Source: Dehalococcoidia bacterium (GTDB lineage: Bacteria > Chloroflexota > Dehalococcoidia > SHYB01). From it: a DNA stretch of 64,000 nt. Positions 1 through 64,000 of the stretch are shown here, one piece after another. The notes below the pieces were generated by a model that was not told the origin of the DNA, searched no databases, and saw only the letters and a program-made list of their open reading frames with translations. The translations under genes and the position numbers were made by a program. Every line of letters starts with the position of its first letter. Within the stretch, counting starts at the first letter, position 1. The stretch lies in NCBI GenBank assembly GCA_965207995.1, contig OZ242299.1, positions 788,863-852,862 of the forward strand, in the 5' to 3' direction.

Positions 1-1
1 G

Positions 2-352
2 ACGTCGTGGTTCCTGCCCCGGACGGTCGGCATCAACAAGGCCTTCGAGCTGCTCTACACCGCCGACTGGCTCAACGCGGAGGACGCGCTGAGCACCGGC
101 GTCCTAAACAAGCTGGTGCCCGCCGACAAGCTGATGGAGGAGGCGACGGCGCTGGCCCGGCGAATTCTGGAACGCCCGCCTGTCCCCAACAAGCTGATCA
201 AGCCGCTCGTCTTCCGGGGGCTCAACGAGAGCCTCGACGCGCACCTGCTCAGCGCGGCCGAGGTCGAGGTGCTGACCCTGTCGACGGAGGACCACAAGGA
301 GGCCCTGGGGGCCTTCCTGAACAAGCGCGAGCCGAAGTTCCGCGGCCGCTAG
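2..352 (+). CDS. enoyl-CoA hydratase/isomerase (crotonase) family protein, C-terminal fragment (5' end outside window)
   Basis: Frame-2 translation from the window edge reads ...LYTADWLNAEDALSTGVLNKLVPADKLMEEATALARRILERPP...HKEALGAFLNKREPKFRGR*, the typical crotonase C-terminal helix with the ...KEGxxAFxEKRxPxF ending; stop at 350-352. Confidence 0.7.
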   Translation, partial: TSWFLPRTVGINKAFELLYTADWLNAEDALSTGVLNKLVPADKLMEEATALARRILERPPVPNKLIKPLVFRGLNESLDAHLLSAAEVEVLTLSTEDHKEALGAFLNKREPKFRGR

Positions 353-1200
353 CCGGCGCGGACGAAGGTGGAGATCTTCTCCGCCAGCTCGGCGGCGCGC
401 CACTCCGCGGCGTTGTGGTCGCTCTGCGGCCACTCGAAGACCGAGCAGCCGGGGATGTAGTCCTTGGCAATCGCCGCCCGCTTGCAAAAGACCGGCTCGG
501 TGTGGCTGTCGACCTGGACGAAGAGCATCGGGGCCTTGATCCGCGGCAGGCACGACTGCCAGTCGTAGGTGAAGACGGCCTCGTAGATGCGCGGTGCGTT
601 CTCGCCGATCTGGGCGACGTCGAGCATCGCCAGCCGGAGGAACTCGCGCTCCTCGTCGGAGAGATCAGGCGAGGGCGTCCTCCCGGTGTTGAACCACATG
701 TTCATCACCTGGCTGTAGGCCCATGCCCACTGGCGCTGCAGGTGCGACCCGTCCGGCGCCGACTCCATGAGCTTGCGGGTCTTGGGGACGGCCCAGTTGA
801 ACGCCGTCTCCCGCTCCTCGCCGCGCTCGGTGAAGGTGTAGCCCATGACCACCAGGCGCCGCACGCGGTCGGGCCAGGTGGCGGCGACCTCGCCCGTCAC
901 GAGCGAGCCGGTGTGGCAGCCGAAGAAGTCGCTCGACTCGATGCCGAGCGCGTCCATGACGTGCACGACGTTGCGGGCGAGGTCGAGCAGGCCGAATTCG
1001 CCCTCCGGGAGCGGGCCCGAGCTCCCGCAGCCCAGCAGGTCGAGGGCGTAGACGCGGTGGTTCTCCGCAAGGATGGGAGTCATCGCAAGGAACTCGCGCG
1101 AGGAGCGCGGGTTCTGGTGCAGCAAGATGAGCGGTTCGCCCTCGCCGGCGGTGATGTAGTGGACCTGACCTTCAGGGGTGCTGGCGTAGCCGTGTTCCAT
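349..1200 (-). CDS. alpha/beta hydrolase fold protein
   Basis: Minus-strand ORF. Start chosen at MEHGYASTPEGQVHYITAGEGEPLILLHQNPRSS (cat at 1198-1200). HGxP-like oxyanion motif and GCHTGS nucleophile-elbow-like motif; the first 21 residues of the track ORF are Arg/Ser-rich and were discarded. Confidence 0.75.
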   Translation of the reverse strand: MEHGYASTPEGQVHYITAGEGEPLILLHQNPRSSREFLAMTPILAENHRVYALDLLGCGSSGPLPEGEFGLLDLARNVVHVMDALGIESSDFFGCHTGSLVTGEVAATWPDRVRRLVVMGYTFTERGEERETAFNWAVPKTRKLMESAPDGSHLQRQWAWAYSQVMNMWFNTGRTPSPDLSDEEREFLRLAMLDVAQIGENAPRIYEAVFTYDWQSCLPRIKAPMLFVQVDSHTEPVFCKRAAIAKDYIPGCSVFEWPQSDHNAAEWRAAELAEKISTFVRAG

Positions 1201-1204
1201 CGCT

Positions 1205-2209
1205 CTACTCCGTCGCGCCGTCCATGGCGTCGATGATCGACTGCACGTAGCGGTCCTCGTCATACCCTTCCCGCGGCGGGAAGGGGTACAGGATCGGTAG
1301 GTCGACGCCGGCGTCGCGGAACTCTTCGACCCGTCCCTTGGTGCGGCCGTATCCGGCGGCCACGGGAAGCTGATCGAGCATGTCCTCAGTCACGTGGGAG
1401 GCGGCGGCGCGGGAGTCGCCGCGGTCCCAGGCCTCCTTGAAGCCCGCCGCCTGCTCGTGGTAGCCCAGCTCCTCGTAGTGCATGCGGTAGCGGTCCAGCC
1501 AGGCGTAGAAGGCGATGGCGTCGATGATGTCGCTGCGGGCCTGGGCCTCGTCGCGGTGCGGGACGCACATGATGAAGGAGCCCACGTCGATCTCCGACGG
1601 ATCGCGTCCGGCCTCGCGGGCCCCCTCGGCGATGGCCTCGCGGATGCGGCCCACGTGGTCCTTGTCGGCGAGGTGGAGGATGACGCCGTCGGCGATCCGG
1701 CCCGCGATGCGGGCCATGTAGGTCCCGACGACGCCCATGTAGATCGGCACCTTGAAGGGTGCGCCCTCGGCCTGGATACGGAGGCCGTCGACGCCGCAGG
1801 CCTTGCCGTGGTAGGTCACCGTCTCGCCCGTGAGGAGCCGCCGCACGATCTCGACGTATTCCCGCGTCCGCGTGATCGGCTTGTCGTAGGGCATCTGGTG
1901 GACGACCTCGATCAGCCGCTGATGGCTGCTGCCGATGCCGAGGGTGAAGCGCCCGCCGCTGACGTGGTGCAGGGTCGCGGCGCCCAGACCCACCAGTCCG
2001 GGCGACCGGGTGAAGGCGCTGATGACGGCGGTGCCCAGCCGTACCCGCTCGGTGCGCGAGGCGACCGCCGAAAGGTAGGTGAAGGCGTCCCAGTCCTGCC
2101 CTTCGTGGAACCAGCAGATTTCGAGGCCCCGGTCGTCGGCGGCGCGAACAATTTCGACCATGCGGTCGACGGGGAGCGGTGCGTCGATTTGCAGTCCGAG
2201 TCTTGCCAT
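1205..2209 (-). CDS. LLM-class (luciferase-like) F420-dependent oxidoreductase
   Basis: 334 aa; bacterial luciferase-like TIM-barrel signature (…GLEICWFHEGQDWDAF…RVRLGTAV…GRFTLGIGSS…); stop 5 nt after the start of the upstream hydrolase gene. Confidence 0.8.
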   Translation of the reverse strand: MARLGLQIDAPLPVDRMVEIVRAADDRGLEICWFHEGQDWDAFTYLSAVASRTERVRLGTAVISAFTRSPGLVGLGAATLHHVSGGRFTLGIGSSHQRLIEVVHQMPYDKPITRTREYVEIVRRLLTGETVTYHGKACGVDGLRIQAEGAPFKVPIYMGVVGTYMARIAGRIADGVILHLADKDHVGRIREAIAEGAREAGRDPSEIDVGSFIMCVPHRDEAQARSDIIDAIAFYAWLDRYRMHYEELGYHEQAAGFKEAWDRGDSRAAASHVTEDMLDQLPVAAGYGRTKGRVEEFRDAGVDLPILYPFPPREGYDEDRYVQSIIDAMDGATE

Positions 2210-2211
2210 GG

Positions 2212-3117
2212 CTAGAAGATCGCGATCGGGTTCAGGGGAGAGCCGGTGCCTCCCACAACGTTGAGCGGGGCCGCGGTGAGCATGAACTCGTAGCGGCCCT
2301 CCTCCTCGCAGGCCTGGGCGAGGGGTTCGAGCAGGCAGCTATCGAGGAGCACGATGCCGAACCTGTAGAGGGCGGTGTGCGGGGTGTTGTCGCGGGTGCC
2401 GTACTCGTTGGGGAAGGCGTCGTGCATGTCCCAGGCGAGGACGGCGACGTCGCGCTCGCGGAGGAACTTATTGCACGACGCGCCGACCCCGGGCCGGCTG
2501 CCCTCGGTGGTGTAGGCGCCGGCGGCCCCGCGCCCCGAGTAGACCACGACCGCGTCGCCGGCGCCGACCTCGATTCCAAGCTGGTCGACGATGTCGTCGA
2601 GCTCCCAGTTGAGCACGGGATTGTCCGGCGTCACGCAGGGGACACCGCGGTATTTGGGCACGTTGAGGAAGACGCCGCGGGTGATGATGCCATCGGACCA
2701 AGCCTCGATGCCGTTGCAGGTCGCGCCGCGGGTGGTGATCATCTTGTCGGGGTCGGCGCCGTCCCAGCCGCCGCCTTCGACGTCCCAGAGGTGGTTGAGC
2801 GCGTCGACGTGGGTGGTGGAGACGGTGTGATAGTCGGTGCCGTAGAAGTCGCAGGCCTCGCCGCGGAGGCCGCGGTCGATGGTGTAGGTGTAGTGGAGGG
2901 CGGGGCGCTCGTTCTCGGGGCCCGCGATGGTGGGAAAGACCTGGCTCAGGGAGACCTGTCGTCCCTTCTTGACGAGGCTCGCGGCCTGGACGACCTTCTC
3001 CGGCGTGACGAGATTCATCGTCCCCTTGGGGCCGTTCTCGCCCCACCGGCCCCAGTTCCGGCCCTCGGTCATGATCTTGTTGAGCTCGGCTTCGGTGGGA
3101 AGTCGGGGATCTGGCAT
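2212..3117 (-). CDS. cyclase family protein (kynurenine-formamidase-like fold)
   Basis: 301 aa; HxDAxxH-like metal motif (HVDALNHL) and overall similarity to putative cyclases/arylformamidases; only 2 nt from the LLM gene, probably one operon. Confidence 0.7.
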   Translation of the reverse strand: MPDPRLPTEAELNKIMTEGRNWGRWGENGPKGTMNLVTPEKVVQAASLVKKGRQVSLSQVFPTIAGPENERPALHYTYTIDRGLRGEACDFYGTDYHTVSTTHVDALNHLWDVEGGGWDGADPDKMITTRGATCNGIEAWSDGIITRGVFLNVPKYRGVPCVTPDNPVLNWELDDIVDQLGIEVGAGDAVVVYSGRGAAGAYTTEGSRPGVGASCNKFLRERDVAVLAWDMHDAFPNEYGTRDNTPHTALYRFGIVLLDSCLLEPLAQACEEEGRYEFMLTAAPLNVVGGTGSPLNPIAIF

Positions 3118-3160
3118 CGCTACGCTCTCCTTCGGCCCGCTTGGCCGCTGCAGATTGAGG

Positions 3161-4309
3161 TTAGCCGCTGCTCAGCAGCTCGGGGCCGTCGGCCCGCACG
3201 ATGAGCTGGTCGCCCCAGATGCCGCAGGAGCCGGTCTCGGCCCGGATCAGGAGCGGGTGCATGACCATGTAGGCGTTCTCGGGGATCACGGTGTCGTCGG
3301 TGGCGGTGATGCTGAAGCCCTCGCCGATCGTCATGCCCAGGCCGTGGCCGAACCGGACGCCCGAGTAGTCGAAGCCGTAGCTCTGGGCGACCTCGAGGCC
3401 GGCGGCGTAGAGCTCCTTTGGCGTCACGCCGGGCTTCACGAGGGTGAGCATCTTCTCGTGGGCCGCGATGGCCGCGTCGCGTATCCGGAGCTTCTCGGCG
3501 CTCGTATTGCCGACCGCGGCGGTGCGGCAGACCTGGCCGTAGTAGCCTTCGTAGCGGGCGTTGACCTCGAGGGCGACGATGTCGCCGTCTTCGAAGACGA
3601 GGTCGTGGCGCTGATGGCCCCAGAGCCAGGGTTCGCCGGCGCTCATGTAGAGGCTGATGTACTCGGCGCCGGCCATGCGGGCGGCGTGCTCACAGATCGC
3701 CACGGCGTCGGACTGGCGCACGCCGGGCTTCGCCGCCTCCAGGAAGGCGTCCATACCGGCCTTCGATACCCGCGCCGCTCCCCGGATGAAGGGCTCCTCG
3801 ACCGCCGCACGGGACAGGGCCACCTTGTGCACCATGCCGGAGACGTCCACGAGCTCGGCCTTCGGGAAGGCCCGGCGCAGGCCGTCGATGGTGGTGTAGG
3901 GCAGGAAGCGCATGCCGTCGATGCCGAGCTTGCCCTCGGAGAAGCCGCCTTCGGTCAGCGCCTCGGCGATGGAGACGTCCCAGTCGCGCGGCGAGCCCTT
4001 CCCGACGTTGACCTTGACATTGGGGACCGGCGAGCGCCGCTGCGCAAGGCCGACCTGGCAGTTGGCGAAGCCGCTGCCGATGACCAGGGTGGGGCCGGCG
4101 TCGAGGGTGTCGACCAGCACCGACAACAGCTGGGAGTCGACGACGTTGAAGAAGTTGGTCAGATAGCGGACCGTGCCGCCCTCGACGATGCTGTCGGAAT
4201 CGACTACCACCAGGGCGTCAAGGCCTCGGGCGCGCGCCGCCGCGCGGGTGTTGTCGATGCGGCGCGAGATCTCCTGGGCGTCGAATGGGGTGTGCGTGGC
4301 AGTCGTCAT
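3161..4309 (-). CDS. M24-family metallopeptidase (Xaa-Pro aminopeptidase / creatinase fold)
   Basis: Start set at MTTATHTPFDAQEISRRID (cat 4307-4309). Creatinase N-domain followed by the pita-bread catalytic domain (…HGLGMTIGEG…, …VMHPLL…); upstream in-frame ORF extension is Arg-rich junk. Confidence 0.75.
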   Translation of the reverse strand: MTTATHTPFDAQEISRRIDNTRAAARARGLDALVVVDSDSIVEGGTVRYLTNFFNVVDSQLLSVLVDTLDAGPTLVIGSGFANCQVGLAQRRSPVPNVKVNVGKGSPRDWDVSIAEALTEGGFSEGKLGIDGMRFLPYTTIDGLRRAFPKAELVDVSGMVHKVALSRAAVEEPFIRGAARVSKAGMDAFLEAAKPGVRQSDAVAICEHAARMAGAEYISLYMSAGEPWLWGHQRHDLVFEDGDIVALEVNARYEGYYGQVCRTAAVGNTSAEKLRIRDAAIAAHEKMLTLVKPGVTPKELYAAGLEVAQSYGFDYSGVRFGHGLGMTIGEGFSITATDDTVIPENAYMVMHPLLIRAETGSCGIWGDQLIVRADGPELLSSG

Positions 4310-4332
4310 CGTGCTGCTCCCTTCGAGCGTTC

Positions 4333-5550
4333 CTAGCCGATCCACGGCCTGCCCGCGTTCAGGCGCGTCTCGATCTCCCGTCCGATGGAGAGGTTGAGCA
4401 CTTTGTGGCCCCCCTCGCCGTGCTGGATGCCGATGGCGTCGCGCACCAGCTTCTCGATGGGCATGCCCCGGATCACGCCGTAGCCGCCGAAGAGGTCGAG
4501 GGAGTGCAGGGCGATCTTGAGGGCGGTCTCGGCGCAGTAGACGCGGTTGGCCTTCAGGAGGTTGCGGTCGATCTCCTCGGCGTGGGCCACCATCCAGGCG
4601 GCGCGCCAGATCAGGCTTCGCGCCGCCTGGAGCGAGGTGTACATCTCGGCGATGGAATGCGCTATGGCCTGGTGTTGAATGATGTTCTTGCCGCCCTGAC
4701 GCCGCCCGTTGGCATAGTTGACGCCGGCGTCGAGCGCGGCCCGAGCCAGCGCCACGAGGTGCGCGGGGACCTCGATGTTGCCCGCGGCCTGATAGCGGCC
4801 CAGTTCGGGCGGCAGATACGCCTCGCGGCCGCCGAGCAGGTTTTCGGTGGGGATGCGGGCGTTGTCGAAAAAGAGCTCGGCCTGGTGGTAGGCGCGCCAG
4901 CCGATCTTGTCGTGGACGGTGCCCACGCGGACGCCGGGCGTCCCCTTCTCGACGATGAGGTAGCTGACGCCCTCCGCGGCGCGGACATTGGGGTTGGTGC
5001 GCACCCGGGGAATCCAGACGGAGGCGTTGTCGACGTGCGAGCCCCACTGCTTCACGCCGTTGACGACGTAGTGGTCGCCGTCTCGGATGGCAGTGGTCAT
5101 GATGCCCTCGCCGGCAGGGGCGTCGTAGTAGCCCATCACGTCGGCGCCGACGTTGGGTTCGGTGACGGGGAAGGAGAGGAGGAAGTCGTCTTCGTCGCGG
5201 AACCGGGGAAGATAGCGCTGCTTCTGGTCTTCCGTTCCCGCCACGAAGAGCAGGGGGGCGATCTTCCAGTTCTGGGAGAAGATCTTGGAGCAGCTCACGT
5301 CCTCGTAGGCCATCTCGTCGATGACGATGAGCTGAGAGAGGGCGTCGGCTTCGACGCCGCCCCACTCGGCGGGGAGCGTCAGGGTCCGCAGGCCGAGCTG
5401 CGAGCCCTTCTTGATGAGGTCCCAGGGGAAGTTGTCGGGGACGTCGCCCTGGTCCATCGCCATCGCGACGGGGCGTATCTCGTTGCGGGCGAAGTCGCGC
5501 GCCAGGCGCTGGAGGGCGCGCTGGTCTTCGGTCAGGTCGAATTCAAGCAT
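4333..5550 (-). CDS. acyl-CoA dehydrogenase
   Basis: 405 aa with typical ACAD N-terminal helical, middle beta and C-terminal helical domains (…LSFPVTEPNVGAD…, …YCAETALKIALHSLDLFGGYG…). Confidence 0.85.
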   Translation of the reverse strand: MLEFDLTEDQRALQRLARDFARNEIRPVAMAMDQGDVPDNFPWDLIKKGSQLGLRTLTLPAEWGGVEADALSQLIVIDEMAYEDVSCSKIFSQNWKIAPLLFVAGTEDQKQRYLPRFRDEDDFLLSFPVTEPNVGADVMGYYDAPAGEGIMTTAIRDGDHYVVNGVKQWGSHVDNASVWIPRVRTNPNVRAAEGVSYLIVEKGTPGVRVGTVHDKIGWRAYHQAELFFDNARIPTENLLGGREAYLPPELGRYQAAGNIEVPAHLVALARAALDAGVNYANGRRQGGKNIIQHQAIAHSIAEMYTSLQAARSLIWRAAWMVAHAEEIDRNLLKANRVYCAETALKIALHSLDLFGGYGVIRGMPIEKLVRDAIGIQHGEGGHKVLNLSIGREIETRLNAGRPWIG

Positions 5551-5636
5551 GGCGCGCCATAGTGTACACGCTCCCGCGCGGGGCGGGGCTCGCCCCGCCG
5601 AGGAAACCGTTGCCTAACTGGGACGGGGCAGGGAGT

Positions 5637-5706
5637 AGCGCCCTGCGGGCGCTCGCGCGCCTAGCGGCGCGCGCCCTCTCTCAAGTCTCCCCCAGAGGGG
5701 GAGAGG
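5637..5706. repeat. REP-like GC-rich palindromic element, type A (three consecutive hairpins)
   Basis: AGCGCCCTGCGGGCGCT / CGCGCGCCTAGCGGCGCGCG / CTCTCAAGTCTCCCCCAGAGGGGGAGAGG, each an inverted repeat. Near-identical copy at 12871-12940 and reverse-complement copies at 43285-43353 and 45531-45593. Confidence 0.7.
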
Positions 5707-5824
5707 CTTAAGGCGCTCCCCCAAGGGCCTCCCAGGAGCGAAAGGGGCGCTTTCTGATACAATGGCTTGCAAACCTGGAACGCCGAAGCCATCGGTGTCC
5801 CTCCTTCGAGCGCACATCGTCCCC

Positions 5825-8269
<2,445 letters not shown>

Positions 8270-8303
8270 CGCGGGCGGCCTCTACCAGCCCAGCAAGGCA
8301 CCG

Positions 8304-8753
8304 ATGCAGAGCGACGCCAAGACGGTAGCGGAGTACCTGGCCGAGCTCGACGCCGACAGGCGCGAGGCCATCGGGGCCGTCCGCGGCGTCATCCTGGACA
8401 ACCTTCCAGACGGCTACGAAGAGATGATGCTGTTCGGCATGATCACCTACGCCGTGCCGCTGAGCGTGCTCGCCGACACCTACAACGGCCAACCGCTCAT
8501 GTATGCCGCGCTGGCGTCGCAGAAGCGGCACATGGCCGTCTACCTCACCAACGTCTACGCCGACGGGTCCACCGAGGCCTGGTTCCGCGAGCGCTACCTG
8601 GCGACGGGCAAGCGGCTCGACATGGGGAAGTCGTGCGTCCGCTTCAGGAAGCTCGACGACCTGCCGCTGGACTTGGTCGGCGAGGCCATCGCCAGGACGC
8701 CCATCGACGAGTTCGTCGAGCTATACAGGGCGTCGAGGTCGGGCCGCAAGTAG
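8304..8753 (+). CDS. DUF1801 (YdhG/YdeI-like) domain protein
   Basis: 149 aa; family resemblance only, no catalytic motifs; function unknown. Confidence 0.6.
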   Translation: MQSDAKTVAEYLAELDADRREAIGAVRGVILDNLPDGYEEMMLFGMITYAVPLSVLADTYNGQPLMYAALASQKRHMAVYLTNVYADGSTEAWFRERYLATGKRLDMGKSCVRFRKLDDLPLDLVGEAIARTPIDEFVELYRASRSGRK

Positions 8754-8807
8754 CGCGGCGTTGACACCCCGCGCGGCGGTGGCGATTATCGCCGTGGGAG
8801 GGATGCC

Positions 8808-9869
8808 ATGACCGCGCTCCGCGTTATCGACGCCGACGGCCACGTAAACGAGCCCGAGGACCTCTGGGCGGAGCGACTGCCGTCGCGGTACCACCGGATG
8901 GCGCCGCGCCGGGTGCTGGACTCTCAGGGGCGTATCCGCCTCTTCATCGCGGAGGAGCTGCAGCCCTTCCTGCCCAGCCTCACCATGGAGCAGGCGCAGC
9001 GGCCCGGCGGCGTCGACCCCAAGGCGCGCCTGGTTGACATGGACGCCGAGGGGCTGGACGTGGCGGTGTGCTTCACCTCCATCGGGCTCTACTTCGGCGG
9101 GGTCGGCGACGCCGACCTCAACGCCGCCCTCTGCCGGGCCTACAACGACTGGCTCTACGACTACACCCAGGCGGCGCCGGACCGGCTCGCCGGCGTGGCG
9201 ATGGTCCCCCAACTCGACGTCGGCCTCGCGATGGAGGAGGCGGAGCGGGCCGTCGGCGACCTCGGCTTCAAGGCGGTCATGTGGCGGCCCAACCCCATCG
9301 CGGGGCGCGATCTCGACCACCCGGCCCTGGCGCCGTTCCTCTCACTCATGGAAGAGCTGGGGGCGGCGCTCGCCATCCACGAGGGCACGTCGCAGAACCT
9401 GCCCCAAGCAGGGCTCGACCGCTTCGACAACTACCTGTACCGGCACATGGTGTCGCACCCCCACGAGCAGCAGATGGCCTGCATGACGCTCATCTGCGGC
9501 GGCGCGCTGGAGCGGCACCCACGGCTCAAGGTCGTGTTCCTCGAGTCGGGGGCGGGCTGGATCGCGCACTGGCTTGAGCGGATGGACGACCACATCAAGC
9601 ACTGGGGCTACACCAGCGGCCCGCTGGCGCTGAAGCCGTCGGAGTACTACCAACGGCAGTGCTTCATCTCGGCCGACCCCGACGAAGCGATCATCCCCGG
9701 CCTCGTGCAGGCGCTGGGCGACGACACCATCGTCTTCGCCACCGACTACCCGCACAGCGACAGCATCTTCCCCGGCGTCGTCGCCGCCCTTCGCGACCGC
9801 GCCGACCTCGCCGAGGAGACGAAGGCCAAGATCCTCGGCGAGAACGCGGCGCGGCTGTACGGGCTGTAG
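8808..9869 (+). CDS. amidohydrolase_2 family metal-dependent hydrolase/decarboxylase (ACMSD/LigW-like)
   Basis: 353 aa; N-terminal IDADGHVNEP metal-binding motif, internal His and C-terminal DYPHSD motif, all typical of the amidohydrolase-2 TIM barrel. Confidence 0.8.
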   Translation: MTALRVIDADGHVNEPEDLWAERLPSRYHRMAPRRVLDSQGRIRLFIAEELQPFLPSLTMEQAQRPGGVDPKARLVDMDAEGLDVAVCFTSIGLYFGGVGDADLNAALCRAYNDWLYDYTQAAPDRLAGVAMVPQLDVGLAMEEAERAVGDLGFKAVMWRPNPIAGRDLDHPALAPFLSLMEELGAALAIHEGTSQNLPQAGLDRFDNYLYRHMVSHPHEQQMACMTLICGGALERHPRLKVVFLESGAGWIAHWLERMDDHIKHWGYTSGPLALKPSEYYQRQCFISADPDEAIIPGLVQALGDDTIVFATDYPHSDSIFPGVVAALRDRADLAEETKAKILGENAARLYGL

Positions 9870-9921
9870 GGGACGGCTCTGCGCCTGGAGAAGCGCCCTC
9901 CAAGGGCGTGGGGCTCTCCGG

Positions 9922-9950
9922 TTGCGTGTGGGATGCCGGGTGAGTATGAT
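9922..9950 (+). promoter_or_regulatory. candidate sigma-70-type promoter for vapBC (TTGCGT-17-TATGAT) inside a local AT-rich island
   Basis: Hexamers read directly; AT-rich segment 9935-9985 in an otherwise ~70% GC region; GGAGAAA Shine-Dalgarno 7 nt before the vapB ATG. Confidence 0.35.
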
Positions 9951-9982
9951 TTAACTACTCTGCAATTCATATTGGAGAAAGC

Positions 9983-10213
9983 ATGAGAATATCGGAGCGG
10001 GGTCAAATCACCATCCCCAAGCATCTGCGGGAGCGGTTCGGGATGCACCGCAACGTCGAGGTCGAGATTAGCCCGACCGACGACGGCCTGCTGATCCAGA
10101 AACGCACGGCGGCGAAGCACCCGGTGGACCGCGTGTACGGGATCCTGGGCAAGGGAGCACTCGGTGAAGGCGTAAGTGTCGACGCCTACATCGAGGAAAT
10201 CCGCGGGAGATGA
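9983..10213 (+). CDS. vapB: type II antitoxin, AbrB/MazE/SpoVT-fold (VapB-like)
   Basis: 76 aa; N-terminal swapped-hairpin motif RGQITIPKHLRERFGM; stop overlaps the toxin start (ATGA). Confidence 0.8.
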   Translation: MRISERGQITIPKHLRERFGMHRNVEVEISPTDDGLLIQKRTAAKHPVDRVYGILGKGALGEGVSVDAYIEEIRGR

Positions 10214-10611
10214 TCACCGCCGCGGATACCAACGTCCTACTCGATGTATTCGTACCGAGTGACGAATACGGTCCCCAGTCTCGCGAGTGGATTCGAGAGG
10301 CCTATAACGCCGGGGCGATTGTCGTGTGTGATGTCGTCTATGCGGAACTCGTTCCGTCCTTCGGCGATCGAGCTTCGCTCGAAGACGCGCTGCACGGCAT
10401 CGGCGCCACCTTATCTCCGATCAACTCCGCCATGGCTTATGAGGCAGGTCTGCGCTGGAAGCGATACCGCGGGGCCGGCGGCCCGCGAGAGCGGATCATC
10501 ACCGACTTCCTCATTGGCGCTCATGCCACGGTGGTCGCCGACGTTTTCCTGACCCGCGACCGCGGCTTCTTCTCAACCTACTTCCCGGAGTTGCGCGGGC
10601 CCGGAAGTTGA
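10210..10611 (+). CDS. vapC: PIN-domain ribonuclease toxin (VapC-like)
   Basis: 133 aa; conserved acidic residue at position 6 (MITAADTNVLLD), further Asp/Glu at PIN positions; 4-nt overlap with the antitoxin gene. Confidence 0.8.
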   Translation: MITAADTNVLLDVFVPSDEYGPQSREWIREAYNAGAIVVCDVVYAELVPSFGDRASLEDALHGIGATLSPINSAMAYEAGLRWKRYRGAGGPRERIITDFLIGAHATVVADVFLTRDRGFFSTYFPELRGPGS

Positions 10612-10722
10612 AGGGCACGCGCCGTCAGATCGGGCGTTGACCTCCGACGCGTGAGGGGCTACCGTCCCCACGCGGGCGCCCTCGCAGAGGCGTAGAGCAG
10701 GGCCGCCCCGAGGGAGGCGGCA

Positions 10723-11136
10723 ATGCCGGTCAAGGCCTTCGATCACGTGGCGATCCCGACGGCGGACGCGGAGCGGTTCCTGGCGTACTACAAGCGCCTC
10801 GGCTTCACCTTCATCAACGAGGAGAAGTGGCGGCGCGGCGAGAGCCCGATCTTCTCCCTACGCATCGGCGAGCACAACATGATCAACGTGCATCCCGAGG
10901 GCTTCACGGCAAACCTCCGAGGCGAGACGGCCCTGCCGGGCTGCGGCGACCTCTGCTTCGTCTGGGACGGCACGATCGAAGAGGTGCAAGAGATGCTGGC
11001 CAAGGCCGGGGTCGAGCCGGTCACGGGGCCGGTCCCGCGCTACGGGGGCCGGAACGGCGGGGCGAGCTCCTCGACCAGCATCTACATCGTCGACCCCGAC
11101 AAGAACCTCGTCGAGTTCATGGTCTACGACGAGTAG
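10723..11136 (+). CDS. VOC-family (glyoxalase/bleomycin resistance/dioxygenase fold) protein
   Basis: 137 aa; FDHVAIPT N-terminal motif typical of VOC proteins; GGAGG-like SD upstream. Confidence 0.7.
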   Translation: MPVKAFDHVAIPTADAERFLAYYKRLGFTFINEEKWRRGESPIFSLRIGEHNMINVHPEGFTANLRGETALPGCGDLCFVWDGTIEEVQEMLAKAGVEPVTGPVPRYGGRNGGASSSTSIYIVDPDKNLVEFMVYDE

Positions 11137-11158
11137 CGGGCGGCGGCCTCGACCCACG

Positions 11159-11956
11159 ATGAGCTACGAGACGGTCCGCTACGAAGTCGATGATGTTGGC
11201 GTCGCCGTGGCGACGCTCGACCGGCCGGACCACCGCAACGCCCTCGACAGCGTCATGCGCCGCGAGATCGTCGAGGTCTTCGCCCGCGTCAACGACGACC
11301 CGGACGTGCGCGCCCTTGTCCTCACCGGCGCGGGGACGGAATACTTCTCGGCGGGGGCCGACCAGAAGGAGCGAAGCGCGGGCGGCGCAATGCCGTCGGA
11401 GCAGATCCGGCGCAACCACCTGCATCCCACCAACGCGCTCTCGGCACGGCTGCAACGGGTCGAGAAGCCCGTCGTGGCGGCGGTGAACGGGACGTGCGTG
11501 GGCGGCGGGCTCGCCCTCGCGGCGGGCTGCGACGTCGTGCTGGCATCGGAGAACGCGCGCTTCCGCGTGGCCCACGCCGCGCTCGGCGTCGGCATCCTCG
11601 ACGCATTGGGCTGGCTGCTCCCCCGCCACATCGGCCCGCAGCGCACCTTCGAGCTCTACGCCACCAACCGCATCATGGAAGCGGCGGAGGCGAAGGAAGC
11701 CGGTCTGGTCTTCAAGGTCACCCCGCCCGACGAATTGATGCCGGAGGCGTTGAAGCTGGCACGAGCCTTCGCCGCGGGTCCGCCGCTGGGCATGATGATG
11801 ACGAAGCGCGCCATCCTGCGGGGCCGGGGCCGCGACCTCGATGACTACCTCGAGTTCGAGCGGCTGGCGTACCAGGTCTGCTATTACTCCGAGGACTCGA
11901 AGGAGGCGCGGCGCGCCTTCATGGAGCGGCGCGAGCCGAAGTACCAGGGACGGTGA
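11159..11956 (+). CDS. enoyl-CoA hydratase/isomerase family protein
   Basis: 265 aa; crotonase fold with oxyanion-hole region (…AVNGTCVGGGLALAAGCDV…) and C-terminal …EGRRAFMERREPKYQGR. Confidence 0.85.
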   Translation: MSYETVRYEVDDVGVAVATLDRPDHRNALDSVMRREIVEVFARVNDDPDVRALVLTGAGTEYFSAGADQKERSAGGAMPSEQIRRNHLHPTNALSARLQRVEKPVVAAVNGTCVGGGLALAAGCDVVLASENARFRVAHAALGVGILDALGWLLPRHIGPQRTFELYATNRIMEAAEAKEAGLVFKVTPPDELMPEALKLARAFAAGPPLGMMMTKRAILRGRGRDLDDYLEFERLAYQVCYYSEDSKEARRAFMERREPKYQGR

Positions 11957-11966
11957 GGACACACCC

Positions 11967-12860
11967 ATGAGCAAGGTCGCGCTGATAACGGGAGCGAGCC
12001 GCGGCATCGGCAAGGCGATCTGCGCCCACCTCGCCCTCGAGGGCTTTTCGATCGCGGTGACGGCGCGGTCGGTGAGCGAGAACGACATGACGCCCTACCC
12101 CGGCACGATCCACGAGACGGCGGCGTTGGTGGAGTCGTTGGGCGGACGGGCGCTCCCCATCCGCTGCGACGTCGGCGATCCCGACGACATCGAAGGGGCC
12201 GTCGGGAAGACGCTGGAGGCGTTCGGGCGCCTCGACGTCATGATCAACAACGCGCGCTACGAGGGGCCGGCCAACTGGGAGAAGATCGAGGACCTCGAAT
12301 GGGACTTGATCAGCACGGCCATCGACTGCAACTTCAAGGCCCCGCTCATGTTCATGCGCTTGCTGATTCCGCAAATGGCGAAGCAGGGCGGCGGCCTCTT
12401 CATCAATGTCACGACCGGCATCGAGGGTCACCTGCCAAACCAGAACATGCCGGGGCAGGCGTCGACGAGCCTGCTCTACCCCAGCACCAAGGCCGGCCTG
12501 AACTGGACAACGATGCTCATCGCCAAGGAAGTCCGCGAGCACAACATCGCCGCGGTGGGCCTCCAGCCGGGGGCAACCCTGGTGGAGCGGGTGACCGTCT
12601 CCAAGGAGGCGGGCATGGGCTACAACCTGCCGCGCCGCCACTCGGTGCACATGCCGTGCGTCGTCGTCTCGCACCTAGCCACGCTGGCCGACCCCATGCC
12701 CTACAACGGGGAGATCATCGTGGCGCACGACTTCGCCCTGGAACACGGCCTGATGACCGAGGACGAGATCGCCCACCCCTTCAAAGAAGGCGAGGTCTAC
12801 GACGCCTACGCCGAGCCCTACTGGCTCGCCCTCCGCGAGGCCCGCGCCGGGCGGGGATAG
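11967..12860 (+). CDS. SDR-family oxidoreductase
   Basis: Start at MSKVALITGASRGIGKA (atg 11967, SD GGTGAGGAC). TGxxxGIG cofactor motif, NNAG-like segment, catalytic YPSTK (Y-x3-K); the track ORF's 5' extension overlaps the preceding gene and is discarded. Confidence 0.8.
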   Translation: MSKVALITGASRGIGKAICAHLALEGFSIAVTARSVSENDMTPYPGTIHETAALVESLGGRALPIRCDVGDPDDIEGAVGKTLEAFGRLDVMINNARYEGPANWEKIEDLEWDLISTAIDCNFKAPLMFMRLLIPQMAKQGGGLFINVTTGIEGHLPNQNMPGQASTSLLYPSTKAGLNWTTMLIAKEVREHNIAAVGLQPGATLVERVTVSKEAGMGYNLPRRHSVHMPCVVVSHLATLADPMPYNGEIIVAHDFALEHGLMTEDEIAHPFKEGEVYDAYAEPYWLALREARAGRG

Positions 12861-12870
12861 GGCGGAGAGC

Positions 12871-12940
12871 AGCGCCCTGTGGGCGCTCGCGCGCCTGGCG
12901 GCGCGCGCCCTCTCTCACATCTCCCCCAGAGGGGGAGAGG
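12871..12940. repeat. REP-like palindromic element, type A (second copy)
   Basis: AGCGCCCTGTGGGCGCTCGCGCGCCTGGCGGCGCGCGCCCTCTCTCACATCTCCCCCAGAGGGGGAGAGG, about 90% identical to 5637-5706, same orientation. Confidence 0.7.
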
Positions 12941-12993
12941 GAAGACCCACCCCCGCTCCACCCGCTTCCAACCATCGACGGGAGTCGTGCAAG

Positions 12994-13020
12994 ATCTCCT
13001 CTGGGAGAGGCTGAGAGGGC
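12994..13020. repeat. REP-like hairpin module (short variant: TCTCCTCTGGGAGAGGCTGAGAGGGC)
   Basis: Shares the CTC..CTGGGAG..GA-CTGAGAGGGC core with the other family members. Confidence 0.5.
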
Positions 13021-13064
13021 TCGCCGCAGGCACCAGGAGAGCGGCCCAAACCGGCTCCGAAATC

Positions 13065-13093
13065 TTGACCCTCGACAGGGGCGGTGCTAGAGT
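13065..13093 (+). promoter_or_regulatory. candidate promoter for etfBA (TTGACC-17-TAGAGT)
   Basis: Hexamers read directly, about 100 nt upstream of the etfB start; weak -10. Confidence 0.25.
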
Positions 13094-13192
13094 ACACGGC
13101 GGTTCCGCAAGGCCTTCGCTGGGCGCACGTTTCGGCCCAGCGTTCTTTGTGTAAAGGCCCGAAAAAGTGACATCCCGGAAAGAGGCCGCCGC

Positions 13193-13993
13193 ATGAACAT
13201 CGTGTGCTTCGCCAAGCAGGTCATGGACCCCGAGACCCCCATGGTGAGCTTCAAGATCGACGAGGCCAACAACAAGGTCATGCCCGTGCAGGGCGTGGCG
13301 CCCGTGGTCAATGGATTCGACGAGAACGCTATCGAGGCCGCCCTGCAGCTCCGCGAGGAGCACGAGGGCACGATCCGCGTCGTCAGCCTGGGCAAGGAGC
13401 TGGTGCTCGACGTGATCAAGAAGCCGCTCTCGATGGGAGCGGACGAGCTCTATCTGCTGCAGGACGACGCCCTTGAAGAGGGCGACGCCTACTCGATCGC
13501 CCGCGCCCTCGCGGCGGCGGTGACCAAGCTCGGCGAGTACGACCTCATCCTCTGCGGGAGGCAGGCATCCGACACCGACCGCGGGCAGGTCGGCCCGGCC
13601 GTGGCCGCGCTGCTCGGCATCCCGGTGATCACCCTGGCGCGCGGCGTCAAGGTCGAAGACGGCAAGGTGATCGTCGAGCGGGTACGGCAGGACGGCAGCG
13701 AGATCGCCGAGGCGCCGCTTCCCGCAGTGGTGACGGTGAGCAACGAGTTCGGCGAGCCCCGCTACCCCACCCTCCGCGGCATCATGCAGGCGGGCCGCAA
13801 GAAGCCGACGGTGTGGACCGCCGAGGACATCGGCGTCGACACCGGCAGCGTCGGCGCGAGCGGCCGCGTGGTCGACCTCGACCGGCTCTTCATCCCCGTC
13901 GTCGAGAAGAACGTCGAGTGGATCGACGGCGACAACGGCGCGGAGAAGGGCCGCAACCTGGCGCTGAAGCTGCGCGAGGCCAAGCTCATCTAA
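13193..13993 (+). CDS. etfB: electron transfer flavoprotein beta subunit
   Basis: 266 aa; MNIVCFAKQV… N-terminus and overall ETF-beta signature; directly followed by etfA. Confidence 0.85.
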   Translation: MNIVCFAKQVMDPETPMVSFKIDEANNKVMPVQGVAPVVNGFDENAIEAALQLREEHEGTIRVVSLGKELVLDVIKKPLSMGADELYLLQDDALEEGDAYSIARALAAAVTKLGEYDLILCGRQASDTDRGQVGPAVAALLGIPVITLARGVKVEDGKVIVERVRQDGSEIAEAPLPAVVTVSNEFGEPRYPTLRGIMQAGRKKPTVWTAEDIGVDTGSVGASGRVVDLDRLFIPVVEKNVEWIDGDNGAEKGRNLALKLREAKLI

Positions 13994-14028
13994 CCCGACT
14001 TTATCTGAACGACAGGAGCAAGCGAACG

Positions 14029-15009
14029 ATGGCGGACAACCAGGGCATTCTCGTATTCGCGGAGGTCTCCGACGGCAAGCTCCTCGGCGTGGCCAAGGAA
14101 GGCGTCGCCGTAGCGCGGTCGCTGGCCGCCGGAGGCGACGTCTCCGCGATCATCATCGGCAGCACCGGCGACCTCGGCGCCGAGCTCATCGCCGCCAGCG
14201 CCGACAAGGTGCTGACCTTCGAAAACGCCGACCTCGCGTCCTACCAGCCGGACGCCTACGCCCAGGTGATGCTCCAGGCCGTCGAGGCCGTCTCACCCAA
14301 GGTCGTCATCATCGGCCAGACCGACGTGGGCCGCGACCTCGCCCCGAAGATCGCCTTCAAGCTCGGCGCGAGCCTGACCATGGACTCGGTCAACGTCACC
14401 ATGGACGGCGGCACGCTGAAGGCCACGAAGCCCGTCTACGGCGGCAACGCCCAGGCCACCTACGCCTCGGACGCGGCCCTGCACGTGGTGACGGTGCGCG
14501 TGAAGGCCTTCGAGCCGCTCCCACCGGACAGCGGGCGCAGCGGCAGCGTCGAGGCCCTCGACGCCACCGTCGACGAGTCGGCGGTGCAGGTCCGCATCAC
14601 CGAGGTGAAGAAGCAGAAGTCGGAGGGCGTGCGCCTCGAGGACGCCGACGTGGTCGTCTCCGGCGGGCGCGGCTTCGGCGGGCCCGACCCGTTCGAGGAC
14701 CTGCAGGCGCTTGCCGATGCGCTGGGCGGCGCCATGGGCGCGAGCCGCGCCGTCTGCGACGCGGGCTGGCTGCCCCACTCCTACCAGGTGGGACTGACCG
14801 GCAAGACGGTAACGCCCGACCTCTACATCGCCTTCGCCATTTCCGGGGCCAGCCAGCACATGGCGGGCTGCTCCGGCTCGAAGAACATCGTCGCCATCAA
14901 CAAGGACGCCGACGCGAACATCTTCCAGGAGGCGCGTTACGGCGTCGTCGGTGAGTGGGAGGACATCCTGCCCGCCTTCACCGACATGGTCCGCGAGCTC
15001 AAAGGCTAG
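14029..15009 (+). CDS. etfA: electron transfer flavoprotein alpha subunit
   Basis: Start at [13 protein letters not shown] (atg 14029, AGGAG 11 nt upstream). FAD-binding C-terminal domain (…[14 protein letters not shown]…[11 protein letters not shown]…); track ORF starts inside etfB. Confidence 0.85.
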
Positions 15010-15079
15010 GGCGCGCCGCCGGGAGCAGCGCAGGGGCGCGTCGAGGCGCCGGCCAAGGCCGCGCGCCGGAAGGGACGCG

Positions 15080-15505
15080 ATGGACCTCCAGGAGGTCTTT
15101 CAGCAGATCGAGTCGGCGGAAGTCATCTGCTTCCACTTCCCCTACCTGCGCAAGACGCTGATCGTCGACCCGCGCGCCGACGTCGAAGACCCGCCGCTGG
15201 TGAAGCTCGTGCCGATGGCGAAGTCGGCCGAGGAGCGCCTGCGCAGCCTCCGCACGCTGCGGCCCCGCTTCCCGAAGCCGGAGAAGGTCGTCATCGTGCC
15301 TTGGCCTCGCTACGTGGAGAGTCTGGAGAACCTCGGCGTCTGGCCGAAGCTCGTGGGCCGCGTGGCCACCGAGGGCCACCCCGAGCTCTCGAAGACGTTC
15401 GACGAGGTGATGGTGGAGCTGCGCCAGTTGGAGACGGCCGAGTTCGCCGCCGCCATCACCGGCAAGCAGTACCACACCATCTGGGAAGCCCCCAAGGACG
15501 AGTAG
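15080..15505 (+). CDS. hypothetical protein (141 aa) between etfA and cinA
   Basis: Start at MDLQEVFQQIESAEV (atg 15080). Normal amino-acid composition, same strand and tight spacing as flanking genes; no recognisable domain. Confidence 0.5.
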   Translation: MDLQEVFQQIESAEVICFHFPYLRKTLIVDPRADVEDPPLVKLVPMAKSAEERLRSLRTLRPRFPKPEKVVIVPWPRYVESLENLGVWPKLVGRVATEGHPELSKTFDEVMVELRQLETAEFAAAITGKQYHTIWEAPKDE

Positions 15506-15525
15506 CCGCCGCGCGGCCTCCTCCC

Positions 15526-16776
15526 ATGAAAGCCGAGATCATCTCCATCGGCACCGAGCTGCTGCTCGGTGAGATCGTCGACCTCAACTCGCCCTATCTC
15601 GCTGGCGAGCTGCCCAAGATCGGCGTCGACGTCTATCACATACAGTCCATCGGCGACAACATGGACCGGCTGCTCGACAGCCTCCGCCGGGGCATGGAGC
15701 GTTCCGACCTCGTCCTCATGACCGGCGGGCTGGGCCCCACCGACGACGACCTCACCCGCGCCGCCGTCGCCCGCCTCCTCGGCGAGGAGCTTTACGTCGA
15801 TCCGGAGCTCGAGGCGCAGGTCCGCTCCTTCTTCGGTAACCGCGGCATGAACATGCCCGAGAACAACATCAAGCAGGCCATGCTCATTCCCTCCGCCTCG
15901 GCCATTTCCAACCCGATGGGCACCGCGCCCGGCTGGTGGACGCAGAAGAACGGCAAGGTGCTCGTCTCGATGCCCGGGCCGCCGCGCGAGCTGCGTCACA
16001 TGTGGGAGAACGAGGTCCGTCCCCGTCTCCGCGACATGGTCGGCGGCGGCCTGCTGGTCTCGCGCACCTTGAAGATCACCGGCATCTCCGAGGGCGGCGT
16101 CGACGAGATGTGCGGCGACCTGCTCAAGGCCGCCAATCCCAGCATCGGCGTCTACTCGCGCCCCGACGGCATCCACGTCCGCATCGCGGCCAAGGCCATG
16201 AACGAGGGGGAGGCCGAGGCCCTCATCGGCCCCGTCGAGGCCGAGCTCCGCGGGCGGTTCGGCGAGCATCTCTGGGGCGTCGACGACGAGACGATGCAGG
16301 AGCACGTTGGGAAGCTGCTTGTCGAGCGCGGACTCACCCTCGCCACAATGGAGTCGCTCACCGGCGGGCTGCTCGGCGACACCATCACCAACGTCCCGGG
16401 AAGCTCGCGCTACTACCGGGGCGGCATCGTCGCCTATCAGACCGAGATGAAGATCAAGTACGGCGTCTCCCGCGAGACCATCGAGCGGCACGGGGCGGTG
16501 AGCGAAGAGACGGCGATCGAAATGGCCCAGGCGGCGCGGCGCGAGCTGGGCGCCGACGTGGGCATCGGCGTTACCGGCGTCGCCGGCCCCACCGAGCAGG
16601 AGGGCCGCCCCGTGGGCACCGCCTACATGGCCGTCGCCGACGCCGGGAAGCACGCCACGCACTACGGCAAGTACCCCGGCCGACGCGGCGACATCAAGAC
16701 CCGCGTCGTCACCAACGCCCTCTTCTACACCCGCATGCTCATCCTGGGGAAGGAAGCGCCCACGTACCGGCGCTGA
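15526..16776 (+). CDS. cinA: CinA-family competence/damage-inducible protein (nicotinamide-nucleotide amidohydrolase PncC-like)
   Basis: Start at MKAEIISIGTELLLGEIVD (atg 15526). N-terminal MoCF-biosynthesis-like domain plus C-terminal CinA domain (…MESLTGGLLGDTIT…). Confidence 0.85.
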   Translation: MKAEIISIGTELLLGEIVDLNSPYLAGELPKIGVDVYHIQSIGDNMDRLLDSLRRGMERSDLVLMTGGLGPTDDDLTRAAVARLLGEELYVDPELEAQVRSFFGNRGMNMPENNIKQAMLIPSASAISNPMGTAPGWWTQKNGKVLVSMPGPPRELRHMWENEVRPRLRDMVGGGLLVSRTLKITGISEGGVDEMCGDLLKAANPSIGVYSRPDGIHVRIAAKAMNEGEAEALIGPVEAELRGRFGEHLWGVDDETMQEHVGKLLVERGLTLATMESLTGGLLGDTITNVPGSSRYYRGGIVAYQTEMKIKYGVSRETIERHGAVSEETAIEMAQAARRELGADVGIGVTGVAGPTEQEGRPVGTAYMAVADAGKHATHYGKYPGRRGDIKTRVVTNALFYTRMLILGKEAPTYRR

Positions 16777-16778
16777 TC

Positions 16779-17591
16779 ATGGCCCAAGGCAGGACCGCCT
16801 TCGTCGAGGTCAACGGCGCCCGCATCCACTACGAGCTGGCCGGCGAGGGCGACGCCGTCATCTTCGTCCACGGCTTCCCCTTCGACCTCGGCATGTGGGA
16901 GCCGCAGGTCCCCGAGTTCTCCCGCCGCTTCCGCACCCTTCGCTACGACGCCCGGGGCTTCGGGCGCTCCTCGCTCCCCGGGGCCGTGCCCTACGGCCAC
17001 TACCACGACCTCGCCGCCCTGATCGAGCGCTTCGACCTGGCGCCCGCCCATGTCGTCGGACTCTCCCGTGGCGGTTCCATCGTGCTCAACTTTGCCCTCA
17101 CCTACCCCCGGCTCCTGCGCAAGCTCGTCCTCGCCGGCGCGTCGCCGGGACCGACCCAAGCGCATAAGCTCCACGACTCGGCCCCGAATGAGGGCTACCA
17201 GCAATTGCTCGACGTGGCGCGTGAGCAGGGCATCGACGCCGCCAAGGCCCTCTACCTCCAGTCAGGCATCTTCGCCGCGGCGCAGGACAACCCCGACGCC
17301 CTCGGCATGGTCAACCGCATGCTGGACGACTACTCCGGCTGGCACTTCGTCAACGACGATCCCCACATCGACCTCGATCCCCCGGCCCACGAGCGCCTCG
17401 CCGAGATCGCCGCCCCCACCCTCGCCATCGTCGGCGGACGCGACGTCGAGCTCTTTCACACCCTCGCGGGCATGGTGGAACGAGACGCGCCCAACGCGCG
17501 CAAGGCCGTCATCCCGGACGTTGGCCACATGGTCAACGCCGAGGCGCCCGAGGCGTTCAACCGCCTCGTCCTCGACTTCCTCGAAGCGTAG
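16779..17591 (+). CDS. alpha/beta hydrolase
   Basis: Start at MAQGRTAFVEVNG (atg 16779, 2 nt after the cinA stop). HGFPFD and GLSRGG (G-x-S-x-G nucleophile elbow) motifs. Confidence 0.75.
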   Translation: MAQGRTAFVEVNGARIHYELAGEGDAVIFVHGFPFDLGMWEPQVPEFSRRFRTLRYDARGFGRSSLPGAVPYGHYHDLAALIERFDLAPAHVVGLSRGGSIVLNFALTYPRLLRKLVLAGASPGPTQAHKLHDSAPNEGYQQLLDVAREQGIDAAKALYLQSGIFAAAQDNPDALGMVNRMLDDYSGWHFVNDDPHIDLDPPAHERLAEIAAPTLAIVGGRDVELFHTLAGMVERDAPNARKAVIPDVGHMVNAEAPEAFNRLVLDFLEA

Positions 17592-17608
17592 AGGTGCGCG
17601 GACGCTAT

Positions 17609-17624
17609 AGGTCTAGCTAGACCT
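17609..17624. terminator. perfect 16-bp palindrome AGGTCTAGCTAGACCT between convergent gene ends (possible bidirectional terminator hairpin)
   Basis: Read directly; overlaps the stop codon of the giant minus-strand gene and lies 18 nt after the stop of the plus-strand hydrolase gene; no U-tract. Confidence 0.25.
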
Positions 17625-20600
17625 CTTCGCCGTCGACGTCGATGTCGAACAGGCCGTCCTGGCCGTCGTAGCCCACCGCGACGTAGTAGAGGCCCGTGCT
17701 CGCCGGTTGGTAGACGACGGTGACACTCGAACCGCTGCCGCTGGAAGTGCCGGCGATCAGGTCGCCGTTGCTGTCGTAGATTCCGACGATCTTGACCTGT
17801 GTCGCGCGGTGCTTCTCCGGGACTTCGGCGCGCTCCGAGACCACCACGGTGTACTCGTATCCCTGGTCCATCTCGACCTTGAACCAGTCCTCGTCGCGGT
17901 CGTCGCCGTTCATGTCCCCAAGGAAGCCGCCGCTCGGGCCGTAGCCGTTGTGCTTGCTGGGGGCGGTGTACAGCTTACGAAGCGTGCTCGTGTCCCCGGG
18001 CGTGTCAAGGTCGCCGTAGCCGTCGGGCCCACCGGCATAGGGGTACCTCCGCTCGCCCTCGTACATCATGCAGATGTTGTTGACGCGGACCTTGATCTGG
18101 TACGTGCCGGTGCCGCCGCTTCCTCCAACCTCGATCCGGAAGGGGCCGGGGCTGCCCCACCACCAGCCTCCCAGGCTGTTCTCCCCGTAGCCACTGTCGG
18201 AGACGTGTGGGCTGTATTTGGCCCCCTCCGTCCCTTCCACGGCCTGAACGGAGATGAGTTCGGGATCGGCGAGGGTGAGGTTGCCAGGATGGGTGTCCCG
18301 GCCCAGCATGTCGCGGCCGTCCACGCCGATGACCTCGATGATGTAGTGCCGGTAGGGATCCGGGTCGAAGGTCCAGAAGGCCTTTTCGCCCGCTTGGGTG
18401 ATCTCGCCTATTTCGTCCAAGATGATGATCTCAGTGGCCAGGTTGTCGCACTCGGCGTTCGCCAGGGTGACCACCGCCGTACCGGGATCTCCAAGGACGA
18501 CCCCACTGGGCAGCGGCGTCTTGAAGCCGAGCCGCACCTTCTCGCCGCTGTCCTCGACGTTGTCGTCGAAGGCGACCACGGTGAAGGACTTTTCGTCCTC
18601 TCCCTGGTTGAAGGTCAGCGTCGTTGGCGCGCCCGACCAGTCTTCGGGAACGGCGCCCGCCATCGCCTCCGCGGTCACTTCGATGACCAGCCGCGACGGG
18701 GCCGGCTGGCTTAGGTGCACGACGACCGTGGCGTCTTCGCCGCCCTCGGTGGCCATGTACATATCGGAGCTGAAATAGACCTCGGTCTCGTCGTCGATGA
18801 CGGTGATGTTGACACTGCCCACGCTGATGCCGCTGTAGTCGGTGTCCGTGGAGGCCGCCGAGTGGGTGATGGTGGCCCTCTCCGCCAGCGCGTCGTCGTC
18901 CTGCTCGCCCGAAACCGTCACCGTCTGCTCGTCGTCCCAGTTGGAGTCGGTGAAGGTGAGCTCCGTCTCGTCGACGGATACGTTGGAGCTGCCCGACTTG
19001 GTGATGGTGATGACTACGTTGGCCGTGGGCTGCGAGGTCAGCACCACCGTGTAGGTGTTGCTGCTCCCCTCGTTGATCGTCAGCGAGGTCTGGGAGACCT
19101 TCACGCTCGCCCCGTCGTCGTCGTTGATGGAGATAACCGTCTCGTCGGGCGACACCGCGTCTACCCGGTCCAGCGTACTGGTGTCGAAGCTCAACTTCAC
19201 CGATTCTCCGTCGTCGTCCAGGCTGTCGTCGGTGGCGATGAAGTCGACGATGACTTCGGTCTCCCCGGTCTGGAAGGTCACGTTGTTCCCCAGGGGCGTG
19301 TAGTCGTTGCTGCTCGCGTCGTCCTGCTCGGTGGTGATGAGGGGGATGATCACCTGCCGCTCGGGGTCGGCGTTCAGCTTCACCTTGACCTCGACCGTGC
19401 TCCCCTCGTTGACGGAGTAACTGTCCAGCTCGAAGCTCACCTCGACGAACGGGTCGTCGTCGTCGTCGATACGGACCGTCGCCGCGTTCGTGGCCCCCTC
19501 GCTGACTCGGTCCGGGAAGTCGCCGGTATTGAACCTGAGCAGCACCGACTCGTTGTCGTCGTCCACCTCGTCATGTTCCGCTACGAAGGTGATGGTCTTC
19601 TCTGTCTCGCCACTCTCGAAGGTCACCTCTTGGGGCACCGCGTAGTCGGAGGCGCTTGCGCCGCCCTGCTCGCTCGCCGTGATGGAAACGACGACTTGCC
19701 GCTCGGGATCGGCGTTCAGCTTCACCTTCACCGCGACCTCGTTCTCCGCGACGTTGGGGGTGCTCGTATCGTCACTCTCCGCCACGTTGTACGTCGCCTG
19801 CCCGAAGCTCACCTCGACGGGCGGGTCGTCGTCGTCGTCGATGCTGACCGTCGTCTCGGGCGTTGCTCCCACTTCGACCCGGTCCAGCGAGCTGGTGTCA
19901 AAGCCCAGCTTCACCGACTCATCATCGTCGTCCACCGTGTCGTGGACCGCGGTGAAGGTGAAGGTCTTCTCCGTCTCCCCGTCCTCGAAGGTCACGTCGG
20001 CGGGCACGGTGAAGTCCCCGTCGCTCGCCCCGCCTTGCTTCAACTTGGTGATGGGGATGATCACCCGGCGCTCGGGATCGGCGCTCAGCTTCACCGTCAC
20101 CGTGACCTCGTTCTCCGCGACGTTGGTGGTGGTCGGATCGTCGCTCTCCGCAACTGAGTAGTCGGCTAGCTCGAAGTACACCGCCACGTGAGGGTCGTCG
20201 TCATCGTCAATGCTGACCGTCGTCTCGGCCGGGCTGCCATCGCTGACCCGGTCCAGCGAGCTGGTGTCGAAGCCCAGCTTCACCGACTCATCGTCGTCGT
20301 CCACCGTGTCCTCGACCGCGGTGAAGGTGAAGGTCTTTTCCGTCTCTCCGTCCTCGAAGGTCACGTTGGCGGGCACGGTGAAGTCCCCGTCGATCGCCCC
20401 GCCTTGCTTGGCCTTGGTGATGGGGATGATGACCTGCCGCTCAGGGTCGGCGCTCAGCTTCACCGTCACCGTGAGGTCGTCGCCCTCGTTGACGCTGTAG
20501 GCGTCGAGCTCGAAGCTGACCTCAACGGGCGGCACGTCGTCGTCGTTGATGGAGATCGTCGTTTCGACCACGGTCCCATCGCTGACGCTGTCTAACTCAC

Positions 20601-23523
20601 TGGTGTCCAAGGCCAGCTTCACCGACTCGCCGTCGTCGTCGATCGTGTCCTGTTCGGCGGCAAATGCGAACACGTGCTCAGTCTCGCCGTTGTTGAAGCC
20701 GACGACCGTGGGCAACGTCAAATAGTCATCCCTGGTCGCACCGTCCTGATCGGTTTTCACGATGGGAATGATCAGGTACCGCTCAGGGTCCACATCCAGG
20801 GTCACCTTGATTGTCACCGTGCCGCCTTCGTCGACTTCGTAGTTGGCCTCAGCGAAGCTCACCGTGACCGGCACATCCTCGTCGTCGATGGTCGTCACCT
20901 TGACGCTCCCGGCGGCGAAGTTGTTGTAGTCGGTGTCCGTGGAGGCAACGGTGTGGGTGATCGTGCCTTCGTCGTCGAGGTGGTCATCGTCCTGGTCGGC
21001 GGTGACGATGACCGTCTGCTCCTGGTTCCAGTCGGAGTCGGTGAAGGTAAGGGGCGTGGTGGCGTCAACAGATATATCGGGGCCGCTGGGCACGTTGACG
21101 GTTACCGTGACGTCGGCCGTGGGCTGGGAGGTCAGCACCACGGTGTAGGTGTCGGTGAGACCCTCTTCGATGGTGAGGCTGGGGGGCTCGATGGTGACGC
21201 CGGCGCCGTCGTCGTCGTTGATGCTGACCGTTGTCTGGGCGATGGTCCCGACACTGATGCGGCTCGGCAGGTCGGAGCCGAAGCTCAGCCTCACCGACTC
21301 CCCGTCGTCATTGAGCGTGTCCTGCGCCGCGGTGAAGGTGAACGTCTCCTCCGTGTCGCCGCTCGCGAAGGTCAGGGTCTCGGGCACGCCCGAGTAGTCG
21401 GCGGGGCTGTTCACGCCACCCTGATCGCTCTTGGTGAGGCGGATCTCCACCCGGCGCTCGGGATCGGCGCTGAGCGTCACCGTCACCTCCACCGTGTCCC
21501 CCTCGGCGACAGAGTAGGCAGCCTTGCCGAAGTTCACCTTGACGAACGGGTTATCGTCGTCGTTGATATCGATCGTGGCCTCGCCGTTGGTCCCCTCCGT
21601 CACCGCGTTGGGGAGGGTGCCGAAGCCCAGCTTCACCGACTCGTCGTCGTCGTCCACCGTGTCCTGGCGCGCGGTGAAGTTGAAGAACTTTTCCGTCTCC
21701 CCGCTCAGGAAGACCACGTTGCGGGGCACCCCCGAATAGTCGGAGCCGGTCGCGCCGTCCTGTTCCACCTTGTTGATAGGGATGACCACGCGGCGCTCGG
21801 GGTCTTCGCTGAGGCTGACCTCAACCCTCACGAGGTCGCCCTCGTCAACGAAGTAGGTGGCCTGCTCGAAGGTCACCGTCACCGGCACGTCCTCATCGTC
21901 GATGACGTCCACCTCGACGCTGCCCACGCTGATGCCGTTGTAGTCGCCGTCCGTGGAGCTAGCGGTGTGGGAGATGGTGGCGGACTCGTCGAGGTGGTCG
22001 GCATCGTCGTGGGCCGCCGTTACTCTCACCGTCTGCCTGTGGCCCCAATCGGAGTTGGTGAAGGTGAGCGTCGTTTCGTCGGTCGAGACGTCGGAACTGC
22101 CGGTCCTGGAGATGGTGATGACGACGTTGGCCGTGGGCTGGGAGTTCAGCACTACCGTATAGTCCCGGCTTCCGCCTTCGTTGATCGTGAGCGTCGTGGG
22201 GGAAACGATCACACCGGCGCCGTCGTCGTCGTTGATGCTGACGGTCGCCGTGGCGGTAGTCCCTTCGCTGACCTCGTCCAACTGACTGGTGTCGAAGCCC
22301 AAGGCAACCGACTCTCCGTCATCATCCAGCTTGTCCTGGTACGCGGAGAAGATGAAGGTTCTCTCCGTCTGCCCGCTCCTGAACGTCACGTCCTCGGGGA
22401 CGCCGGAATAGTCGTCGCTGCTCGCGTCCCCCTGCTCGGTCTTGGTGATGGGGATGACGACCTCTCGCTCAGGGTCCTTGTCGAGCGTCACCGTGACCCT
22501 GACCGTGTCTCCCTCGTTCACCGAGTAAGTGGCGGACTTGAAGTTCACCTCGACCGGCACTTCCTCGTCGTCGATCACTTTCACGCTGAGGCTGCGCACG
22601 CGGACGCCGTCGTAGTCGGCGTCGGTGGAGCTAGCCGTGTGCGAGATGGTGGCGGTCTCGTCGAGGTAGTCGTCGTCCTGCTCGGTGGAGACGGTGACCG
22701 TCTGCGGGGCGTCCCAAGTGGAGTCGGTAAAGGTGAGCGTCGTCTCGTCTACAGATACGTCGGCGTCGGTTGGCGTGCCGACCGTGACGACGACGTCGGC
22801 GGTGGGCTGGGAATTCAACCTCACGGTGTAGGTGTCTTCTTCACCCTCGTCGATGGTCAAACTGCTTGGGGAGACCCGCACGCCGACGCCATCGTTGTCG
22901 GTGATTTTGACCATCGCCTGGTTGTTGGGGCCCAAGGTCACCGCGTCGGGCAGCGGTGAGCCGATCCCCAGCGCGACCGCCTCTTCGTCGTCGTCCAGCA
23001 TGTCCTCGGTCGCCGCGAAGTCGAAGGTCTGCTCTGTCTCCCCGCTCTCGAAGATCACCTGGGTCGGTATACCCGAGTAGTCGGAAGGAGTGATGCCGCC
23101 GTACTGGGTCTGGGTGATGGGGATCACCACTTGGCGCCCGGGGTCGCCATCGAGCATGACCTTCACCGACACCCGGCTCCCCTCCTCGACGGCGTAGGTG
23201 GTCTGCTCGAAGCTCACCGCTACCTCTCTGATAGCCTCCGGGCCGTCGTCGTCGATGACGGAGATGGTGGTCGCCTTGATGGTGCCGGCGGAGACCGCGT
23301 TGGGAAGCTCTCCCAGGTCCAGCCGCAGCGACTCATCGTCGTCGTCCGAGACGTCCTGCGCCGCGGTGAAGGTGAAGGAGCTCGACGTCTCCCCGCTCTC
23401 GAAGGTGACGCTGGACGGCACGCCCGAATAGTCGGCGGACGTCAAGCCACCCTGTTCGGTCGCGGTAATGGGGACCACCACCTGCCGCTCCGGGTCCGCG
23501 CTGAGCGTCACCCTCACCACCAC
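17617..23523 (-). CDS. giant secreted Calx-beta repeat protein, C-terminal 1,968-aa portion (after the frameshift) with two C-terminal pre-peptidase (PPC) domains
   Basis: About 11 Calx-beta-like modules (F..Y.V.EG…L[SD].DPER.V.IPI……DY……V.F..GE.E..F.F.A..D..DDD.E) alternating with four ~105-aa modules (L.SQPTA.V..T……V.…LTFT..NW…QTV.V.A..D.D..DE..TI.H). The last ~270 aa hold two PPC-like domains (…DWFKVEMDQGYEYTVVV…GTSSGSGSSVTVVYQPASTGLYYVAVGYDGQDGLFDIDV). The first codon is GTG inside a Calx-beta domain, so this ORF is the continuation of 23333..25750. Confidence 0.8.
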   Translation of the reverse strand: MVVRVTLSADPERQVVVPITATEQGGLTSADYSGVPSSVTFESGETSSSFTFTAAQDVSDDDDESLRLDLGELPNAVSAGTIKATTISVIDDDGPEAIREVAVSFEQTTYAVEEGSRVSVKVMLDGDPGRQVVIPITQTQYGGITPSDYSGIPTQVIFESGETEQTFDFAATEDMLDDDEEAVALGIGSPLPDAVTLGPNNQAMVKITDNDGVGVRVSPSSLTIDEGEEDTYTVRLNSQPTADVVVTVGTPTDADVSVDETTLTFTDSTWDAPQTVTVSTEQDDDYLDETATISHTASSTDADYDGVRVRSLSVKVIDDEEVPVEVNFKSATYSVNEGDTVRVTVTLDKDPEREVVIPITKTEQGDASSDDYSGVPEDVTFRSGQTERTFIFSAYQDKLDDDGESVALGFDTSQLDEVSEGTTATATVSINDDDGAGVIVSPTTLTINEGGSRDYTVVLNSQPTANVVITISRTGSSDVSTDETTLTFTNSDWGHRQTVRVTAAHDDADHLDESATISHTASSTDGDYNGISVGSVEVDVIDDEDVPVTVTFEQATYFVDEGDLVRVEVSLSEDPERRVVIPINKVEQDGATGSDYSGVPRNVVFLSGETEKFFNFTARQDTVDDDDESVKLGFGTLPNAVTEGTNGEATIDINDDDNPFVKVNFGKAAYSVAEGDTVEVTVTLSADPERRVEIRLTKSDQGGVNSPADYSGVPETLTFASGDTEETFTFTAAQDTLNDDGESVRLSFGSDLPSRISVGTIAQTTVSINDDDGAGVTIEPPSLTIEEGLTDTYTVVLTSQPTADVTVTVNVPSGPDISVDATTPLTFTDSDWNQEQTVIVTADQDDDHLDDEGTITHTVASTDTDYNNFAAGSVKVTTIDDEDVPVTVSFAEANYEVDEGGTVTIKVTLDVDPERYLIIPIVKTDQDGATRDDYLTLPTVVGFNNGETEHVFAFAAEQDTIDDDGESVKLALDTSELDSVSDGTVVETTISINDDDVPPVEVSFELDAYSVNEGDDLTVTVKLSADPERQVIIPITKAKQGGAIDGDFTVPANVTFEDGETEKTFTFTAVEDTVDDDDESVKLGFDTSSLDRVSDGSPAETTVSIDDDDDPHVAVYFELADYSVAESDDPTTTNVAENEVTVTVKLSADPERRVIIPITKLKQGGASDGDFTVPADVTFEDGETEKTFTFTAVHDTVDDDDESVKLGFDTSSLDRVEVGATPETTVSIDDDDDPPVEVSFGQATYNVAESDDTSTPNVAENEVAVKVKLNADPERQVVVSITASEQGGASASDYAVPQEVTFESGETEKTITFVAEHDEVDDDNESVLLRFNTGDFPDRVSEGATNAATVRIDDDDDPFVEVSFELDSYSVNEGSTVEVKVKLNADPERQVIIPLITTEQDDASSNDYTPLGNNVTFQTGETEVIVDFIATDDSLDDDGESVKLSFDTSTLDRVDAVSPDETVISINDDDGASVKVSQTSLTINEGSSNTYTVVLTSQPTANVVITITKSGSSNVSVDETELTFTDSNWDDEQTVTVSGEQDDDALAERATITHSAASTDTDYSGISVGSVNITVIDDETEVYFSSDMYMATEGGEDATVVVHLSQPAPSRLVIEVTAEAMAGAVPEDWSGAPTTLTFNQGEDEKSFTVVAFDDNVEDSGEKVRLGFKTPLPSGVVLGDPGTAVVTLANAECDNLATEIIILDEIGEITQAGEKAFWTFDPDPYRHYIIEVIGVDGRDMLGRDTHPGNLTLADPELISVQAVEGTEGAKYSPHVSDSGYGENSLGGWWWGSPGPFRIEVGGSGGTGTYQIKVRVNNICMMYEGERRYPYAGGPDGYGDLDTPGDTSTLRKLYTAPSKHNGYGPSGGFLGDMNGDDRDEDWFKVEMDQGYEYTVVVSERAEVPEKHRATQVKIVGIYDSNGDLIAGTSSGSGSSVTVVYQPASTGLYYVAVGYDGQDGLFDIDVDGEEV

Positions 23524-25750
23524 GGCGTTGCCTTCGACAAACCGAGTAGCCGGTCCGTTCGAAGCTCACCGTCACGGATACCGGTGCTGTCGGTGCTGCC
23601 TCGGGGACTCGGGCGATTATCGTGGCATCATCGTCGACTATGGTGACGATGGTCTCGTCGTTCGTGCCGCCGAGGACCGCCGTCGGGAGGGTCCCGAAGT
23701 CCAGCTTCACCGACTCTTCATCGTCGTCCGCCTCATCCTGGACGGCCGTGAAGGTGAAGGACTGCTCGGTCTCCCCGCTCTCGAAGGTTACGTTCGACGG
23801 TACGCCTGAGTAGTCCGCGGACGTCATCCCGTTCTGCTCGACCGTCTCGATGGGAATGACCACCTGGCGCTCGGGGTCTTTGTCGAGGTTCACCTTGATG
23901 GTGACCATGCTCCCCTCGGTGACCCTGTAGCTGTCCCGTTCGAAACTCGCCTTCACCCGTACGTCGTCGCTGTCAAGGACGTGCACGTTGACGGCGGCCA
24001 CGGCCTTGCCGCTGTAGTCGCTTCCCGCCGCCGTAACCGCGTGGGTGATCGTGGCGGTGTCGTCGGTCCCGTCGAAGTCCTGGGCGGTCGAAACCATCAC
24101 CGTTTGCGCCGTTTCCCAGTTGGACGCGGTGAAGATGAGCGCGCGTTTGTCGACGGTTACGTCCGGGTTGTCCGGCGCCGTGACCGAGACGGTCACGTTC
24201 GCTGCCGGTTGCGAGGCCAGCACCACCGTATAGGGCTTGCTCAGGCCCTCGGCGACAGTCAGCGTGGTCGGGGAGACCGTTATTCCGGCGCCGTCGTCAT
24301 CAATGATGGTGACGGTGGCCTCGTTCGCCGGGCCCTCACTGACGCCGTTGGGCAGCGACGCGCCAAAGGCCAGCTTGACCGACTCGCCGTCGTTCTCTCC
24401 GTCGTCGTCGATGCTGTCCTGGACCGCGGTGAAGGTGAAGGACTGCTCCGTTTCCCCGCTCTCGAAGGTCACGCTCTCGGGCACGCCGGAGTAGTCGGCG
24501 CTGCTCGCGCCGTCCTGTTCGCTCGCCGTGATGGGAACCACGACGTGCCGCTCTGGGTCCGCGCTCAGGGTGATCGTCACGTCGACCTCGTCGCCTTCCG
24601 CAAGCGTGTAGGTGGCGGACTTGAAGCTCACCATCACGGACGGCACGTCATCGTCGTTGATGGAAACGGCCGTTTCGCTCGTGGCGCCGACGGTGACCGC
24701 GTTGGGCAGGCTCCCGAAACCGATCGTCACCGACTCATCGTCGTCGTCCACCATGTCCTGGACCGCGGTAAAGGTGAAGGTCTTCTCCCTCTCTCCGCTC
24801 TCGAAGGTCACGGTCTCGGGCACGCCCGTATAGTCGGCGGCGGTGACCCCGCCCCGCTCGCTCTTGGTGAGGGGAATGACCACCTGCCGCTCTGGGTCCG
24901 CGCTCAGCGTGACCTTCACGGTCGTTGCGCTTCCCTCGGCGACGACATGGGCGGCTTGATCGAAGGAGACGGTGACCGGCGCGTCCTCATCGTCGATGAC
25001 GGTCACGCCCACGCTGGCCATGCGGATGCCGTCGTAGTCGCCGTCGTCGGAGTTGACCGCATGGGCGATCGTGGCGCTCTCGTCCAGGTGGTCGTCGTCT
25101 TGGGCGGCGGACACCGTCACGGTCTGTTCGTCATCCCAGTTGGACGCGGTGAAGGTCAGGCTGCTCGTGTTCACCGACACGCCGGAGCCGCCGGAAGTCG
25201 CGAGGGTGACCGTGACGTCGGCCGTCGGCTGGGAGGCCAGCACCACCGTGTAGGTCGTACTGCCTCCCTCATCAACGGTCAGCGCGGTCTCGGACACGAC
25301 AACGCCGACGCCGTCATCGTCGTTGATGAACACGTCGGTCTCGTCGGTATCCCCTTCATTCACACCCGTGGGCAGGCTGCCGAAGGCCAACGAGACCGAC
25401 TCACCGTCGTCGTCCACGGTGTCTTGCGCGGCAGTCAGGGTGAAGGTCTTCTCCGTTTCCCAGCTCGCGAAGGTCACGGAGGCGGGTACGCCAGAGTAGT
25501 CCGAATCGCTCACGCCGCCCTCTTCGGTCGTGGTGATCGGGACCACCACCTCTCGTCCCGGGACGACGTCGAGCGTCACCGTGACGGTGACGCTTTGTCC
25601 CTCGGCGACGGCGTAGGAGCTTTGCTCGAAGCTGACCGCGACCCATGGGCCATCCTCGGACAAAGCAAAAGGCAAGGCCGCCGCGATCCCAATCACACCC
25701 AGCGCAGCAAAGCCCAGCACACGACTCTTGAGAGTGAGCAGGCTAAACAT
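23333..25750 (-). CDS. giant secreted Calx-beta repeat protein, N-terminal portion with signal peptide (authentic frame only from 25750 down to about 23541)
   Basis: Starts MFSLLTLKSRVLGFAALGVIGIAAALPFALSEDGPW (signal peptide), then 4 Calx-beta and 2 SQPTA-type modules. After …VSFERTGYSV the reading becomes nonsense (CRRQRRGGEG…); shifting by one nucleotide restores …VEGNAVVVRVTLSADPERQ, i.e. the start of ORF 17617..23523. Confidence 0.75.
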   Translation of the reverse strand: MFSLLTLKSRVLGFAALGVIGIAAALPFALSEDGPWVAVSFEQSSYAVAEGQSVTVTVTLDVVPGREVVVPITTTEEGGVSDSDYSGVPASVTFASWETEKTFTLTAAQDTVDDDGESVSLAFGSLPTGVNEGDTDETDVFINDDDGVGVVVSETALTVDEGGSTTYTVVLASQPTADVTVTLATSGGSGVSVNTSSLTFTASNWDDEQTVTVSAAQDDDHLDESATIAHAVNSDDGDYDGIRMASVGVTVIDDEDAPVTVSFDQAAHVVAEGSATTVKVTLSADPERQVVIPLTKSERGGVTAADYTGVPETVTFESGEREKTFTFTAVQDMVDDDDESVTIGFGSLPNAVTVGATSETAVSINDDDVPSVMVSFKSATYTLAEGDEVDVTITLSADPERHVVVPITASEQDGASSADYSGVPESVTFESGETEQSFTFTAVQDSIDDDGENDGESVKLAFGASLPNGVSEGPANEATVTIIDDDGAGITVSPTTLTVAEGLSKPYTVVLASQPAANVTVSVTAPDNPDVTVDKRALIFTASNWETAQTVMVSTAQDFDGTDDTATITHAVTAAGSDYSGKAVAAVNVHVLDSDDVRVKASFERDSYRVTEGSMVTIKVNLDKDPERQVVIPIETVEQNGMTSADYSGVPSNVTFESGETEQSFTFTAVQDEADDDEESVKLDFGTLPTAVLGGTNDETIVTIVDDDATIIARVPEAAPTAPVSVTVSFERTGYSVCRRQRRGGEGDAQRGPGAAGGGPHYRDRTGWLDVRRLFGRAVQRHLRERGDVELLHLHRGAGRLGRRR

Positions 25751-25759
25751 CCACGTTTT

Positions 25760-25788
25760 ATTGTAACCAAATATTGAACCTAGTTCAA
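25760..25788 (-). promoter_or_regulatory. candidate sigma-70-type promoter TTGAAC-17-TACAAT for the giant gene; -10 ends 9 nt before the ATG (near-leaderless mRNA)
   Basis: Minus-strand reading of 25751-25790 is …TTGAACTAGGTTCAATATTTGGTTACAATAAAACGTGG-ATG; about 100-bp AT-rich island (25751-25850) in GC-rich DNA; no Shine-Dalgarno. Confidence 0.4.
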
Positions 25789-25989
25789 AACCAGCACAAA
25801 TTCGTCACATCTCTTTCCTAACGGCACACCTTTTTCTCACAAGAGGACACCGGGGGCCGATTCCCCCAAGAAAGGCCTCCCACGCGTGCGGCGCGCACGC
25901 TCAGTTAACGCGCAACAGGCATAACGGCCAGGATGAGACAGCCCGAAGAGGAAGGGCGAGAGGAAGAAAGGGCTTACCGTCGGGCCGTT

Positions 25990-28900
25990 CTACACCGTCA
26001 GACGGCGGTAAAGCTGCGGTAGCCGCTCCGGCAGCGTGTGGATGTCGGCGACGACCTCGTAGCCCATGTCGCCGCCCATCATCGTCTTCAGGTAGTCGTG
26101 GCCGGCCCGGTCGACGGTGAGGCAGAACGGTGTGATACCCAAGCGCCGCGCTTCGAGCAGCGCCATGCGCGTGTCGTGGACCGCGTACTCTTTCTCCACG
26201 CCCTCGCGGCTGTAGCCCCGGTCCTGCGGCCGGCCATCACTGAGCAGGAAGAGCACCTTGGTGCGAGCCTCGTGGTCGTCGAGCTTGCTGACCGCGTGCC
26301 GGATCGCCGGCCCCATGCGCGTGGCGTGCATCGGCGTGATCTTGTCGAGGCGGCGCTTCACGTTCTCACCGAAGGTTTCCGCGATGTCCTTGACCACGTA
26401 GAACTCGACGTTTTCGCGACCGTAGCCGGAGAAGCCGTAGATGCCGTACTGATCGCCGATGGCCTCCAGCGCCTTGATGAGCAGCACCGTGCTCTCTTTC
26501 TCGATGTCGATGATCCGCTTGTAGGTGCGGCGGCTCATCTCCTCGCGGCGGGTGCGGAGCCACGTCATGTAATCGCGCGGGTCGTCGGGGAAGTCCCACG
26601 AGTCGAACTGCCGGCGCGTCTCATCGACGGCCTCGGCGGTCGAGGCGCTCATGTCGAGCAGGAAGCTCACCGCGACATCGCGCTCGATTTTGTTGCGTCG
26701 CCAGTAGATCTTGTCCGTCGGCGTGTCGCCCGCGCGGGCTTGGATCATGGCCTCGACGACCAGGTCGAAGTCGTACTCCTCCCCGTCGGGAAGGTGCTTG
26801 ACCCTCCGCAGCTGCTCCGGCGCCAGCGACTCGAACTGCTTCTTGATGCGCGAGACGAGTCCATAGTGCGCCCGCAGCGTTCGCTCGAAGAAGTCGACAG
26901 TGCCCTCATCCATGCGCTTCTCGCGCACCGCGCACCAGCGGGGCTTGTAGTCCCCGGCCCGGAAGTCCCACTCGTCGTAGAGGAACGTCTCGGCTTCGCT
27001 CGCCAGCGGGGCGTCGTCGTCCTCGCTGTGCTGGAACTGCGTCCCCTGCTTCGACTTGGCCTGCTGTTGCCGCGCCGCCTCGTTGATCAGGTTGTCGACG
27101 AACTGGCTCGACGACTGCGGCAGGTCGCCCTCTTGCGCCTCCGCGACCTCGATCTCGGCCGACTTTTCGAGCAGTTGTCGCAAGTCTTCCTCGGAGAGCC
27201 CCGTGATCTCCATCGGGTTCTGCGCCTTCGAGCGCTCGTTCTTGAGGTTGTCGAACGCCTGCACGAGCTCGGGCTTGAACTCGCCGCGGAAGTCCACCAT
27301 CTGGGGACTCTTGTATTCCTGCTCGTCGCCGTCGGGCTGGCCCTCGCCCGAGGCGCCCTCCATGAGGTCTTGCAGCATTTGGTCGAGGTCGCCCTCGTCG
27401 CCGTCCTGGCCCATCTCGTCCATGCTGCGTTCTTCGCCGCTTTCGGGGTCGGCCTCGACGTTGGGCACCGTGCTCAGCAGGTCGTAGATGCGGATCGTCG
27501 CCTCCGCCGTGTCTTCGACCGTCCGTTCCTCGTGTTGCATCGTCCGCACCAGCACCGCCAGAGCGTCGAGATACTCCGAGATCTCGGCCGGCGTCTTGAC
27601 CGTCCCCGTCTCCTCCAGGCTCAGCCGGACCAGCACCTCCATCGCCGCCTCCCGCAGCGGCAAGCTGTCCGGTTCCGGGCGCGAGCGCAGCGACTCGCGC
27701 TGCACCCGGCTGTAGCTCTCGCCGATGCCGGCGTACTCGTACTTCACCCGGTGGTCGATACGCCCGTCTTCGACGAGCATGAAGATGTCCGAGGCCAACT
27801 TCCGGTCGCTGAACAGATCGAAGAACCGCTCCAGGTCGATCCGCGCGCCGCCGTCGCCGTCGCGCTTGCCCAGGACGGCCCGCTGCTCCTCGGCGGCGAA
27901 GACCGTGGACGGCTTGTCGAACTGGAAGCCGAAGCTCCCGAACTCCAGGTGTGCTACCTGGTGGGTCGCGATGACCTTGAACCACGCGAAGTTCTCGTCC
28001 TTCGTGGTGTACCGCTCCACAAACGTAGGGAGGAAGATGTTGTCGCCCTCCGTCGTGGCATAGTCAGAAGACGTCCAACCGATCCCCTTGCCCTGCAGCT
28101 CGTCGGTGGGCCGCAGCTCGACCCGTTGGCCCGCGAGCGCGCGGCAATACATGGTGAGGACTTCGTTCACCCGCGCCAGATCGAGCCCCGATGAGAGGTC
28201 TTCGATGGCCCGCTCCGCGCGGCCCGATTCGAGGCGGAAGAAGGCGAGGCCGCCGTCCTCGTTCTCGTCGAGGACGCGCAGCCCCGCATTGAACCAGCCC
28301 TCCAGCCGCTCGCCGCGCAGCCGGTTCATCACCACCGGCGCGTTCTTGACGAACTCTCCCACCGCGGCAGCCGAGTGGTCGGCGAGCCGGTCGGCCATGT
28401 CGAGGAGCGGACCGTGCCAGTCCGGGTGCACCTCGCCAAGAGCGGCGGAGGCTTCCACGAGGAACGTGATCGTGTTGCCCGCCCCCTGCTGCGAGAGCTG
28501 CTGCGCCAAATCGAGGAAGCGTCCGCGCTGGCGGGGCTCCACGCGCTCGATGATCTTCGGGCCGTTCTCGAAATACGGCTTGACGTCGCGCCAGTTCCCG
28601 CGCACCAGCACCGAGCCCAGGTTCAGGAAGCTGACACGGTCGCCGGGGTCGATCTTGGGAAAGACGCCGCTCGCCAGCGCGAGGCACTCGTTCGCCAGGT
28701 CGTACGACTTCTGGGCCAGGCTGTCGATAAAGTCGACGAGGTCTTCAAGTTCCTGGAGGGTGAGCGCGCCCAGCAGCCGCGGGCTCGCCTCGAAGTAGGT
28801 CGAGGCCAGGGAGCTCGACTTCCACGTTCCCTTGTAGAGCCGCTTGCCGACGCCGGCCCAGCGCCCCAACTCCGAGCCTCGCACGTAGGGAATCACCTCG

Positions 28901-29223
28901 GGCGTGGCGCGGAAGAAGGACGATGAGATGACCGGCGAGTCGGACGACAGCGCTCGGCCCCACCGGGCCCACTCCATCACCTCGGGGAATTCGAGCGCCT
29001 GCACCACGCGCGGTGTCGACTTGAAGTACTCGGTCGCCGCTTCCCAGGATCGGAAGGTGTGCTGCGCCAGCGAGACGCCCTCCGCCGCCCACGCTTGGTA
29101 GTCGTCGGCGCCGAGGTGCTTGCGGGCCGCTTCCTCGGCGCCGCGGAACTCGGTGACCACGGACACGGGGAATCGCTGCAGTTGCGATTCGAACGTGGCG
29201 GGGTCGTAAGCCTTATCCGTCAC
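25990..29223 (-). CDS. von Willebrand factor A domain protein, CbbO/NorD-like partner of CbbQ-type MoxR ATPase (1,077 aa)
   Basis: C-terminal VWA domain with MIDAS DxSxS (FLLDMSASTAE); N-terminal ~350 aa has degenerate helical repeats as in CbbO/NorD; long acidic low-complexity insert (…PESGEERSMDEMGQDGDEGDLDQMLQDLMEGASGEGQPDGDEQEY…); 76 nt downstream of the ATPase gene. Confidence 0.8.
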   Translation of the reverse strand: MTDKAYDPATFESQLQRFPVSVVTEFRGAEEAARKHLGADDYQAWAAEGVSLAQHTFRSWEAATEYFKSTPRVVQALEFPEVMEWARWGRALSSDSPVISSSFFRATPEVIPYVRGSELGRWAGVGKRLYKGTWKSSSLASTYFEASPRLLGALTLQELEDLVDFIDSLAQKSYDLANECLALASGVFPKIDPGDRVSFLNLGSVLVRGNWRDVKPYFENGPKIIERVEPRQRGRFLDLAQQLSQQGAGNTITFLVEASAALGEVHPDWHGPLLDMADRLADHSAAAVGEFVKNAPVVMNRLRGERLEGWFNAGLRVLDENEDGGLAFFRLESGRAERAIEDLSSGLDLARVNEVLTMYCRALAGQRVELRPTDELQGKGIGWTSSDYATTEGDNIFLPTFVERYTTKDENFAWFKVIATHQVAHLEFGSFGFQFDKPSTVFAAEEQRAVLGKRDGDGGARIDLERFFDLFSDRKLASDIFMLVEDGRIDHRVKYEYAGIGESYSRVQRESLRSRPEPDSLPLREAAMEVLVRLSLEETGTVKTPAEISEYLDALAVLVRTMQHEERTVEDTAEATIRIYDLLSTVPNVEADPESGEERSMDEMGQDGDEGDLDQMLQDLMEGASGEGQPDGDEQEYKSPQMVDFRGEFKPELVQAFDNLKNERSKAQNPMEITGLSEEDLRQLLEKSAEIEVAEAQEGDLPQSSSQFVDNLINEAARQQQAKSKQGTQFQHSEDDDAPLASEAETFLYDEWDFRAGDYKPRWCAVREKRMDEGTVDFFERTLRAHYGLVSRIKKQFESLAPEQLRRVKHLPDGEEYDFDLVVEAMIQARAGDTPTDKIYWRRNKIERDVAVSFLLDMSASTAEAVDETRRQFDSWDFPDDPRDYMTWLRTRREEMSRRTYKRIIDIEKESTVLLIKALEAIGDQYGIYGFSGYGRENVEFYVVKDIAETFGENVKRRLDKITPMHATRMGPAIRHAVSKLDDHEARTKVLFLLSDGRPQDRGYSREGVEKEYAVHDTRMALLEARRLGITPFCLTVDRAGHDYLKTMMGGDMGYEVVADIHTLPERLPQLYRRLTV

Positions 29224-29299
29224 GGAAGCACTTCCATCGCCGGACTCTCGTCCTCACTGGAGCGGCGGCCGGGGAGCGAAACGTCGCCCGCCGCCGGGC

Positions 29300-30202
29300 C
29301 TAGGGGAAGATGCTCGAGACGACCTCTTCGATGCTGCGCTGCACCTCGTGGTCGTCGGTCAGCCCCCACACCACCGCCGCCTGACAGGCACGGCGAGCCG
29401 GAATGCCCCCCGCGATCAGCCGGCCCGCGTAGATGAGCAGGCGCGTGCTCACGCCTTCGTGCAGGCCGTGGTCCTTGAGGTGCCGCACCTTCTCACCCAG
29501 CTTGGCGAGATTCATCGCCACCTCGGGCCCCACGCCGGCCTCGTGCTCGATCACCTGCGTCTCGATTTCTCTGGGGGAGTAGTCGAACTCGAGCGAGATG
29601 AACCGCTGGCGCGTGCTGTGCTTCAAGTCCTTCAGCGCGCTCTGGTAGCCAGGGTTGTACGACATCACCAGCAGGAATTGGTCGCTGGCCTCCAGGATCT
29701 CGCCGCGCTTCTCCACGGGCAGCAGGCGCCGGTGGTCGGTCAGCGGGTGGATGAGCACCGTCGTGTCCTTCCGCGCCTCGACGATCTCGTCGAGGTAGCA
29801 GATGGCCCCGGCCTTCACCGCCCGGCTCAGCGGGCCGTCGATCCACTTCGTCTCCTGCCCCTCCAAGAGATAGCGGCCCACCAGGTCGCTGGATGTCAAG
29901 TCCTCGTGGCAGGCAATGGTGACCAGGGGCAGCCCCTTGCCCGTCCCATTCTTCGAGGCCGCCTTGCCGCGCTTCCTGCCTTTTACGAGGGGCCGGCCCA
30001 GCCGCCAAGACATGTACTCCACGAACCGCGTCTTGCCGCAGCCCGTCGGCCCCTTCAGCAGCACCGGGATCTTGGTCTTGTAGGCCGCCTCGAATACCTC
30101 CACTTCGTCGTTGACCGGCAGATAGAAGGGCTCCTCTTCGAGGAGGTACTCTTCGATGATGTAGTGGCGATAGAGCGTCTGCTCTCTGCCTGTTGTGGCC
30201 AT
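29300..30202 (-). CDS. CbbQ/NirQ/NorQ/GvpN-family MoxR AAA+ ATPase
   Basis: 300 aa; Walker [18 protein letters not shown], Walker B ICYLDEI, sensor/arginine-finger regions characteristic of the CbbQ subfamily; carries a ~20-aa Lys/Gly-rich insertion ([20 protein letters not shown]) after …WRLGRPL that is absent from the CbbQ consensus as I recall it. Confidence 0.85.
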
Positions 30203-30236
30203 GTCCCCTACTTCCTTATCCGCACCGGCGGTACGG

Positions 30237-30833
30237 CTAGGCCGCGACGCGCGCCTCGAAGGCCGCCCGCACCCGCTCCCGCACCTCGTCCAACGTGGCG
30301 TCCGTGTCGATTACCACGTCGGCATAGCTCTGGCGCTCCTCCGCCGGCATCTGCGACGCCATCCGCGAGCGCACCTGCTCTTCTTCCCAGCCATTCCGCG
30401 CCATCACCCGCTGCACCACCACGTCCTCCGGCGCCGCCGTCACCCAGACCTCGTCGACCAGCGACGTCCACTTCGCCTCGATCAGGATCGCAGCGTCCAC
30501 CACCACCACCCGCTTCCCCTCACCGCGAAAAGCCTCGATCCGGTCGTTCATGATGTCGCGCATGCGGGGATGCACAATGCTGTTGAGTTTTTCCAGGTTC
30601 GCGGGGTCGCTGAAGACGATGGCGCCGAGCTTCTTGCGGTCGATCTCCCGGTTGGGTTGGAGCAGGTCTTCGCCCCAGGTGTCGATCAAGTCTCGCCACG
30701 CCGGCATATCCGGCAAGTACGTTACGTGACCGACCTTGTCGGCGTCGATGACCTCGGCGCCTAGCTCTTCGAGAAAACCGGATACGGTGGTCTTGCCGCT
30801 GCCAATTCCGCCGGTCAGACCGATCACGAGCAT
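30237..30833 (-). CDS. coaE: dephospho-CoA kinase
   Basis: 198 aa; P-loop [14 protein letters not shown] at the N-terminus and overall CoaE signature. Confidence 0.85.
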
Positions 30834-31036
30834 GCGACGCCGACCCTCGTTCCCTTCTGGTATCCCCGCCGTAGGCAGTCTCGCATTTTAGCAGCGCCCC
30901 TTCTGAGGGGTCAAGGAAACCGCACCTTTCCCCGGCCAACGGCGGGCGGCGGCGCGAGGGCTCCCTCGGAGGCGCGGCGCGGTATACTGAGGGCGTAGCC
31001 CCAGGGAGCCGTGAGGCCCGTAGGACAGGAGCAAGC

Positions 31037-31600
31037 GTGACCGTCCTTCCCTTGCAATACGCCCCGGAGTCGGTGCTCCGCCGGAAGGCGAAGCGCGTCG
31101 CCAAGATCGACGCCAAGGTCCAGCGCCTGATCGACGACCTGATCGAGACGATGTACGCGGAGGACGGCATCGGCCTCGCCGCCAATCAAGTCGGCGTCCC
31201 CCTACGCGTCCTCGTCATGGGCATCCCCTATAAGGACCCCGACACCGAAGAGGTCTACCGCGAGGAATACGTCCTCGTGAACCCCGAGTTCGTCAAGAAG
31301 GGGGGCGAGCGGCTCGTATCCGAGGGCTGCCTCAGCATCCCCGGCTACCGGGGCCAGCTCACCCGCGCCGAGTGGGTCAAGGTCAAGGGCCTCGACCGCG
31401 ACGGCAAACCGGTGCGCCTCAAGGCCGATGGCATCATGGCCCAAGCCCTCGAACACGAGATCGACCACCTCGACGGCATCCTCTACGTCGACCGCATGAA
31501 AGAGCAGGGCACGCTCGACACCCTCGCCCCCATCGAGCAGGAGGAGTCCGAGGAGTCGGAAGCCCTGCGCGAAGTCTCAGGCGAAGTGCCCGCGGCCTAG
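31037..31600 (+). CDS. def: peptide deformylase
   Basis: GTG start with AGGAGC SD; three PDF motifs present: GIGLAANQVG, EGCLSIPG, HEIDHLDG. Confidence 0.9.
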   Translation: MTVLPLQYAPESVLRRKAKRVAKIDAKVQRLIDDLIETMYAEDGIGLAANQVGVPLRVLVMGIPYKDPDTEEVYREEYVLVNPEFVKKGGERLVSEGCLSIPGYRGQLTRAEWVKVKGLDRDGKPVRLKADGIMAQALEHEIDHLDGILYVDRMKEQGTLDTLAPIEQEESEESEALREVSGEVPAA

Positions 31601-31622
31601 CGGGCCGGGGGACGCCCCGCCC

Positions 31623-33116
31623 ATGTCCATTGCAGCAATCCTCAACGCCGCGCGCCGCGCGTTGGGCGAGCGCCACGCCTCCGCGTGGGTCGCCGGCGGC
31701 GCGGTCCGCGACGCCCTCCTCGGCCGCGAGCCCGCCGACCTCGACCTCGCCGTCGACGTCGACGACGTTGGCGAGCTGGCCCGCGCCGTCGCCGAAGCCT
31801 CCGGGGCCTCCGCCGTCGCCCTCGACGCCGAACGCGGCATCCACCGCATCGTCTCCCGCGACGACGGCTCGTCCGTCGACCTGACCCTCGCCGCGGAAGG
31901 CATCGGCCCCGACCTGCTCCGGCGCGACTTCACCATCAATGCCATGGCGCTGCCTCTGCAGCTCTGGCCCAACGCCGCGGCGCCCCTCGTCGTCGATCCC
32001 GCCGGCGGGCTGGACGACCTGCGAGCAAAGCGCCTCCGGGCCGTCAGCGAGGAAGGCCTCGCCGCCGATCCGGTGCGCATGGTGCGGGCAGTCCGTCTCT
32101 GCGCCGAGCTCGGCCTCGAACTCGAATCCCAGACGGCGGCGTGGATCACCTCCGGCGCGGCGCGCATCGCGTCGAGCGCGCCGGAGCGCGTGCGGGACGA
32201 GCTCGTCCGGCTCATACGCCCGCCCGGCGCGGCGCGCCATCTGCGCCTCCTCGACCGCCTCGGCCTGCTGACCCAAATCATCCCCGAGCTCGAAGCGGCG
32301 CGCGAAACCACCCAACCCAAGGAGCACTACTGGAACGTCCTCGAACACTCGATAGAAGCCGTCGGCAAGGTCCAAGGCGTCCTCCGCGTCGAAGCGCTCG
32401 ACCCCGAACCCGAACCGGCCGTCCCCTGGGACTCCCGCGACGACGACCACGCCGCCGAGCCCGTCGGCGGCGGCCGGACGAGAGCCGACGCCCTCCGCCT
32501 CGCCGCCCTCCTGCACGACGTGGCCAAGCCCGCCTGCAAGACCGTCGAGGCCGATGGGCGCATCCGCTTCCTGGGCCATGCCAAGGAGGGCGCGGTCATG
32601 ACCGAACAGGTCATGGAGCGGCTCCGCTTCTCGAACCGCGAGCGGCGCTTGGTCGCCGCGATGGTCCGGGAGCATCTGCGGCCCGGGATGATCACTCGCG
32701 AGCCGGGCGGCCCGAGCCGGCGGGCGCTCCACCGCTATTTCCGCGACGCCGGCGACGCGGCCGTCGACACGCTCTACCTCAGCTTCGCCGACTACCTCGC
32801 GGCGCGAGGCCCGCGGTTCGACCCGGCCGACTGGGCCGCCTACGCCGAAAGGATTCATGGTATCCTTGTCGCCTACTATTCGAGAGAGAGCGAGGCCACC
32901 GCTCCCCGGCTCGTCGACGGCCACGACCTCATGGGAGCGCTCGGCCTCGAACCCGGCCCGATCGTCGGTCGGCTTATGGAAACCCTGAGAGAAGCGCAAG
33001 CCGCCGGAGAGATCGAGACTCGGCCTCAAGCCATCGCCCTCGCCGGTAAGCTGCTCGCCGAGGGCTCCGCGGCTAGCTCCCCAAAGCGCCCCCAAAGGAG
33101 CCGGCGTGCGGATTAG
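31623..33116 (+). CDS. cca: CCA-adding tRNA nucleotidyltransferase / poly(A) polymerase family protein with HD domain
   Basis: 497 aa; Pol-beta nucleotidyltransferase head (GGAVRDALLGREPADLDLAV…RRDFTINAMA) and HD domain (…LLHDVAKP…). Confidence 0.8.
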   Translation: MSIAAILNAARRALGERHASAWVAGGAVRDALLGREPADLDLAVDVDDVGELARAVAEASGASAVALDAERGIHRIVSRDDGSSVDLTLAAEGIGPDLLRRDFTINAMALPLQLWPNAAAPLVVDPAGGLDDLRAKRLRAVSEEGLAADPVRMVRAVRLCAELGLELESQTAAWITSGAARIASSAPERVRDELVRLIRPPGAARHLRLLDRLGLLTQIIPELEAARETTQPKEHYWNVLEHSIEAVGKVQGVLRVEALDPEPEPAVPWDSRDDDHAAEPVGGGRTRADALRLAALLHDVAKPACKTVEADGRIRFLGHAKEGAVMTEQVMERLRFSNRERRLVAAMVREHLRPGMITREPGGPSRRALHRYFRDAGDAAVDTLYLSFADYLAARGPRFDPADWAAYAERIHGILVAYYSRESEATAPRLVDGHDLMGALGLEPGPIVGRLMETLREAQAAGEIETRPQAIALAGKLLAEGSAASSPKRPQRSRRAD

Positions 33117-34443
33117 TCGAAACCGCATCTTCCTTGCGATCATCGTCGTCGTCTTCACGCTGGCGATCCTGTCTCTGGTTTTCCGCACCGTCAACATCGG
33201 CGGCTTCGAGCGCGGCTCGGACGAGGGCCCGCTCGGCCTGCGGCTCGGCCTCGACCTGCAGGGCGGCACGCTGCTCATCTATCGCGCCGACGACCCCAAC
33301 GTCACGGCCGACCAGATCGAGGGCGTCGTCGACGTCATCAGCCGCCGCGTCAACGCTTTCGGCGTGACCGAACCCCTGATCCAGCAGAGCGGCAGCAACG
33401 AGATCATCATCCAGCTCGCCGGCATCACCGACGTCGGCGAGGCCATCGATCTCATTGGCGGCACCGCCCAACTCGACTTCCGCGAATGCCTCGACCCGCA
33501 GTGCTCGCAGAACCAGCCCGCCCTCGCCGAAGGCAACGGCGGCGTTACCAAGCACCTCACCGGCGAGTTCCTGCGTCCGACCTCAGCCGTGGTTTCCGAC
33601 CCCACAACAGGGCTCCCCGTGGTGACGTTCGACTTCAATGGCGAAGGCTCGCGCATGTTCGAGCAGATCACCCGGCGCAACATCGGCCAGCCTTTGGGTA
33701 TCTTCCTCGACGACGGCCTGATCTCTAGCCCAACGGTCCAGGCCGTCATCGCCGGCAGTGGGCGCATCACCGGCCTCACGCGCGGCGACGCCCGGATCCT
33801 CGCCATTCAGCTGAACGGCGGCGCGCTGCCGGTGAGCATCAGCGTGGTGCGGCAAGACGAAGTCTCCGCAACCTTGGGCGAGGACTCCCTGAACAGGAGC
33901 TACGCCGCCGCCGCAATCGGGCTGGGGCTGGTGATGCTCTTCATGCTGCTCTACTACCGGCTGCTCGGGCTGATCGCGGTAGCCGCCCTGGTCTTGTACA
34001 CCGTGTTGATCTTGGCCGCCTTCAAGATCGTGGGGGTCACCCTGACGCTATCCGGCCTCTCCGCCTTCGTCGTCTCCGTCGGTATGGCCGTGGACGCCAA
34101 CGTCATCATCTTCGAGCGTATGCGCGAGGAGCTGCGCGCGGGCCGCACGCTGGGCGCGGCCATCGAGGCCGGCTTCGACCGCGCCTGGTCGGCCATCCGG
34201 GACAGCCAGATCACCACCTTCATCGTCATGCTCATCCTCTGGTGGTTCGGCGACCAACTCGGCGAGCCGCGCGTGATCGGCTTCGCCATCACCCTCATGC
34301 TCGCGATCATCGCCAGCGTCTTCACCGCCTTCGTCGTAACCCGGACCATTCTTCGCATGCTCGTCGGCATGCCGTTCTCGGGCAATACCAGGCTCTTCGC
34401 CGACATTCGCGAGACGCAACGCACCACGCCGGCGGTGAGTTGA
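33106..34443 (+). CDS. secD: protein translocase subunit SecD
   Basis: 445 aa; N-terminal TM helix, periplasmic P1 domain, C-terminal RND-like 6-TM bundle with conserved …DANVIIFERMREE… motif; overlaps the cca stop by 11 nt. Confidence 0.85.
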   Translation: MRISRNRIFLAIIVVVFTLAILSLVFRTVNIGGFERGSDEGPLGLRLGLDLQGGTLLIYRADDPNVTADQIEGVVDVISRRVNAFGVTEPLIQQSGSNEIIIQLAGITDVGEAIDLIGGTAQLDFRECLDPQCSQNQPALAEGNGGVTKHLTGEFLRPTSAVVSDPTTGLPVVTFDFNGEGSRMFEQITRRNIGQPLGIFLDDGLISSPTVQAVIAGSGRITGLTRGDARILAIQLNGGALPVSISVVRQDEVSATLGEDSLNRSYAAAAIGLGLVMLFMLLYYRLLGLIAVAALVLYTVLILAAFKIVGVTLTLSGLSAFVVSVGMAVDANVIIFERMREELRAGRTLGAAIEAGFDRAWSAIRDSQITTFIVMLILWWFGDQLGEPRVIGFAITLMLAIIASVFTAFVVTRTILRMLVGMPFSGNTRLFADIRETQRTTPAVS

Positions 34444-34514
34444 GCCGATGCCGCGAGACGCAACACCGAAAGACTTGAAAGTACGAGAGGCATAAGGGCA
34501 GGACGGAACCCACC

Positions 34515-37220
34515 GTGTTCGAATTTGTAGCCAACCGGCGGCTCGCCTTCCTGTTTACCGGGCTCGTCATCGCCGCGTGTGTGGTCGCGCTCGTCGCGCC
34601 GCCGCGGCTGCCATTCGGCCTCGAGTTCTCCAGCGGCACCTCGCTGACCGTCGAGTTTGAGCAGCCCGTCGCCCTTGAAGACGTCCGGGCGCGCCTCGCC
34701 GAGATCGGCCACGGCGACGCCTCGGTGCAAGCCCTGAACGAAACCACCTTCTTCATTCGCACCGAATTCGTCGAGGAAGACCTGCTGACCCGGCTCACCG
34801 ACGCCTTCGGTCCGCTGACGCCCACCGGCTTCGAACGGGCCACCGACATGGCGGAGACGGTGCGCTTCGTGGACACGGTCGCGGCGGAGGACGTGCTGGC
34901 GGCCTTCGGCGACGAACCCGCCGAGGGCAGCCGCGTCGAGGTCGCGGGCGCCGACCGCTTCCTTGTCGCCGCTCCCGGCGCAGGCGAAGACCAGCTGGCC
35001 GAGCTCGCCGCCGCATGGGAGTCGATCGGGACGGTGACCCGCACCTCGTTCGACGAGAACAGTTTCGCCGAAGTGATGACCTTCCCCGAGGACACCGTTC
35101 TCACCCAAGGGGAAATCGATACGATCGTCGCCGGCCTTGGCCTTGCCGAGAAGGTGACGGCCGTCATCGAGGACTCCACCACCCTCTTCGTTGCCGCACA
35201 GGCACCCGGACCGGACGACGTGACCGCCTTTGTCGACACGTTGACCGGCCGCTTCGGCGAGGCCGAGCGCACCCCAATCGACCTCGAGCAAGACCCGCTC
35301 TTTATTCTGGAATTCGCCGGCACGGTGACTCTTGACGAGATCCTTGAAGCGCTCGTCGTCTTGCCCGTCAACGCAGCCGCGGGCAGCGGCGTGACGGTTA
35401 CCCAGCAGGAGGGTGGCGACTTCTTGCTCCAAGGAGAGGAGCTGGCCGCCAACGCCGACATCGTCGCCGCCGACATCGAGAACGCCGTCGGATCGATCGA
35501 GTGGCGCGGCTTCGGTGGTGAGGATGACCTGCTCTTCTCGCTCGATCTCGGCACGCCGGTCATCACATCCTTCGACTTCGAAAACGAGGTCGGTGCCCAG
35601 GGGCGGGCCGAACTCACCTCGTCGCAGGTGAGCGAGAACCGCTTCGGCAGCGTTGATGCCGCCATCACCGAAGAGGAGCTGGCGGACCTCGTTGAAGGGC
35701 TGGAGCTCCGCTTCGGGCTTGCCGACGTCACCACGTTCGACCCGGCGGACGACCTCGCTCTGGCCCTCACGTTCCCTGAAGAGGCATCTGTCGATCTCGA
35801 CACGCTGCGGGCCGAGATCAGCCTGCTCGGCCTCGACGAGGATGTTGCCGCGATAGAGACCGAAGGGAGCTTCGTCCTGCTGGGCGAAGCCTTCTCTGAA
35901 GACACGCGGCAGCAGCTCCTCGACGACCTCACAACCCGTTTCGGCGAGTTCGCGCAGGAGCCCGTCGCGGTGAATCCGGGGGCGGCCTTCATCGTCGACT
36001 TCGGCGCCGGCTACGGTCCCAGCGACATCGCGGAGGCCGTCGACGGCGCGAGCGACGGCGCGGCTTCGAGCGTTTTTCGCCCCTCAGCGGGCTCCTACGC
36101 GGTCTTCGGCCATGATGCGGCGGACCTCAACGAGAGTATCGTGGCCGCGGTCGAGGAGGCGTTGGGGCGCGCGGAGACCGGTCCGATCGACCCGGCCGAG
36201 GAGGGCTTGTTCACCGTCCGGCTCACCGACGCCGAGCAGTCCGTCCAAGCGGTGCGGAACCTGCTCATCATTCAGCAGGACGGGCCGGACGAGGACGGTC
36301 TGGTCGAGTTCTTCATCGGGGGCAACCGGTTGAGCTCTGAGCAGCAGGGGTTGATTCTCTCCACCCTGCAGAGCGAGTTCGGCGAGATCGTCTCCACTCC
36401 CTTTAGCCACACCACCCACGTGGCGCAGACGCTCGTTTTCGAGCGCCCCGTCTCTCCCGAGGCGGTGGTGAACGAGCTCGACGACGTGGGGTACGTCGAC
36501 CTGACGGCCGAGGCACGGGGCAACGGCATCTTCATCCGGGGCAGCCGCGCCGAGTCCGACGGACGCAGCGTGCTGCTCACCGCGCTGGGGAGCCTCGCGC
36601 CCATCAACACCGAGGCGGTCGACTTCACCTCGGTCGATGCCGAGATCGCCAAGCGCAGCATCCTGAATACCTTCTGGGCCGTGCTGGCGGGTACCGTGGG
36701 CATCCTGCTCTACATCTGGTGGGCCTTCCGGCGCATCCCGCGCTCCTACCGCTACGGCTTCGCCGCCATCGTGGGGCTGAGCCACGACGTGTTGATCGTG
36801 CTCGGGGTCTTCGGGCTGCTGGCGAAGTTCACCGGGGTGGAAGTCAACTCCCTCATGATCGTGGGCGTCCTGGCGGTGATCGGCTACAGCGTGAACAACA
36901 CCATCGTGGTCTTCGACCGCATCCGCGAGAACGTGATGAAGAGTCCGGGCCGCCCGTTCGAGACCTCGGTCAACGTCAGCCTGAACGAGACGCTGACGCG
37001 GAATCTCAACACCACGCTGACCACCGCCGCCGCCATCCTCGCCGTCCTCCTCTTCGGCGGCGAGACAATCCGCGACTTCATGGGCGTCCTGCTCACCGGC
37101 GTGATCGCGGGCGCGTACAGCTCCCTGATGCTCGCGCCGAATATCCTCGTGGCCGCGGAGAAGGGCGAGCTGCCCAAGCTCCGCATCCCCTTCCGCTCGC
37201 GCCGCACCGCAACCGCCTGA
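34515..37220 (+). CDS. secF: protein translocase subunit SecF with greatly expanded acidic periplasmic region (901 aa)
   Basis: TM1 (LAFLFTGLVIAACVVALVA) then canonical SecF head (FGLEFSSGTSL…), then ~550 aa of Asp/Glu-rich sequence with a recurring L..L...FGE motif at about 150-aa spacing, then the canonical SecF 5-TM C-terminus (…YGFAAIVGLSHDVLIVLGVFG…SVNNTIVVFDRIREN…). Confidence 0.8.
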   Translation: MFEFVANRRLAFLFTGLVIAACVVALVAPPRLPFGLEFSSGTSLTVEFEQPVALEDVRARLAEIGHGDASVQALNETTFFIRTEFVEEDLLTRLTDAFGPLTPTGFERATDMAETVRFVDTVAAEDVLAAFGDEPAEGSRVEVAGADRFLVAAPGAGEDQLAELAAAWESIGTVTRTSFDENSFAEVMTFPEDTVLTQGEIDTIVAGLGLAEKVTAVIEDSTTLFVAAQAPGPDDVTAFVDTLTGRFGEAERTPIDLEQDPLFILEFAGTVTLDEILEALVVLPVNAAAGSGVTVTQQEGGDFLLQGEELAANADIVAADIENAVGSIEWRGFGGEDDLLFSLDLGTPVITSFDFENEVGAQGRAELTSSQVSENRFGSVDAAITEEELADLVEGLELRFGLADVTTFDPADDLALALTFPEEASVDLDTLRAEISLLGLDEDVAAIETEGSFVLLGEAFSEDTRQQLLDDLTTRFGEFAQEPVAVNPGAAFIVDFGAGYGPSDIAEAVDGASDGAASSVFRPSAGSYAVFGHDAADLNESIVAAVEEALGRAETGPIDPAEEGLFTVRLTDAEQSVQAVRNLLIIQQDGPDEDGLVEFFIGGNRLSSEQQGLILSTLQSEFGEIVSTPFSHTTHVAQTLVFERPVSPEAVVNELDDVGYVDLTAEARGNGIFIRGSRAESDGRSVLLTALGSLAPINTEAVDFTSVDAEIAKRSILNTFWAVLAGTVGILLYIWWAFRRIPRSYRYGFAAIVGLSHDVLIVLGVFGLLAKFTGVEVNSLMIVGVLAVIGYSVNNTIVVFDRIRENVMKSPGRPFETSVNVSLNETLTRNLNTTLTTAAAILAVLLFGGETIRDFMGVLLTGVIAGAYSSLMLAPNILVAAEKGELPKLRIPFRSRRTATA

Positions 37221-37237
37221 CCCGTATCCGGGAGCGC

Positions 37238-37296
37238 TTTAAACCTCCCTCCCCCTGGGAGGGACTGAGGGCGGGCACTGCTCCCTCCTCAGCCCT
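37238..37296. repeat. REP-like palindromic element, type C (TTTAAACCTCCCTCCCCCTGGGAGGGACTGAGGGCGGG…)
   Basis: Inverted repeat CCTCCC…GGGAGG followed by ACTGAGGGCGGG; related copy at 45383-45480; between the secF stop and the CDF gene start. Confidence 0.6.
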
Positions 37297-37385
37297 CGGC
37301 TACGAAGTTGCTCCACGGGCGGCATAATGCAGCCAACGCGCTCCGGCCTGCGGCGGTGGGGGCGTGGGCAATCGGTGGAGCATCA

Positions 37386-38345
37386 ATGCGCGTTATCACG
37401 CTACTCAACACACCGGGAGGGGCCGCCGCCCTCTCACTCCTGGCCATCATCAGCCTCGTCGTCCTGAAGGTGACCGTCGGGCTCATCATCGGCAGCATCA
37501 GCGTCCTCTCCGACGCGCTGGACAGCGCCATGGACCTGCTCGGCGCGCTGTTCGCATGGATGGCGGTGTCCTTCGCGGCGCGGCCCGCCGACCGGGACCA
37601 CCCCTACGGCCACGGCAAAATCGAAAGCGTGAGCGGGATCGTCGAGGCGGGCCTCATCATCGTCGCCGCCGCCTTCATCACCTTCGAGGCCATCCGGCGG
37701 CTCGGCGGCGACTACGAGGTCACCAACGTCGGACTCGGGATTGCCGCGACGGCCATTTCGCTCGCCGTCAACGTCGCCGTCGGCTTCCATCTGCGCCGGG
37801 TAGCACGAAGGACCCTATCGCCCGCCCTCGAAGCGGCGGCGCAGCACCGCATTTCCGACATCCTCACCTCGCTCGGCGTGCTGATCGGCCTGGTATTGCT
37901 CTGGCTCACACCGTGGGCCTTCCTCGACTCGGCGGCGGCGTTGGGCGTCGCCGCGGTCATCACCTGGACGGGCCGCAACCTCTTCCTACGCGCCTATCAC
38001 GACCTGATCGACACCCGTCTCTCCAATGAAGAAGAAGACGCGATACGGGGCGTGCTCGACGAACACGCCGGCGCGTTCATCTCGTACTCGGAGCTGCGGA
38101 CGCGGCGCTCGGGCCGGTCGCGCCTCGTCGACCTCAACGTCATGGTGCCGCGGGTGGAGAGCGTGGCGCGCGCCCACGACCTCGTCGACATGATCGAGGC
38201 CGGCATCCACGAAGCCCTGCCCGGCTCGATCGTCACCATCCATATCGATCCCTGCGAGGGGCCGCGCGACCGGTGTGACGCGGAATGCCCGGCGGCGAGC
38301 CTCCCGCTCTGCCGTGCGGCGGCCACCTCAGCGAAGCGGCTCTAG
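37386..38345 (+). CDS. cation diffusion facilitator (CDF) family metal efflux transporter
   Basis: Start at MRVITLLNT (atg 37386). Six TM helices with …SVLSDALDSAMDL… and HGHGK motifs, C-terminal cytoplasmic domain with His/Cys-rich tail. Confidence 0.75.
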   Translation: MRVITLLNTPGGAAALSLLAIISLVVLKVTVGLIIGSISVLSDALDSAMDLLGALFAWMAVSFAARPADRDHPYGHGKIESVSGIVEAGLIIVAAAFITFEAIRRLGGDYEVTNVGLGIAATAISLAVNVAVGFHLRRVARRTLSPALEAAAQHRISDILTSLGVLIGLVLLWLTPWAFLDSAAALGVAAVITWTGRNLFLRAYHDLIDTRLSNEEEDAIRGVLDEHAGAFISYSELRTRRSGRSRLVDLNVMVPRVESVARAHDLVDMIEAGIHEALPGSIVTIHIDPCEGPRDRCDAECPAASLPLCRAAATSAKRL

Positions 38346-39226
38346 CCCTTTCCGTTCAGGCCCAGTTCCTCGGCGACCAGCCGCCGGTAGTCCTGGGCAA
38401 GCGCACGGGTGACCTCGCCTGGCGACCCGTCGCCGATCGCCCGCCCGCCAAGCTCGGTGACCGGCATGATCTCAATCAGCGAATTCGTGACGAAGATCTC
38501 TTCGGCTTGTTCCGCGAGGCCGAGCGGCACCATGCCGTGGGCGACGGTCACGCGGGCCTCGGCCAACTCGACAACGGCGTTGCGGGTAATGCCGGGCAGG
38601 AGGCCAAAGACCGTGGCCGGTGTGAGCAGCACCCCACCCCTCACGACGAAGACGTTGGTCATGGCCCCCTCGGTCAGGCAGCCCCGTTCGTTGAGGATGA
38701 GGGCCTCGTCGGCTCCGATGTCGGACGCCTCGGCGCGGGCCACGAGATTCTGAAGGTAGCTCGTCGTCTTGTGCGCCGCGGTCACCGAGCGGCTGTGGCG
38801 CGTCCGCGACGCCACGACGGCGCGCCAGCCGCGCTCGAACTCTCGGCTGCGGTCCTCGGCCGACGGCATGGCGCTCGCGGTCACCAGCACTGTGGGTTCG
38901 CCGGGGGCAGGGAGGGCGGGTCCGGAGGCCGACTCGCCACCGGTGACGGTGAGCCGGATGCGCGCATCCGCCAAGCCATTGGCGGCGATCGTCTCATCAA
39001 CGGCATGGGCGAGTTCGTCGAGGCGTCCCACGACCGGCAGCCCGAGCTCTTGGGCCGACTTCCCCAGCCGGTCCAAATGCTCGGACATGCGAAAGACGCG
39101 CCCCTCGTAGGCACGCATCGTCTCGAAGAGGCCGTAGCCGTAGAGCAGGCCTTGGTCGTAGACGGGTACCCGCGCCTCGTGCGCCGGAACCATCCGCCCG
39201 TTGAGATGGACGAGGGGCTCGGTCAT
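38342..39226 (-). CDS. class IV (D-amino-acid/branched-chain) aminotransferase fold protein (BCAT or aminodeoxychorismate lyase)
   Basis: 294 aa; fold-type IV PLP enzyme signature (…EGAMTNVFVVRGGVLLTP…GITR…). Confidence 0.7.
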   Translation of the reverse strand: MTEPLVHLNGRMVPAHEARVPVYDQGLLYGYGLFETMRAYEGRVFRMSEHLDRLGKSAQELGLPVVGRLDELAHAVDETIAANGLADARIRLTVTGGESASGPALPAPGEPTVLVTASAMPSAEDRSREFERGWRAVVASRTRHSRSVTAAHKTTSYLQNLVARAEASDIGADEALILNERGCLTEGAMTNVFVVRGGVLLTPATVFGLLPGITRNAVVELAEARVTVAHGMVPLGLAEQAEEIFVTNSLIEIMPVTELGGRAIGDGSPGEVTRALAQDYRRLVAEELGLNGKG

Positions 39227-39267
39227 TGCCCCTCGATTCTAGCCGTTTTCGCCGTGCGGGGGGCGCG

Positions 39268-39642
39268 TCACCGCTGCTTGAACTTCGACGGATCGATCAC
39301 GGCTCGCTCATGACTGCCCGAGCCGATCCTCACATCTCCCGACCAAGCCTCGACGTCGAAGATGAGCCGCCGCCCCTCCGTCCTGTTGAACGAAGCCTTC
39401 ACCCGCACGGGCCCGCCGACGGCGTGGGGCGCGAGGTGGCGCACGTCGACGCGCGCGCCGACGGATGTCAGGCCCTCCTCCAGGTGCTCCTGCATCAGGC
39501 GCAGGGCGACCCCCTCCATGAGCCCGATCATCGCCGGCGTGGATAGCATCTCAACAGGTCCGGCGTGGGTCACCCCCATGCCGGGCTTCGTTGGCAGCTC
39601 CTCCTCGCGGGCGGCCCCGGGCGGCAACAGGTCGTCGGGCAT
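39268..39642 (-). CDS. hotdog-fold thioesterase family protein
   Basis: Start set at MPDDLLPPG (cat 39640-39642), 124 aa; resembles the fluoroacetyl-CoA-thioesterase-like hotdog family; the start could also be the downstream MGVTHAG. Confidence 0.55.
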   Translation of the reverse strand: MPDDLLPPGAAREEELPTKPGMGVTHAGPVEMLSTPAMIGLMEGVALRLMQEHLEEGLTSVGARVDVRHLAPHAVGGPVRVKASFNRTEGRRLIFDVEAWSGDVRIGSGSHERAVIDPSKFKQR

Positions 39643-39754
39643 GTCGGCTCCTTCACTGTCGTAGATAGACCGGTCTTCGGATGGCGGGGCGCCTGAAGCT
39701 AGCACGCGGCCAAGCGCAGGGTCAAGCCGACACACCCCAGGCCGCGAAGAGCCA

Positions 39755-41629
39755 CTAGAGGCCGTACTTGGTCAGGCGGGCGATGGCGCCGCGCGCGGCG
39801 TCGTACTGCTCCGTGCTCACCGGCACGTAGTCCACGTCGGCGACCAACGCCGGCGCGTTCTCGATGTAGAACCGGACGAACTCACGGACGTGCGCCTTCT
39901 CCACCAGCGAGTCCACCCGCACGTAGATGAACAGCGGCCTCGTGAGCGAATAGTCGCCCGAGAGGATCGTCTCCTCGTTGGGAACGACGCCGTCCACGCC
40001 GAGCACCTTCAGCTTGTCCGCGTTCTCCGCGTAGTAGGCGTACCCGAAGTAGCCCTTCGCGCCCTTCTCGCCTGAGATGCCCTGGACCAGTACGTTGTCG
40101 TCCGAGGACGCGGTGTAGTCCGAGCGGGAGGCCCCCTCCTCGCCGACCACCTCGTCGGTGAAGAAGTCGAACGTGCCCGAGTCCACGTCGGGGGCAAAGA
40201 TGGTCAGCTCCTCGTCTGGAAACGAGGCGCGCACCTGGTTCCAGTTGTTCACCGTCGAGCCCGGCTCGTAGATCATCTTCAGCTCTTCGATGGTGAGATC
40301 GTCCACGAAGTCGTTGTCCGGGTTTACCACGACGGAAAGGCCGTCCCAGCCGACCAGCATCTCGACGAACTCGATGCCGTTCGCGGCGCAGAGTTCAAGC
40401 TCGGAGCTCTTGATCGGCCGCGACGCGTTCGAAATGTCCGTCTCCCCGGCGCAGAAGCGCTTGAAGCCCCCGCCCGTGCCCGATACGCCGACCTGCACCC
40501 GAACGCGCCCGTTCACCGAGCGGAACTCCTCGGCCACCGCCTCGGAGATCGGGAAGACCGTGCTCGACCCATCGATGCCCACGTCGCCAGAGAGGCCGCT
40601 CTCGATGGCGGGCACGCCAAGGACGCGGGCGATGGCGCCGCGGGCGGCGTCGTATTGCTCCGTGCTCACCGGGACGTAGTCCACATCGGCGACAAGCTCA
40701 GGCGCGTTCGCGATGTAGAACTTCACGAACTCCGCCACGTGCTGCTTGTCCCGCAAGGAGTCCTCTCGCACGTAGAGGAAGAGTGGCCTCGTGAGCGGGT
40801 AATCGCCCGAGAGGATCGTCTCTTCGTTGGGAACGACGCCGTCCACGCCCAGCACCTTCAGCTTGTCCGCGTTCTCCGCGTAGTAGGCGTAACCGAAGTA
40901 GCCCTTCGCGCCCTTCTCGCCGGAGATGCCCTGGACCAGCACGTTGTCGTCCGACGACGCGGTGTAGTCCGAGCGGGAGGCCCCCTCCTCGCCGACCACC
41001 TCATCGGTGAAGAAGTCGAACGTGCCCGAGTCCACGTCGGGGGCGAAGATCGTCAGCTCTTCGTCGGGGAACGAGGCGCGCACCTGGTTCCAGTTGTTTA
41101 CCGTCGAGCCGGGCTCGTATATCGCCTTCAGCTCTTCGATGGTCAGCTCGTCCACGAAGTCGTTATCCGGGTTCACCACGACCGAAAGGCCGTCCCAGCC
41201 AACCAGCATCTCGACGAACCCGATGCCGTTGGCGGCGCAGATCTCAAGCTCGGAGCTCTTGATAGCCCGCGACGCATTGGAGATATCCGTCTCGCCCGCG
41301 CAGAAACGCTTGAATCCGCCGCCCGTGCCAGACACCCCCACCTGCACGCGGACCTTCCCGGCCACCGAGCGGAACTCCTCGGCCACCGCCTCGGAGATGG
41401 GGAAGACTGTGCTCGACCCGTCGATGCCCACGTCGCCCGAGAGGCTGCTCAGATCTTCCTCGGGCTCCAAGGCCCCGGTTGTGGACGACGTCCCCTGCGG
41501 GTTGGGTGTTGCTGAAGGGTCGTCGCTGCCGCAGGCGGCGACCACCAGAGCAACCACGGCCAACAGCGCTGCGAGCATCGCCGCCTTCCTACGCAAGAGC
41601 GTAAGAGCCGGGGATCTGCGTTCCTTCAT
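39755..41629 (-). CDS. pstS: lipoprotein consisting of two fused, near-identical PstS-like phosphate-binding (periplasmic binding protein) domains
   Basis: Lipobox LVVAAC after [27 protein letters not shown]. Two consecutive ~280-aa halves ([25 protein letters not shown]…[17 protein letters not shown]) about 95% identical at protein level and about 95% at DNA level (period about 840 bp). Confidence 0.75.
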
Positions 41630-41691
41630 TCCGTACCCCTTTGGCGCTTCGCGCCACCTTCGCATTGACCAAGCCATGGTTGGCCCGCCGC

Positions 41692-41741
41692 GTTAAGCCC
41701 CAACTAACGGAGGGTTAACGGGGGATTAACTCTCTGTTAAC
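41692..41741. promoter_or_regulatory. Pho-box-like array: five direct repeats of GTTAAC-like hexamers with exact 11-bp phasing in the pstS/ruvB divergent intergenic region
   Basis: GTTAAG(41692) ACTAAC(41703) GTTAAC(41714) ATTAAC(41725) GTTAAC(41736), read directly; 11-nt direct-repeat phasing is the hallmark of PhoP/PhoB-type binding sites upstream of pst genes. Confidence 0.4.
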
Positions 41742-41852
41742 GCGTGCGACAGGCTGTCCTTGACACTGCGAGAAGCGCACTCCTAGCATGGCTCAAGGAC
41801 GTTGCCGTTCGGCAGACCGCCCGCCCTCCGGCTCCCCGAACGGCCCAGACGC

Positions 41853-42890
41853 ATGCAAGAGCGCATCGTTTCACCCAAACGCCGGCCCGAGGACACCACC
41901 GCCGAGGCGGGCCTGCGCCCCCGCTCCCTCGAGGAGTACATCGGGCAGGAGGAGGTCAAGGACAACCTCCGCATCGGCGTGCTCGCCGCGAAGAAGCGCG
42001 AGGAGGCCCTCGACCACGTCCTTCTCTACGGGCCGCCCGGACTCGGCAAGACCACGCTCGCCAACATCATCGCGGCCGAGATGGGCGTGAACATCCGCAT
42101 CACCTCCGGCCCCGCCGTCGAGCGCCCCGGCGACATGGCGGCCATCCTCACCAACCTCAAGAAGCACGACGTGCTCTTCATCGACGAGATTCACCGCCTC
42201 AGCCGCGGCGTGGAGGAAATCCTCTACCCCGCCCTCGAGGACTTCGCCCTCGACATCGTGATCGGCAAGGGCCCGACCGCGCGCAGCATCCGGCTCAAGA
42301 TCCCGCCCTTCACCCTCGTCGGCGCCACCACCCGCTACGCCATGATGAGCGCGCCGCTGCGCGACCGCTTCGGCGCGGTCTACCGCCTCGACTTCTACTC
42401 GCCCGAGGCCATCGAGCAGATCGTGTCGCGGTCGGCCACTATTTTTGAGCTCACCGCCGACGACGCCGCCGTCACCGAGATCGCCGCCCGTTCCCGCGGC
42501 ACGCCCCGCGTCGCCAACCGCCTCCTCAAGCGCGTCCGCGACTACGCGGAGGTGATGGGCGACGGGACCCTCAACGCCGCCATCAGCCGCGAGGCCCTCG
42601 ACCGCATGCAGGTCGACCGCCGCGGCCTCGATAAGATGGACCACCGCGTCCTCGGCGCCGTCATCGACCGCTTCGAGGGCGGCCCCGTCGGCATCGAGAC
42701 CCTCGCAACCTCACTCAGCGAGGAGCCGGACACGATCATGGACGTCTACGAGCCCTATCTCATCCAGCTCGGCTTCATCCAACGCACCCCCAGAGGGCGC
42801 ATCGCCACCCGCCTCGCCTACGAATATCTCGAACGCCCCTACCCAGAGTCGGCCAACCCCTCCAACCAGCCCACCCTCTTCGAAGAGTAG
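41853..42890 (+). CDS. ruvB: Holliday junction branch migration DNA helicase RuvB
   Basis: Start at [13 protein letters not shown] (atg 41853). Walker [12 protein letters not shown], Walker [11 protein letters not shown], sensor II and winged-helix C-terminus. Confidence 0.9.
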
Positions 42891-42904
42891 CCCCCTCTGG
42901 GCTC

Positions 42905-43018
42905 GCACCTTAAACCTCTCTCCCTCTGGGAGAGACTGAGAGAGGGCGGGGGCGGTGCGCGGAGGTCCCCTCCGGACCTCTTCTCCCCACGGGAGAAGAT
43001 TGAGATGAGGGGCCCCTG
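42905..43018. repeat. REP-like composite element, type B, copy 1 (GCACCTTAAACCTCTCTCCCTCTGGGAGAGACTGAGAGAGGGCGGGGGCGGTGCGCGGAGGTCCCCTCCGGACCTCTTCTCCCCACGGGAGAAGATTGAGATGAGGGG…)
   Basis: Three successive inverted repeats; begins 15 nt after the ruvB stop. Confidence 0.7.
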
Positions 43019-43077
43019 ACCACCACCAACGGCCACCCACACCCGTCACCCCCATCCCCTCCGGCCCCTCACGCGGT

Positions 43078-43188
43078 GCACCTTAACCTCTCCTCTGGGA
43101 GAGACTGAGAGAGGGCAGGCGCGGTGCGCGGAGGTCCCCTCCGGGCCTCTTCTCCCCCCGGGAGAAGATTGAGATGAGGGCCCCCCTG
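43078..43188. repeat. REP-like composite element, type B, copy 2 (tandem duplicate of 42905-43018, about 90% identical, spacers also related)
   Basis: The ~175-bp unit (element plus CACCACCAACGGCCA… spacer) is repeated head-to-tail. Confidence 0.7.
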
Positions 43189-43272
43189 ACCACCACCGAC
43201 GGCCATCGATACCCGCCATTCTCATGCGCCAACCATAGGGGCGACCCTTGTGGTCGCCCATCCCCTCATCTG

Positions 43273-43353
43273 GCGCACCTCAAACCTCTCCCCCTCTGGG
43301 GGAGATTGAGAGAGGGCGCGCGCCTAAAGGCGCGCGAGCGCCCGGAGGGCGCT
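43273..43353. repeat. REP-like element: shared 5' module GCGCACCTCAAACCTCTCCCCCTCTGGGGGAGATTGAGAGAGGGCG fused to a reverse-complement type-A body
   Basis: Reverse complement of 5637-5706 at about 90% identity; ends 6 nt before the stop of the LLM gene at 43359. Confidence 0.7.
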
Positions 43354-43358
43354 GCCTC

Positions 43359-44399
43359 CTACGCCCCCGGCGCCAGCGCCTCGATAGCGTCCTCCACGGA
43401 TGCGCCGGCCTCGCCCGTGCGGATGGGTGCGATGATGGGCAGGTCGAGCCCGATGGCGCGGAGATCGTCGATGCCGGCGCGGCACTCGTCGGCGGTCCCC
43501 ACAATAACCATGGCGCGGATCAGCCGGTCGGTGACGGCGCGGGCGGCCCCCTGCTCGTCGCCGCGGTCGAGGGCGGCGGTGATGGCGTGCGTCTCCTCCT
43601 CGAAGCCCAGCTTCGCGAAATAGCTAGCGTAGAACGGCAGCCGCATGCGGCCCGCGAGGATCTGCCGGAGCACGCGCGTGGCCCGCTCGTAGTCGTCGGT
43701 GACCGCGACCCGCACGTAGCACGCCACGTCGCACGCCCCCGGCTCGCGGCCCGCTGCCGCCTCGCCCTCGCGCACCAGACCCACGGCGTCCTCGACGTAC
43801 CCCTTGGGAGAGAAGTTGAGCAGGACGCCGTCGGCGATCTCGCCGGCCAGCCGCACCATCTTCGGCTTGAGCGCGGCGAGGTAGACCGGCAGCGGTTGCT
43901 GCACGGGCCGCACGTCGATCTGGGCGCCGCTGGTGCTAAAGACCTTGCCTTCGTAGGTGACGCGTTCCCCGGCAAGCAGCCGCCGCACGATCTCGATGGT
44001 CTCCCGCCCCCGTGTGATCGGACGGTTGAAGGGAACGCCGTGACCGCCCTCCGTCATCGGCTCGTGGCCCACGCCGAGGCCGAGGACGAACCGCCCGCCG
44101 GTCAACTCGTCGATGGTCGCGGCGGACATGGCCGTCATCGTCGGCGTGCGCGTGTAGGTGGAGAGGATGCCAGTAGCGAGGCGGACCCGCTCGGTGTGGA
44201 GTCCGAGGGCGGTGAGGAAGGTCACCGCGTCGCGCCCGAAGCCTTCGGGCAGCCAGACCGAGTCGTAGCCTAGCCGGTCGGCGAGCGCGACGACCTCCCG
44301 GACCTCGTCGAACCCGTACCGGCGCAGCCTGTCGGCCGTGCCCGGGTCTCGCAGGGCAAAGGCGGCGTCGGCTTCGACGCGGAGCCCGATGCGGCTCAT
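43359..44399 (-). CDS. LLM-class F420-dependent oxidoreductase
   Basis: 346 aa luciferase-like TIM barrel (…YDSVWLPEGFGRDA…GRFVLGLGVGH…). Confidence 0.8.
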   Translation of the reverse strand: MSRIGLRVEADAAFALRDPGTADRLRRYGFDEVREVVALADRLGYDSVWLPEGFGRDAVTFLTALGLHTERVRLATGILSTYTRTPTMTAMSAATIDELTGGRFVLGLGVGHEPMTEGGHGVPFNRPITRGRETIEIVRRLLAGERVTYEGKVFSTSGAQIDVRPVQQPLPVYLAALKPKMVRLAGEIADGVLLNFSPKGYVEDAVGLVREGEAAAGREPGACDVACYVRVAVTDDYERATRVLRQILAGRMRLPFYASYFAKLGFEEETHAITAALDRGDEQGAARAVTDRLIRAMVIVGTADECRAGIDDLRAIGLDLPIIAPIRTGEAGASVEDAIEALAPGA

Positions 44400-45337
44400 G
44401 ACGCGTTCACCACGTCGATCACCTGCTCCTTGAAGCGGGCGGCGTTGTCGGCGTACTCAGCGCACGACTCCGCGGGCATCATGCAAGTGAAAACGCTGAA
44501 GCCCATCTCCCGGAGGGCCATGATCCGCTCGATGACGGGGCCGTGGTCGAAGTCGGGCGGGTAGGTGGAGTCGAGCCCGCCGATGCCGCCGGTGCACAGC
44601 GTCAGCGGCGCGGTGCGCCCCACGCGCTCGGCGTGCTCGCGGGCAAGGTCGAGCCGCTCGCGGAAATCGTCGAGCGTGGCCAGCGGCGGCGTCAGCGTGC
44701 GGGGGAGTGTGCCCGAGACCGGAATCCAGCCGTCGCACCGCTCGATGGCGCGGCGCATCGCCTTCCGGCTGTTGCCGCCGACCCAGATCGGCGGGTGGGG
44801 CTTCTGCACCGGCGTCGGCTTCATCACGCAATTGCGGGCGGTGAAGTGGCGGCCGTCGAAGTCGAAGATCTCGCCCGTCCACGCCGCCTTCATCGCGTCG
44901 ATGGCCTCGTCGGAGAGCTCGTTGAGCTCCGCCCGGTCAACCCCCAGCGCGTCGAACTCCGGCTTCAGGAAGCCGGCGCCGACGCCGATGATCAGCCGAC
45001 CGTTGGAGATGGCGTCGACGGTCACCGCCGACTTCGCGGTGATGAACGGGTTCTGGTACGGCAGGATGAGGACGTGCGTCTGGACCCGGAGGCGGGTGGT
45101 CGCCGCGGCGGCCACGGCGAGCGCGGCCCACGGGTCGAGGGGGTGGATGCCCAAGTTCGCCGTCCAGTTCGCCTCCGGTATCCAGTGATGCGTCAGCTCG
45201 ACGGCATCGAAGCCGTTCCTCTCGGCGGCGCGCGCCATCGACGAGATTCCCTCGGCGCTGGTGAACTCAGGGCCAAGGTCCCACCGGTGGGTGAGGAGCC
45301 GCAGGTGGAACCTGGCGGGGCCGGCGGTGTCGAACAT
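44396..45337 (-). CDS. LLM-class F420-dependent oxidoreductase (second, divergent paralog)
   Basis: 313 aa; luciferase-like motifs (…GFDAVELTHHW…GRLIIGVGAGF…); 4-nt overlap (ATGA) with the downstream LLM gene. Confidence 0.8.
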   Translation of the reverse strand: MFDTAGPARFHLRLLTHRWDLGPEFTSAEGISSMARAAERNGFDAVELTHHWIPEANWTANLGIHPLDPWAALAVAAAATTRLRVQTHVLILPYQNPFITAKSAVTVDAISNGRLIIGVGAGFLKPEFDALGVDRAELNELSDEAIDAMKAAWTGEIFDFDGRHFTARNCVMKPTPVQKPHPPIWVGGNSRKAMRRAIERCDGWIPVSGTLPRTLTPPLATLDDFRERLDLAREHAERVGRTAPLTLCTGGIGGLDSTYPPDFDHGPVIERIMALREMGFSVFTCMMPAESCAEYADNAARFKEQVIDVVNAS

Positions 45338-45382
45338 GCGCTGCCCTCCTTACTTTGCGGGGTCGCGGAGCGCTTGCATTGT

Positions 45383-45480
45383 ACCTCCCTCCCTCCGGGA
45401 GGGACTGAGGGCGGGAACGTCCCCGCGGGGCGGTCTTCCCCCTCTCTCGCTGGGAGAGGGTTGGGGTGAGGGCGGGGAGC
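45383..45480. repeat. REP-like element, type C copy 2 plus extra hairpins (TACCTCCCTCCCTCCGGGAGGGACTGAGGGCGGG-AACGTCCCCGCGGGGCGG-…CCCTCTCTCGCTGGGAGAGGG…)
   Basis: Shares the GAGCGCTT-[CCTCCCTCC…GGGAGGGACTGAGGGCGGG] core with 37238-37296. Confidence 0.6.
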
Positions 45481-45530
45481 CGGGAGGGGTGCGCCAACGT
45501 CAACGCTGCCTGCGACCCCATGTTGCTAAC

Positions 45531-45593
45531 GTCTCCCCTGGGGGAATTGAGAGAGGGCGCGCGCCGTCAGGCGCGCGGGCGCCCGCAGGGCGT
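45531..45593. repeat. REP-like element, type A (reverse orientation, fourth copy)
   Basis: GTCTCCCCTGGGGGAATTGAGAGAGGGCGCGCGCCGTCAGGCGCGCGGGCGCCCGCAGGGCG, about 85% identical to 43285-43353. Confidence 0.65.
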
Positions 45594-45637
45594 CCCCCCT
45601 CGCCGACCGCGGATGCGCTAAGGTCTATCATGGAAGT

Positions 45638-47056
45638 ATGTCCATCACCGCCATAACCCCAGACCGCCAGAAGACCCTCGAGCAGATGCGCCGCATCTTC
45701 CGCCCCCGCGGCGTGGCCGTCGTCGGGGCGTCGGGAACGCCGGGCAAGATCGGCTACGCCATCGTCGAGAATCTCAAGAACGGCGGCTTCGCCGGCGGCA
45801 TCTACCCGGTGAACCCCCGCGCCGACGAGATCCTCGGCTATCCCTGCTACAAGAGCCTCGACGAGGTCCCCGACGACACCGACGTCGCCCTGGTCAGCAT
45901 CCCCGCCCAGGGGGTCGCCGGGCTGGTCGAGCCCGCCGCGGCGAAGGGGATCGCCGGGCTGGTCGTCATCAGCTCCGGTTTCGCGGAGACCGGCGAGGTC
46001 GAGCTCCAGCGGGAGCTCCAAGCATTGGCCCGCGAGCACGGCGTCCGGATCATGGGGCCCAACATCTACGGCTACTACTACACCCACGCCGGGCTCTGCG
46101 CCACCTTCTGCACTCCCTACACCGAGAAGGGCGGCGTTGCCCTCGTCTCCCAGAGCGGCGGCGTGGGCATGGCCATCCTCGGTTACAGCCGGTCGCGGCG
46201 TATGGGAGTCTCGGCGATCGTCGGCTTGGGCAACAAGAGCGACATCGACGAGGACGACCTTCTCGAGTTCTTCGGCGACGATCCCAACACCGAGGTCGTC
46301 GCCATCCACATGGAGGACCTGAAGAGCGGCCGCGGCTTCTTCGAGGCGGCGAGCCGCGTCACGCGCTCCAAGCCCGTGGTCGTGCTGAAGGGCGGACGCA
46401 CCGGCGCGGGCGCCAGGGCGGCGGCCTCCCACACCGCGGCGCTGGCCGGCGAGGACCGCGTCTACGGCGCCGCGTTCGCGCAGTCGGGCGTCGTGCGCGC
46501 CCACACGCTGAAGGAGCTGCTCGACTGGTCGCGGGCGCTGCAGATGCTCCCCGACCCTAAGGGCGAGAACGTCGCCATCATCACCGGGGCGGGCGGGCTC
46601 GGCGTCCTGCTCAGCGACGCCTGCGTCGACCGCGGCCTCTCCCTCATGGAGATCCCCGACGACCTCGACGCCGCCTTTCGCCAGTACATCCCGCCCTTCG
46701 GCGCGGCGGGCAACCCCATCGACATCACCGGCGGCGAGCCTCCGGAGACCTACAAGCAGACGATTCTCCTCGGCCTCAACGACCCCCGCGTCCACGCCCT
46801 TATCATCGGCTACTGGCACACCGTCATCACCCCGCCGGTGGTCTTCGCCAAGGTGCTCGAAGAGGCGATGAACGAGGCCCGGGCCGCGGGCAACGTCAAG
46901 CCCGTGGTCGTCTCCCTCGCCGGCGACACCGAGGTCGAGGAAGCGGCCCGCTACATCGAAGACTTCGGCGTCCCCGCCTACCCCTACGCCGCCGAAGACG
47001 CCGTCGCCGCCCTCGCCGCCCGCTACACCTTCTGGCGCGCCAACCACCGCGCGTAG
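45638..47056 (+). CDS. acyl-CoA synthetase (NDP-forming) alpha-domain / CoA-binding protein (succinyl-CoA-synthetase-like)
   Basis: 472 aa; N-terminal CoA-binding Rossmann fold (…VAVVGASGTPGKIGYAIVENL…) and ligase-CoA domain with phosphohistidine-loop-like segment (…GRTGAGARAAASHTAALAG…); no ATP-grasp beta subunit adjacent. Confidence 0.8.
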   Translation: MSITAITPDRQKTLEQMRRIFRPRGVAVVGASGTPGKIGYAIVENLKNGGFAGGIYPVNPRADEILGYPCYKSLDEVPDDTDVALVSIPAQGVAGLVEPAAAKGIAGLVVISSGFAETGEVELQRELQALAREHGVRIMGPNIYGYYYTHAGLCATFCTPYTEKGGVALVSQSGGVGMAILGYSRSRRMGVSAIVGLGNKSDIDEDDLLEFFGDDPNTEVVAIHMEDLKSGRGFFEAASRVTRSKPVVVLKGGRTGAGARAAASHTAALAGEDRVYGAAFAQSGVVRAHTLKELLDWSRALQMLPDPKGENVAIITGAGGLGVLLSDACVDRGLSLMEIPDDLDAAFRQYIPPFGAAGNPIDITGGEPPETYKQTILLGLNDPRVHALIIGYWHTVITPPVVFAKVLEEAMNEARAAGNVKPVVVSLAGDTEVEEAARYIEDFGVPAYPYAAEDAVAALAARYTFWRANHRA

Positions 47057-47093
47057 CGCGGCGCCCGCCCCTATTTCCCTAGGCACGCCCCTA

Positions 47094-47123
47094 TTGACAA
47101 GCACAGTACGTATGTTCTAATAT
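47094..47123 (+). promoter_or_regulatory. candidate strong sigma-70-type promoter TTGACA-18-TAATAT in a 60-bp AT-rich island, oriented into the 70-bp repeat array
   Basis: Read directly (CTATTGACAAGCACAGTACGTATGTTCTAATATGAAC); the only AT-rich patch for several kb. Confidence 0.35.
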
Positions 47124-47204
47124 GAACGCGTGGTCCTTAGGCTGAACGACGGAGCGTGAAACCCACCCGCCGCGGGGGCAGAGGCACAAGCCCGTCGGAC
47201 CGGG

Positions 47205-47489
47205 CCGGAACGTCGACAGCGCGATTTGCGCGGAGAGTGGGAGCCGTCCACCGCGGGGGCGGCAGACCAACGCCGGACAGGCAGGAACGTCGACGGCGAT
47301 CGCGCGGGGAGTGGCGCCGCCCACCGCGGGGGTGGCGAACGAACCGTCAGGCAGGAGCGTCGACGGCGATCGCGCGGGGAGTGGCGCCGCCCACCGCGGG
47401 GGTGGCGAACGAACCGTCAGGCAGGAACGCCGACGGCGATCGCGCGGAGAGTGGCGCCGCCCACCGCGGGGTGGCAAACCAACCGTCAG
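47205..47489 (+). repeat. tandem array: one degenerate plus three near-identical 70-bp units, each containing inverted repeats (CCACCGCGGGGGTGG; GACGG…CCGTC)
   Basis: Unit GCAGGAACGTCGACGGCGATCGCGCGGGGAGTGGCGCCGCCCACCGCGGGGGTGGCGAACGAACCGTCAG at 47281, 47351 and 47421; copies 2 and 3 differ at one position. Whole unit conserved (no unique spacers), so not CRISPR. The array ends 3 nt from the stop of the minus-strand DUF35 gene. Confidence 0.85.
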
Positions 47490-47890
47490 GCGAGCCGGAA
47501 CTTGGGCAGCGCGATCTCGTCGGTGACGTCGTCGAAGACGACCTCGACGGGAGCGCCGACGGCGAGGTCGTCCCACGACGCGCCCTCGACATTGCTGAAG
47601 ATCATCGGCCCCTCGTCGAGCTGGATCTGCACGACGTTGTACGGCATCGCGTCGGCGAAGCTCTTCAGGTAGGCCTGGTGCATCTCGATGCGCCCCCAGA
47701 TCACGCCCCGGCCGCTCGCCTCCGTCCACTCGATGCGCGCCGACACGCAGCGGGGACAGGAGAGATACGGCGGGAACCAGGCGTGGCCGCAGTCCAGGCA
47801 GCGGGGCAGCAGAAGTCGGCGCTCCTTCGCTGCCTCCCAGAAGGCCCGGTCCTCGCGCGTGACCTTAGGTAGAGGTCTGTCGTAGGCCAT
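47486..47890 (-). CDS. DUF35 family protein (Zn-ribbon + OB-fold; BbsA/thiolase-associated type)
   Basis: Start at MAYDRPLPKVTRED (cat 47888-47890), 2 nt after the thiolase stop. C4 zinc ribbon CLDCGHAWFPPYLSCPRC then OB-fold. The upstream extension in the track ORF is Arg/Gly-rich junk overlapping the thiolase gene. Confidence 0.75.
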   Translation of the reverse strand: MAYDRPLPKVTREDRAFWEAAKERRLLLPRCLDCGHAWFPPYLSCPRCVSARIEWTEASGRGVIWGRIEMHQAYLKSFADAMPYNVVQIQLDEGPMIFSNVEGASWDDLAVGAPVEVVFDDVTDEIALPKFRLA

Positions 47891-47892
47891 GG

Positions 47893-49041
47893 CTAAGCGT
47901 CCCTCGTCAGGAGCGTCGCCCCAGACACCGGCGCGAGGCAGGCGTAGAGCACGGCCCCGCAGTCGGCCACCTGGCGCTCGCCGCACTCGCCCCGGATCTG
48001 GCGGATGGCCTCGGCGTGGTGGTTCCACCCTTGCATGTACGCCTCGCTCATCATCCCGCCGCTGGTGTTCACCGGCAGCTCGCCGCCCCGGCGAATGCGC
48101 CCATCCTGCACCCAATCAAGCGCCTCGCCCCGCTTGCAGAACCCGAACCCTTCCAGCGCCCACAACACCGACACCGAGAAGTTGTCGTACACCTGCAGCG
48201 AATCGACGTCGGCCCGGTCGAGCCCCGAACGCTCGAAGATCTCGTCCGCCATGCCGGCGCAGGCCTCGGCCCACAGGTCTTCCGGCACGAAGTGCTCCCG
48301 AAGGGCCGCGCGCTCCGTGAAGGCAGCGATGCGCACCGGCGGCTTGCGCAGATCGCGGGCCCGCTCGAGCGTGGTCACGATGTAGCAGACCGCGCCATCG
48401 GTCACGAGGCAGTAGTCGAAGAGGCGGAGCGGCCGCGCCACGAACCGCGAGTCCAGATATGATTGCAGGTCGAGCGGGCTCTGCATCACCGCCTCCGAGT
48501 TCATCGAGGCGTGCTCGCGAATCGCCACCGAGACCTCGCCCAACCCGTCGGCCTTGCCGCCGAGTCCGTAGTCGGCGAGGTAGTGCTCATAGGCGAGCGC
48601 ATAGAAGGCGCCCGGAGAGGTGAGTCCGAAGACGGGGTCGTACAGGTCGCCGCCGCCCTCGTTGCCGCCGAAATGCACCCGCACCGAGCGCATATTCGTG
48701 GCGTACACCAGCGCGACGTAGTCGGCCATGCCCGCCTGCACCGCCAGCGACGCGTGGGCCAGCGCCACCGCACACATCCGCCCGCTCATCGGATAGGGCG
48801 CAAGGAACCGCACGTCTCGCAGCCCGGCCCGGTACGCCAGCTTGGGATAGTCCACCGAGCTTGCAACTAGGCCGTCGATTTGCTCCGCGCGCAGGCCGGC
48901 GTCGTCGAGGGCCGCCCGCAGCGCGTCGACGCCAAGCTGTTCCGCCGTGCGTCCCGGGTCGGGGTTGCGATAAAGGTCATGGAAGTCAGTCGTACCGACT
49001 CCCACAATCGCCGTGTTGCCGAAAACGCTATCCCGCGCCAT
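47893..49041 (-). CDS. thiolase-like protein (SCP-x / non-specific lipid-transfer-type thiolase; BbsB-like)
   Basis: Start at MARDSVFGNTAIVGVGTT (cat 49039-49041). Thiolase fold with catalytic Cys region (…YPMSGRMCAVAL…) and C-terminal …NTSGGMMSEA…; the DUF35 + SCP-x-thiolase pairing is a known two-subunit thiolase arrangement. Confidence 0.8.
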   Translation of the reverse strand: MARDSVFGNTAIVGVGTTDFHDLYRNPDPGRTAEQLGVDALRAALDDAGLRAEQIDGLVASSVDYPKLAYRAGLRDVRFLAPYPMSGRMCAVALAHASLAVQAGMADYVALVYATNMRSVRVHFGGNEGGGDLYDPVFGLTSPGAFYALAYEHYLADYGLGGKADGLGEVSVAIREHASMNSEAVMQSPLDLQSYLDSRFVARPLRLFDYCLVTDGAVCYIVTTLERARDLRKPPVRIAAFTERAALREHFVPEDLWAEACAGMADEIFERSGLDRADVDSLQVYDNFSVSVLWALEGFGFCKRGEALDWVQDGRIRRGGELPVNTSGGMMSEAYMQGWNHHAEAIRQIRGECGERQVADCGAVLYACLAPVSGATLLTRDA

Positions 49042-49212
49042 TGCCCACACCTCTCGTGCGCGCTCGCGGCGCATCTTCCCACAGGCGCCGCGGGCAGCGC
49101 CACTCAACCCTTGTGTACACCGGCCACACCCATTGACAGGGAACGGCCCTCCGAGTACCGTTGCTTCGCTCCGGGCCCTTCATGTCCGGCCCGGAAATAA
49201 GGGAGGACTTCC

Positions 49213-51147
49213 ATGAGGCGAATCAAGTCTCGCTTACTCCTGTTGGCCAGCGCTCTCATCGTGACGGCGCTTGTCGCCGCCGCCTGCGGCGGAGATGATC
49301 CAACGGCGGCCCCGCCCGCCCCGGCGCCCACGAATACGCCGGTGCCAGCGACCACGGCTCCCGAGCCAACCGCGGCCCCCGAAGCGACGGCCATGCCAGA
49401 GGCGACGGCTATGCCCGAGGCGACCGCCATGCCCGAGCCGACGGCCATGCCCGAAGCAACGGCTATGCCCGAGGCGACCGCCATGCCTGAAGCAACGGCC
49501 ATGCCCGAGGCAACCGCGGCGCCCGAGCCGACGGCGGCTCCGCAGCCGACGTCCACGCCGAGGCCGACGCCGACGCCGACGCCGATTCCGGAGCCCGTCT
49601 TCGGCGGCGTCCCCGACCTGCCCAACGCACAGTATGGCGGGACGTTGATCCGGACCAACTCCGCGGAAGGCCCGACGTGGGACCCGCTGAAGGAACGCAC
49701 GCAGAACACCCAAGACCCCATTTCCCCGCTGTTCGATCAGCTCCTGATCAGTCATCCCAACGAGCAGAGTCAACTCGTACCGCAGATCGCGGACAACTGG
49801 GAGATTTCCGCCGACAACCTGACCTACACGTTCAGCATCCGCGACGACATCACCTTCCACAACGGCAGCGCCCTCAACGCTGCAGATGTCGCTTGGACGT
49901 TCGAATTACTGCGCAGCCCTCCGGAGGGCTACAGTCCCATCAACCGGGGTCTCGTCGGCTCCATCGCCAGGATCGATACCCCCGACGACCGCACTGTCGT
50001 CCTTAACTTGAGCGAGCCCGACAACGCCTTCCTCTACGCAATGGGAGGGCATGGACGCATGCACATCCTCGACCAAGAGACCGTCGAGGGGGCAGGCGGC
50101 ATCGCATCGCTCAGGGAGTGGCCGCCGATAGGCAGCGGCCCCTTCATGGGCGAGCGGGGTGGACACGATCAAGGCGTCGGCGTCGAGGTCGTGCGCAACC
50201 CCAACTACTACGTCGAGGGACGGCCGTTCGTTGACAGCATGCAGTGGTTCTTCATCCCCGACAGAGGGGCGCAGGAAGCGGCATTCCTAGCCGGCCAGCT
50301 CAGCATCCTGACCGTGAATACCGGCGCAGGGATCGACGAGATCAATTCCCGGCTCGCCGGCAGAGCGTTCATCCAAGAGGTAGCGGACACCGTCTTCTGG
50401 GATCTGAACCTCGACTTCCACAGCGAAGACTCGCCCTTCACCGACATTAAAGTGCGCGAGGCCGTTTCATTGGCCCTCAATAGGGCCGAGGCGATTGAGT
50501 TGATACGGCAGGGACGCGGCGTCTTGGGCGGCGTCATCATCCCCGGCACCGGCTGGGAAATCCCCACGTCCGAACTACTGCAGTACGCCGGCTACACGGA
50601 GACCGTTGACGAAGGCGTGGCCAAAGCGAAGGCACTGCTCGCCGAGGCCGGTTACCCGGACGGCTTCGAGTCCACCATCTGGACCCGGAACCATCCCGCC
50701 TACCTGACGCCCACCGTCGCCATGCAGGAGCAGCTCGAACGTATCGGCATCCGCGCCAACATCGTGCAGGCCGAGCAGGCGGTCTTCTTCGCCGAGCAGC
50801 GGAACCTCGACGTCTGGGACATGCAGAGCGGCGGCCACCGCTACACCGGGACCGACCCGAACTTCATGATCCGCGAGTTCTACCTCACCGACGCGACACG
50901 GAACCTCAACTTCTTCACCGACCCCGAGGTGGACCGCCTCTTCTCAGAGCAAAACCTGGAGGCCGACCCCGGTAAGCGCCGTGAGCTCGTCAACCGGATC
51001 GAGCACATCGTTGTGGGCTTCTACGGAAACCCGGTGCTCTACTACAACAAGGCGAACTACGCCATGTACAACTACGTCAAGAACCAGGCGTACCACGCCT
51101 CCTACGGGTCCAACCAGGACTTCAGGGACGTCTGGATCGAACGGTAG
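49213..51147 (+). CDS. ABC transporter substrate-binding lipoprotein, family 5 (peptide/nickel/opine type), with long Pro/Ala/Thr/Glu-rich linker
   Basis: Signal peptide with lipobox LVAAAC; SBP_bac_5 body from about aa 140; linker aa 51-110 is ten hexapeptide units (EPTAAP/EATAMP). Confidence 0.8.
   Translation: MRRIKSRLLLLASALIVTALVAAACGGDDPTAAPPAPAPTNTPVPATTAPEPTAAPEATAMPEATAMPEATAMPEPTAMPEATAMPEATAMPEATAMPEATAAPEPTAAPQPTSTPRPTPTPTPIPEPVFGGVPDLPNAQYGGTLIRTNSAEGPTWDPLKERTQNTQDPISPLFDQLLISHPNEQSQLVPQIADNWEISADNLTYTFSIRDDITFHNGSALNAADVAWTFELLRSPPEGYSPINRGLVGSIARIDTPDDRTVVLNLSEPDNAFLYAMGGHGRMHILDQETVEGAGGIASLREWPPIGSGPFMGERGGHDQGVGVEVVRNPNYYVEGRPFVDSMQWFFIPDRGAQEAAFLAGQLSILTVNTGAGIDEINSRLAGRAFIQEVADTVFWDLNLDFHSEDSPFTDIKVREAVSLALNRAEAIELIRQGRGVLGGVIIPGTGWEIPTSELLQYAGYTETVDEGVAKAKALLAEAGYPDGFESTIWTRNHPAYLTPTVAMQEQLERIGIRANIVQAEQAVFFAEQRNLDVWDMQSGGHRYTGTDPNFMIREFYLTDATRNLNFFTDPEVDRLFSEQNLEADPGKRRELVNRIEHIVVGFYGNPVLYYNKANYAMYNYVKNQAYHASYGSNQDFRDVWIER
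49363..49542 (+). repeat. in-frame 18-bp tandem repeat (about 10 units) encoding (E/P)ATA(M/A)P linker
   Basis: GAGGCGACGGCTATGCCC-type units read directly. Confidence 0.7.
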
Positions 51148-51242
51148 CGGCGGATAAGCGTAAGCCATTGAAGAGGGGCGGGCCGTGGCCCGCCCCTCTT
51201 GCGCTTCAGCGAGAGGGCGAATAGCCCAGTCAGTACGAAGCG

Positions 51243-52202
51243 ATGCAGCAGTACGTAGTCAGACGGCTCCTGGCGATCATCCCGCTCATGATCGGGGTGT
51301 CCATTGTCATCTTCTTCGTCATGCGAGTGCTTCCGGGGGACGTGGCGGCGGTGATTGCTTCAAGGGGCAGTCCCGACACCGCGCCCACGGAGCAGGAGAT
51401 AGAGGCGGTCCGCCTGGCTCTCAATCTTGACCGCAACATCTTCCTTCAGTACCTCGACTGGGTGTGGGACGCCCTCCGCTTCGACTTCGGCGACTCCTAC
51501 TTCACCGGCAACTCCGTACGCGATGACATCATCCGAAAGCTCCCCGTGACCATCGAGCTCGGCCTGCTGTCGATCCTTATCGCTTGGCTCATTGCCCTCC
51601 CCGTCGGCATCATATCGGCGGTTAAGCAGGACTCCGTCTGGGACTACGCGGGGAGAATCTTCAGTATCTCCGGTCTCGCCGTGCCCACGTTCTGGGCCGG
51701 CATTCTGACCATTCTGATCTTGTCCCGCTATTTCAGTTGGTTGCCCCCCTTGGGATACCGGGAGTTCTTCGAGGACCCCCGGGGCAACCTGCTCCAGCTT
51801 ATCTTCCCCGCGCTGGCACTCGGCTGGACGCTCTCCGCGACCGCGGCCCGGATGACCCGCTCCTCGATGCTCGAAGTGTTGCGGGAAGACTATATCCGGA
51901 CGGCGCGCTCGAAGGGCCTCAAGGAAGCAGTGGTCGTTATGCGGCACGCGTTGCGCAACGCGCTGATCCCCGTCATCACCCTCGCCGGCTTCATGATTTC
52001 TCTGGTTATCGGCGGCACGGTCATCATCGAGAGCATCTTCAGCCTGCCCGGAATGGGCCTCTACCTCGTCCAAGCCATCGGAATACGTGACTTCCCCATC
52101 ATCCAAGGCGTCGTGCTCCTCATCGCTTTCGCCTTCGCAATCGTGAACCTAGTCGTCGATCTCGCCTACGGCTTCATCGATCCTCGCATCCGCCAGTCCT
52201 GA
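51243..52202 (+). CDS. ABC transporter permease (DppB/OppB-like)
   Basis: 319 aa; 6 TM helices, EAA-like loop (…RTARSKGLKEAVVVMRHALRNA…). Confidence 0.85.
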   Translation: MQQYVVRRLLAIIPLMIGVSIVIFFVMRVLPGDVAAVIASRGSPDTAPTEQEIEAVRLALNLDRNIFLQYLDWVWDALRFDFGDSYFTGNSVRDDIIRKLPVTIELGLLSILIAWLIALPVGIISAVKQDSVWDYAGRIFSISGLAVPTFWAGILTILILSRYFSWLPPLGYREFFEDPRGNLLQLIFPALALGWTLSATAARMTRSSMLEVLREDYIRTARSKGLKEAVVVMRHALRNALIPVITLAGFMISLVIGGTVIIESIFSLPGMGLYLVQAIGIRDFPIIQGVVLLIAFAFAIVNLVVDLAYGFIDPRIRQS

Positions 52203-52212
52203 TACCAGCACC

Positions 52213-53148
52213 ATGGCCTCGAACGAAGTAGCGCTCGACCCAGACGCCGGCAAAGGGCCGGTCCAGTACTTGGCCAACGCGGCCGTCGCTCTCGGGCAGT
52301 TCTTCAAGCAGAAGCCCCTCGGCGCATTCGGCGCGCTCGTTCTATTGGTCATGTTCGTCCTCGCGATCTTCGCCGGTGTTATCAGTCAGTACGACCCCAC
52401 CGAGTTCAACAGGTACGTAGACGAGAGCGGCACAGATAGGAACGCCACATTCCAGCCCCCGGACGGCACGTTCTGGCTGGGCACCGACGAGTTTGGCCGC
52501 GACATTTTCAGCCGCATCGCCCACGGCTCCCGCATCTCCCTCCGCGTCGGATTCATATCGGTCTTGCTCGGTACGGCGGGGGGCGCGCTCTTCGGCATGA
52601 TCAGCGGCTATGTCGGGGGGCGCTTCGACATGGTCTCCCAGCGGGTCATGGACGCGCTGATGGCGCTGCCCGGCCTCATCCTCGCCCTGATGGTCATCGC
52701 CGCATTGGGCAGGGGGGAGTTTCCCGTCATCGTGGCCATCGCCCTCAACATCGGCCCCAACGCCAACCGGATCCTGCGGGCGCAGTGCCTGACGATCAAG
52801 GAGCGGCCCTACGTCGACGCCGCGCGCGCGTTGGGCGCCTCGAACGTTCGGATCATCCTGGGGCACATCCTGCCGAACTCGCTGGCGCCGTTCCTGATCA
52901 TCGCGACGGCGGGCTTGGGCGCGGCCATCCTCATCGAAGCCTCGCTGAGCTTCCTCGGCTTCGGTGTGCCACAGCCGGCGCCGTCGTGGGGAGGGATGCT
53001 CACCGGAAACGCGCAGCAGTTCGCGATCGTCGCGCCGTGGCTCGCCATTGCCCCCGGCGTCGCCATCAGCCTCGCCGTCTTCGCCTTCAACGTCCTGGGC
53101 GACGCCCTCCGCGACGTCTGGGACCCGAGGCTCCGGGGCGCCTCCTAG
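52213..53148 (+). CDS. ABC transporter permease (DppC/OppC-like)
   Basis: 311 aa; N-terminal DppC-type extension and EAA loop (…YVDAARALGASNVRIILGHILPNS…). No ATP-binding subunit gene follows. Confidence 0.85.
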   Translation: MASNEVALDPDAGKGPVQYLANAAVALGQFFKQKPLGAFGALVLLVMFVLAIFAGVISQYDPTEFNRYVDESGTDRNATFQPPDGTFWLGTDEFGRDIFSRIAHGSRISLRVGFISVLLGTAGGALFGMISGYVGGRFDMVSQRVMDALMALPGLILALMVIAALGRGEFPVIVAIALNIGPNANRILRAQCLTIKERPYVDAARALGASNVRIILGHILPNSLAPFLIIATAGLGAAILIEASLSFLGFGVPQPAPSWGGMLTGNAQQFAIVAPWLAIAPGVAISLAVFAFNVLGDALRDVWDPRLRGAS

Positions 53149-53615
53149 GCGGCGCCCCCGGCGCTGCGCCGGTACATCTGCACCCAGTCGCCCTCGCACG
53201 CGACCTCGCCGCCCCGGCTCACGTTCAACGCCTCGAAGTGAAACGTCACGACGCCTCGGTCGCCGCGGCTCGTCTCGCGCTTGCCGGCGACCTCGATGCG
53301 GACGCCGACCGTATCGCCCGGGTAGACCGGCGACTTGAAGCGCAGCCCCTCGACGCCGAGAAAGCCCATGCTGTGCTCCGACGCGAGCCCCGCGGCGAAC
53401 ATGAGGCCGCTCACCACCGACACCGTCAGCATCCCGTGGGCTATGCGCCCGCCGAAGGGGCTGGCCTTGGCGTATTCCTCATCGACGTGCAGGGGGTGGT
53501 AGTCGCCCGACACGCCGGCGAAGTTGACCAAATCGGCCTCCGTGATGGTGCGCGCCGGCGCGGGGATGATTTCACCCACCATGTAGCCGTCGAAGTCCTT
53601 GTCTCGTGCGTGCAT
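53145..53615 (-). CDS. MaoC-family dehydratase ((R)-specific enoyl-CoA hydratase, hotdog fold)
   Basis: 156 aa; …DYHPLHVDEEYAKASPFGGRIAHGM… hydratase-2 motif. Confidence 0.8.
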   Translation of the reverse strand: MHARDKDFDGYMVGEIIPAPARTITEADLVNFAGVSGDYHPLHVDEEYAKASPFGGRIAHGMLTVSVVSGLMFAAGLASEHSMGFLGVEGLRFKSPVYPGDTVGVRIEVAGKRETSRGDRGVVTFHFEALNVSRGGEVACEGDWVQMYRRSAGGAA

Positions 53616-53688
53616 CGGTTCGCCTCCCGAGCCGGACGCCTTGCTATAATCGGCCCCCGCCGCCCCGCGGCGCCGGAGGTGAAGCGTT

Positions 53689-55284
53689 ATGCGCTCCTAC
53701 CAGAATGAGGAGATGGTCCTCGGCGGCGTGTTGCGCGAGCAGGCGGCAACGAGGCCGCACCGCATCTTCCTCCGGTTTGACGGCGCCGATCTGACCTTCC
53801 ACGAGTGTAACCAGATGGTCAATCGCGTCACCCACGGCCTCGCGGCACTCGGCGTGGGGCAGGGCGACAAGGTCGCCATCATGCTGCCGAACTGTCCCGA
53901 GTTCCTCTACCTCACCTTCGCGCTGGCCAAGCTGGGAGCCGTCTCCGTCCCCATCAACACCGCCTACAAGGGCGACCTGCTGGAGCACATCATCGTCTCG
54001 TCCGACTCGGCCTTCCTCGTCATCGAGGAGGAGTGGGTCGAACGGGCGGCAGCGGTCCCGCGCGCACTCGAACAGTTGCGGGCGATCGTCGTTCGGGCGC
54101 CCGGAGGAACGGCGCCGTCCATGGCCGGTGCCCGCACCGTCGGTTTTGACTCTTTAGTGAGCAGCGACACCGCCGAGCCCGGCATTGAGGTCGGCCACGG
54201 CGACCTCCAGGCGATCATGTACACCTCGGGGACGACGGGCGCATCGAAGGGCGTCATGGTCTCGCACGCCCACGCCATGACCTGCGGCCTCGATTGGCTG
54301 AAGTACACCGCATTCGAGGAAGACGAGGTGGTGTACTGCCCGCTGCCGCTCTTCCACGGCGTGGGGCTGTGGTGCGGCGTCATGGCGGTCCTCCTCAGCG
54401 GTTCGACCATCTGCATCGTCGACCGCTTCAGCGCCTCCTCGTTCTGGAGCGACGTACGCCGCTTCCAGGCCAATGTCTCGCTCGGCATCTTCTCCATGAT
54501 CCCGATCCTCCTGAACCAGCCTCCGAGGCCCGACGACAAAGACCACACCCTTCGCGCCTTCTACCTCGGCCAATCGGCCATGGACGCGCCGCTGCACGAG
54601 CGGTTCGGCGTGCGTTCCGTCGAGATCTACGGCAGCACCGAGCTCGGCATCGGGACGGGCAGCCCCTACGGCGCTTGGCGGCCCGGCTCGTGCGGGCAGG
54701 TCAACACCGACAGCTACGAGATCCGCATCGTCGATGAATGGGACCGCGAGACGCCCCCCGGCGTCCCCGGCGAGATCGTCGCCCGACCCGTCAAGCCGTT
54801 CGTGATGACCACCGGCTACTACAACTTCGCCGCCGAGACCGTCGCCGCCTTCCGCAATCTCTGGTTCCACACCGGCGACCGCGCCTATCGCGACGAGGAC
54901 GGCTACATCTTCTTCGTCGACCGGGTCAAGGACGCCATGCGCCGCCGCGGGGAGAACATCTCCTCATTCGAGGTCGAGCGCGGCGTCAACGCCCACCCCG
55001 CCGTTCTCGAGTCCGCCGCGATCGCCGTGCCGTCCGAGCTCGGCGAGGACGACGTCAAGATCTGCGTCGTCCTGCATCCGGGTGAGCAGCTAGCCCCCGA
55101 AGAGCTCCTCGCCTTCTGCGAGGAGCGCATGGCCTACTTCATGGTGCCGCGCTACGTCGAGTTCATCGACGCGCTGCCCAAGACGCCGACGGAGAAGGTC
55201 GAGAAGTACAAGCTCCGCAACGAGGGCGTCACACCGGCAACCTGGGACCGCGAGCAGGTCGGCTACAAGGTCAAGCGCGGCTGA
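53689..55284 (+). CDS. AMP-dependent acyl-CoA synthetase/ligase
   Basis: 531 aa; AMP-binding signature YTSGTTGASKGV, motif YGSTE and C-terminal lid domain. Confidence 0.85.
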   Translation: MRSYQNEEMVLGGVLREQAATRPHRIFLRFDGADLTFHECNQMVNRVTHGLAALGVGQGDKVAIMLPNCPEFLYLTFALAKLGAVSVPINTAYKGDLLEHIIVSSDSAFLVIEEEWVERAAAVPRALEQLRAIVVRAPGGTAPSMAGARTVGFDSLVSSDTAEPGIEVGHGDLQAIMYTSGTTGASKGVMVSHAHAMTCGLDWLKYTAFEEDEVVYCPLPLFHGVGLWCGVMAVLLSGSTICIVDRFSASSFWSDVRRFQANVSLGIFSMIPILLNQPPRPDDKDHTLRAFYLGQSAMDAPLHERFGVRSVEIYGSTELGIGTGSPYGAWRPGSCGQVNTDSYEIRIVDEWDRETPPGVPGEIVARPVKPFVMTTGYYNFAAETVAAFRNLWFHTGDRAYRDEDGYIFFVDRVKDAMRRRGENISSFEVERGVNAHPAVLESAAIAVPSELGEDDVKICVVLHPGEQLAPEELLAFCEERMAYFMVPRYVEFIDALPKTPTEKVEKYKLRNEGVTPATWDREQVGYKVKRG

Positions 55285-55320
55285 TCCGAGCCCCCTGTCC
55301 GCAGTCGTCTGTGCAGTCTG

Positions 55321-56427
55321 CTAGTCCATGTGGTAGAGCCGCATCGCGTTGCCCGCGAGAATCTGCTGCTTCTCGTCGGCGGGAATGCCCTCGAACGCGC
55401 GGTCGAGCACCGCCCATGTATTCGGCCAATCGGTAGCGGTGTGGGGATAGTCGCTCGACCACAGGATCTTGTCGAGGCCGATCGCGTGCCGAAGCTGCAG
55501 CGCCGACTGATCAGTGATGTAGGTGTAGAAGAGGTTGTGCTCGAAATAGTGGCTTGGCGGGTGCTTCGTCTTGACGTACGGAATCTGCAAGTCGCGCAGG
55601 TGACGCTTCTCCATCTGCTCCACGACGTAGGGCACCCAGCCGCAATCAACCTCCGCGAAGAGGAACTTCAGCTTGGGGAAGCGGTCGAACACCTCGGCAT
55701 AGATCAGCTCGTTCATCCGGTCCGGCACGCTGGTGAACCGGAAGGAGTTCTGCGCTCGTGTCGTGCTGTGATGGCCGACGGGTTCAGTCACGAGCGCGAC
55801 ATGGATGGCGATTGGGATGTCGGCCTCCTGCGCCACCGCCCAGAAGGGGTCGTCCGCGGGGGAGACGGGGTCTCCACCCGAGGGATAGCCGCCGATGACG
55901 ATCCCTCGGATTCCCGGCAGCGAGAGGGCGCGGTGGAACTCCGCGATCGCCTCCTCGGCCCCGCAACAGGGGATCATCGCCAGGCCGAAGAAACGGTCCG
56001 GGGCATGGCTGCAATACTCGGACAGCCAATCGTTATAGGCGCGGATCAGGGCGGTCTGGAGTTCGGCGTCCCCGCGGTTCCACCAGATGCCGTTCGAGAG
56101 CCGTGGCGTGGGGAACATCACCTCCGCGTCGACGCCGTCGATGTCGATCTCCCTGATCCGCTCCGCCGGGTCAAAGCCGCCCCGCCGCACGTTCGCCCAC
56201 TTGACCCACGGCGATCGCTTGTCGGCGGGATCGGTGGCGCACTGGTTGAGCCCGAAGTGGACCGGGTCGGCGGCGCCTTCGATCACCCAGGCGTCGCCCT
56301 TTTCGAACCGCTCCATGCGAGGGGCGCGGTCGGCGAACTTCGCGGGCACGCGGTCCCGCCACAGTTCCGGCGGCTCGTTCACGTGGGAGTCGCCGGAAAT
56401 CAGCTTGTACTCGATCCGCTTTGCCAT
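55321..56427 (-). CDS. amidohydrolase_2 family protein (LigW/ACMSD-like decarboxylase/hydrolase), paralog 1
   Basis: 368 aa; ISGDSHVNEPP N-terminal metal motif, internal …IAIHV… and C-terminal SSDYPHT. Confidence 0.8.
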   Translation of the reverse strand: MAKRIEYKLISGDSHVNEPPELWRDRVPAKFADRAPRMERFEKGDAWVIEGAADPVHFGLNQCATDPADKRSPWVKWANVRRGGFDPAERIREIDIDGVDAEVMFPTPRLSNGIWWNRGDAELQTALIRAYNDWLSEYCSHAPDRFFGLAMIPCCGAEEAIAEFHRALSLPGIRGIVIGGYPSGGDPVSPADDPFWAVAQEADIPIAIHVALVTEPVGHHSTTRAQNSFRFTSVPDRMNELIYAEVFDRFPKLKFLFAEVDCGWVPYVVEQMEKRHLRDLQIPYVKTKHPPSHYFEHNLFYTYITDQSALQLRHAIGLDKILWSSDYPHTATDWPNTWAVLDRAFEGIPADEKQQILAGNAMRLYHMD

Positions 56428-56476
56428 AGCTGAGGCGAGCCCTATTGGGGCAATTGAGGGGCGCTGACCCTCAACA

Positions 56477-56854
56477 CTATTTGGGCCGGTCCTCCGGCTT
56501 CATCACACCCTTGGGCGGACGATCCCGAATGGTCAGGAACTCGGCCCCCTCCGGCCCAGCGACGAGCGGCCCGTAGACCGTGCCCTCATCGATGGCGAGC
56601 GCCGTTCCGGGCTTGTAGACCTCGCCGCCAACCGTCAACTCGCCGGCGGTGACGTAGAGAATTTCGTTGCAGGGATGCCAGTGCGCCGGGACCTCCATGC
56701 CGGGGTCGTAGCGCGCCTTGCCGAAGAAGGGGCCGGTATCCTCGAAGGCCGCGATGGGATAGCGAGAGCGCGTCCGCAACTCCACGCCGTCCTTCTCGAA
56801 CCGGCTGCCGCTCTTCCAGGGCAATTCGTCTTCGATAATCACGCGTACCGCCAT
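56477..56854 (-). CDS. cupin domain protein
   Basis: 125 aa; cupin motifs (…MEVPAHWHPCNEILYVTAGEL…GTALAIDEGTVYGP…). Confidence 0.7.
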   Translation of the reverse strand: MAVRVIIEDELPWKSGSRFEKDGVELRTRSRYPIAAFEDTGPFFGKARYDPGMEVPAHWHPCNEILYVTAGELTVGGEVYKPGTALAIDEGTVYGPLVAGPEGAEFLTIRDRPPKGVMKPEDRPK

Positions 56855-56886
56855 GCCGCACCTCCGTTGAAGTCTTCGCTACTCCG

Positions 56887-57993
56887 CTAGCCGATGTGGT
56901 AGAGGCGCATCGCGTTGCCCGCGAGTATCTGGTGCTTCTCCTCAGCAGGGACGCCCTCGAACGCGCGGTCGATCGCGGTCCAGGAGTTCGGCCAGTCGGT
57001 CGATGTGTGGGCGTAGTCGCTCGACCACAGGATCTTGTCGAGGCCGATCGCGCCCCGGTTCTGTACCGCGTAGTTGTCGGTGATATAGGTGTAGAAGATG
57101 TTGTGCTCGGTGTAGTAGCTCGGAAGGTGTTTGGTCTTGACGTAGGGGATCTGCAGGTCCCGCACGTGGTGCTTGTCCATCTGTTCGATGACGTAGGGCA
57201 CCCACCCGCAATCGACCTCCGCGAAGATGAACTTGAGGCCGGGGAAGCGGTCGAACACCTCGGCGTAGACCAGCTCGTTGATCCTCCCCGGCACGCTGGT
57301 GAACCGGAAGGTCGCCTGGGGGATGGTCGTGCTGTGGTGACCGACGGGCTCGGTCGCGAGGGAGACGTGGATGGCGATGGGAATATCGGCTTCCTGCGCC
57401 GCTGCCCAGAGCGGGTCGTCCGCTGGAGAGACGTGGTACTCACCCGAGGGATAGCCGCCGATCACGGCACCACGGATCCCGGGCAGGGCGAGGGCGCGGT
57501 GGAACTCCGCGACCGCCTCCTCGACTCCACAGCAGGGCATCATCGCCAGACCGAAGAGGCGGTCCGGCGCATGGGTGCAATACTCTGAGAGCCAGTCGTT
57601 GTACGCCCGGATCAGGGAGGTCTGAAACTCCGCGTCCTCGCGGTTCCACCAGATGCCGTTCGAGAGGCGTGGGGTAGGATACAGCAGCTCCCCATCGACG
57701 CCGTCGATGTCGATCTCCTTGATCCGTTCCGCCGGATCGAAGCCGCCGCGCCGCACGTTCTCCCACTTGATCCACCGTGACCGCTTCTCGATTGGATCCG
57801 AGGCGCATTGATTGAGCCCGAAGTGAACCGGGTCGATGGCGCCCTCGATGACCCAGGCGTCGCCCTCTTCGAACCGCTGCATGCGCGGGGCGCGGTCGGC
57901 GAACTTCGCGGCCACTCGGTCCCGCCACAGTTCCGGCGGCTCGTTCACGTGGGAGTCTCCGGAGATGAGCTTGTATTCGGTCCGTTTCGTCAT
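56887..57993 (-). CDS. amidohydrolase_2 family protein, paralog 2 (about 80% identical to 55321..56427)
   Basis: Start at MTKRTEYKLISGDSHVNEPP (cat 57991-57993); same 368-aa length and motifs as paralog 1. Confidence 0.8.
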   Translation of the reverse strand: MTKRTEYKLISGDSHVNEPPELWRDRVAAKFADRAPRMQRFEEGDAWVIEGAIDPVHFGLNQCASDPIEKRSRWIKWENVRRGGFDPAERIKEIDIDGVDGELLYPTPRLSNGIWWNREDAEFQTSLIRAYNDWLSEYCTHAPDRLFGLAMMPCCGVEEAVAEFHRALALPGIRGAVIGGYPSGEYHVSPADDPLWAAAQEADIPIAIHVSLATEPVGHHSTTIPQATFRFTSVPGRINELVYAEVFDRFPGLKFIFAEVDCGWVPYVIEQMDKHHVRDLQIPYVKTKHLPSYYTEHNIFYTYITDNYAVQNRGAIGLDKILWSSDYAHTSTDWPNSWTAIDRAFEGVPAEEKHQILAGNAMRLYHIG

Positions 57994-58148
57994 CGGTTCA
58001 CCCCGCGCCGTGGGCCGGGCAGCCCTGAGATCCGCCGCTAGTCTACTTGATTCCGGCCAACCCACGCCTCCATGCGATTCGAGCGGACGTTGTTGGTGCT
58101 ATTCTGTCGGCCATTCCCTTAAGTGAGCACGTCTCGCGGAGGCGACCC

Positions 58149-58691
58149 ATGGCGCGCGTACCCTACATCACCCGTGACGACCTTGGCCCAGCGGAGCAGC
58201 CGCTCTACGACGGCATCGTGGAGCCCCGCGGCGGCAGGCTTGCCGCCGTCTTCTCGCTGCTCCTCAACGCCCCGGAAATGGCCTCGCTCGTGGGCGATGT
58301 CGGCGCCTACGCCCGCTTCCGCTCCCAGATCCCCGGCAACGCCCGCGAGACGGTCATCTTGACCACGGCCCGCGAGATCGGCTGCGCCTACGAGTTCACC
58401 CACCACATTCCCATCGCCCGCAAGGAGGGCGTGCGCGAGCTCGTGATCGACGGGATCAAGGCGGGCAACACCCGCGGCATGATCCCTCAGGAGTCGGTCT
58501 TCGTCGACTACGCCAAGCAGGTGGTCAACAACAAGGTCAATGACGCGACCTACACCGCCATCGAGCACCTGCTCGGGCGCCAGGGCGCGGTTGAGGTCAC
58601 CGTGCTCGCTGGCTACTACACCATGCTCGGCCTCTCCATGATGGCCCTCGGCGTCGAGCTCGAAGAAGGCGTCGAGGACCTGTTGGCTTAG
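58149..58691 (+). CDS. carboxymuconolactone decarboxylase (CMD/AhpD-like) family protein
   Basis: Start at MARVPYITRDDL (atg 58149); 180 aa, all-helical AhpD-like fold with …EIGCAYEFTHH… motif. Confidence 0.7.
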   Translation: MARVPYITRDDLGPAEQPLYDGIVEPRGGRLAAVFSLLLNAPEMASLVGDVGAYARFRSQIPGNARETVILTTAREIGCAYEFTHHIPIARKEGVRELVIDGIKAGNTRGMIPQESVFVDYAKQVVNNKVNDATYTAIEHLLGRQGAVEVTVLAGYYTMLGLSMMALGVELEEGVEDLLA

Positions 58692-58797
58692 CCGCCTAGC
58701 CCCGCGTGAGCACCACGCTCCGGTAGGCGTCCACGGTGGCCCGGAAGGTGACAGCCCGGGCCGCCATGTATACTCGCGGCATTCCGAAAGGTGCCAC

Positions 58798-59649
58798 ATG
58801 AAAGGGACGCTCGGCCCGAACGATCTGGTCATCACGGGCGCGACGCTGGGCAACCCGCCCTACCGCGCCATCATCGAGGCCGCCGCCGCGGGCGGCTTCG
58901 ACGGCGTGTCGATTTCGCCGACGCGGGCGTACCTCGCCGCCAAGGAAGGGGGCATGAAGGCCACGGAGATGCGCGCAATCGCCGAGGCGAACGGCGTGGT
59001 CGTCAACGACGTGGACGCCGTCGCCGTCTGGACCGGGTCCGACAGGCCCAGCACTCACGGACCGCCGGCGAGCGAGGACTTGGTCTACGAGGCGGGGGAG
59101 GCGCTCGGGGCGACCTTCGTCAACGTCGTCTTCGGCAGCGACGGCCCACTCCCCGTCGATCAGGTCACCGAAGCCTTCGCCGGGGTCTGCAAGCGGGCAA
59201 TCGACCGTGGACTCTGGCCATACCTCGAGTTCGTCCCCTCCATGCGGGCGGTTCCCGACGTGGCGACGGCGTGGCGCGTGGTGCAGGACTGCGGCTGTCC
59301 CGAAGCCGGACTGCTCGTCGACACGTGGCACTGCCGGACGGGCGGCACGACATACGACGAGCTGCGGGTCCTTCCCGGCGACCGCGTGACCGGGGTGCAG
59401 GTCAACGACGCTCCCGACGAGCCGGCCGAGGAGCTCATCAAGGTCGGCATGCAGCGCCGGCTTCCGCCGGGCGACGGCGTCCTCGACCTCGTGGAGTTCA
59501 TCCGCATCCTAGACGCCATCGGCTCACAGGCACCGCTCAGCATCGAGGTCTTTTCCACCGAGCTGGTGCAACGGCATGCTCCGCCGGAGCTCGCCAAGCT
59601 GCTCGGCGATTCCCTGCGAGCGGTCATCGCTCAAGCACGCCCGGCCTAA
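58798..59649 (+). CDS. sugar phosphate isomerase/epimerase (xylose-isomerase-like TIM barrel) family protein
   Basis: 283 aa; AP-endonuclease-2/xylose-isomerase-like barrel features (…GFDGVSIS…LLVDTWH…). Confidence 0.7.
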   Translation: MKGTLGPNDLVITGATLGNPPYRAIIEAAAAGGFDGVSISPTRAYLAAKEGGMKATEMRAIAEANGVVVNDVDAVAVWTGSDRPSTHGPPASEDLVYEAGEALGATFVNVVFGSDGPLPVDQVTEAFAGVCKRAIDRGLWPYLEFVPSMRAVPDVATAWRVVQDCGCPEAGLLVDTWHCRTGGTTYDELRVLPGDRVTGVQVNDAPDEPAEELIKVGMQRRLPPGDGVLDLVEFIRILDAIGSQAPLSIEVFSTELVQRHAPPELAKLLGDSLRAVIAQARPA

Positions 59650-59745
59650 CGCCGGCCGCGAGCCGGGCATCTTGGCTAGGGGAGCCCTGAGCGCGCGCGT
59701 GTATACTCACCGGCGGCAATTCGCCCGCGCAGGGACTCGCCGCGC

Positions 59746-61158
59746 ATGACGCATCCCCTCGACCCCATCTTCCATCCCCGTTCGATCGCGGTTGCAGGGG
59801 CGTCCCCGGACTCCTCGAAGTCGGGAAACCAGTTCTTCAGGAATCAAGCCCATCATGGGTTCGCAGGGGACTTGTACCCGGTCAACCCCCGGGGCGAGGA
59901 CGTGCTTGGCTACCGGGGCTACAAGAGCCTCGACGACATTCCGGGCCACGTCGACTACGTGATCTCCACCGTGCCCGCCGAGGCGGCGCTCGACCTCATC
60001 GAACAAGCGGGCAGGAAGGGGACACGCGCCGTCCATTTCTTCACCGCCCGCTTCAGCGAGACGGGCGACCGCGAAAAGGCGGAACTGGAGCGAGCGCTCG
60101 TGGCGCGGGCGAGGGCCGCCGACGTCCGTATCCTCGGGCCCAATTGCATGGGCATCTACCACCCCAAGCACGGCATGGCCTTTTGGCCCTCGCCCAAAGA
60201 GCCGGGGAACGCCGCCGTGCTCGCCCAGAGCGGCGGCAACATGCTGGAGCTCATCCACGTCACCTCGCAGCGGGGGCTGCGCTTCAGCAAGGTGATGAGC
60301 TACGGCAACGCCACCGACATCAACGAGGCCGACCTCGTCGAGTACTTCGGGCAGGACGAGGAGACGGCGGTGATCGGCGCCTATATCGAGGGCGTGCGGG
60401 ACGGGCCGCGGTTCGCGCGGGCGCTTGCCGAGGCCGTCCGCCGCAAGCCGGTGGTGATCTGGAAGGGTGGGCGGACATCGGCCGGCCAACGCGCCGCGGC
60501 GTCGCACACCGCCTCCCTCGCCGGATCGGAGGAGATCTGGCGCGCGCTCGCCCGGCAGACCGGCGCGGTCCTCGTCGACAGCCTTGACGACCTTGGCGAT
60601 ATGCTGATCGCCTTCGCCAACTCGCCGCCGGCGGCGGGGCGGCGCGTCGGCGTCGTGGGCGGCGGCGGCGGCCGCATGGTCGAGAGCGCCGACGCGTGCG
60701 AGGACGCCGGGCTGGTCGTCGAGCCGGTTCCCGAGTCGGTGCGGGAGGAGTACCGCGCCAGGTTCCCCGAGGTCGCCGACTGGATCACCAACCCCGCCGA
60801 CATCTCTATCCTGGGCGGCTCCGACCTCGACGAGGCCGCGATCTTCGAGATGTTCGCCGCGCGGCCGGAATACGACCTCCTCCTCGCCAACCTCCCAGGG
60901 CCTTGGCTCTTCGACGGGCAACGGACCGAGGGCCAGATCATGGCGCCGGTCGAGCGCCTGGTTGAGACGGCGAGGCGCTCGGGGAAGCCCGCCGCCTTCG
61001 TCGTCAACGACGCGGTCAGCAGCCGCCGGGGCGACGTCGACGTCACTCTGCGAATCCGAGCATGCGTCGCCGAGGCGGGTCTCCCCGTCTATCCTAGTAT
61101 CCGCCGCGCAGCGCGGAGCCTATCGCGTCTCGCCGCGTTCTACGCCGACGACCGCTAG
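59746..61158 (+). CDS. acyl-CoA synthetase (NDP-forming) alpha-domain / CoA-binding protein, paralog of 45638..47056
   Basis: 470 aa; same architecture (…IAVAGASPDSSKSGNQFFRN…, …GRTSAGQRAAASHTASLAG…), about 40% identical to the first copy. Confidence 0.8.
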   Translation: MTHPLDPIFHPRSIAVAGASPDSSKSGNQFFRNQAHHGFAGDLYPVNPRGEDVLGYRGYKSLDDIPGHVDYVISTVPAEAALDLIEQAGRKGTRAVHFFTARFSETGDREKAELERALVARARAADVRILGPNCMGIYHPKHGMAFWPSPKEPGNAAVLAQSGGNMLELIHVTSQRGLRFSKVMSYGNATDINEADLVEYFGQDEETAVIGAYIEGVRDGPRFARALAEAVRRKPVVIWKGGRTSAGQRAAASHTASLAGSEEIWRALARQTGAVLVDSLDDLGDMLIAFANSPPAAGRRVGVVGGGGGRMVESADACEDAGLVVEPVPESVREEYRARFPEVADWITNPADISILGGSDLDEAAIFEMFAARPEYDLLLANLPGPWLFDGQRTEGQIMAPVERLVETARRSGKPAAFVVNDAVSSRRGDVDVTLRIRACVAEAGLPVYPSIRRAARSLSRLAAFYADDR

Positions 61159-61189
61159 CCCGCGTAATGGCAGAGGGGGCTAGGCCCCG

Positions 61190-62128
61190 TCAGCGGAGCC
61201 TGCCTTCGAAGTACGCCGCGATCCTGCGGACGTATTCTTCCGGCGCCTCCAGGTAGCCGTCGGAGTGCCCCGGGCTGTCGACGAGCCACAGCTCGCTGCC
61301 CGCCGCTGCGGCGCCGTGCACACGGATGCCGTGTTCCACCGGCACGCGATCGTCGTTCTTGCCATGAATGACGAGGATGGGGTAGTCGAGGGCGGCGACG
61401 GACTTTTCGGGAATCATCTGGCCCAGATCGATACCGTAGAACCACTTGGCCATCACCCGCGCGGGCGGGATGAAGGCGGGAATCATCCAGCGGGGGAAGG
61501 GGGTCTTGAGCGCGGCCTCGTTGGCGACGAGGTCGTGGACCTTGGCATAGGGGCTGTCGAGGGCCAGAGCATAGATCGCGGGCTCCTGCTCCGCAGCCAA
61601 AACCGAGGCGGCGGCGCCCATCGAGAAGCCGAGGATGCCAACCCGCTCCGGCGGAACACCCCGTTCTTCAAGATAGTCAAGGGCGCCGAGCACGTCGCGC
61701 TGCTCGAAGAAGCCGCCGGAGGCCCGGTCGCCCCCCGAGGTGCCGTGGGCGCGCAGGTCGAACATGAGCGCGCCGTAGCCTCGCGAGGCAAAGTCGGCGG
61801 TGATCGGAAGGATGTCGTCCCCGGTCCGCTGCGACCCCTGGCCGTGCACGAAGAGCACCACCGGCCCGTCGGGCGGCGGAGCAACGTACCAACCTTCCAA
61901 CACGAGTTCGTCGCCACGGGGGTTGAACCGCACTTCTTCGAACGTCAGACCGAAGTCGCCGGGGTCGCCCTCATGGGGGTCCCGCTCGGCGGCCGTCGTG
62001 CCCCGCGCGATGAGGAAGGCGATGAGCAGGTAGCCCACGACCAGGACGACGAGCGCAACGCCGATGCCGATCCAAGCCCGGAGTCCGAGCCGCGGCCGGC
62101 GGGCCAAAAAGCTGGCAATGCGTCCCAT
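61190..62128 (-). CDS. membrane-anchored alpha/beta hydrolase (dienelactone-hydrolase / S9-like)
   Basis: Start assumed at MGRIASFLARRPRLG (the track ORF begins 36 nt upstream at 62164); single N-terminal TM helix, HGQGS…GFSMGA (nucleophile elbow) and C-terminal HGKNDDRVP…GH catalytic triad elements. Confidence 0.7.
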   Translation of the reverse strand: MGRIASFLARRPRLGLRAWIGIGVALVVLVVGYLLIAFLIARGTTAAERDPHEGDPGDFGLTFEEVRFNPRGDELVLEGWYVAPPPDGPVVLFVHGQGSQRTGDDILPITADFASRGYGALMFDLRAHGTSGGDRASGGFFEQRDVLGALDYLEERGVPPERVGILGFSMGAAASVLAAEQEPAIYALALDSPYAKVHDLVANEAALKTPFPRWMIPAFIPPARVMAKWFYGIDLGQMIPEKSVAALDYPILVIHGKNDDRVPVEHGIRVHGAAAAGSELWLVDSPGHSDGYLEAPEEYVRRIAAYFEGRLR

Positions 62129-62247
62129 AGATCCCCCACCTGTCGCCCGCATCATACGCCGCACTGCCGCGCGCTGCAGCCAGGCGCTCTATAATCGAGG
62201 CCAGCTGTCAAGGGCGTCCTTCAAGAACGCGCGAAAGGAATCCACAG

Positions 62248-63129
62248 ATGAACGGCCCCGCACGACTCACCGAGCTGCTGGAACGGGACGGCATTATCAC
62301 CGCGCCGGGAACGCACGACGCCATCACGGCCAAGCTGGCCGTCCAGGCCGGGTTCGAGGCCTGCTACGTCAGCGGCAGCGGAATCTCGACCGCCTTGACC
62401 GGCCTTCCCGACGTGGGCATGGTCACGCTCACTGAAATGGCGAAGGCGGTGCGCTACATCAACGACGCCGCACCCGGCATGCCGCTCATCGTTGACGGCG
62501 ATACCGGCCACGGCAGCGCCTTGAACGCGATGCGCTACGTCCACGAGCTCGAACGCTCGGGAGCGGCGGCGGTCCACATCGAAGACCAGGAATTCCCCAA
62601 GCGCTGCGGCCATCTCGACGGTAAGACCATCGTCCCCGCCGACGAGATGATCGGCAAGGTGCGCGCGGCCCTGGAGGCGCGGTCCGACCCCAACTTCCGC
62701 ATCATCGCCCGCTGCGACGCCAAGGCCGTCGAGGGGCTCGCGCCCGCCATCGAACGCATGAAGCGCTACGCCGACGCCGGCGCCGACATCATCTTCCCCG
62801 AGGCGCTGCAATCGGAGGAGGAGTTCCGCACCGTGGCCGAGGCCATCGATATCCCACTGCTGGCCAACATGACGGACTTCGGGAAGACGCCCTACATCAG
62901 CGCCGACCAATTCGAGGCCTGGGGATTCAAGATCGTGATCTTCCCCGTCTCCGCCCTGCGCATCGCCAACCACGCCGTCCTCGAATTCTTCAAGGCGCTG
63001 CGCGACTCAGGGACACAGAGGGAGCACCTCGAACAGATGCTGACGCGGCAACATCTCTACGAGATCATCGACTACGACAAGTACCAAAACTATCAGGACC
63101 AGTTCGCCTTAAGCGAGCCGCCCTCGTAA
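62248..63129 (+). CDS. isocitrate lyase/PEP mutase superfamily protein (methylisocitrate lyase / carboxyvinyl-carboxyphosphonate phosphorylmutase-like)
   Basis: 293 aa; ICL/PEPM motifs (…AGFEACYVSGSG…, …IVDGDTGHG…, …HIEDQEFPKRCGHLDGK…). Confidence 0.8.
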   Translation: MNGPARLTELLERDGIITAPGTHDAITAKLAVQAGFEACYVSGSGISTALTGLPDVGMVTLTEMAKAVRYINDAAPGMPLIVDGDTGHGSALNAMRYVHELERSGAAAVHIEDQEFPKRCGHLDGKTIVPADEMIGKVRAALEARSDPNFRIIARCDAKAVEGLAPAIERMKRYADAGADIIFPEALQSEEEFRTVAEAIDIPLLANMTDFGKTPYISADQFEAWGFKIVIFPVSALRIANHAVLEFFKALRDSGTQREHLEQMLTRQHLYEIIDYDKYQNYQDQFALSEPPS

Positions 63130-63222
63130 GCCGCAATGCGGGTATGGGGTATGCTAGAAGGGCCTTCCATGATGGCCTGAGGGGCGGCGAGGGTGCCCCC
63201 GGGCACGAGAGCGAAGGCATGG

Positions 63223-64000
63223 TGAGGACCTCATGCACTACGTCGATTTGATCGTGGAGAAGCGCGACCACGTCGCCACGATCACCTTCAACCGCCCCGA
63301 GCGGCTCAACGCCTTCCGCCGGCACACCTACCACGAGATGTTGGAGGCCCTGGCCGACATCGACGCCGACGAGGATGTCCACTCGGTGATCCTGGCCGCC
63401 AACGGGCGCGGCTTCTGCACCGGGCACGACATGGGCGAGGCGCCGCAGCCGCCGGAGCTCCGACTCAGCCGGCACGCCGGCGGGCGCAAGTACTCCGACA
63501 TCTGCGAGGCGCTGCTTCAGCTTCGGCAGCCGCTCGTCGCGGCGATCAACGGCTGGTGCGCCGCGGGCGGCTTCGGCTTCGCGCTCTGCTGCGACGTCCT
63601 GATCGCCGGCGAGGAAGCCCGGTTCTACAACCCACAGATCAAGTTCGGCTATCCCAGCCTTCCCGGCGTCGGGGCGCTGCTCAATCTCTACACCTCGCCG
63701 GCCGTCACCAAAGACATCATCCTCGGCCGCCGCAACGTCGACGCGCAGGATGCGCTGCGCATGGGCATCGTCAGCCGGGTTGTCCCCAACGACCGCCTCC
63801 TCGATGAGGCCTGGTCCGTCGCCGCAAAGATGGCCGAGACCCCGCCCGACATCATGGCGATGCAGCGCGAGATGATGAACCGTATCTGGATCGCGCAGTC
63901 GGGCGCCTACCTCTCTTTGGTCACGGGCCGCGACACCGCCATCGCGGGTCACTCCCTCCCCGACTGGGAAGAGACCGAGGCGGACTGGAAGAACCAGACC
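63223..64000 (+). CDS. enoyl-CoA hydratase/isomerase family protein (3' end beyond window)
   Basis: Start atg 63223 with the same GGTGAGGAC SD as the SDR gene; MHYVDLIVEKRDHVATITFNRPERLNAF… crotonase N-terminus and oxyanion region …AINGWCAAGGFGFALCCDV…. Confidence 0.75.

Follow-up and report, generated by a model that had tools for sequence, protein, structure and literature searches.

A frameshifted Dehalococcoidia gene for a giant acidic protein of Calx-beta modules with a PPC-like C-terminal pair

We found that the minus strand of the window (the whole 64,000-nucleotide stretch of Dehalococcoidia DNA analysed here) holds, from position 25750 to 17617, one gene that the open reading frame list and its translation present as two open reading frames in different frames. 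We think it probable that this gene encodes a 2,710-residue, extremely acidic, Sec-exported protein of the cell surface or extracellular space, in which a calcium-stiffened stalk carries a binding tip and which serves as a long-reach adhesin. The protein is an unexceptional representative of the giant bacterial adhesin-like proteins; it leaves current understanding unchallenged, and its value lies mostly in annotation.

One gene and a one-base frameshift

The upstream open reading frame (25750 to 23333, minus strand) encodes 805 aa and the downstream one (23523 to 17617, minus strand) encodes 1968 aa, the latter without a signal peptide. The two are separated by an extra T within the TTT run at 23539–23541 of the minus-strand gene (tcggTTTgtcgaagg), which places the frameshift inside Calx-beta module 5 at about aa 737. 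Deleting one T from this run gave a 2,710-aa reading frame without an internal stop, spanning 17617–25750 with the stop codon counted in. Alignment of the DNA to two orthologous loci left a 1-base gap exactly at the frameshift point, and in P0121, an intact relative of 2,715 aa, the junction reads SFERTGYTVVEGN. The repaired protein is 100% covered by, and colinear with, intact orthologues of 2,706–2,717 aa. The initial annotation had described this interval as one protein of about 2,710 aa; its coordinates are borne out, although the gene is not one open frame, and the length is that of the repaired translation. A 'repaired translation' was touched on there merely in passing; the gene as assembled is interrupted.

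The insertion reflects either an error of sequencing or a mutation that inactivated the gene very recently. If it is real, the gene would be dead in this strain, and its product would be limited to a 735-aa secreted stub followed by 70 out-of-frame residues, without the binding tip. Such a pseudogene, which we regard as possible but on the doubtful side, is favoured by the presence of the frameshift in the deposited genome (2.79-Mb contig), where each half has its own protein call (805 and 1866 aa), and by the extra T being private to this gene copy and missing from every relative compared. By contrast, miscounting a short T run by one base is a frequent assembly artefact, the 5.9 kb past the shift stay fully open and the modules score on par with those of intact orthologues, so any inactivation would have to be very recent. 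Programmed frameshifting was dismissed because the extra base is missing from all relatives, and also because we take the 'GUU UGU' context not to be a +1 slippery site. For annotation, the two adjoining gene calls of the deposited genome amount to a single 2,710-aa gene that a one-base defect interrupts.

Every close relative carries the label of a Dehalococcoidia MAG. An 81%-identical orthologue is syntenic, but beyond this closest relative we found no conserved gene neighbourhood and no conserved partner genes, and context therefore lends no functional support. The neighbours encode a MoxR-type AAA protein, a VWA protein and a hydrolase, and no transporter genes lie beside the gene. We rejected the idea that the gene works together with the upstream MoxR-type AAA and VWA genes, as this pair is syntenic in the 81% orthologue only and missing from two other loci. 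Neither Rfam RNA families in 15000–31000 nor terminators or promoters in a scan of 16700–17700 were found.

Calx-beta modules and their SQPTA relatives

A signal-like N-terminus of 31 residues is followed by 21 back-to-back beta-sandwich domains, comprising 15 canonical Calx-beta modules (C) and six divergent SQPTA modules (S), and then by two C-terminal domains. Read from the N to the C terminus, the modules run C S C C S C C C S C S C C S C C C C C S C, with no further Calx-beta, SQPTA or PPC copies elsewhere in the window. All features lie on the minus strand. Pfam and the module map together placed Calx-beta 1 (aa 34–149; 25304–25651), 2 (aa 255–371; 24638–24988), 3 (aa 369–489; 24284–24646), 4 (aa 595–710; 23621–23968), which is followed by a short Pro/Ala linker (aa 711–723), and 6 (aa 841–956; 22882–23229). 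The frameshifted Calx-beta 5 (aa 724–838; 23236–23581) was placed by its motif and the module map. The module map also gave Calx-beta 7 (aa 1062–1179; 22213–22566), 8 and 9 (aa 1286–1517; 21199–21894) and, with the help of a DNA repeat, the tandem Calx-beta 10–14 (aa 1624–2215; 19105–20880), within which C11–C13 form a 369-nt DNA tandem repeat at 19427–20474. Calx-beta 15 (aa 2321–2436; 18442–18789) is divergent. The SQPTA modules were located by motif and module map (module 1, aa 146–259, 24974–25315; module 2, aa 486–599, 23954–24295), by AlphaFold, Foldseek and module map (module 3, aa 953–1066, 22552–22893, the copy chosen for the structure model) or by module map (module 4, aa 1176–1290, 21880–22224; module 5, aa 1514–1628, 20866–21210; module 6, aa 2212–2325, 18775–19116). 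Thus, the initial description of alternating modules, then a Calx-beta tandem, then PPC domains held with one correction: both module types are mixed, and a run of five Calx-beta modules (C10–C14) and two C-terminal domains are present, but the SQPTA modules are interspersed singly rather than strictly alternating, and between the run and the C-terminal domains lie a further S and a further C. The consensus strings given for both module types agree with the computed ones, as do the counts of about 15 and six.

Pfam PF03160 (Calx-beta; gathering cutoff 27 bits) scored 140.1 bits over four stretches of the upstream open reading frame (E 4e-41) and 273.6 bits over 11 stretches of the downstream one (E 2e-82), far over the cutoff. 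Fourteen modules are of the DPER type, and the divergent fifteenth copy alone reached 35.5 bits, also above the cutoff. Searched against the PDB, a profile of the 15 modules matched over the full domain length 3rb7 (CALX CBD1–CBD2; E 6.5e-11), 3ead (E 3.3e-5) and 2dpk (NCX1 CBD1; E 3.7e-5). In this alignment, D77, D81 and E84 are acidic in 15 of the 15 modules and the terminal DDD in 13–14 of them, whereas the column aligned to the CBD1 'FE', which we take to be E385, is E or D in just 9. The CBD1 calcium ligands are, by the numbering we assume, E385, D447, E451, E454 and D498–500. Judged by alignment, the canonical modules thus keep acidic residues corresponding to the DDD and E motifs of the Na/Ca-exchanger CBD1. 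Searches with cadherin-like models had also been suggested; cadherin PF00028 matched neither open reading frame nor the isolated modules (Pfam).

The six SQP[TA]A motifs lie at aa 173, 513, 980, 1203, 1541 and 2239. The AlphaFold model of SQPTA module 3 is all-beta (pLDDT 96.5), as expected from its initial description as a beta-sandwich. Compared by hhalign with the protein's own Calx-beta profile, the SQPTA profile aligned over 105 columns (97.3%, E 2.6e-11). Foldseek matched the model to CALX-CBD1 with a TM of 0.71 at 20–22% identity, and PapD/MSP-like sandwiches ranked equally high. No Pfam model reached its own cutoff on the SQPTA module; the resemblance to the Pfam LapA repeat is weak (22 bits, cutoff 27). 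A sequence-only search of the SQPTA profile against the PDB returned just antibody lambda constant regions at E above 0.02, a chance 'SQPKA' match that we rejected. Profile alignment and the structure model indicate that the SQPTA module is no unrelated fold but a diverged form of the Calx-beta sandwich found in the same protein, and one that Pfam misses although the 120 best homologues contain 878 copies, spread over 96 of them.

The C-terminal pair

Two homologous jelly rolls of the PPC/collagen-binding-domain type close the protein. PPC-like domain 1 (aa 2441–2558; 18076–18429; hhalign and Foldseek) is joined to PPC-like domain 2 (aa 2610–2710; 17620–17922; Pfam, homologues and family profile) by a conserved linker with an invariant Cys2560 and a GGPDGY motif (aa 2559–2609; 17923–18075). 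The initial annotation had proposed two PPC domains and left them to stand or fall by HMM searches, and this proposal survived narrowly. The Pfam PPC model (PF04151) gave the window copy 18.4 bits (E 0.004) against a gathering cutoff of 25.9 bits, in the last domain only, and the Pfam search was without a match in domain 1. On the other side, PPC was matched by 18 of 20 homologous C-termini (best E 1.5e-6), the two domains aligned with each other (hhalign 93.6%, E 2e-7), and the profile of the C-terminal unit matched P0126 at E 2e-270, a protein to which Pfam gives PPC at 398 bits, linking the family to bona fide PPC repeat proteins. The top Foldseek match of the pair was the tandem collagen-binding domains of ColG (E 1.9e-6), in keeping with the PPC/collagen-binding-domain jelly-roll fold that the pair has. 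A sequence-only search of the C-terminal profile against the PDB gave just chance matches, to NCAM (E 0.038) and filamin.

Of 120 homologues, 27 keep the pair together, and in each full-unit homologue checked it comes after Calx-beta arrays; giant Calx-beta proteins of Dehalococcoidia recurrently carry the tandem PPC unit as their tip. Profile searches found no peptidase domain anywhere in the protein.

Export, proposed function and comparison with known systems

The sole hydrophobic segment of the protein spans aa 10–30, is kept in orthologues and is followed by (A/V)-L-S ahead of the first domain. It belongs to a signal-like segment at aa 1–31 (25658–25750, minus strand) with K8, R10, a hydrophobic stretch at 11–30 and A-L-S before E32, where the signal may be cleaved. 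The initial claim that this is the only sorting signal stands, as no other hydrophobic segment was found. The protein carries a net charge of −406 and has no LPXTG motif and no C-terminal hydrophobic tail, so that a cleaved protein would simply be released. No RTX or hemolysin-type match was found in Pfam or NCBIfam. T9SS cargo (Por_Secre_tail) was considered and rejected, with 13.4–13.6 bits against cutoffs of 23–27 in a region overlapping the PPC match.

By homology, the domain ends and junctions may bind calcium, which would stiffen the chain into a stalk of ~100 nm (21 domains of about 4–5 nm). If the signal is uncleaved, the N-terminus would remain near or in the membrane. The distal tandem PPC pair would bind a ligand that is insoluble, for example a polymer of the matrix, as a long-reach adhesin does. 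By analogy, an adhesin or matrix role is plausible. One alternative is that cleavage of the signal frees the protein from the cell, and that it serves as an extracellular scaffold or biofilm component crosslinked by calcium instead of as a cell-attached adhesin. The (A/V)-L-S directly ahead of the first domain, the lack of a cell-wall or membrane anchor elsewhere and the extreme acidity would all suit this arrangement; we nevertheless think it rather unlikely, because the polar plan of a long uniform stalk with a distinct, conserved terminal binding pair resembles tip-binding adhesins, and a scaffold needs no single terminal binding unit. It is improbable that the PPC-like tip serves substrate capture as a carbohydrate-binding module, keeping polysaccharide or particulate organic matter close to the cell. 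An acidic, Sec-exported protein of Ig-like repeats might also form an S-layer-like outer coat on a cell without a conventional wall. Such a coat is very improbable here: orthologues differ in module number (15–18 Calx-beta) and several genomes have two loci of the family, both of which suit variable adhesins more than an unchanging coat, and lattice-forming S-layer proteins are unlike a 2,710-aa rod-like chain of 21 domains.

The long-reach adhesin that we favour shares features with several known systems. Its canonical modules align end to end with the solved CBD1 of NCX1/CALX, including the acidic 'D..D..E' and the terminal 'DDD', whereas the exchanger CBDs form a cytoplasmic regulatory pair in a transporter and the 15 modules here are bacterial and predicted to be extracellular; moreover, the 'EQGGA...DY' loop is gone from six further copies, those of the SQPTA type. 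In structure, the C-terminal pair matches best the ColG/ColH collagen-binding domains and the PPC family PF04151, including the tandem s3a–s3b arrangement. Unlike PPC domains that are attached to a secreted peptidase and cut off as it matures, the pair accompanies no peptidase, and the window copy falls under the Pfam cutoff. As in the Gram-negative giant calcium-dependent adhesins LapA, SiiE and Marinomonas MpIBP, Ig-like repeats form a very long chain whose junctions hold acidic calcium sites and whose distal C-terminal end carries distinct ligand-binding domains, sites and ligand binding being predicted here. Adhesins of that type are exported by type I secretion and have RTX repeats and a C-terminal signal but no N-terminal signal peptide; by contrast, a signal-like segment stands at the N-terminus of this protein, which gave no RTX match and whose gene adjoins no transporter genes.

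Calx-beta domains are also shared with the sponge aggregation factors (MAFp4, AqAFs), which contain 2–15 of them and mediate calcium-dependent adhesion (PMC5400394), although the protein has no Wreath, VWA or VWD domain. PF03160 is likewise common to this protein and the Calx-beta 'eukaryotic-like proteins' of sponge symbionts, and its enrichment has been reported for sponge microbiomes (PMC9531527, PMC11706023). The sponge-symbiont bin series APA_bin (Aplysina aerophoba) is the source of at least one relative of the protein. If the bacterium is a sponge symbiont, the protein might be a host-matrix anchor whose collagen-binding-domain-like tip grips sponge collagen or spongin, and whose calcium-dependent stalk resembles the host Calx-beta aggregation factor and so aids retention or tolerance in the mesohyl; we consider this a long shot, and mimicry of the host factor is speculation. 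Were it true, the family would offer testable candidates for host-matrix attachment by abundant uncultured Chloroflexota.

An interrupted gene for a 2,710-residue protein

The giant gene, on the minus strand, is interrupted in this assembly. ORF 1 (25750..23333, minus strand, 805 amino acids) encodes a hydrophobic N-terminus and Calx-beta-like repeats before its last 70 residues turn into Arg/Gly-rich nonsense, and the repeat that it loses resumes at precisely the same point in the different frame of ORF 2 (23523..17617, minus strand, 1968 amino acids). At this junction the DNA is 'ggc tac tcg gTTT gtc gaa ggc', and removing one T from the run at 23539-23541 fused the halves into a protein of 2,710 amino acids with zero internal stops. 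The source genome as deposited (a 2.79-Mb contig) carries the frameshift, with the halves annotated apart as 805 and 1866 amino acids. The repair is supported by a one-base gap at the frameshift point in DNA comparison with two orthologous loci, by the intact 2,715-residue relative P0121 from the same 90% cluster, which reads SFERTGYTVVEGN across the junction where the repaired protein reads SFERTGYSVVEGN, and by orthologues of 2,717 (81% identity) and 2,706 (73%) residues that cover the repaired protein completely, a further orthologue of 2,677 residues (71% identity) covering 99% of it. Repair of the two ORFs thus yields the protein that the initial annotation had described at 17617-25750. 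The interrupted gene might instead be read as a strain-specific pseudogene, but the 5.9 kb past the frameshift are wholly open, which points to a very recent inactivation, if any, or to an artefact.

Calx-beta and SQPTA modules

Pfam Calx-beta matched the protein with 140.1 bits over 4 stretches and 273.6 bits over 11, against a cutoff of 27, and the divergent last copy alone scored 35.5 bits. Motif and HMM mapping reproduced the annotated count of 15 Calx-beta (C) and 6 SQPTA (S) modules, which follow the signal as C S C C S C C C S C S C C S C C C C C S C and lead into a 275-residue C-terminal region. The SQPTA modules are therefore interspersed, instead of alternating with Calx-beta as the initial annotation had proposed. 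Modules C11-C13 correspond to a DNA tandem repeat at 19427-20474 (period 369 nt, 2.8 copies, 81% matches), with a 10-residue insert (DDPTTTNVAENE-like) in each of modules 12 and 13. The number of Calx-beta modules varies from 15 to 18 among orthologues, which suggests that the array is still expanding and contracting; no further copy of any of its modules was found elsewhere in the window.

We found that the SQPTA module is widespread among relatives: 96 of the 120 best homologues contain 878 copies between them, with up to 38 in one protein. Across 56 diverse copies no Pfam family reached its cutoff, and weak matches were to fn3_6 (19 copies) and LapA (12 copies). An AlphaFold model from the 56-sequence alignment is an all-beta sandwich (pLDDT 96.5), as had been expected of this module. 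Profile-profile comparison with the protein's own Calx-beta modules gave 97.3% probability (E 2.6e-11, 105 of 114 columns), and the Foldseek match of highest sequence identity was CALX-CBD1 (20-22%, TM 0.71), with PapD/MSP-type sandwiches at similar rank. In our reading, the SQPTA module belongs to the Calx-beta superfamily but has diverged and lost the 'EQGGA...DY' loop. Its near-invariant acidic positions are E16, D73 and D75, and DDD or DDE closes most copies.

A profile built from the 15 Calx-beta modules aligns over its full length with CALX CBD1-CBD2 (E 6.5e-11) and NCX1 CBD1 (E 3.7e-5). In the profile alignment the module 'qD..D..E' faces CBD1 'DDDIFEEDE', the terminal 'DDD' faces 'DDD' and 'FE' faces 'FE'; at these motifs lie CBD1 residues E385, D447, E451, E454 and D498-500, which serve as calcium ligands. 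D77, D81 and E84 are invariant in all 15 modules, the terminal DDD occurs in 13-14 of them, and the position facing 'FE' (E385) is acidic in nine. The giant protein, 19.8% of which is Asp and Glu, carries a net charge of -406. One rival reading of the protein is that of a matrix protein that is shed and crosslinked by calcium.

A C-terminal pair of PPC-fold domains

The two PPC domains of the initial annotation were marginal by direct HMM search: Pfam PPC scored 18.4 bits against a cutoff of 25.9, over the final 75 residues only, and no PPC match was found in the first half of the 275-residue C-terminal unit. However, the unit is conserved whole as the C-terminus of 27 among the 120 best homologues, 18 of 20 homologous units match Pfam PPC (best E 1.5e-6), its halves are mutually homologous (hhalign 93.6%, E 2e-7), and its AlphaFold model (pLDDT 78; second domain 88-96) best matched the tandem collagen-binding domains s3a-s3b of ColG (Foldseek E 1.9e-6). 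Two PPC-fold domains are therefore the right reading, which rests on fold and family-level evidence and not on the unit's own Pfam score.

A search of 1.84 billion representatives returned 3,050 relatives of the unit, 415 of them at E 1e-30 or better. Its second half recurs in 6-33 tandem copies in proteins scoring up to 398 bits with Pfam PPC, and the whole unit stands behind Calx-beta arrays in all five of the Calx-beta-containing full-unit matches that were checked. No peptidase is attached to the pair; polysaccharide capture is another rival reading of the protein. The linker between the domains (17923-18075, minus strand) holds an invariant Cys2560 next to an invariant GGPDGY motif. The only other cysteine of the giant protein, Cys2434, lies where the last Calx-beta module ends, and a disulfide between the two could possibly lock the terminal unit.

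The 36 genomic loci carrying the unit are almost all labelled 'MAG: Dehalococcoidia bacterium', and a few Chloroflexota or Acidimicrobiia. Several Dehalococcoidia MAGs have two separate loci for the unit (L021/L026, L016/L028 and L023/L033), so some genomes hold more than one copy of the family. At least one relative belongs to the sponge-symbiont bin series APA_bin (Aplysina aerophoba), and another is labelled 'Langseth_MAG', Langseth Ridge being an Arctic sponge ground. Calx-beta domains are reportedly enriched in sponge microbiomes (PMC9531527, PMC11706023). A role of the giant protein as an anchor to the sponge matrix, its tip being collagen-binding-like, seems improbable.

Neighbourhood, export and comparison with giant adhesins

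Directly upstream of the giant gene (25990-30202, minus strand) lie genes for a MoxR-type AAA+ protein (AAA_5 and CbbQ_C, 300 amino acids) and a 1077-residue protein in which only a VWA domain, at the C-terminus, was recognised. The window and the locus of the 81% orthologue share the order CoaE, MoxR-type AAA, VWA protein, giant gene and, further downstream, CinA. The AAA+/VWA pair is missing from two more distant loci, and the neighbourhoods of the 71% and 56% orthologues differ, so no partner gene is conserved. Downstream, a convergent alpha/beta hydrolase gene (16779-17591, plus strand, 270 amino acids) ends 25 bp from the giant-gene stop; it is concealed within a longer, spurious 551-residue ORF overlapping CinA. 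At the 81% orthologue's locus additional small genes (TatA, PhoX fragment) separate the hydrolase gene from the giant gene. No dedicated secretion system adjoins the giant gene. A SecF-like protein encoded at 34515-37220 (plus strand) exceeds, at 901 amino acids, the usual length of SecF by far; SecD_SecF_C covers only residues 695-881, Pfam found no match in the ~690 N-terminal residues, and a normal SecD gene (33106-34443, 445 amino acids) adjoins it.

The sole hydrophobic stretch of the giant protein spans residues 10-30, with K8 and R10 ahead of it and A-L-S|E-D behind it, and the first Calx-beta module begins five residues further on; orthologues keep this layout, with V-L-S|N-D. The protein has no hydrophobic C-terminal tail, domain-model searches found no RTX or cadherin match, and T9SS sorting-domain scores were far under cutoff, so the N-terminal signal stands as the only recognisable sorting signal. 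An envelope coat protein is a further rival reading.

With this chain and order of domains, conserved acidic clusters, a signal-like N-terminus and a PPC-fold terminal pair, the protein would be exported by Sec, calcium at the domain ends would stiffen its 21 sandwiches to form a stalk some 100 nm long, and the distal PPC pair may bind a ligand. The initial interpretation is supported, with refinements in the interrupted gene, the kinship of SQPTA to Calx-beta and the basis of the PPC call, and the protein belongs to an already known kind. Its overall logic is common to the giant repeat adhesins LapA, SiiE and MpIBP, but these use type I secretion, hallmarks of which were looked for in the giant protein and were absent. 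Most likely, by analogy, it works like the giant repeat adhesins yet stands outside the LapA/SiiE/MpIBP family.

Follow-up and report, generated by a model that had tools for sequence, protein, structure and literature searches.

What does a two-gene AAA+/VWA module of the kind known from RuBisCO activation and nitric oxide reductase (NOR) maturation do in a locus where genes for these enzymes are missing? The question is raised by two neighboring genes in the 64,000-nucleotide stretch of Dehalococcoidia DNA analysed here (the window), the first encoding a CbbQ/NorQ-type MoxR AAA+ ATPase of 300 aa (29300-30202, minus strand) and the second a CbbO-family VWA adaptor protein of 1,077 aa (25990-29223, minus strand). 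Both ORFs are found at these coordinates with a GC3 of 0.91 each, as for real genes in a window of 67% GC. A preliminary description of this DNA had recognized a CbbQ/NorQ-type ATPase paired with a CbbO/NorD-type VWA protein, and this assignment is borne out by Pfam, by phmmer against solved structures and by hhalign; it had also noted that partner genes are absent and, indeed, a Pfam search of window ORFs longer than 250 aa gave no RuBisCO, NOR or CODH gene.

The ATPase matches the Pfam families AAA_5 (3e-30) and CbbQ_C (1.5e-29), and its best phmmer scores against solved structures are to CsoCbbQ (5c3c, 3e-100) and AfCbbQ2 (6l1q, 2e-98), with NorQ (9qhd) at 5e-93. It is 51% identical to CbbQ of N. 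hamburgensis (285 aligned columns including gaps) and 54% identical to NorQ of R. pomeroyi, so that the two families are equally close. The catalytic motifs are all in place, among them Walker A (GPTGCGKT, aa 51-58) and Walker B (ICYLDE, aa 134-139), and a helix-2-insert motif at aa 109-118 (29849-29878, minus strand) fits the NorQ pattern GRXLL/IXXXXT, which touches the NorD finger in NorQ-NorD (PMC13036017) and is the predicted contact of the VWA-protein finger here. Cys55 and Cys98 occupy the positions of C46 and C68 of PdNorQ, the pair that forms an inhibitory disulfide (PMC13036017), and from their spacing may be homologous to them. A loop bracketed by these cysteines, following the Walker A helix and preceding strand β2, appears as one 21-aa gap in alignments with both CbbQ and NorQ (aa 72-92; 29927-29989, minus strand) and contains 7 K/R, 5 G and no D/E. 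The Lys/Gly-rich insert described earlier is therefore real, but it is its position and not its composition that marks the clade: an insert of 15-32 aa, absent from CbbQ, is found at this site in each of the 65 clade members covering the region, with variable charge that is acidic or neutral in most. Searches with NCBIfam models gave a GvpN score of 49.9 bits, under the cutoff of 266.8, and no other equivalog matched either protein.

Pfam detects a VWA domain alone (aa 902-1049) in the partner protein, while hhalign places aa 267-1077 onto residues 113-785 of a carboxysomal CbbO (probability 99.95%, E 1.2e-38) at an identity of only 26%; NorD (9qhd_G) matches over aa 748-868 and 904-1075 (8e-44), which takes in the end of the linker, the finger and the VWA domain. 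With a measured excess of 291 aa over this CbbO (786 aa), the figure of about 300 aa given previously holds, and the protein exceeds NorD (638-646 aa) by ∼430 aa. There are 550 homologues, the best 120 of which are nearly all 1,050-1,111 aa in length. The N-terminal part (aa 37-343; 28195-29115, minus strand) is an α-solenoid of eight ∼37-residue helical-hairpin repeats, helical throughout in an AF2 model with a pLDDT of about 90, and autocorrelation of the profile is highest at a shift of 37 (0.145, shuffle maximum −0.546). Only the last two or so of these repeats align to CbbO by hhalign, relative to which the window adaptor has about four additional N-terminal 37-residue repeats. Relatives lacking the solenoid exist as stand-alone genes with neither an ATPase gene nor coaE adjacent. 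The middle domain that follows (aa 344-592; 27448-28194, minus strand) carries H421-Q-x-x-H425-x-E427 and E485-D-x-R-x-D490, both invariant, and may be a degenerate zincin-like metal site; these HxxxH and ED-R motifs are shared with CbbO and missing from NorD.

Next comes an acidic, low-complexity linker (aa 593-745; 26989-27447, minus strand; pLDDT <50), which is acidic and variable in every family member and longer than that of CbbO. Acidic linkers of this kind are reminiscent of BchD/ChlD. The stretch of ∼60 residues previously called an Asp/Glu-rich insert is present (21 D/E in aa 589-648) but is no insert, belonging instead to a linker that NorD and CbbO also have; in NorD the linker at the corresponding position is disordered and functionally essential (PMC13036017). 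A predicted pore-inserting finger (approximately aa 803-850; 26674-26817, minus strand) precedes the MIDAS strand and aligns to PdNorD residues ∼403-448, the finger deleted in that work (PMC13036017), although AF2 does not model it with confidence, many segments of the finger, linker and VWA regions having pLDDT <50. The MIDAS DxSxS motif (D857/S859/S861; 26641-26655, minus strand), completed by T968 and D996, is invariant in the family alignment A1 and aligns to the MIDAS motifs of NorD and CbbO. Immediately after the MIDAS strand is a highly conserved, family-specific insert of 35 aa (aa 868-903, ...WDFPDDPRDYMTWLRTRREEMSRRTYKRI; 26515-26622, minus strand), with P879, D880, P882, Y885, W888, L889, R890, R892, R893, R898 and R899 among its invariant residues; alignments with NorD, CbbO and the VWA protein of Miltoncostaea (see below) show no counterpart. 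The protein ends in ...LPQLYRRLTV (25993-26023, minus strand), where L1064, P1065, R1067, L1068, L1071, Y1072 and L1075 are invariant. The last residues of NorD are needed for NorQ binding (PMC13036017), and this C-terminus is the predicted docking site for the ATPase's post-sensor-1 loop.

The pair belongs to a large clade, with no fewer than 564 matching stretches among species-representative genomes. The best 80 of these are all from Chloroflexota, all members with a name come from Chloroflexota, Dehalococcoidia or SAR202, and the N-terminal 740 aa of the VWA protein are common to 1,120 clusters at 50% identity. The typical gene order is coaE, ATPase, a CoA-pyrophosphatase-like Nudix gene and the VWA gene: of 82 testable loci, 81 have coaE and the ATPase gene as same-strand neighbors, and 74 have the Nudix gene. 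Median gaps within this cassette are 1-24 nt (2 nt between coaE and the ATPase gene) and overlaps are frequent. The order is intact even in members whose N-terminal regions share no more than 22-32% identity and whose flanks are wholly different, and in L086 coaE has been relocated directly downstream of the VWA gene, retaining adjacency. In the window the first cassette gene encodes a 198-aa dephospho-CoA kinase (30237-30833, minus strand; Pfam CoaE 1.2e-49; TIGR00152 1.5e-50, above cutoff). The preliminary description did not mention this upstream coaE or the deeply conserved cassette of which it is a member. The 203-bp spacer between coaE and the divergent def (31037-31600, plus strand) holds a sigma-70-like promoter candidate, TTGACC-18-TAAAAT with a TG extension (30885-30914, minus strand), which is a consensus match only; the promoter scan gave 2 promoter-like sites against 0.3 expected from shuffles.

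The Nudix protein matches CoA pyrophosphatases only (PRK10707, 5e-31; NUDT7, NUDT11 and 1nqy). Its gene, of ∼195 codons, is absent from the window, L001, L002, L055, L056, L077 and L086, while L050 is without all three neighbor genes. In the window its site between the ATPase and VWA genes is a spacer of 76 bp (29224-29299, minus strand) whose predicted RNA folding is no better than that of shuffles, and tblastn found no copy of the gene anywhere in the window. The Nudix gene is ancestral at this position and was lost in the lineage of the window and, since it was lost there and in a few others, is dispensable for the pair.

We consider it rather probable that the pair is a cytosolic AAA+/VWA remodeling chaperone of the CbbQO/NorQD type, representing a Dehalococcoidia/SAR202-wide branch with a conserved client that may be CoA-related. 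It could be argued that the linkage to coaE and Nudix is operon hitch-hiking and that the client has no connection with CoA (a respiratory, Fe-S or Mo enzyme, for instance, as with RavA-ViaA or CoxDE). The flanking genes (rimI, selA, rarA, cinA, ribosomal genes) are housekeeping ones, there have been repeated losses of the Nudix gene, the stand-alone relatives exist, and the usual clients of MoxR proteins are metalloenzymes (PMC13036017, PMC5437159). Synteny is generally high in the class Dehalococcoidia. In many bacteria coaE is part of mixed housekeeping operons. However, coaE remains adjacent once both flanks have been replaced and also after internal rearrangement, and the ATPase gene is flanked by genes for two independent CoA-nucleotide enzymes with overlapping reading frames, so that hitch-hiking, while a serious contender, seems to us somewhat unlikely.

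A second alternative is that of a NorQD-like metal-insertion chaperone for a NOR or other heme-copper oxidase encoded elsewhere in the genome. NorQ-NorD is the Fe(B)-insertion chaperone of cNOR in P. denitrificans and J. thermophila (PDB 9qh4-9qhg; PMC13036017, PMC9976466) and, among solved complexes, comes nearest to the VWA half of our pair: the finger region, MIDAS and C-terminus align, the overall plan of N-domain, disordered linker and finger-VWA is the same, and the helix-2-insert motif and paired cysteines of NorQ are conserved (PMC13036017). Several homologues even carry the database label 'NorD'; such labels are automatic, however, and a carboxysomal CbbO is annotated in this way as well. 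Against a NOR client, tblastn with NorB and NorC, as with RbcL and RbcS, found no match in either the window or 85 related loci (1.85 Mb in all), norCB being absent from the neighborhood. In addition, the first 740 aa of the VWA protein have no detectable similarity to NorD's N-terminal domain, believed to set client specificity (PMC9976466), and NorD lacks the insert in the VWA domain. We regard such a client as improbable.

A true RuBisCO activase, acting on RuBisCO or a RuBisCO-like protein whose gene lies elsewhere in the genome, we find very improbable. The reference systems here are CbbQ2O2 of A. ferrooxidans (6l1q), carboxysomal CsoCbbQ (5c3c) and the plasmid-encoded CbbQ/CbbO of N. hamburgensis, with which the pair shares a two-gene arrangement of ATPase followed by VWA protein, its best ATPase scores, a nearly full-length CbbO alignment and, within the latter, the N-domain motifs, disordered linker, MIDAS-intact VWA domain and conserved C-terminus. 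Yet the ATPase is as near to NorQ, the identity to CbbO is low, and the MIDAS-side insert and additional N-terminal repeats are missing from CbbO. Moreover, the pair sits within a coaE/Nudix housekeeping cassette with no RuBisCO gene nearby in 86 loci and no Calvin-Benson-Bassham (CBB)-cycle gene among the annotated window ORFs, the genes visible in the lineages concerned are those of heterotrophs (luciferase-like monooxygenases, acyl-CoA enzymes, amidohydrolases), and the hosts are Chloroflexota, not sulfur- or nitrite-oxidizing Proteobacteria.

There remains the giant Calx-beta gene just beyond the VWA gene, on the same strand (17617-25750) and separated from it by a spacer of 239 bp (54% GC, falling to 40% in the last 100 bp). 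Both VWA MIDAS sites and Calx-beta domains bind divalent cations. That the pair is dedicated to this protein, in its folding, Ca2+ loading or export for example, is nevertheless extremely unlikely, for the giant gene follows the VWA gene in only 2 of 86 loci, those of the window and of L001, the closest relative of the window at 92% identity; its ATG is preceded, 10 nt upstream, by a promoter-like site of its own; its product starts with a hydrophobic, signal-peptide-like N-terminus, a feature lacking in both the ATPase and the VWA protein; and the gene is frameshifted in the window. The frameshift, near 23534-23538, leaves ORFs of 805 and 1,968 aa in place of the single ∼2,710-aa protein reported earlier. 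Elsewhere, what comes after the VWA gene varies: convergent cinA and ABC-transport genes, tuf-secE-nusG, or others. Because cinA directly follows the VWA gene in most other loci, and in the window lies at 15301-16776, ∼0.8 kb beyond the distal end of the Calx-beta gene, the latter looks inserted between the VWA gene and cinA. The shared strand and short spacer were thus correctly described, but the adjacency is incidental, and it is the cassette with coaE, not the Calx-beta neighbor, that is conserved.

Outside the phylum, the nearest counterpart is encoded, in split form, on the Miltoncostaea oceani plasmid NZ_CP064358.1 and on related actinobacterial contigs. Its ATPase, at 59.6% identity the closest in the plasmid collection, lacks the loop insert; its adaptor is divided over two genes, a 362-aa protein corresponding to the final repeats plus the beginning of the middle domain and a 548-aa VWA protein that is 45% identical over aa 730-1077, shares the ...LPQLYRRLT C-terminus and has no VWA insert. 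Unlike the cassette described above, it is plasmid-borne within a CoA-thioester and F420 catabolic cluster, with neither coaE nor Nudix. More distantly, RavA-ViaA, CoxD-CoxE, GvpN, CobS-CobT and BchI-BchD also combine a MoxR-type AAA+ ring with a MIDAS-bearing VWA partner, although they belong to other subfamilies; their general logic, that of maturing or metalating a specific enzyme, is what we propose for the pair.

The coaE, ATPase and VWA genes would be transcribed together from the candidate promoter upstream of coaE. By homology, six ATPase subunits would form a ring plugged by a single VWA protein whose finger reaches the helix-2 inserts and whose conserved C-terminus docks onto a post-sensor-1 loop. 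The MIDAS face, reshaped by the 35-aa insert, could then grip an acidic residue of the client, with the N-terminal solenoid and middle domain providing a second grip and client specificity. ATP hydrolysis would twist and stretch the acidic linker, and this movement may open the client so that a cofactor or metal can be inserted or a tightly bound inhibitor released. The client, presumably cytosolic, is not the neighboring Calx-beta protein and is probably neither RuBisCO nor NOR; most likely it is a cytoplasmic enzyme conserved in these bacteria and, because of the operon context, the best available guess from gene order alone is that it would be linked to CoA or nucleotide-cofactor metabolism.

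The ORF at 29300-30202 on the minus strand encodes an ATPase of 300 aa in which Pfam recognizes AAA_5 (PF07728, 3.3e-30, aa 46-201) followed by CbbQ_C (PF08406, 1.5e-29, aa 214-297), both above cutoff, and which aligns end-to-end with the solved structures of CsoCbbQ (5c3c, 3e-100), AfCbbQ2 (6l1q, 2e-98) and NorQ (9qhd, 5e-93; 9qh4, 1e-90). Identity amounts to 51% with carboxysomal CbbQ and 54% with NorQ, with one 21-residue gap in each alignment. The Walker A (GPTGCGKT) and Walker B (ICYLDE) motifs are intact, as is a 10-residue helix-2-insert motif that fits the published definition GRxLL/IxxxxT (PMC13036017), and by domain order and motifs the protein belongs to the CbbQ/NorQ/GvpN (CGN) subfamily of MoxR AAA+ ATPases. 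Its partner is the 1,077-aa VWA adaptor encoded at 25990-29223, also on the minus strand; third-position GC is 0.91 in both ORFs, typical of real genes in this window of 67% GC. Pfam domains, alignments to solved structures and an intact MIDAS thus bear out the preliminary description of a CbbQ/NorQ-type ATPase next to a 1,077-aa VWA protein. The ATPase is not identified as GvpN, scoring 49.9 bits against an equivalog cutoff of 266.8 for TIGR02640, and no gvp genes are present among the window's annotated ORFs (Pfam). A reading of the MoxR-VWA pair as an anti-phage or conflict system was rejected as it finds no support in the PADLOC defence-system models, to which the ATPase gives only P-loop-level matches (E 2e-4 or weaker) and the VWA protein none.

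The gap in the alignments with CbbQ and NorQ is accounted for by a 21-residue loop insert in the ATPase (aa 72-92), placed between Cys55 of the P-loop and Cys98 of strand beta2. Judging by their spacing, these two residues probably correspond to C46 and C68 of PdNorQ, whose disulphide blocks ATP binding (PMC13036017). Each of the 65 clade ATPases with sequence across this region has an insert of 15-32 aa at the same position, which is rich in K/R only in the subgroup to which the window belongs and acidic or neutral in the other members. The insert noted in the preliminary description is therefore real, and its position is common to the clade, but its lysine richness is not, so that a Lys-rich insert was rejected as a clade marker. 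The ATPase loop is gapped against both CbbQ and NorQ, and a 35-aa insert in the VWA domain of the adaptor is absent from CbbO.

The VWA domain is the only Pfam domain recognizable in the adaptor (PF00092, aa 902-1049, 1.7e-06, above cutoff). Eight helical hairpins of ∼37 residues each make up an N-terminal solenoid (aa 37-343) that is modelled by AF2 with a pLDDT of ∼90 and whose periodicity is also seen in the profile autocorrelation, which has its peak at a 37-residue shift and there far exceeds shuffled controls. There follows a middle domain (aa 344-592) for which a separate model is confident (pLDDT 86.7, pTM 0.86), an acidic, disordered linker that varies across the family (aa 593-745), a finger region (aa ∼803-850) that is aligned to the NorD finger by sequence and modelled at pLDDT <50, and a MIDAS-intact VWA domain (aa 851-1077). 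The MIDAS is complete, with D857, S859, S861, T968 and D996 (DxSxS...T...D) all invariant and aligned to those of NorD and CbbO, and the 35-aa insert, which is strongly conserved, lies directly after the MIDAS strand. Family members share an invariant C-terminus, ...LPQLYRRLTV, which aligns to that of NorD; together with the finger it is a predicted ring-binding element for the ATPase.

In the middle domain two motifs are invariant, H421-Q-x-x-H425-x-E427 and E485-D-x-R-x-D490. Sequence similarity to Pfam, the PDB, NorD and zincins was not found for this domain, and a Foldseek search with it returned no matches, while the whole adaptor model gave VWA matches only. Set against what defines a zincin-like (gluzincin) site, namely an HExxH helix and a downstream helix with a Glu/Asp ligand on a beta-sheet/helix core, the motifs offer a tentative lead to a degenerate zincin-like metal site.

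Comparison with carboxysomal CbbO, a protein to which PGAP gives the name 'NorD', clarifies how the adaptor is built. The family profile matches CbbO with 99.95% probability (E 1.2e-38, 26% identity), and adaptor aa 267-1077 align to CbbO 113-785 (hhalign), a stretch that takes in the CbbO N-domain and establishes homology to it. The HxxxH and ED-R motifs are also found in CbbO, whereas the VWA insert is not. By contrast, similarity to NorD starts only at the end of the linker, with no significant match to the NorD N-terminal domain, in agreement with published statements that the N-domains of NorD and CbbO are unrelated and probably confer client specificity (PMC9976466). The adaptor is therefore a CbbO-family protein with three additions: approximately four more repeats at the N-terminus, a lengthened linker and a new element on the ligand-binding face.

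These traits are not peculiar to the gene in the window. A large protein collection contains 550 homologues of the adaptor, the best 120 of which are almost all 1,050-1,111 aa in length and, where a taxon is named, all from Chloroflexi, Dehalococcoidia or 'bacterium HR23'. When one genome per species was scanned, at least 564 matching stretches were obtained, the best 80 all from Dehalococcoidia, Chloroflexota or SAR202 MAGs; the nearest among the matches listed is on OZ220069.1 (locus L001), with 98% protein identity and ∼92% nucleotide identity. The N-terminal 740 aa alone retrieve 1,120 clusters at 50% identity, 223 of them at 1e-30 or better, and members down to 22% identity over this region are still from SAR202 or Chloroflexota. 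From this survey we take adaptor length, acidic linker and N-terminal region to be traits shared by the whole family. The Asp/Glu-rich insert pointed out in the preliminary description is indeed there, with 21 D/E in aa 589-648, but it is part of a family-wide acidic linker and does not set the window apart.

VWA relatives of 724-749 aa that have no solenoid also exist, such as those at L091 5001-7250 (749 aa) and L092 1229-3403 (724 aa), so that the solenoid is a modular add-on. One of them, P0186 from a Dehalococcoidia MAG, is 45% identical over adaptor aa 346-1077; both P0186 and a second homologue, P0275, are encoded by stand-alone genes with no adjoining ATPase, coaE or Nudix gene. We considered whether 'short' homologues of 724-789 aa are true CbbO proteins and rejected this, since P0186, a Dehalococcoidia protein, shows in alignment the character of a family member that lacks the solenoid, and one length cluster of homologues combines gene calls of 1,083 and 748 aa. 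Automatic names in the CbbO/NorD family are unreliable: several Dehalococcoidia homologues are named 'NorD' by JGI, and the CbbO in the carboxysome (cso) cluster of an N. hamburgensis plasmid (NC_007959.1; L083 7857-10217) is called 'nitric oxide reductase activation protein NorD' by RefSeq.

As the preliminary description had proposed, conservation of the gene neighbourhood was examined, by calling and clustering ORFs in 80 loci with verification by tblastn; 82 loci had enough upstream sequence. In 81 of the 82 coaE lies on the same strand beside the pair, the ATPase gene is likewise found in 81/82, and in 74/82 the ATPase and VWA genes are separated by a gene of ∼195 aa. Median gaps are 2 nt (coaE-ATPase), 24 nt (ATPase-Nudix) and 1 nt (Nudix-VWA), and many junctions overlap. 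This intervening gene encodes a Nudix hydrolase of ∼195 aa whose specific matches are only to CoA pyrophosphatases (NCBIfam PRK10707, 5e-31, a score below the model cutoff), with structure matches to NUDT11, the D. radiodurans CoA pyrophosphatase 1nqy and NUDT7. The cassette is kept in very distant members while its flanks change completely, being followed by tuf-rpmG-secE-nusG-rplKAJL in L081, L082 and L087 and by DUF4340 and ABC-transport genes in L085. Locus L086 has its genes arranged as PHP-ATPase-VWA-coaE, with coaE relocated yet adjacent and Nudix absent; the PHP-domain protein is directly upstream of the ATPase (4270-4977). The Nudix gene is also missing from the cassette in the window and in L001, L002, L055, L056 and L077, and no copy was found elsewhere in the 64-kb window by tblastn. 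A sigma-70-like site lies at 30914-30885, upstream of coaE, and the peptide deformylase gene is divergent. For a GC-rich hairpin in the ATPase-VWA spacer, stability does not exceed that of shuffled sequences (z = -0.16). In many loci a conserved ∼415-aa protein with no Pfam match (ORF cluster c18, e.g. L046 2790-4043) is encoded upstream of rimI-coaE.

Which protein might the pair act on? The putatively secreted Calx-beta repeat protein encoded downstream of the VWA gene (17617-25750, minus strand), to which the preliminary description had linked the pair, was rejected as a partner on four counts. Among all loci compared a giant gene follows the VWA gene only in the window and L001. In most other loci cinA, convergent, comes directly after the VWA gene, while in the window it is found at 15301-16776, with ∼0.8 kb separating it from the far end of the Calx-beta gene, a placement that gives the giant gene the appearance of having been inserted between the two. 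The 239-bp VWA-Calx spacer holds a second promoter-like site, ending 10 nt before the Calx ATG, and the N-terminus of the Calx protein is hydrophobic and signal-like, a segment that neither the ATPase nor the VWA protein has. Finally, what had been described as a protein of ∼2,710 aa is in the window two ORFs in different frames (805 and 1,968 aa, overlapping by ∼190 nt), split by a frameshift near 23534-23538; the counterpart in L001 (92% identical) is one intact ORF of 2,719 aa, and the frameshift may reflect either a homopolymer error of long-read sequencing or a genuine pseudogene. The window and L001 are similar at the nucleotide level from window 39018 down to 17616, where the similarity ends right after the Calx-beta stop (L001 ∼21298), and because the genes downstream differ from those of L001 we place a rearrangement or insertion boundary at ∼17616.

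RuBisCO and NOR are also improbable as clients. Activases of the CbbQO type are characterized by a RuBisCO with a C-terminal H/KR motif and by ATPase activity that is stimulated by inhibited RuBisCO (PMC5437159). Searching the window and 85 loci of up to 23 kb (1.85 Mb in all) by tblastn we found neither RbcL nor RbcS, and neither NorB nor NorC, near the cassette, with the N. hamburgensis cso cluster (RuBisCO) and an R. pomeroyi cluster (nor) serving as positive controls. In these sequences the pair is neither within nor next to cbbLS, cbbM or a carboxysome cluster, nor is it part of a norCBQD(EF) cluster. The earlier statement that the window has no RuBisCO, NOR or CODH genes holds among its ORFs >250 aa (Pfam, 64 kb), in agreement with tblastn for RbcL, RbcS, NorB and NorC. 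What the window does contain are housekeeping genes (leuS, def, CCA-adding enzyme, secDF, ruvB, cinA, ETF) and catabolic genes of a heterotrophic kind (luciferase-like monooxygenases, amidohydrolases, acyl-CoA enzymes); no tRNA or Rfam matches were obtained in the 64 kb. Regions 1-16000 and 43000-63200 encode three luciferase-like monooxygenases, three Amidohydro_2 proteins, an acyl-CoA dehydrogenase and two ADP-forming acyl-CoA-synthetase-like proteins, along with a thiolase-like protein, an AMP-binding ligase, a thioesterase and a PEP-mutase/isocitrate-lyase-family protein, a content typical of aerobic, SAR202-like heterotrophs. Also encoded in the window is a SecF-like protein that, at 901 aa, is unusually long (34515-37220, plus strand), with Sec_GG at aa 32-52, SecD_SecF_C only at aa 695-881 and a ∼640-aa insert with no Pfam match, preceded by a normal 445-aa SecD (33106-34443).

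Outside the phylum, the pair has its nearest relative on a plasmid of Miltoncostaea (Thermoleophilia), where the CbbQ-like ATPase is 59.6% identical and has no loop insert, and two separate proteins make up the adaptor, one of 362 aa and a VWA protein of 548 aa, the latter 45% identical to the VWA protein of the window. This module sits in a cluster of CoA-thioester and F420 catabolic genes. The split module of the plasmid (NZ_CP064358.1, Miltoncostaea oceani, 46.6 kb; L084/L088) has copies that are 80-94% identical on many metagenomic contigs of ∼40-48 kb (proteins P0308-P0427), the two named sources being Acidimicrobiales and Thermoleophilia MAGs. This suggests a conserved plasmid-sized element across actinobacterial classes, one that carries F420 biosynthesis (cofCDEGH) and CoA-thioester catabolic genes.

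The sequence elements needed for a mechanism like that of NorQD and CbbQO all appear to be conserved in the pair. By homology with those systems (PMC13036017, PMC5437159) the ATPase would form a hexameric ring that binds one adaptor, with the finger contacting the helix-2 inserts and the C-terminus the post-sensor-1 loop. The MIDAS site would coordinate an acidic residue of the client, the N-terminal domains of the adaptor would provide a second anchor, and ATP-driven rotation would then stretch the linker and remodel the client.

The evidence from the operon speaks against RuBisCO, NOR and Calx-beta and weakly favours a client connected with CoA or nucleotide cofactors. One can imagine the cassette as a hitherto unrecognized CoA-linked 'activase' module, in which the CbbQ/CbbO-like machine opens a conserved CoA- or dephospho-CoA-binding enzyme, or CoaE itself, releasing a tightly held dead-end CoA-derived nucleotide or loading a cofactor, the Nudix enzyme destroys the released species and CoaE regenerates CoA, in analogy to the removal of inhibitory sugar phosphates by RuBisCO activase. 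We regard this specific scheme as improbable, at perhaps the level of a long shot; under it the HQxxH/ED-R-D site of the middle domain might bind metal or nucleotide.

MoxR/VWA pairs are widespread, and clients are known for few of them (RuBisCO, cNOR, CODH, chelatases, Nuo/Frd), the NorQD system being needed for insertion of the non-haem Fe(B) into cNOR. Orphan CbbQ/CbbO-like pairs with no assigned client have been noted in Proteobacteria (PMC5437159). In the literature we found no description of the Chloroflexota branch or of a coaE/Nudix cassette, and nothing that ties CbbQ, NorQ or MoxR to coaE/Nudix or, in that sense, to SAR202/Chloroflexi. The machinery of the pair is familiar and what we say of its function is inferential; its conservation and architecture are solid and distinctive. 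The result is an orphan branch conserved across a whole abundant class, the Dehalococcoidia including marine SAR202, with an extended solenoid of 37-residue repeats, a MIDAS-face insert and an ATPase loop as its signatures and an unusually stable operon with two CoA-nucleotide enzymes. The target that the preliminary description could not name becomes a testable hypothesis, and biochemical work can start from clear domain boundaries. Should the link to CoA be true, the activase and metal-insertion paradigm would extend to cofactor homeostasis; if it is false, the pair is still a chaperone that is well defined and specific to the phylum, and it may serve a core enzyme of these uncultured bacteria.

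Follow-up and report, generated by a model that had tools for sequence, protein, structure and literature searches.

SecDF, driven by ions, assists the Sec protein-export channel, and the single extracytoplasmic loop of its SecF subunit, running from TM1 to TM2, normally carries one ferredoxin-like P4 domain of about 70 aa. The complex is a well-studied motor, in which P4 is seen as small and static, a base domain paired with the P1 base of SecD. Within the window (the whole 64-kb stretch of Dehalococcoidia DNA that was analyzed) lies a secF-like ORF of 901 aa, and it raises the questions of whether this is a SecF at all, what makes up the additional sequence, and what a loop of such a size could do at the export site.

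The secD-secF pair

By its sequence features, the 901-aa ORF is a genuine SecF subunit of the SecDF complex, encoded beside an ordinary SecD (Table 1). It scores 238.1 bits against TIGR00966 (SecF; cut-off 160) in two stretches, the best of which covers aa 645–879 (profile positions 49–277), and 163 bits against Pfam SecD_SecF_C (PF02355; aa 695–881), while phmmer matches it to the solved SecDF/SecF chains 3AQP, 5XAN and 5MG3_F. An Arg-Arg pair is found on the cytoplasmic side of TM1. The GG motif runs directly into strand 1 of the first P4 unit, and in 18 homologues its residues P33, G35, E37, F38, S40 and G41 do not vary. The TIGR00966 score, TM1 with the GG motif, the five-helix bundle and the adjacency to secD are all those of a SecF; the departure lies in the copy number of P4 (nine, not one), its fold and homology being retained. 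The first-pass annotation had described a SecF with an intact N-terminal head and C-terminal bundle, and the detection of Sec_GG, TM1, SecD_SecF_C and TIGR00966 bears this out. It had also called the neighboring 445-aa SecD ordinary, in agreement with a TIGR01129 score of 336 bits (cut-off 244) and the presence of a GG motif, first P1 domain, P1 head and C-terminal TM bundle, the P1 and TM domains being normal. The two genes lie on the same strand, 71 nt apart, and no second, ordinary secF occurs within the 64-kb window.

Table 1. Coordinates of secD, secF and the domains of the encoded SecF (nucleotide positions are those of the window).
Feature	Position (nt)	Residues (aa)	Strand	Evidence or description
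secD	33106..34443		+	445 aa, ordinary partner subunit directly upstream of secF
secF	34515..37220		+	single ORF, 901 aa, GTG start
TM1	34527..34595	5-27	+	AF2 helix 5-27; hydropathy
SecD/SecF GG motif	34608..34670	32-52	+	'PFGLEFSSGT...'; Pfam Sec_GG PF07549, 21.3 bits (cut-off 20.3)
Unit 1	34635..34850	41-112	+	canonical-P4 HMM 57.9 bits, i-E 4.6e-20
Unit 2	34851..35066	113-184	+	hhalign vs other units P 1e-5 to 4e-11; canonical HMM i-E 1.2e-5
Unit 3	35067..35291	185-259	+	'VDTLTGRFGE'; hhalign up to 97 vs unit 6; AF2
Unit 4	35292..35516	260-334	+	hhalign; AF2; canonical HMM i-E 6.4e-4
Unit 5	35517..35744	335-410	+	'VEGLELRFGL'; hhalign 103 vs unit 6; AF2
Unit 6	35745..35969	411-485	+	'LDDLTTRFGE'
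Unit 7	35970..36191	486-559	+	hhalign 77-83 vs units 3, 5, 6; AF2 fold
Unit 8	36192..36425	560-637	+	'LSTLQSEFGE'; hhalign; AF2; canonical HMM i-E 2.3e-5
Unit 9	36426..36650	638-712	+	TIGR00966 alignment, hhalign, AF2
TM2-TM6 bundle (SecD_SecF_C)	36639..37160	709-882	+	five helices in AF2 model

The secF frame is uninterrupted, and its GC3 (0.88) is uniform along the gene and resembles that of the neighboring genes. The N-terminus (MFEFV/MIDFV) is kept among homologues, and in five fetched loci (L001–L005) the start is at the identical position, with either a GTG or a TTG codon. All five retain the gene order def-cca-secD-secF, and the conserved neighborhood comprises these four genes together with those for a CDF transporter and an aminotransferase. 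Scans of secF for internal direct and tandem DNA repeats returned only chance-level matches of 19–31 nt, which rules out a recent duplication or an assembly artefact; without repeats at the DNA level, the duplications must be ancient.

Residues of the ion pathway are partly conserved. SecD retains the essential TM4 Asp (D330, nt 34093–34095), and SecF the TM11 Arg (R829, nt 36999–37001), an essential ion-pathway residue that corresponds to R671 of T. thermophilus and R247 of E. coli (PMC5974789). The TM10 Asp is likewise essential in these two species (D637 and D213, respectively; PMC5974789). At this position, which is Asp in T. thermophilus, D. radiodurans and E. coli, the present SecF has Asn (N795, nt 36897–36899, within GYSVNNT), and the Asn is invariant within the nine-unit clade. 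A connection between the substitution and the expansion was rejected, since Asn is also found in some ordinary-length SecFs of the match list (P0084, 308 aa; P0171; P0179) and other expanded SecFs have Asp. As far as sequence comparison goes, the TM10 Asn is a lineage variant and gives no grounds for exclusion from the SecF family. With the Asp replaced by Asn, the ion-coupling mechanism may differ.

Nine P4 domains in one extracytoplasmic loop

Residues 41–712 of SecF are a head-to-tail array of nine P4 domains of about 74 aa, each with the order β-α-β-β-α-β, so that there are eight units, or about 600 aa, beyond the canonical one. Identity among the units is only 11–42% and profile methods were therefore needed: aligning SecF to itself by blastp (word size 2, E 100) revealed no match off the diagonal. 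In hhalign comparisons of unit profiles, 36/36 pairs were significant and in register, with scores of 25.7–103 against maxima of 18.9 for 108 column-shuffled and 14.4 for 36 reversed controls. Eight of the nine units were also recovered, in register, by an HMM trained on 17 ordinary one-P4 SecFs. The unit profile matches ordinary SecFs once, at about aa 40–110, and SecDF fusions once, at about aa 500–565, which is the P4 position in the solved fusions. Large, repetitive matches to the unit profile (P0093, P0101, P0123, P0183 and P0205) were set aside as unrelated repeat proteins (SprB, YadA, a helicase and others). Pfam leaves aa 53–694, about 640 residues, without annotation, since none of its families matched the P4 region in this analysis. 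Pipelines label nine-P4 proteins plain 'SecF'.

The AF2 model of SecF (pTM only 0.57) contains nine β-α-β-β-α-β units, with block-mean pLDDT values of 79–94 over aa 41–700 except for single dips to 71, 74 and 75. The linkers between units are 5–7 residues long, and pLDDT stays high across the junctions. As modelled, the extra sequence is folded and is no disordered acidic linker. From aa 37 to 715 the sequence has no hydrophobic segment, and the whole array thus lies outside the membrane, anchored at both ends. A Foldseek search of the PDB with the whole model returned only SecDF and RND pumps, via the TM part, and is uninformative about the units; unit 6 was also modelled alone, and this single-unit model was searched separately afterwards.

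The units differ in how closely they follow the canonical domain. Unit 1 is the closest of all to canonical P4 (AF2 strands at aa 41–48, 70–73, 78–84 and 101–105; helices at 54–63 and 89–98), and unit 9, which joins TM2, is the one aligned by TIGR00966 as the P4. These two have the highest conservation values (0.70 and 0.71), against 0.52–0.59 for the middle units. In unit 2, the strands lie at aa 112–118, 140–145, 148–152 and 173–178, and the helices at 124–131 and 158–169. Helix 1 of unit 4 is split and extended, and unit 7 is the most divergent, being the one missed by the canonical-P4 HMM.

A tandem duplication of P4 inside an otherwise intact SecF had been proposed in the first-pass annotation, and hhalign, AF2 and the canonical-P4 HMM all uphold it. 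Self-alignment and structure prediction had been suggested as checks; the internal repeats proved highly significant relative to the shuffled and reversed controls, and AF2 gives nine folded units. The proposed period of about 150 aa and the count of four to five copies have to be revised to about 74 aa and nine; the motif that was followed, (L/V)xxLxxxFGE, marks the helix-2/strand-4 junction of only five units. This motif does recur, at aa 240, 393, 469 and 615, with LTRLTDAFGP near aa 91; the positions first given were about aa 92, 240, 395, 480 and 640.

Conservation, origin and charge of the array

The nine-unit SecF is kept one-to-one down to 35% identity in MAGs of Dehalococcoidia/Chloroflexota, so that the expansion, for which a comparison with relatives had been advised, is maintained across this lineage of uncultured bacteria. 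At least 36 protein clusters (882–1047 aa) are collinear with SecF, and the same architecture is found in NCBI, ENA, JGI and Logan assemblies, among them a chromosome of 3.58 Mb. With such collinearity in independent assemblies, on contigs of 1.4–3.6 Mb, an earlier concern that the ORF might be two genes was settled in favor of a single one. Using hmmsearch, nine units were detected in every full-length nine-unit homologue tested, with no losses among full-length members, and eleven in SecFs of 1047/1048 aa. The nearest other SecFs are ordinary (about 305 aa), and SecFs elsewhere carry 2, 3–6 or 11 units. The dN/dS ratio is 0.20–0.28 for the array and 0.03–0.10 for the TM part; values of 0.2–0.3 in the array point to purifying selection. 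The array is best read as the product of an ancient tandem duplication, kept since then unit for unit under purifying selection. As far as our searches of the open-access literature show, no multi-P4 SecF has been described, and the nine-P4 form is apparently new.

The insert had also been described as acidic and rich in Asp, Glu, Ala and Leu. This is correct for the composition here (aa 56–645: A 13.1%, E 11.0%, L 10.2%, D 8.6%; 116 D+E vs 25 K+R), where the array has 19.5% D+E, 4.3% K+R, a pI of about 4.05 and a net charge of -102, each unit contributing -8 to -16, but acidity is not conserved with the architecture. Array net charge ranges from -19 to -103 in nine-unit homologues (P0033 and P0035 being at -19 and -27) and down to -110 in eleven-unit ones. 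The local proteome is acidic as well, with a median pI of 5.3, and other exported proteins in the window have pI values of 4.05–4.5 (PstS-like protein, 4.32; Calx-beta protein, 4.05). Acidity as the point of the insert was rejected on both counts, and it looks like a trait of the habitat or lineage.

Related architectures and the role of the array

Canonical SecFs, including the SecF half of SecDF fusions (3AQP and 2RRN, T. thermophilus; 5XAN, D. radiodurans; 5MG3_F, E. coli), share with the present protein TM1, the GG motif, the ferredoxin-like P4, the five-helix C-terminal bundle, the TM11 Arg and the adjacency to secD. They differ in having one P4 and about 300 aa, not nine and 901 aa, and, in T. 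thermophilus and E. coli, the essential TM10 Asp in place of Asn. Repeated β-α-β-β-α-β modules also make up the TM1-2 and TM7-8 loops of RND pumps, whose porter subdomains (PN1/PN2/PC1/PC2 of AcrB) are of the same superfamily; AcrB, MexY and AdeB ranked after SecDF in the whole-model Foldseek search. Each RND loop has two porter modules, forming a compact substrate-binding head, whereas SecF has nine in one loop, arranged linearly, and in its array neither a docking subdomain nor any trimer-forming feature was found. The protein is not an RND efflux permease, as it scores 21.8 bits against TIGR00915 (cut-off 940), through the TM part only, and has six TM helices, not twelve.

The POTRA arrays of BamA, TamA and TpsB are likewise tandem α/β domains of about 75 aa, carried on the far side of a membrane translocation machine. 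The POTRA fold is β-α-α-β-β and is not homologous to that of the SecF units, no POTRA Pfam family was detected in SecF at E ≤ 1, and POTRA arrays have a free N-terminal end where the SecF array is anchored at both. The likeness is one of analogy, and as such suggests a possible guide or holdase role for the SecF array. Related Chloroflexota have expanded SecDs (P0076, P0071, P0073 and P0108), in which P4-like units are repeated in the loop that follows the GG motif and the array is interleaved with the P1 domain, instead of being on SecF as here. P0076, an 845-aa SecD, has five clear extra P4-like units, and the other three show 3 to 7 sites matched by the two profiles. The P0076 locus (L007) shares the def-cca-secD-secF neighborhood, and its partner SecF is ordinary (320 aa, one unit); the extra units on SecD were counted in favor of a role of arrays at the level of the complex.

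Overall, the best explanation, and one that we hold to be fairly probable, is a SecF whose nine-P4 array forms a closed arch serving as an extracytoplasmic platform for exported chains. Being anchored at both ends, the array would have to close on itself as an arch or hairpin. The best-conserved units, 1 and 9, lie next to the GG motif/TM1 and to TM2, respectively, and probably keep the canonical P4 job of pairing with the P1 base of SecD and passing on movements of the TM bundle. A fairly rigid extension, reaching up to roughly 100 Å from the membrane, would be provided by the seven middle units. The host lineage is usually considered to have no outer membrane. The most likely role, proposed here with low confidence, is that the enlarged platform guides or holds exported chains as they emerge, at a greater distance from the membrane. 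Against this explanation, the middle units show quicker evolution than the remainder of SecF, as would also be expected if their role were purely structural or under loose constraint.

Other readings place the function elsewhere, or deny it. The array could be an envelope spacer or tether, a rigid stalk from Sec/SecDF to the S-layer, a wall polymer or a partner, that does not touch substrates. The short, regular linkers with high pLDDT through the junctions, the defined arch that follows from anchoring both ends, and the lower conservation of the middle units are as this would predict, and in E. coli a bridge formed by the periplasmic domains of SecDF, spanning the periplasm as far as the BAM complex, has been reported (PMC7695460). 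Against it, the unit number does not vary freely but is fixed at nine across 35–100% identity, and the conserved neighborhood has no evident partner gene; we consider a spacer unlikely. A still smaller chance is given to a tolerated runaway duplication, structurally inert and without a function of its own. That SecF lineages differ widely in loop size (2, 3–6, 9 and 11 units), and that SecD has expansions too, suggests that the loop accepts extra units easily, and the array dN/dS is 3–7 times that of the TM part. Yet the nine units are orthologous one-to-one to 35% identity without losses among full-length members, are under purifying selection and are all predicted to be well folded, and a useless exported segment of 600 aa in a 2.8-Mb genome should decay or vanish.

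A function through charge, with the array as a layer that binds cations (Ca2+/Mg2+) or exerts electrostatic repulsion where proteins are exported, would account for the strongly negative net charge here, to which every unit contributes, but it is hard to reconcile with the much less charged arrays of P0033 and P0035 or with a local proteome in which the PstS-like and Calx-beta proteins are equally acidic, and we judge it very improbable. That the long ORF is an artefact, either two genes joined by an error of sequencing or assembly or an insert of disordered, low-complexity sequence, might have been read from the silent blastp self-comparison and the blank in Pfam. It is refuted by the uninterrupted frame with uniform GC3, the recurrence of the architecture in independent assemblies, the confidently predicted fold and the absence of DNA repeats able to mislead an assembler, and its probability is negligible.

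The long-kept nine-P4 SecF, together with the SecD arrays of relatives, indicates that the P4 module lends itself to the building of large structures on the extracytoplasmic side of the translocon. A broader and rather doubtful proposal is that P4 arrays, on SecF in some lineages and on SecD in others, are an unrecognised recurrent Sec module of Chloroflexota, a long arch or arm set in motion by the ion-driven SecDF motor and serving exported proteins as an extracytoplasmic chaperone or conveyor. If so, these cells, commonly regarded as having no outer membrane, would have arrived at a POTRA-like solution, and P4, so far seen as a passive base domain, would gain an active role. Two questions follow: how exported proteins are handled after SecYEG in cells with unusual envelopes, presumed to be without an outer membrane, and whether the conformational changes of SecDF (sheet-to-barrel transitions of P1-base/P4) travel along the array.

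P4 units of the 901-aa SecF

The secF gene and its ordinary SecD neighbour were found as described in the first-pass annotation, including the length and the intact conserved ends of SecF (table below). By the curated NCBIfam model TIGR00966 the 901-aa protein is SecF (238 bits, cut-off 160), matching in two stretches, the best of which aligns aa 645-879 with profile positions 49-277, and its codon-position GC (0.68/0.44/0.88) is in line with adjacent genes. Between the GG motif and the C-terminal SecD_SecF_C bundle, Pfam gives no annotation. An artefactual ORF was considered and rejected, as DNA repeat scans found no DNA-level repeats in secF, no fewer than 36 protein clusters (882-1047 aa) are collinear with it over the full length (identity down to 35%), and the start lies at the same position, as GTG or TTG, in all five homologue loci fetched. 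The source assemblies of these clusters come from NCBI, ENA, JGI and Logan, and some contigs reach 1.4-3.6 Mb.

Features of the secD-secF region; gene positions refer to the window, and units were read on a β-α-β-β-α-β template
Feature	Position	Strand	Remarks
secD	33106..34443	+	445 aa, ordinary; TIGR01129 336 bits, P1 domains present
secF	34515..37220	+	GTG start, 901 aa
SecD/SecF GG motif	SecF aa 32-52		Pfam
SecF unit 1	aa 41-112		template reading
SecF unit 2	aa 113-184		template reading
SecF unit 3	aa 185-259		template reading
SecF unit 4	aa 260-334		template reading
SecF unit 5	aa 335-410		template reading
SecF unit 6	aa 411-485		template reading
SecF unit 7	aa 486-559		template reading
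SecF unit 8	aa 560-637		template reading
SecF unit 9	aa 638-712		template reading
SecD_SecF_C bundle	SecF aa 695-881		Pfam, 163 bits

The array between TM1 and TM2 consists of nine units of 72-78 aa, which share 11-42% identity. An alignment of 18 homologues (A1) was divided into nine unit profiles, and in pairwise hhalign comparisons all 36 pairs were significant (scores 25.7-103, P 1.5e-4 to 2.4e-21), most of them in register over almost the full unit length. These scores exceed those of every control, with maxima of 18.9 for column-shuffled profiles (n=108) and 14.4 for reversed profiles (n=36), and at most 11.4 for units against the transmembrane (TM) block. AlphaFold2, run on the same alignment, gave a mean pLDDT of 79.7 and exactly nine folded β-α-β-β-α-β units with the same borders as the template reading; block means were 79-94 across aa 41-700 apart from single dips of 71, 74 and 75, and 5-7 residues separate the last strand of one unit from the first strand of the next. 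A search of 1.84 billion representative proteins with a profile of the array unit (A3) gave a single match per protein both in ordinary SecFs of about 300 aa (at aa ~40-110) and in SecDF fusions (at ~500-565, where P4 lies in the solved fusions). An HMM of canonical P4, built only from 17 ordinary one-P4 SecFs, recovers eight units, all in register (57.9 bits for unit 1, 20.8 for unit 6 and 14.3 for unit 9), unit 7 alone going undetected. The insert is therefore eight additional P4 copies and not a disordered acidic linker, and we regard the nine-P4 architecture as solid.

Tandem P4 duplication had been proposed in the first-pass annotation, but with four to five copies and a period of about 150 aa. 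The motif on which this was based, (L/V)xxLxxxFGE, does recur, at aa 240, 393, 469 and 615 and near aa 91 as LTRLTDAFGP (roughly 92, 240, 395, 480 and 640 had been reported), and corresponds to the helix-2/strand-4 junction. It marks only units 1, 3, 5, 6 and 8, which accounts for both the apparent period and the undercount.

Distribution of the expansion in SecF and SecD

The related loci are Dehalococcoidia/Chloroflexota MAGs, and all five fetched loci have an identical gene order: peptide deformylase, a CCA/poly(A) polymerase-type nucleotidyltransferase, secD (~445 aa), secF with nine units, a cation-diffusion-facilitator transporter and, on the opposite strand, a class IV aminotransferase. 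By hmmsearch, every full-length clade member tested has nine units, and the 1047/1048-aa forms have eleven, their extra ~146 aa being a two-unit insertion. In the eleven-unit SecFs (database proteins P0034, P0036 and P0060, 1044-1048 aa), the two further P4-like units are inserted at the unit 3 position of the nine-unit form. The expansion is clade-wide, yet limited to a sub-lineage, because the closest SecFs beyond the clade, from Dehalococcoidia and SAR202 MAGs and with TM parts 49-59% identical, are of ordinary length, 300-323 aa.

Other SecFs of 378-395 aa carry two units, and a separate lineage with GFSVHDT in TM4 carries about 3-6 (434-708 aa), with longer and more divergent loops. Several SecDs of 836-925 aa (P0076, P0071, P0073 and P0108) bear P4-like units downstream of their GG motif; in the last three, matches to the two profiles occur at 3 to 7 places, and P0076 (845 aa; fetched locus L007, 5001-7538) has five clear extra units. 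The latter lies in a def-cca-secD-secF neighbourhood like that of the window but is its reciprocal, with the array on SecD and an adjoining ordinary SecF of 320 aa. The window's SecD gave only one weak partial match. The array can thus be carried by SecD or by SecF, and this suggests that its role belongs to the SecDF complex as a whole.

Public databases name these proteins plain SecF, and full-text searches of the open-access literature turned up no account of tandem P4 arrays in SecF or SecD. Two features set the window's protein apart from curated SecF, the number of P4 copies and one TM10 residue. Its array resembles the loops of RND porters, which are made of the same module, whereas its likeness to POTRA arrays is by analogy, the POTRA fold being different.

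Topology, ion pathway and acidity

Since no hydrophobic segment was found within the array, it lies wholly outside the membrane, anchored at both ends. P4 pairs with the P1 base in an eight-stranded sheet, which can change into a barrel as SecDF cycles (PMC5974789). Units 1 and 9, the best conserved (majority fractions 0.70 and 0.71, against 0.52-0.59 for the middle units), may retain the canonical contacts, and units 2-8 would form a fairly rigid arch reaching out from the membrane, offering a larger platform for handling emerging chains.

Such a platform has to be weighed against a pure spacer or tether, an inert expansion and a charge-based function. In comparisons with the three closest loci, dN/dS comes to 0.20-0.28 for the array and 0.03-0.10 for the TM part, so that purifying selection acts on the array, if less strictly than on the TM part. 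A function based on charge has in its favour the acidity noted in the first-pass annotation, which holds for this protein: aa 56-645 contain 116 D+E against 25 K+R (A 13.1%, E 11.0%, L 10.2%, D 8.6%), and the net charge is -102 over the array and -8 to -16 per unit. This is not kept in all nine-unit homologues, however, where the array charge can be as weak as -19 and -27. The predicted proteome of the window is itself acidic (median pI 5.3, 42 ORFs) and very low in Lys, the presumably exported proteins being the most acidic (pI 4.0-4.5). Acidity thus looks like a trait of lineage or habitat and not the point of the architecture, and would fit a saline or marine setting.

The TM parts of SecF are intact. 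D340, D637 and R671 are essential in T. thermophilus, and the TM10 Asp (D637; D213 of E. coli SecF) is reported to be essential in both (PMC5974789). The essential TM4 Asp is retained in the window's SecD (D330) and the essential TM11 Arg in SecF (R829), while the TM10 position is Asn (N795, window 36897-36899, GYSVNNT). All nine- and eleven-unit homologues have this Asn. Because some ordinary ~310-aa SecFs among the matches share it and other expanded SecFs retain Asp, the substitution is independent of the expansion; it may mean that ion coupling is arranged differently in some Chloroflexota.

Two of the window's other presumably exported proteins are as acidic as the array. One (17617-23523, minus strand; 1968 aa, pI 4.05, 20.6% D+E) is very acidic, has about ten Calx-beta domains and, given its size, would be a large protein that is probably secreted or located at the surface. 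The other is a 640-aa PstS-like phosphate-binding protein (39755-41677, minus strand; pI 4.32) that PBP_like_2 matches twice and that contains an in-frame tandem duplication with 274-aa copies at 40628-41449 and 39779-40600. The copies share 93% protein and 90% DNA identity, and this duplication is therefore much younger than the SecF array.

Follow-up and report, generated by a model that had tools for sequence, protein, structure and literature searches.

PstS is among the best-studied binding proteins and serves as a standard marker of phosphate stress, and to our knowledge it has always been treated as a single-domain receptor. A gene on contig OZ242299.1 (assembly GCA_965207995.1) of a Dehalococcoidia bacterium encodes two nearly identical PstS domains within one predicted lipoprotein, which raises the questions of how and when the doubling arose and what a doubled receptor might do. 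The gene lies within the window, the whole stretch of 64,000 nucleotides that was analysed. We regard it as likely that the protein is a lipid-anchored two-module receptor, the product of an old duplication that has been homogenised by gene conversion, and that this putatively Pho-regulated receptor serves a Pst transporter whose genes lie at another place in the genome. In what follows WIN denotes the studied locus, d1 and d2 denote PstS domains 1 and 2, and L and P numbers denote the loci and proteins of relatives. The features of the locus are collected in Table 1.

Table 1. Features of the two-domain pstS locus (positions within the window)
Feature	Position	Strand	Basis or remark
pstS, predicted two-domain S-type phosphate-binding lipoprotein gene	39755..41629	-	624 aa from probable start M17
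Predicted lipoprotein signal peptide, lipobox V-A-A-C	41531..41629	-	read from sequence; Cys49 of the 640-aa ORF
Low-complexity tether, lipid anchor to domain 1	41444..41530	-	composition from sequence; low pLDDT
Repeat copy A, PstS domain 1, core of 273 codons	40625..41443	-	self-alignment; complete type II binding-protein fold in model
Helix patch, domain-1 version	40685..40768	-	repeat nt 676-759; model helix 279-298
Inter-domain linker, 10 aa, pattern VLGxPxIExG in relatives	40595..40624	-	sequence and pLDDT dip
Repeat copy B, PstS domain 2, core of 273 codons	39776..40594	-	93.8% protein and 89.7% DNA identity to copy A
Helix patch, domain-2 version	39836..39919	-	model helix 562-581
Probable Pho box, five hexamers, exact 11-nt period	41687..41741	-	divergent pstS-ruvB intergenic region

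The mechanical open reading frame covers positions 39755-41677 of the minus strand and encodes 640 aa. The first methionine (M1, 41677) was rejected as the start because it lies 10 nt from the last unit of an upstream hexamer array and because the sequence before M17 is unconserved in relatives; the start beginning MKE is kept in L001-L003, and the sequence 5' of it is not conserved there. The probable start is M17, at the very position (41629) where an earlier note on this DNA had placed the end of the feature, and an alternative start, M34 at 41578, is used by gene callers in relatives. From M17 the protein has the pattern of a bacterial lipoprotein, with an MKERRS start, a positive n-region, a hydrophobic core and the lipobox V-A-A-C followed by GSDD. 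The signal was recognised by pattern matching, and the assignment to the lipoproteins, made also in the earlier note, agrees with the conservation of the lipobox in 48 two-domain homologues, all of which have the Cys and nearly all of which have an Ala before it. The tether that follows is predicted to be disordered, with a pLDDT below 50 over residues 1-40 of the 607-aa form that was modelled.

The sole strong self-match within the ORF occurs at an offset of 849 nt (283 codons) and is far beyond chance. Over the 273-codon core, the two copies are identical at 256 of 273 amino acids (93.8%) and at 735 of 819 nucleotides (89.7%), the remaining 84 nucleotides being different. The period had been put at about 840 bp and both the protein and the DNA identity at about 95%, and these figures give way to the measured ones, while the substitutions quoted between the halves are indeed present in the alignment. 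Of the codons that distinguish the halves, 56 carry synonymous and 17 non-synonymous changes, which corresponds to a dS of 0.378, a dN of 0.041 and a dN/dS of 0.11. Tandem Repeats Finder, whose longest period is 500, is blind to this repeat; its single report was a pair of 21-nt stretches within domain 1 that match by chance.

Both copies belong, by profile search, to the PstS family. TIGR02136 matches at 582.4 bits (cutoff 206.6) and PF12849 at 263.5 bits (cutoff 27), each in two stretches as expected of two PstS domains in one ORF, and the solved PstS 4JWO matches domain 1 with 263 bits and domain 2 with 262 bits. In the AlphaFold model both halves have the full type II (Venus flytrap) fold with pLDDT values of about 80-95, and the best match in the PDB is again 4JWO with a TM-score of 0.90 (target-normalised) and an rmsd of 1.7 A. 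The pLDDT falls to 61 in the linker and the pTM of the whole model is 0.51, which suggests a flexible joint between independent modules. The motifs GSST, SGTGGG, NASR, WDG, DSGT and TRP are carried by both halves, and SST, SGxGGG, ASR, DGL, DSGTFD and RP show no variation in either domain across the 48 proteins. In alignments with solved S-type PstS these motifs fall on the ligand and triad residues; the Thr of SST, for instance, takes the place of Ser13 in C. perfringens PBP-1, the equivalent of Thr17 of SphX in a description of the residue roles in S-type proteins (PMC13614923). Each half additionally has a Ser in place of the Asp of the low-barrier hydrogen bond, ligand residues of the SST, SGT and Thr45 types, and the positions of the Asp-Arg-Thr triad. 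These residues are those of the S-type (SphX-like) subfamily, to which both halves can be assigned and for which a lower phosphate affinity has been reported (PMC13614923). Both modules are complete and apparently functional, and each is predicted, solely from its conserved ligand residues, to bind orthophosphate.

The earlier note had proposed looking for the fusion in related genomes. Relatives with 6-12% divergence in the DNA of the repeat turned out to have this two-domain gene too, with an unchanged 283-aa period, linker and synteny, and the gene order RuvB, double PstS, thioesterase and aminotransferase is conserved. The history of the repeat was examined by a quartet analysis of site patterns, in which d1 and d2 of WIN were compared with d1 and d2 of the relatives' genomes; L005 was left out owing to an indel or frame disruption, both WIN copies having mapped to the same place. 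Against L003, which comes from OZ253453.1, repeat positions 1-676 hold 29 concerted sites and 1 orthologous site, and positions 677-760 hold 2 concerted and 8 orthologous sites. This clustering is significant (Fisher p 5e-6, runs-test p 1e-5), and across six genome pairs the Fisher p ranges from 3e-6 to 4e-4 with a runs-test p down to 1e-5. Between WIN and L001 the tracts are short and interleaved rather than one block. Within-genome sharing in mosaic tracts is the pattern of concerted evolution of a tandem repeat, and the site patterns indicate that most of the repeat has been homogenised by intragenic gene conversion, repeatedly and separately in different lineages. Outside the WIN clade, conversion and collapse followed by re-duplication fit the homogenisation alike.

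A C-terminal surface helix escaped this homogenisation and stayed position-specific; in the 640-aa ORF its patch covers aa 304-327 and, in the second module, aa 587-610. The informative sites within the helix patch favour positional orthology, and the dN of the patch is 0.226 between d1 and d2 but only 0.016 between WIN and L001 at the same position. In four genomes d1 keeps the residues A237, K241 and A245, and d2 keeps V227, V231, R237, R241 and E245. The two domains of L003 differ at 13 amino acids, 10 of them in the patch. The patch was also considered as a family-wide signature of the two positions and rejected, as the enrichment is only mild (ratio 0.36) and the differences peak at the domain ends, and the signal is specific to the WIN clade. 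It might be that the patch escaped through its own divergence, which would block recombination, without selection.

A position-specific helix amid homogenisation elsewhere could also mean that the tandem is sub-functionalised, with one module docking and the other capturing or storing phosphate, or with one module preferring phosphate and the other arsenate or phosphite, for example. A module near the membrane is not in the same geometrical situation as a distal one, and the differing SBD1 and SBD2 of GlnPQ provide a precedent (PMC8025302). We nevertheless consider such a division of labour rather unlikely: the ligand-contacting and triad residues are identical in the two halves and invariant across the family, the patch is not especially enriched for d1/d2 differences family-wide, and many lineages have modules that are 98-100% identical, which suggests that bivalency works without differentiation.

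The site patterns would have to be read differently if no conversion had taken place and the WIN/L001 and L002/L003 lineages had duplicated independently, or had collapsed and re-duplicated, with the helix differences arising in parallel. Independent duplications are clearly frequent across the family and concerted-type sites dominate most of the repeat in deep comparisons, both of which are in line with this history. However, the 283-aa period and the linker pattern are identical in four genomes, the interleaving of short tracts between WIN and L001 speaks against it, and 8 or 9 clustered sites and five helix positions share their d1/d2 states in four genomes, so that independent duplication would need many parallel changes. 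We regard it as quite improbable.

We turn to the transporter that a doubled receptor would serve. In the WIN clade the gene sits between ruvB and a thioesterase gene. As the earlier note had observed of the adjacent permease genes, pstC, pstA, pstB and phoU are absent from the 64-kb window (tblastn, E<=1e-5), and none of the four was found within 10 kb in the six closest relatives, L001-L005 and L081. The partner PstCA-PstB is assumed to be encoded elsewhere in the genome. Linkage to pstCAB was found for the multi-domain homologues L006, L011, L015, L017, L018 and L083. The three-domain P0001 lies within the cluster phoB-phoR-pstS-pstC-pstA-pstB-phoU, and the two-domain L006, L011, L015, L017 and L018 lie directly upstream of pstC-pstA, with pstB also present at all of these but L011. 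Additionally, one metagenome-assembled genome has several pstS loci (L033 and L035).

The intergenic region upstream contains a hexamer array that reads, on the gene strand, GTTAAC agaga GTTAAT ccccc GTTAAC cctcc GTTAGT tgggg CTTAAC. It is the sole such array in the window (0.00 expected in shuffles), and in L001-L005 and L081 the hexamers are conserved and the spacers vary. Across 1.5 Mb of loci, 20 of 21 such arrays lie at most 300 nt upstream of a pstS, those of pstS-pstCAB-phoU operons included. As the array matches those upstream of pstSCAB operons, it is probably a Pho box, a candidacy that derives from comparative position only. A periodicity of 11 nt is the architecture of the Pho box in E. 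coli, Bacillus and Streptomyces. The hexamer is palindromic, and the binding orientation is therefore undefined. A sigma-70 promoter scan yielded no convincing candidate for pstS, since the one good site of this kind points towards ruvB, and a terminator scan for pstS found none.

These data also bear on whether the orphan gene might feed no transporter at all and its product act as a surface phosphate buffer, a store or a sensor input. The missing linkage to pstCAB throughout the clade and the lower affinity of S-type PstS (PMC13614923) would suit such a role, but homologous multi-domain genes head pstSCAB-phoU operons, the upstream array is of the same type as at those operons, and unlinked extra pstS copies for one Pst transporter are common, as at L033 and L035. 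A receptor without a transporter is, in our view, quite unlikely.

In the preferred reading, that of a lipid-anchored receptor working with a transporter encoded elsewhere, a PhoB/PhoP-type regulator would bind the 11-nt-periodic GTTAAC array and switch the gene on under phosphate limitation. The two modules, hung on a disordered tether and connected through some 10 flexible linker residues, would each bind one phosphate independently and would dock by turns onto PstCA-PstB. Two sites per lipid anchor would double the capture capacity, and a second loaded module would be kept beside the translocator as with the tandem domains of GlnPQ. It is by analogy with that system that bivalency could be of benefit, and it could offset the lower affinity of S-type PstS.

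The age of the doubling remains to be placed. The earlier note took the duplication to be very recent, in which case the halves would be alike for lack of divergence time, and their high protein identity as well as fresh cases elsewhere (the domain DNA is 100% identical in L014 and L018 and 99.9% identical in L082) are in line with that. We consider it very improbable, since the dS between the halves is 0.38, the relatives at 6-12% divergence share the gene, its junction and the d1/d2-specific helix residues, and the comparison with the closest relative, L081, gives 31 informative sites for positional orthology versus 4 concerted ones. The sequence comparisons indicate instead that the duplication predates the divergence of the present clade of Dehalococcoidia species. 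A repeat-induced assembly artefact at a locus that is really single-domain, the other possibility raised in the note, is almost certainly wrong: short-read assemblers can mishandle repeats of 850 nt, but they collapse repeats and do not create copies that differ, synonymous changes outnumber the others by 56 to 17 among the 84 differences while the frame is intact, and the architecture recurs in at least eight independent assemblies that include megabase and chromosome-level contigs, and occurs in a cultured isolate. What stands of the note's interpretation is a genuine in-frame tandem duplication that gave a protein with two binding domains.

The description of a double-PstS fusion as unusual is correct overall, as multi-domain PstS are a minority (about 14 of the best 150 representative clusters), but they are common in Dehalococcoidia: an ORF could be called at 78 species-level loci, and it is multi-domain at 15 of these. 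The best 120 protein matches listed are all multi-domain. Dehalococcoidia and Anaerolineae widely have PstS of two or three domains, whose periods range from 280 to 340 aa and whose junctions are lineage-specific, and the domains are 77-100% identical within a protein and about 55% identical between lineages. A domain tree, built by neighbour-joining without bootstrap support, contains about 22 self-contained multi-domain clades interspersed with single-domain PstS. The two domains of L006 are 98.6% identical to each other and L006 is 96.0% identical to the single-domain L021, L057, which has a single domain, shares 95.7% identity with d2 of P0097, and in the cultured isolate Ornatilinea apprima the two domains match each other at 100% identity. 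PstS domains have been doubled or tripled many times in Chloroflexota and sometimes cut back to one. Unequal recombination between long direct repeats would be expected to act in this way, and the whole has the look of a convergent amplification of domains that is still going on within a single bacterial gene.

Dehalococcoidia and at least some Anaerolineae, a cultured isolate among them, build PstS of two or three modules repeatedly, with both binding sites predicted to be intact and the copies held together by gene conversion. The natural proteins of one, two and three modules, some of them more than 95% identical, offer a test of whether extra tethered sites speed ABC import. The phosphate regulon of Dehalococcoidia is unstudied, and the candidate Pho box (GTTAAC, 11-nt spacing) offers a way into it. 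Multi-domain pstS genes are also prone to mis-assembly and copy-number error in metagenomes, and they inflate the pstS read counts that are used as indicators of phosphate stress. It is possible, though we hold the idea only tentatively and with some doubt, that multivalency of a free lipid-anchored receptor is a selected trait in monoderm Chloroflexota, with repeated in-frame multiplication to two or three modules, concerted evolution that preserves their identical function, a copy number tuned by unequal recombination and a helix that encodes the position in the chain. If this were true, copy-number tuning would be a fast and reversible response to phosphate scarcity, and the principle of several sites per translocator would extend from permease-fused domains, as in GlnPQ, to soluble or anchored receptors.

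The closest known proteins are the S-type, SphX-like PstS (TIGR02136; 4JWO, 4Q8R/4GD5, 1TWY, 9L8J and SphX), of which each half is a full member. The solved and described members are single-domain, whereas two modules, and three in relatives, are joined here in one lipoprotein. Sequence and structure searches of the PDB found no two-domain PstS, and no mention of a tandem, fused or double PstS was found in the literature searched. Compared with the canonical PstSCAB-PhoU system under PhoB/PhoR, multi-domain homologues fill the pstS slot of complete operons and a similar array lies upstream, but the gene studied here is unlinked from pstCAB-phoU; the E. coli PstSCAB complex (9K3X) is listed with a single-domain PstS chain, whereas this receptor has two domains. 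The likeness to concerted evolution in general lies in within-genome paralogues that are closer than between-genome orthologues, in mosaic tracts and in copy gains and losses. The difference is that the units here are whole 283-aa domains in one bacterial ORF, with one helix exempt. Transferrin (8BRC), in which a binding-protein fold is tandemly duplicated, aligns over both halves of the model, but its lobes have long diverged without homogenisation, whereas the modules here are homogenised.

GlnPQ of Lactococcus lactis (6H30), also among the only PDB chains that align over both halves, has two type II domains in series with a linker of 14 aa, compared with about 10 here. Its two domains work independently of each other and are competitors in docking (PMC8025302), and the shared logic is likely to be that of more binding sites near the translocator. 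The GlnPQ domains are fused to the permease, whereas the present protein is a free lipid-anchored one: the ORF stops after domain 2, no transmembrane segment was found beyond the signal peptide, a GlnPQ-type permease fusion is absent, and in the operon-type relatives pstC and pstA are separate genes. The domains of GlnPQ differ in specificity and affinity, and the ligand residues predicted here are identical in the two halves; they are old, diverged paralogues, whereas the modules of this protein are about 94% identical and are held so by gene conversion.

The minus-strand pstS gene of the window encodes two PstS domains within a single lipoprotein, as an earlier sequence-only note had proposed: over the whole protein, TIGR02136 (PstS family) matches with 582 bits (cutoff 206.6) and PF12849 with 263 bits, each in two stretches. 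The N-terminus ([33 protein letters not shown] followed by GSDD) is a lipoprotein-type signal with the lipobox V-A-A-C, the Cys of which is invariant in 48 homologues. Translation likely begins at M17 (position 41629, where the earlier note ended the gene) because the MKE... sequence is kept in relatives while the sequence upstream of it is not, and because only 10 nt separate M1 from a regulatory array. Self-comparison of the ORF gave one strong offset, 849 nt (283 codons), rather than the period of about 840 first suggested. The two repeat copies are identical at 256 of 273 residues (93.8%) and at 735 of 819 nucleotides (89.7%), so that the original figure of about 95% was near for the protein and overstated for the DNA.

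Coordinates of features in the window
Feature	Position	Strand	Description
Two-domain pstS ORF	39755-41677	minus	640 aa, single ORF
Repeat copy A (domain 1)	41443-40625	minus	273-codon core, self-alignment
Repeat copy B (domain 2)	40594-39776	minus	273-codon core, self-alignment
Five-hexamer array	41741-41687	minus	GTTAAC, GTTAAT, GTTAAC, GTTAGT, CTTAAC at exactly 11-nt spacing
Sigma-70-like promoter match	41760-41789	plus	TTGACA, 18 nt, TAGCAT; 10/12; faces ruvB
SecF homologue	34515-37220	plus	901 aa
Calx-beta/VWA/AAA gene group	17617-25750, 25990-29223, 29300-30202	minus	
Family-5 solute-binding protein group	49213-53148	plus	solute-binding protein of 644 aa, then two permease-size ORFs
Luciferase-like monooxygenase paralogues	1205-2209, 43359-44399, 44396-45337		n = 3
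Amidohydro_2 paralogues	8808-9869, 55321-56427, 56887-58065		n = 3

The halves differ at 73 codons, 56 synonymously and 17 non-synonymously, with dN of 0.041 and dS of 0.378 (Nei-Gojobori); both have therefore long been under purifying selection. Of the 84 base differences, 60 fall at third positions. A search of the protein database found two-domain proteins (607-623 aa, 87-98% identity) from eight independent assemblies, on contigs of up to 1.6 Mb, which together with the synonymous bias argues against the assembly artefact that the earlier note had considered. The same gene is present in Dehalococcoidia MAGs (L001-L005) of a species-level genome collection, a chromosome-level record included; L001-L003 share the exact 283-aa period and a linker of the pattern VLGxPxIExG. 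Gene order in the window is shared with its closest relative, L081 (RuvB, two-domain PstS, thioesterase, class IV aminotransferase, cation-efflux protein, SecF, SecD). The L005 locus (OZ220083.1, ~10001-11883) carries a 95%-identical two-domain copy whose reading frame is interrupted within domain 1 (its longest ORF has 459 aa, and P0024 in the protein database 414 aa), so that either the gene is a pseudogene or long-read sequencing introduced an indel error.

The history of the repeat was examined at informative sites in pairs of genomes. At O sites domain 1 matches domain 1 and domain 2 matches domain 2 across genomes, and at C sites the two domains match each other inside each genome while the genomes differ. 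The window and L081, whose repeat DNA is 93-94% identical, share 31 O versus 4 C sites, and the duplication is therefore older than their split; with the dS of the halves, this contradicts the "very recent" origin originally suggested. Comparison with L002 and L003 (~88% identical) gave a sharp mosaic, with 23-29 C and 1 O sites at repeat positions 1-676 and 1-2 C and 8 O sites at positions 677-760 (Fisher p ~5e-6; runs-test p 1e-5 to 4e-5), and comparison with L001 gave shorter, interleaved tracts. The O block corresponds to a helix (279-298 and 562-581 in the structural model) with V227, V231, R237, R241, and E245 in domain 2 and A237, K241, and A245 in domain 1, each in four of four genomes. 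This patch holds 10 of the 13 protein differences between the L003 domains, and its dN is 0.23-0.32 between domains and only 0.016 between the window and L001 at the same position. The simplest history is one duplication predating the divergence of the clade, followed by conversion over most of the repeat within individual lineages, which the helix escaped. Selection for surfaces specific to each position could explain this escape, or divergence of the patch could itself block recombination.

Every one of the best 120 protein hits contains two or three copies of the PstS domain, which are 77-100% identical within one protein and only ~55% between lineages. Junctions depend on the lineage, with periods of 280 to 340 aa and a repeated unit that takes in varying lengths of the pre-domain tether. 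A neighbour-joining domain tree without bootstrap support, which also took in single-domain PstS from the fetched genomes, resolved the multi-domain proteins into 22 self-contained clades, and for 13 of these the sister group was purely single-domain. Pairwise identities carry the argument for recurrence without the tree: the domains of L006 are 98.6% identical to each other versus 96.0% to single-domain L021 and 92.4% to L022 and L024, those of P0030 are 100% identical versus 87.5% to single-domain L059, and single-domain L057 is 95.7% identical to domain 2 of P0097. Three-domain forms arise from two-domain forms by the copying of one unit (P0010 versus P0078). The pattern also reaches Anaerolineae: repeats are 98% (protein) and 94% (DNA) identical in L017 and 100% identical in cultured Ornatilinea apprima (L018); the copy number of 100% identical repeats is uncertain in short-read assemblies. 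Long multi-stretch proteins make up ~14 of the 150 best clusters of a 50%-identity representative library. The multi-domain form is thus a minority state that has arisen repeatedly, with both gains and losses, as would be expected from unequal recombination between 850-nt direct repeats. The repeats of L014, L018, and L082 are 99.9-100% identical over 750 nt of DNA, reflecting either very fresh duplication or complete homogenisation, and copy number may be under-called in these assemblies. In L016 (Bacillota MAG, 10001-11836) the match covers two domain lengths and the ORF recovered has just 328 aa; these are probably two neighbouring single-domain genes, an unfused outcome of a like duplication.

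The earlier note saw no adjacent pstC, pstA, or pstB, and neither these genes nor phoU were found within the 64-kb window; no ABC ATPase was found anywhere in it by tblastn with PstB (E<=1e-5). In homologues, the multi-domain gene takes the pstS position of a complete operon in L083 (phoB-phoR-pstS(x3)-pstC-pstA-pstB-phoU) and lies directly upstream of pstC-pstA in L006, L011, L015, L017, and L018, with pstB following in all of these but L011. The hexamer array upstream of the window gene lies outside the stretch that the earlier note described. Its three-unit pattern has no other occurrence in the window (chance expectation 0.00), and six relatives keep the hexamers with variable spacers. Of 21 such arrays in 1.5 Mb of fetched loci, 20 precede a pstS by <=300 nt, among them those of two-domain L006 and of the single-domain genes that head pstCAB-phoU operons (L022-L024, L026-L029, L031, L032). 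Pho boxes of E. coli, Bacillus, and Streptomyces have an 11-nt periodic direct-repeat layout. Because of this layout and the position and conservation of the array, we infer that it is a Dehalococcoidia Pho box and that the orphan pstS belongs to the Pho regulon. About 20 nt past the array lies the promoter-like site, and the divergent pstS and ruvB may share a compact control region.

Elsewhere in the window (67% GC), Calx-beta stretches occur in ORFs of 1968 aa (10) and 805 aa (4 more) that overlap by ~190 nt and may be one frameshifted gene or two; next come a VWA-domain protein of 1077 aa and an AAA ATPase of the CbbQ/NorQ type, and the group resembles a large cluster of cell-surface or adhesin-like character. 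The SecF homologue, of equal length in L081, has its SecD_SecF_C match confined to the C-terminus, behind an acidic N-terminal extension of ~600 aa without a Pfam hit. One permease-size ORF of the family-5 group matches a permease called in L081, and the next gene encodes an AMP-binding enzyme, with no ABC ATPase after the permease-size ORFs. Acyl-CoA dehydrogenase, thiolase-like, and CoA-ligase genes are also present, and to us the gene content looks SAR202-like within Dehalococcoidia.

The product would be a lipid-anchored phosphate receptor, induced by phosphate starvation, with two independent phosphate sites per chain that deliver to a PstCAB transporter whose genes lie elsewhere. Doubling the sites on each anchor would raise capture capacity and hold another loaded module close to the translocator, and bivalency may offset the micromolar affinity reported for one S-type PstS (PMC13614923). 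The comparisons establish the two-domain architecture, its age, gene conversion, recurrence, the conserved ligand residues, and the operon setting of homologues; the stoichiometry of binding, the partner transporter, the regulation, and the selective benefit are predictions. The gene itself is ordinary phosphate-uptake equipment; less ordinary, and testable, is the combination of recurrent domain amplification, concerted evolution, and one conversion-resistant helix. Neither a paper on fused or tandem PstS nor a description of such recurrent amplification with concerted evolution was found in the literature searched, and public annotation reads only [quoted passage not shown].

Both halves belong fully to the S-type (SphX-like) PstS family, with SST, SGTGGG, NASR, WDG, DSGT, and TRP present and Ser in NASR where D-type PstS has the low-barrier-hydrogen-bond Asp. 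These motifs align to the ligand and triad residues in solved proteins of the S-type, the roles of which have been described (PMC13614923), and do not vary in either domain across 48 two-domain proteins; judged by these residues, both halves look active in phosphate binding. In the AlphaFold model both halves are confidently folded as binding proteins, the N-terminal 40 residues are disordered, confidence dips at the linker, and the pTM is 0.51, a picture of two rigid modules joined flexibly. Sequence and fold comparison with the PDB found no two-domain PstS among solved structures; the closest is single-domain 4JWO (262-263 bits per half, TM 0.90), and the only chains aligning over both halves are transferrin and the SBD1-SBD2 tandem (6H30) of GlnPQ, the Lactococcus lactis amino-acid importer. 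The domains of GlnPQ are fused to the permease and its tandem modules differ, whereas the window protein has no permease fusion and its modules are the same in their ligand residues, and it is therefore not a tandem of the GlnPQ type.
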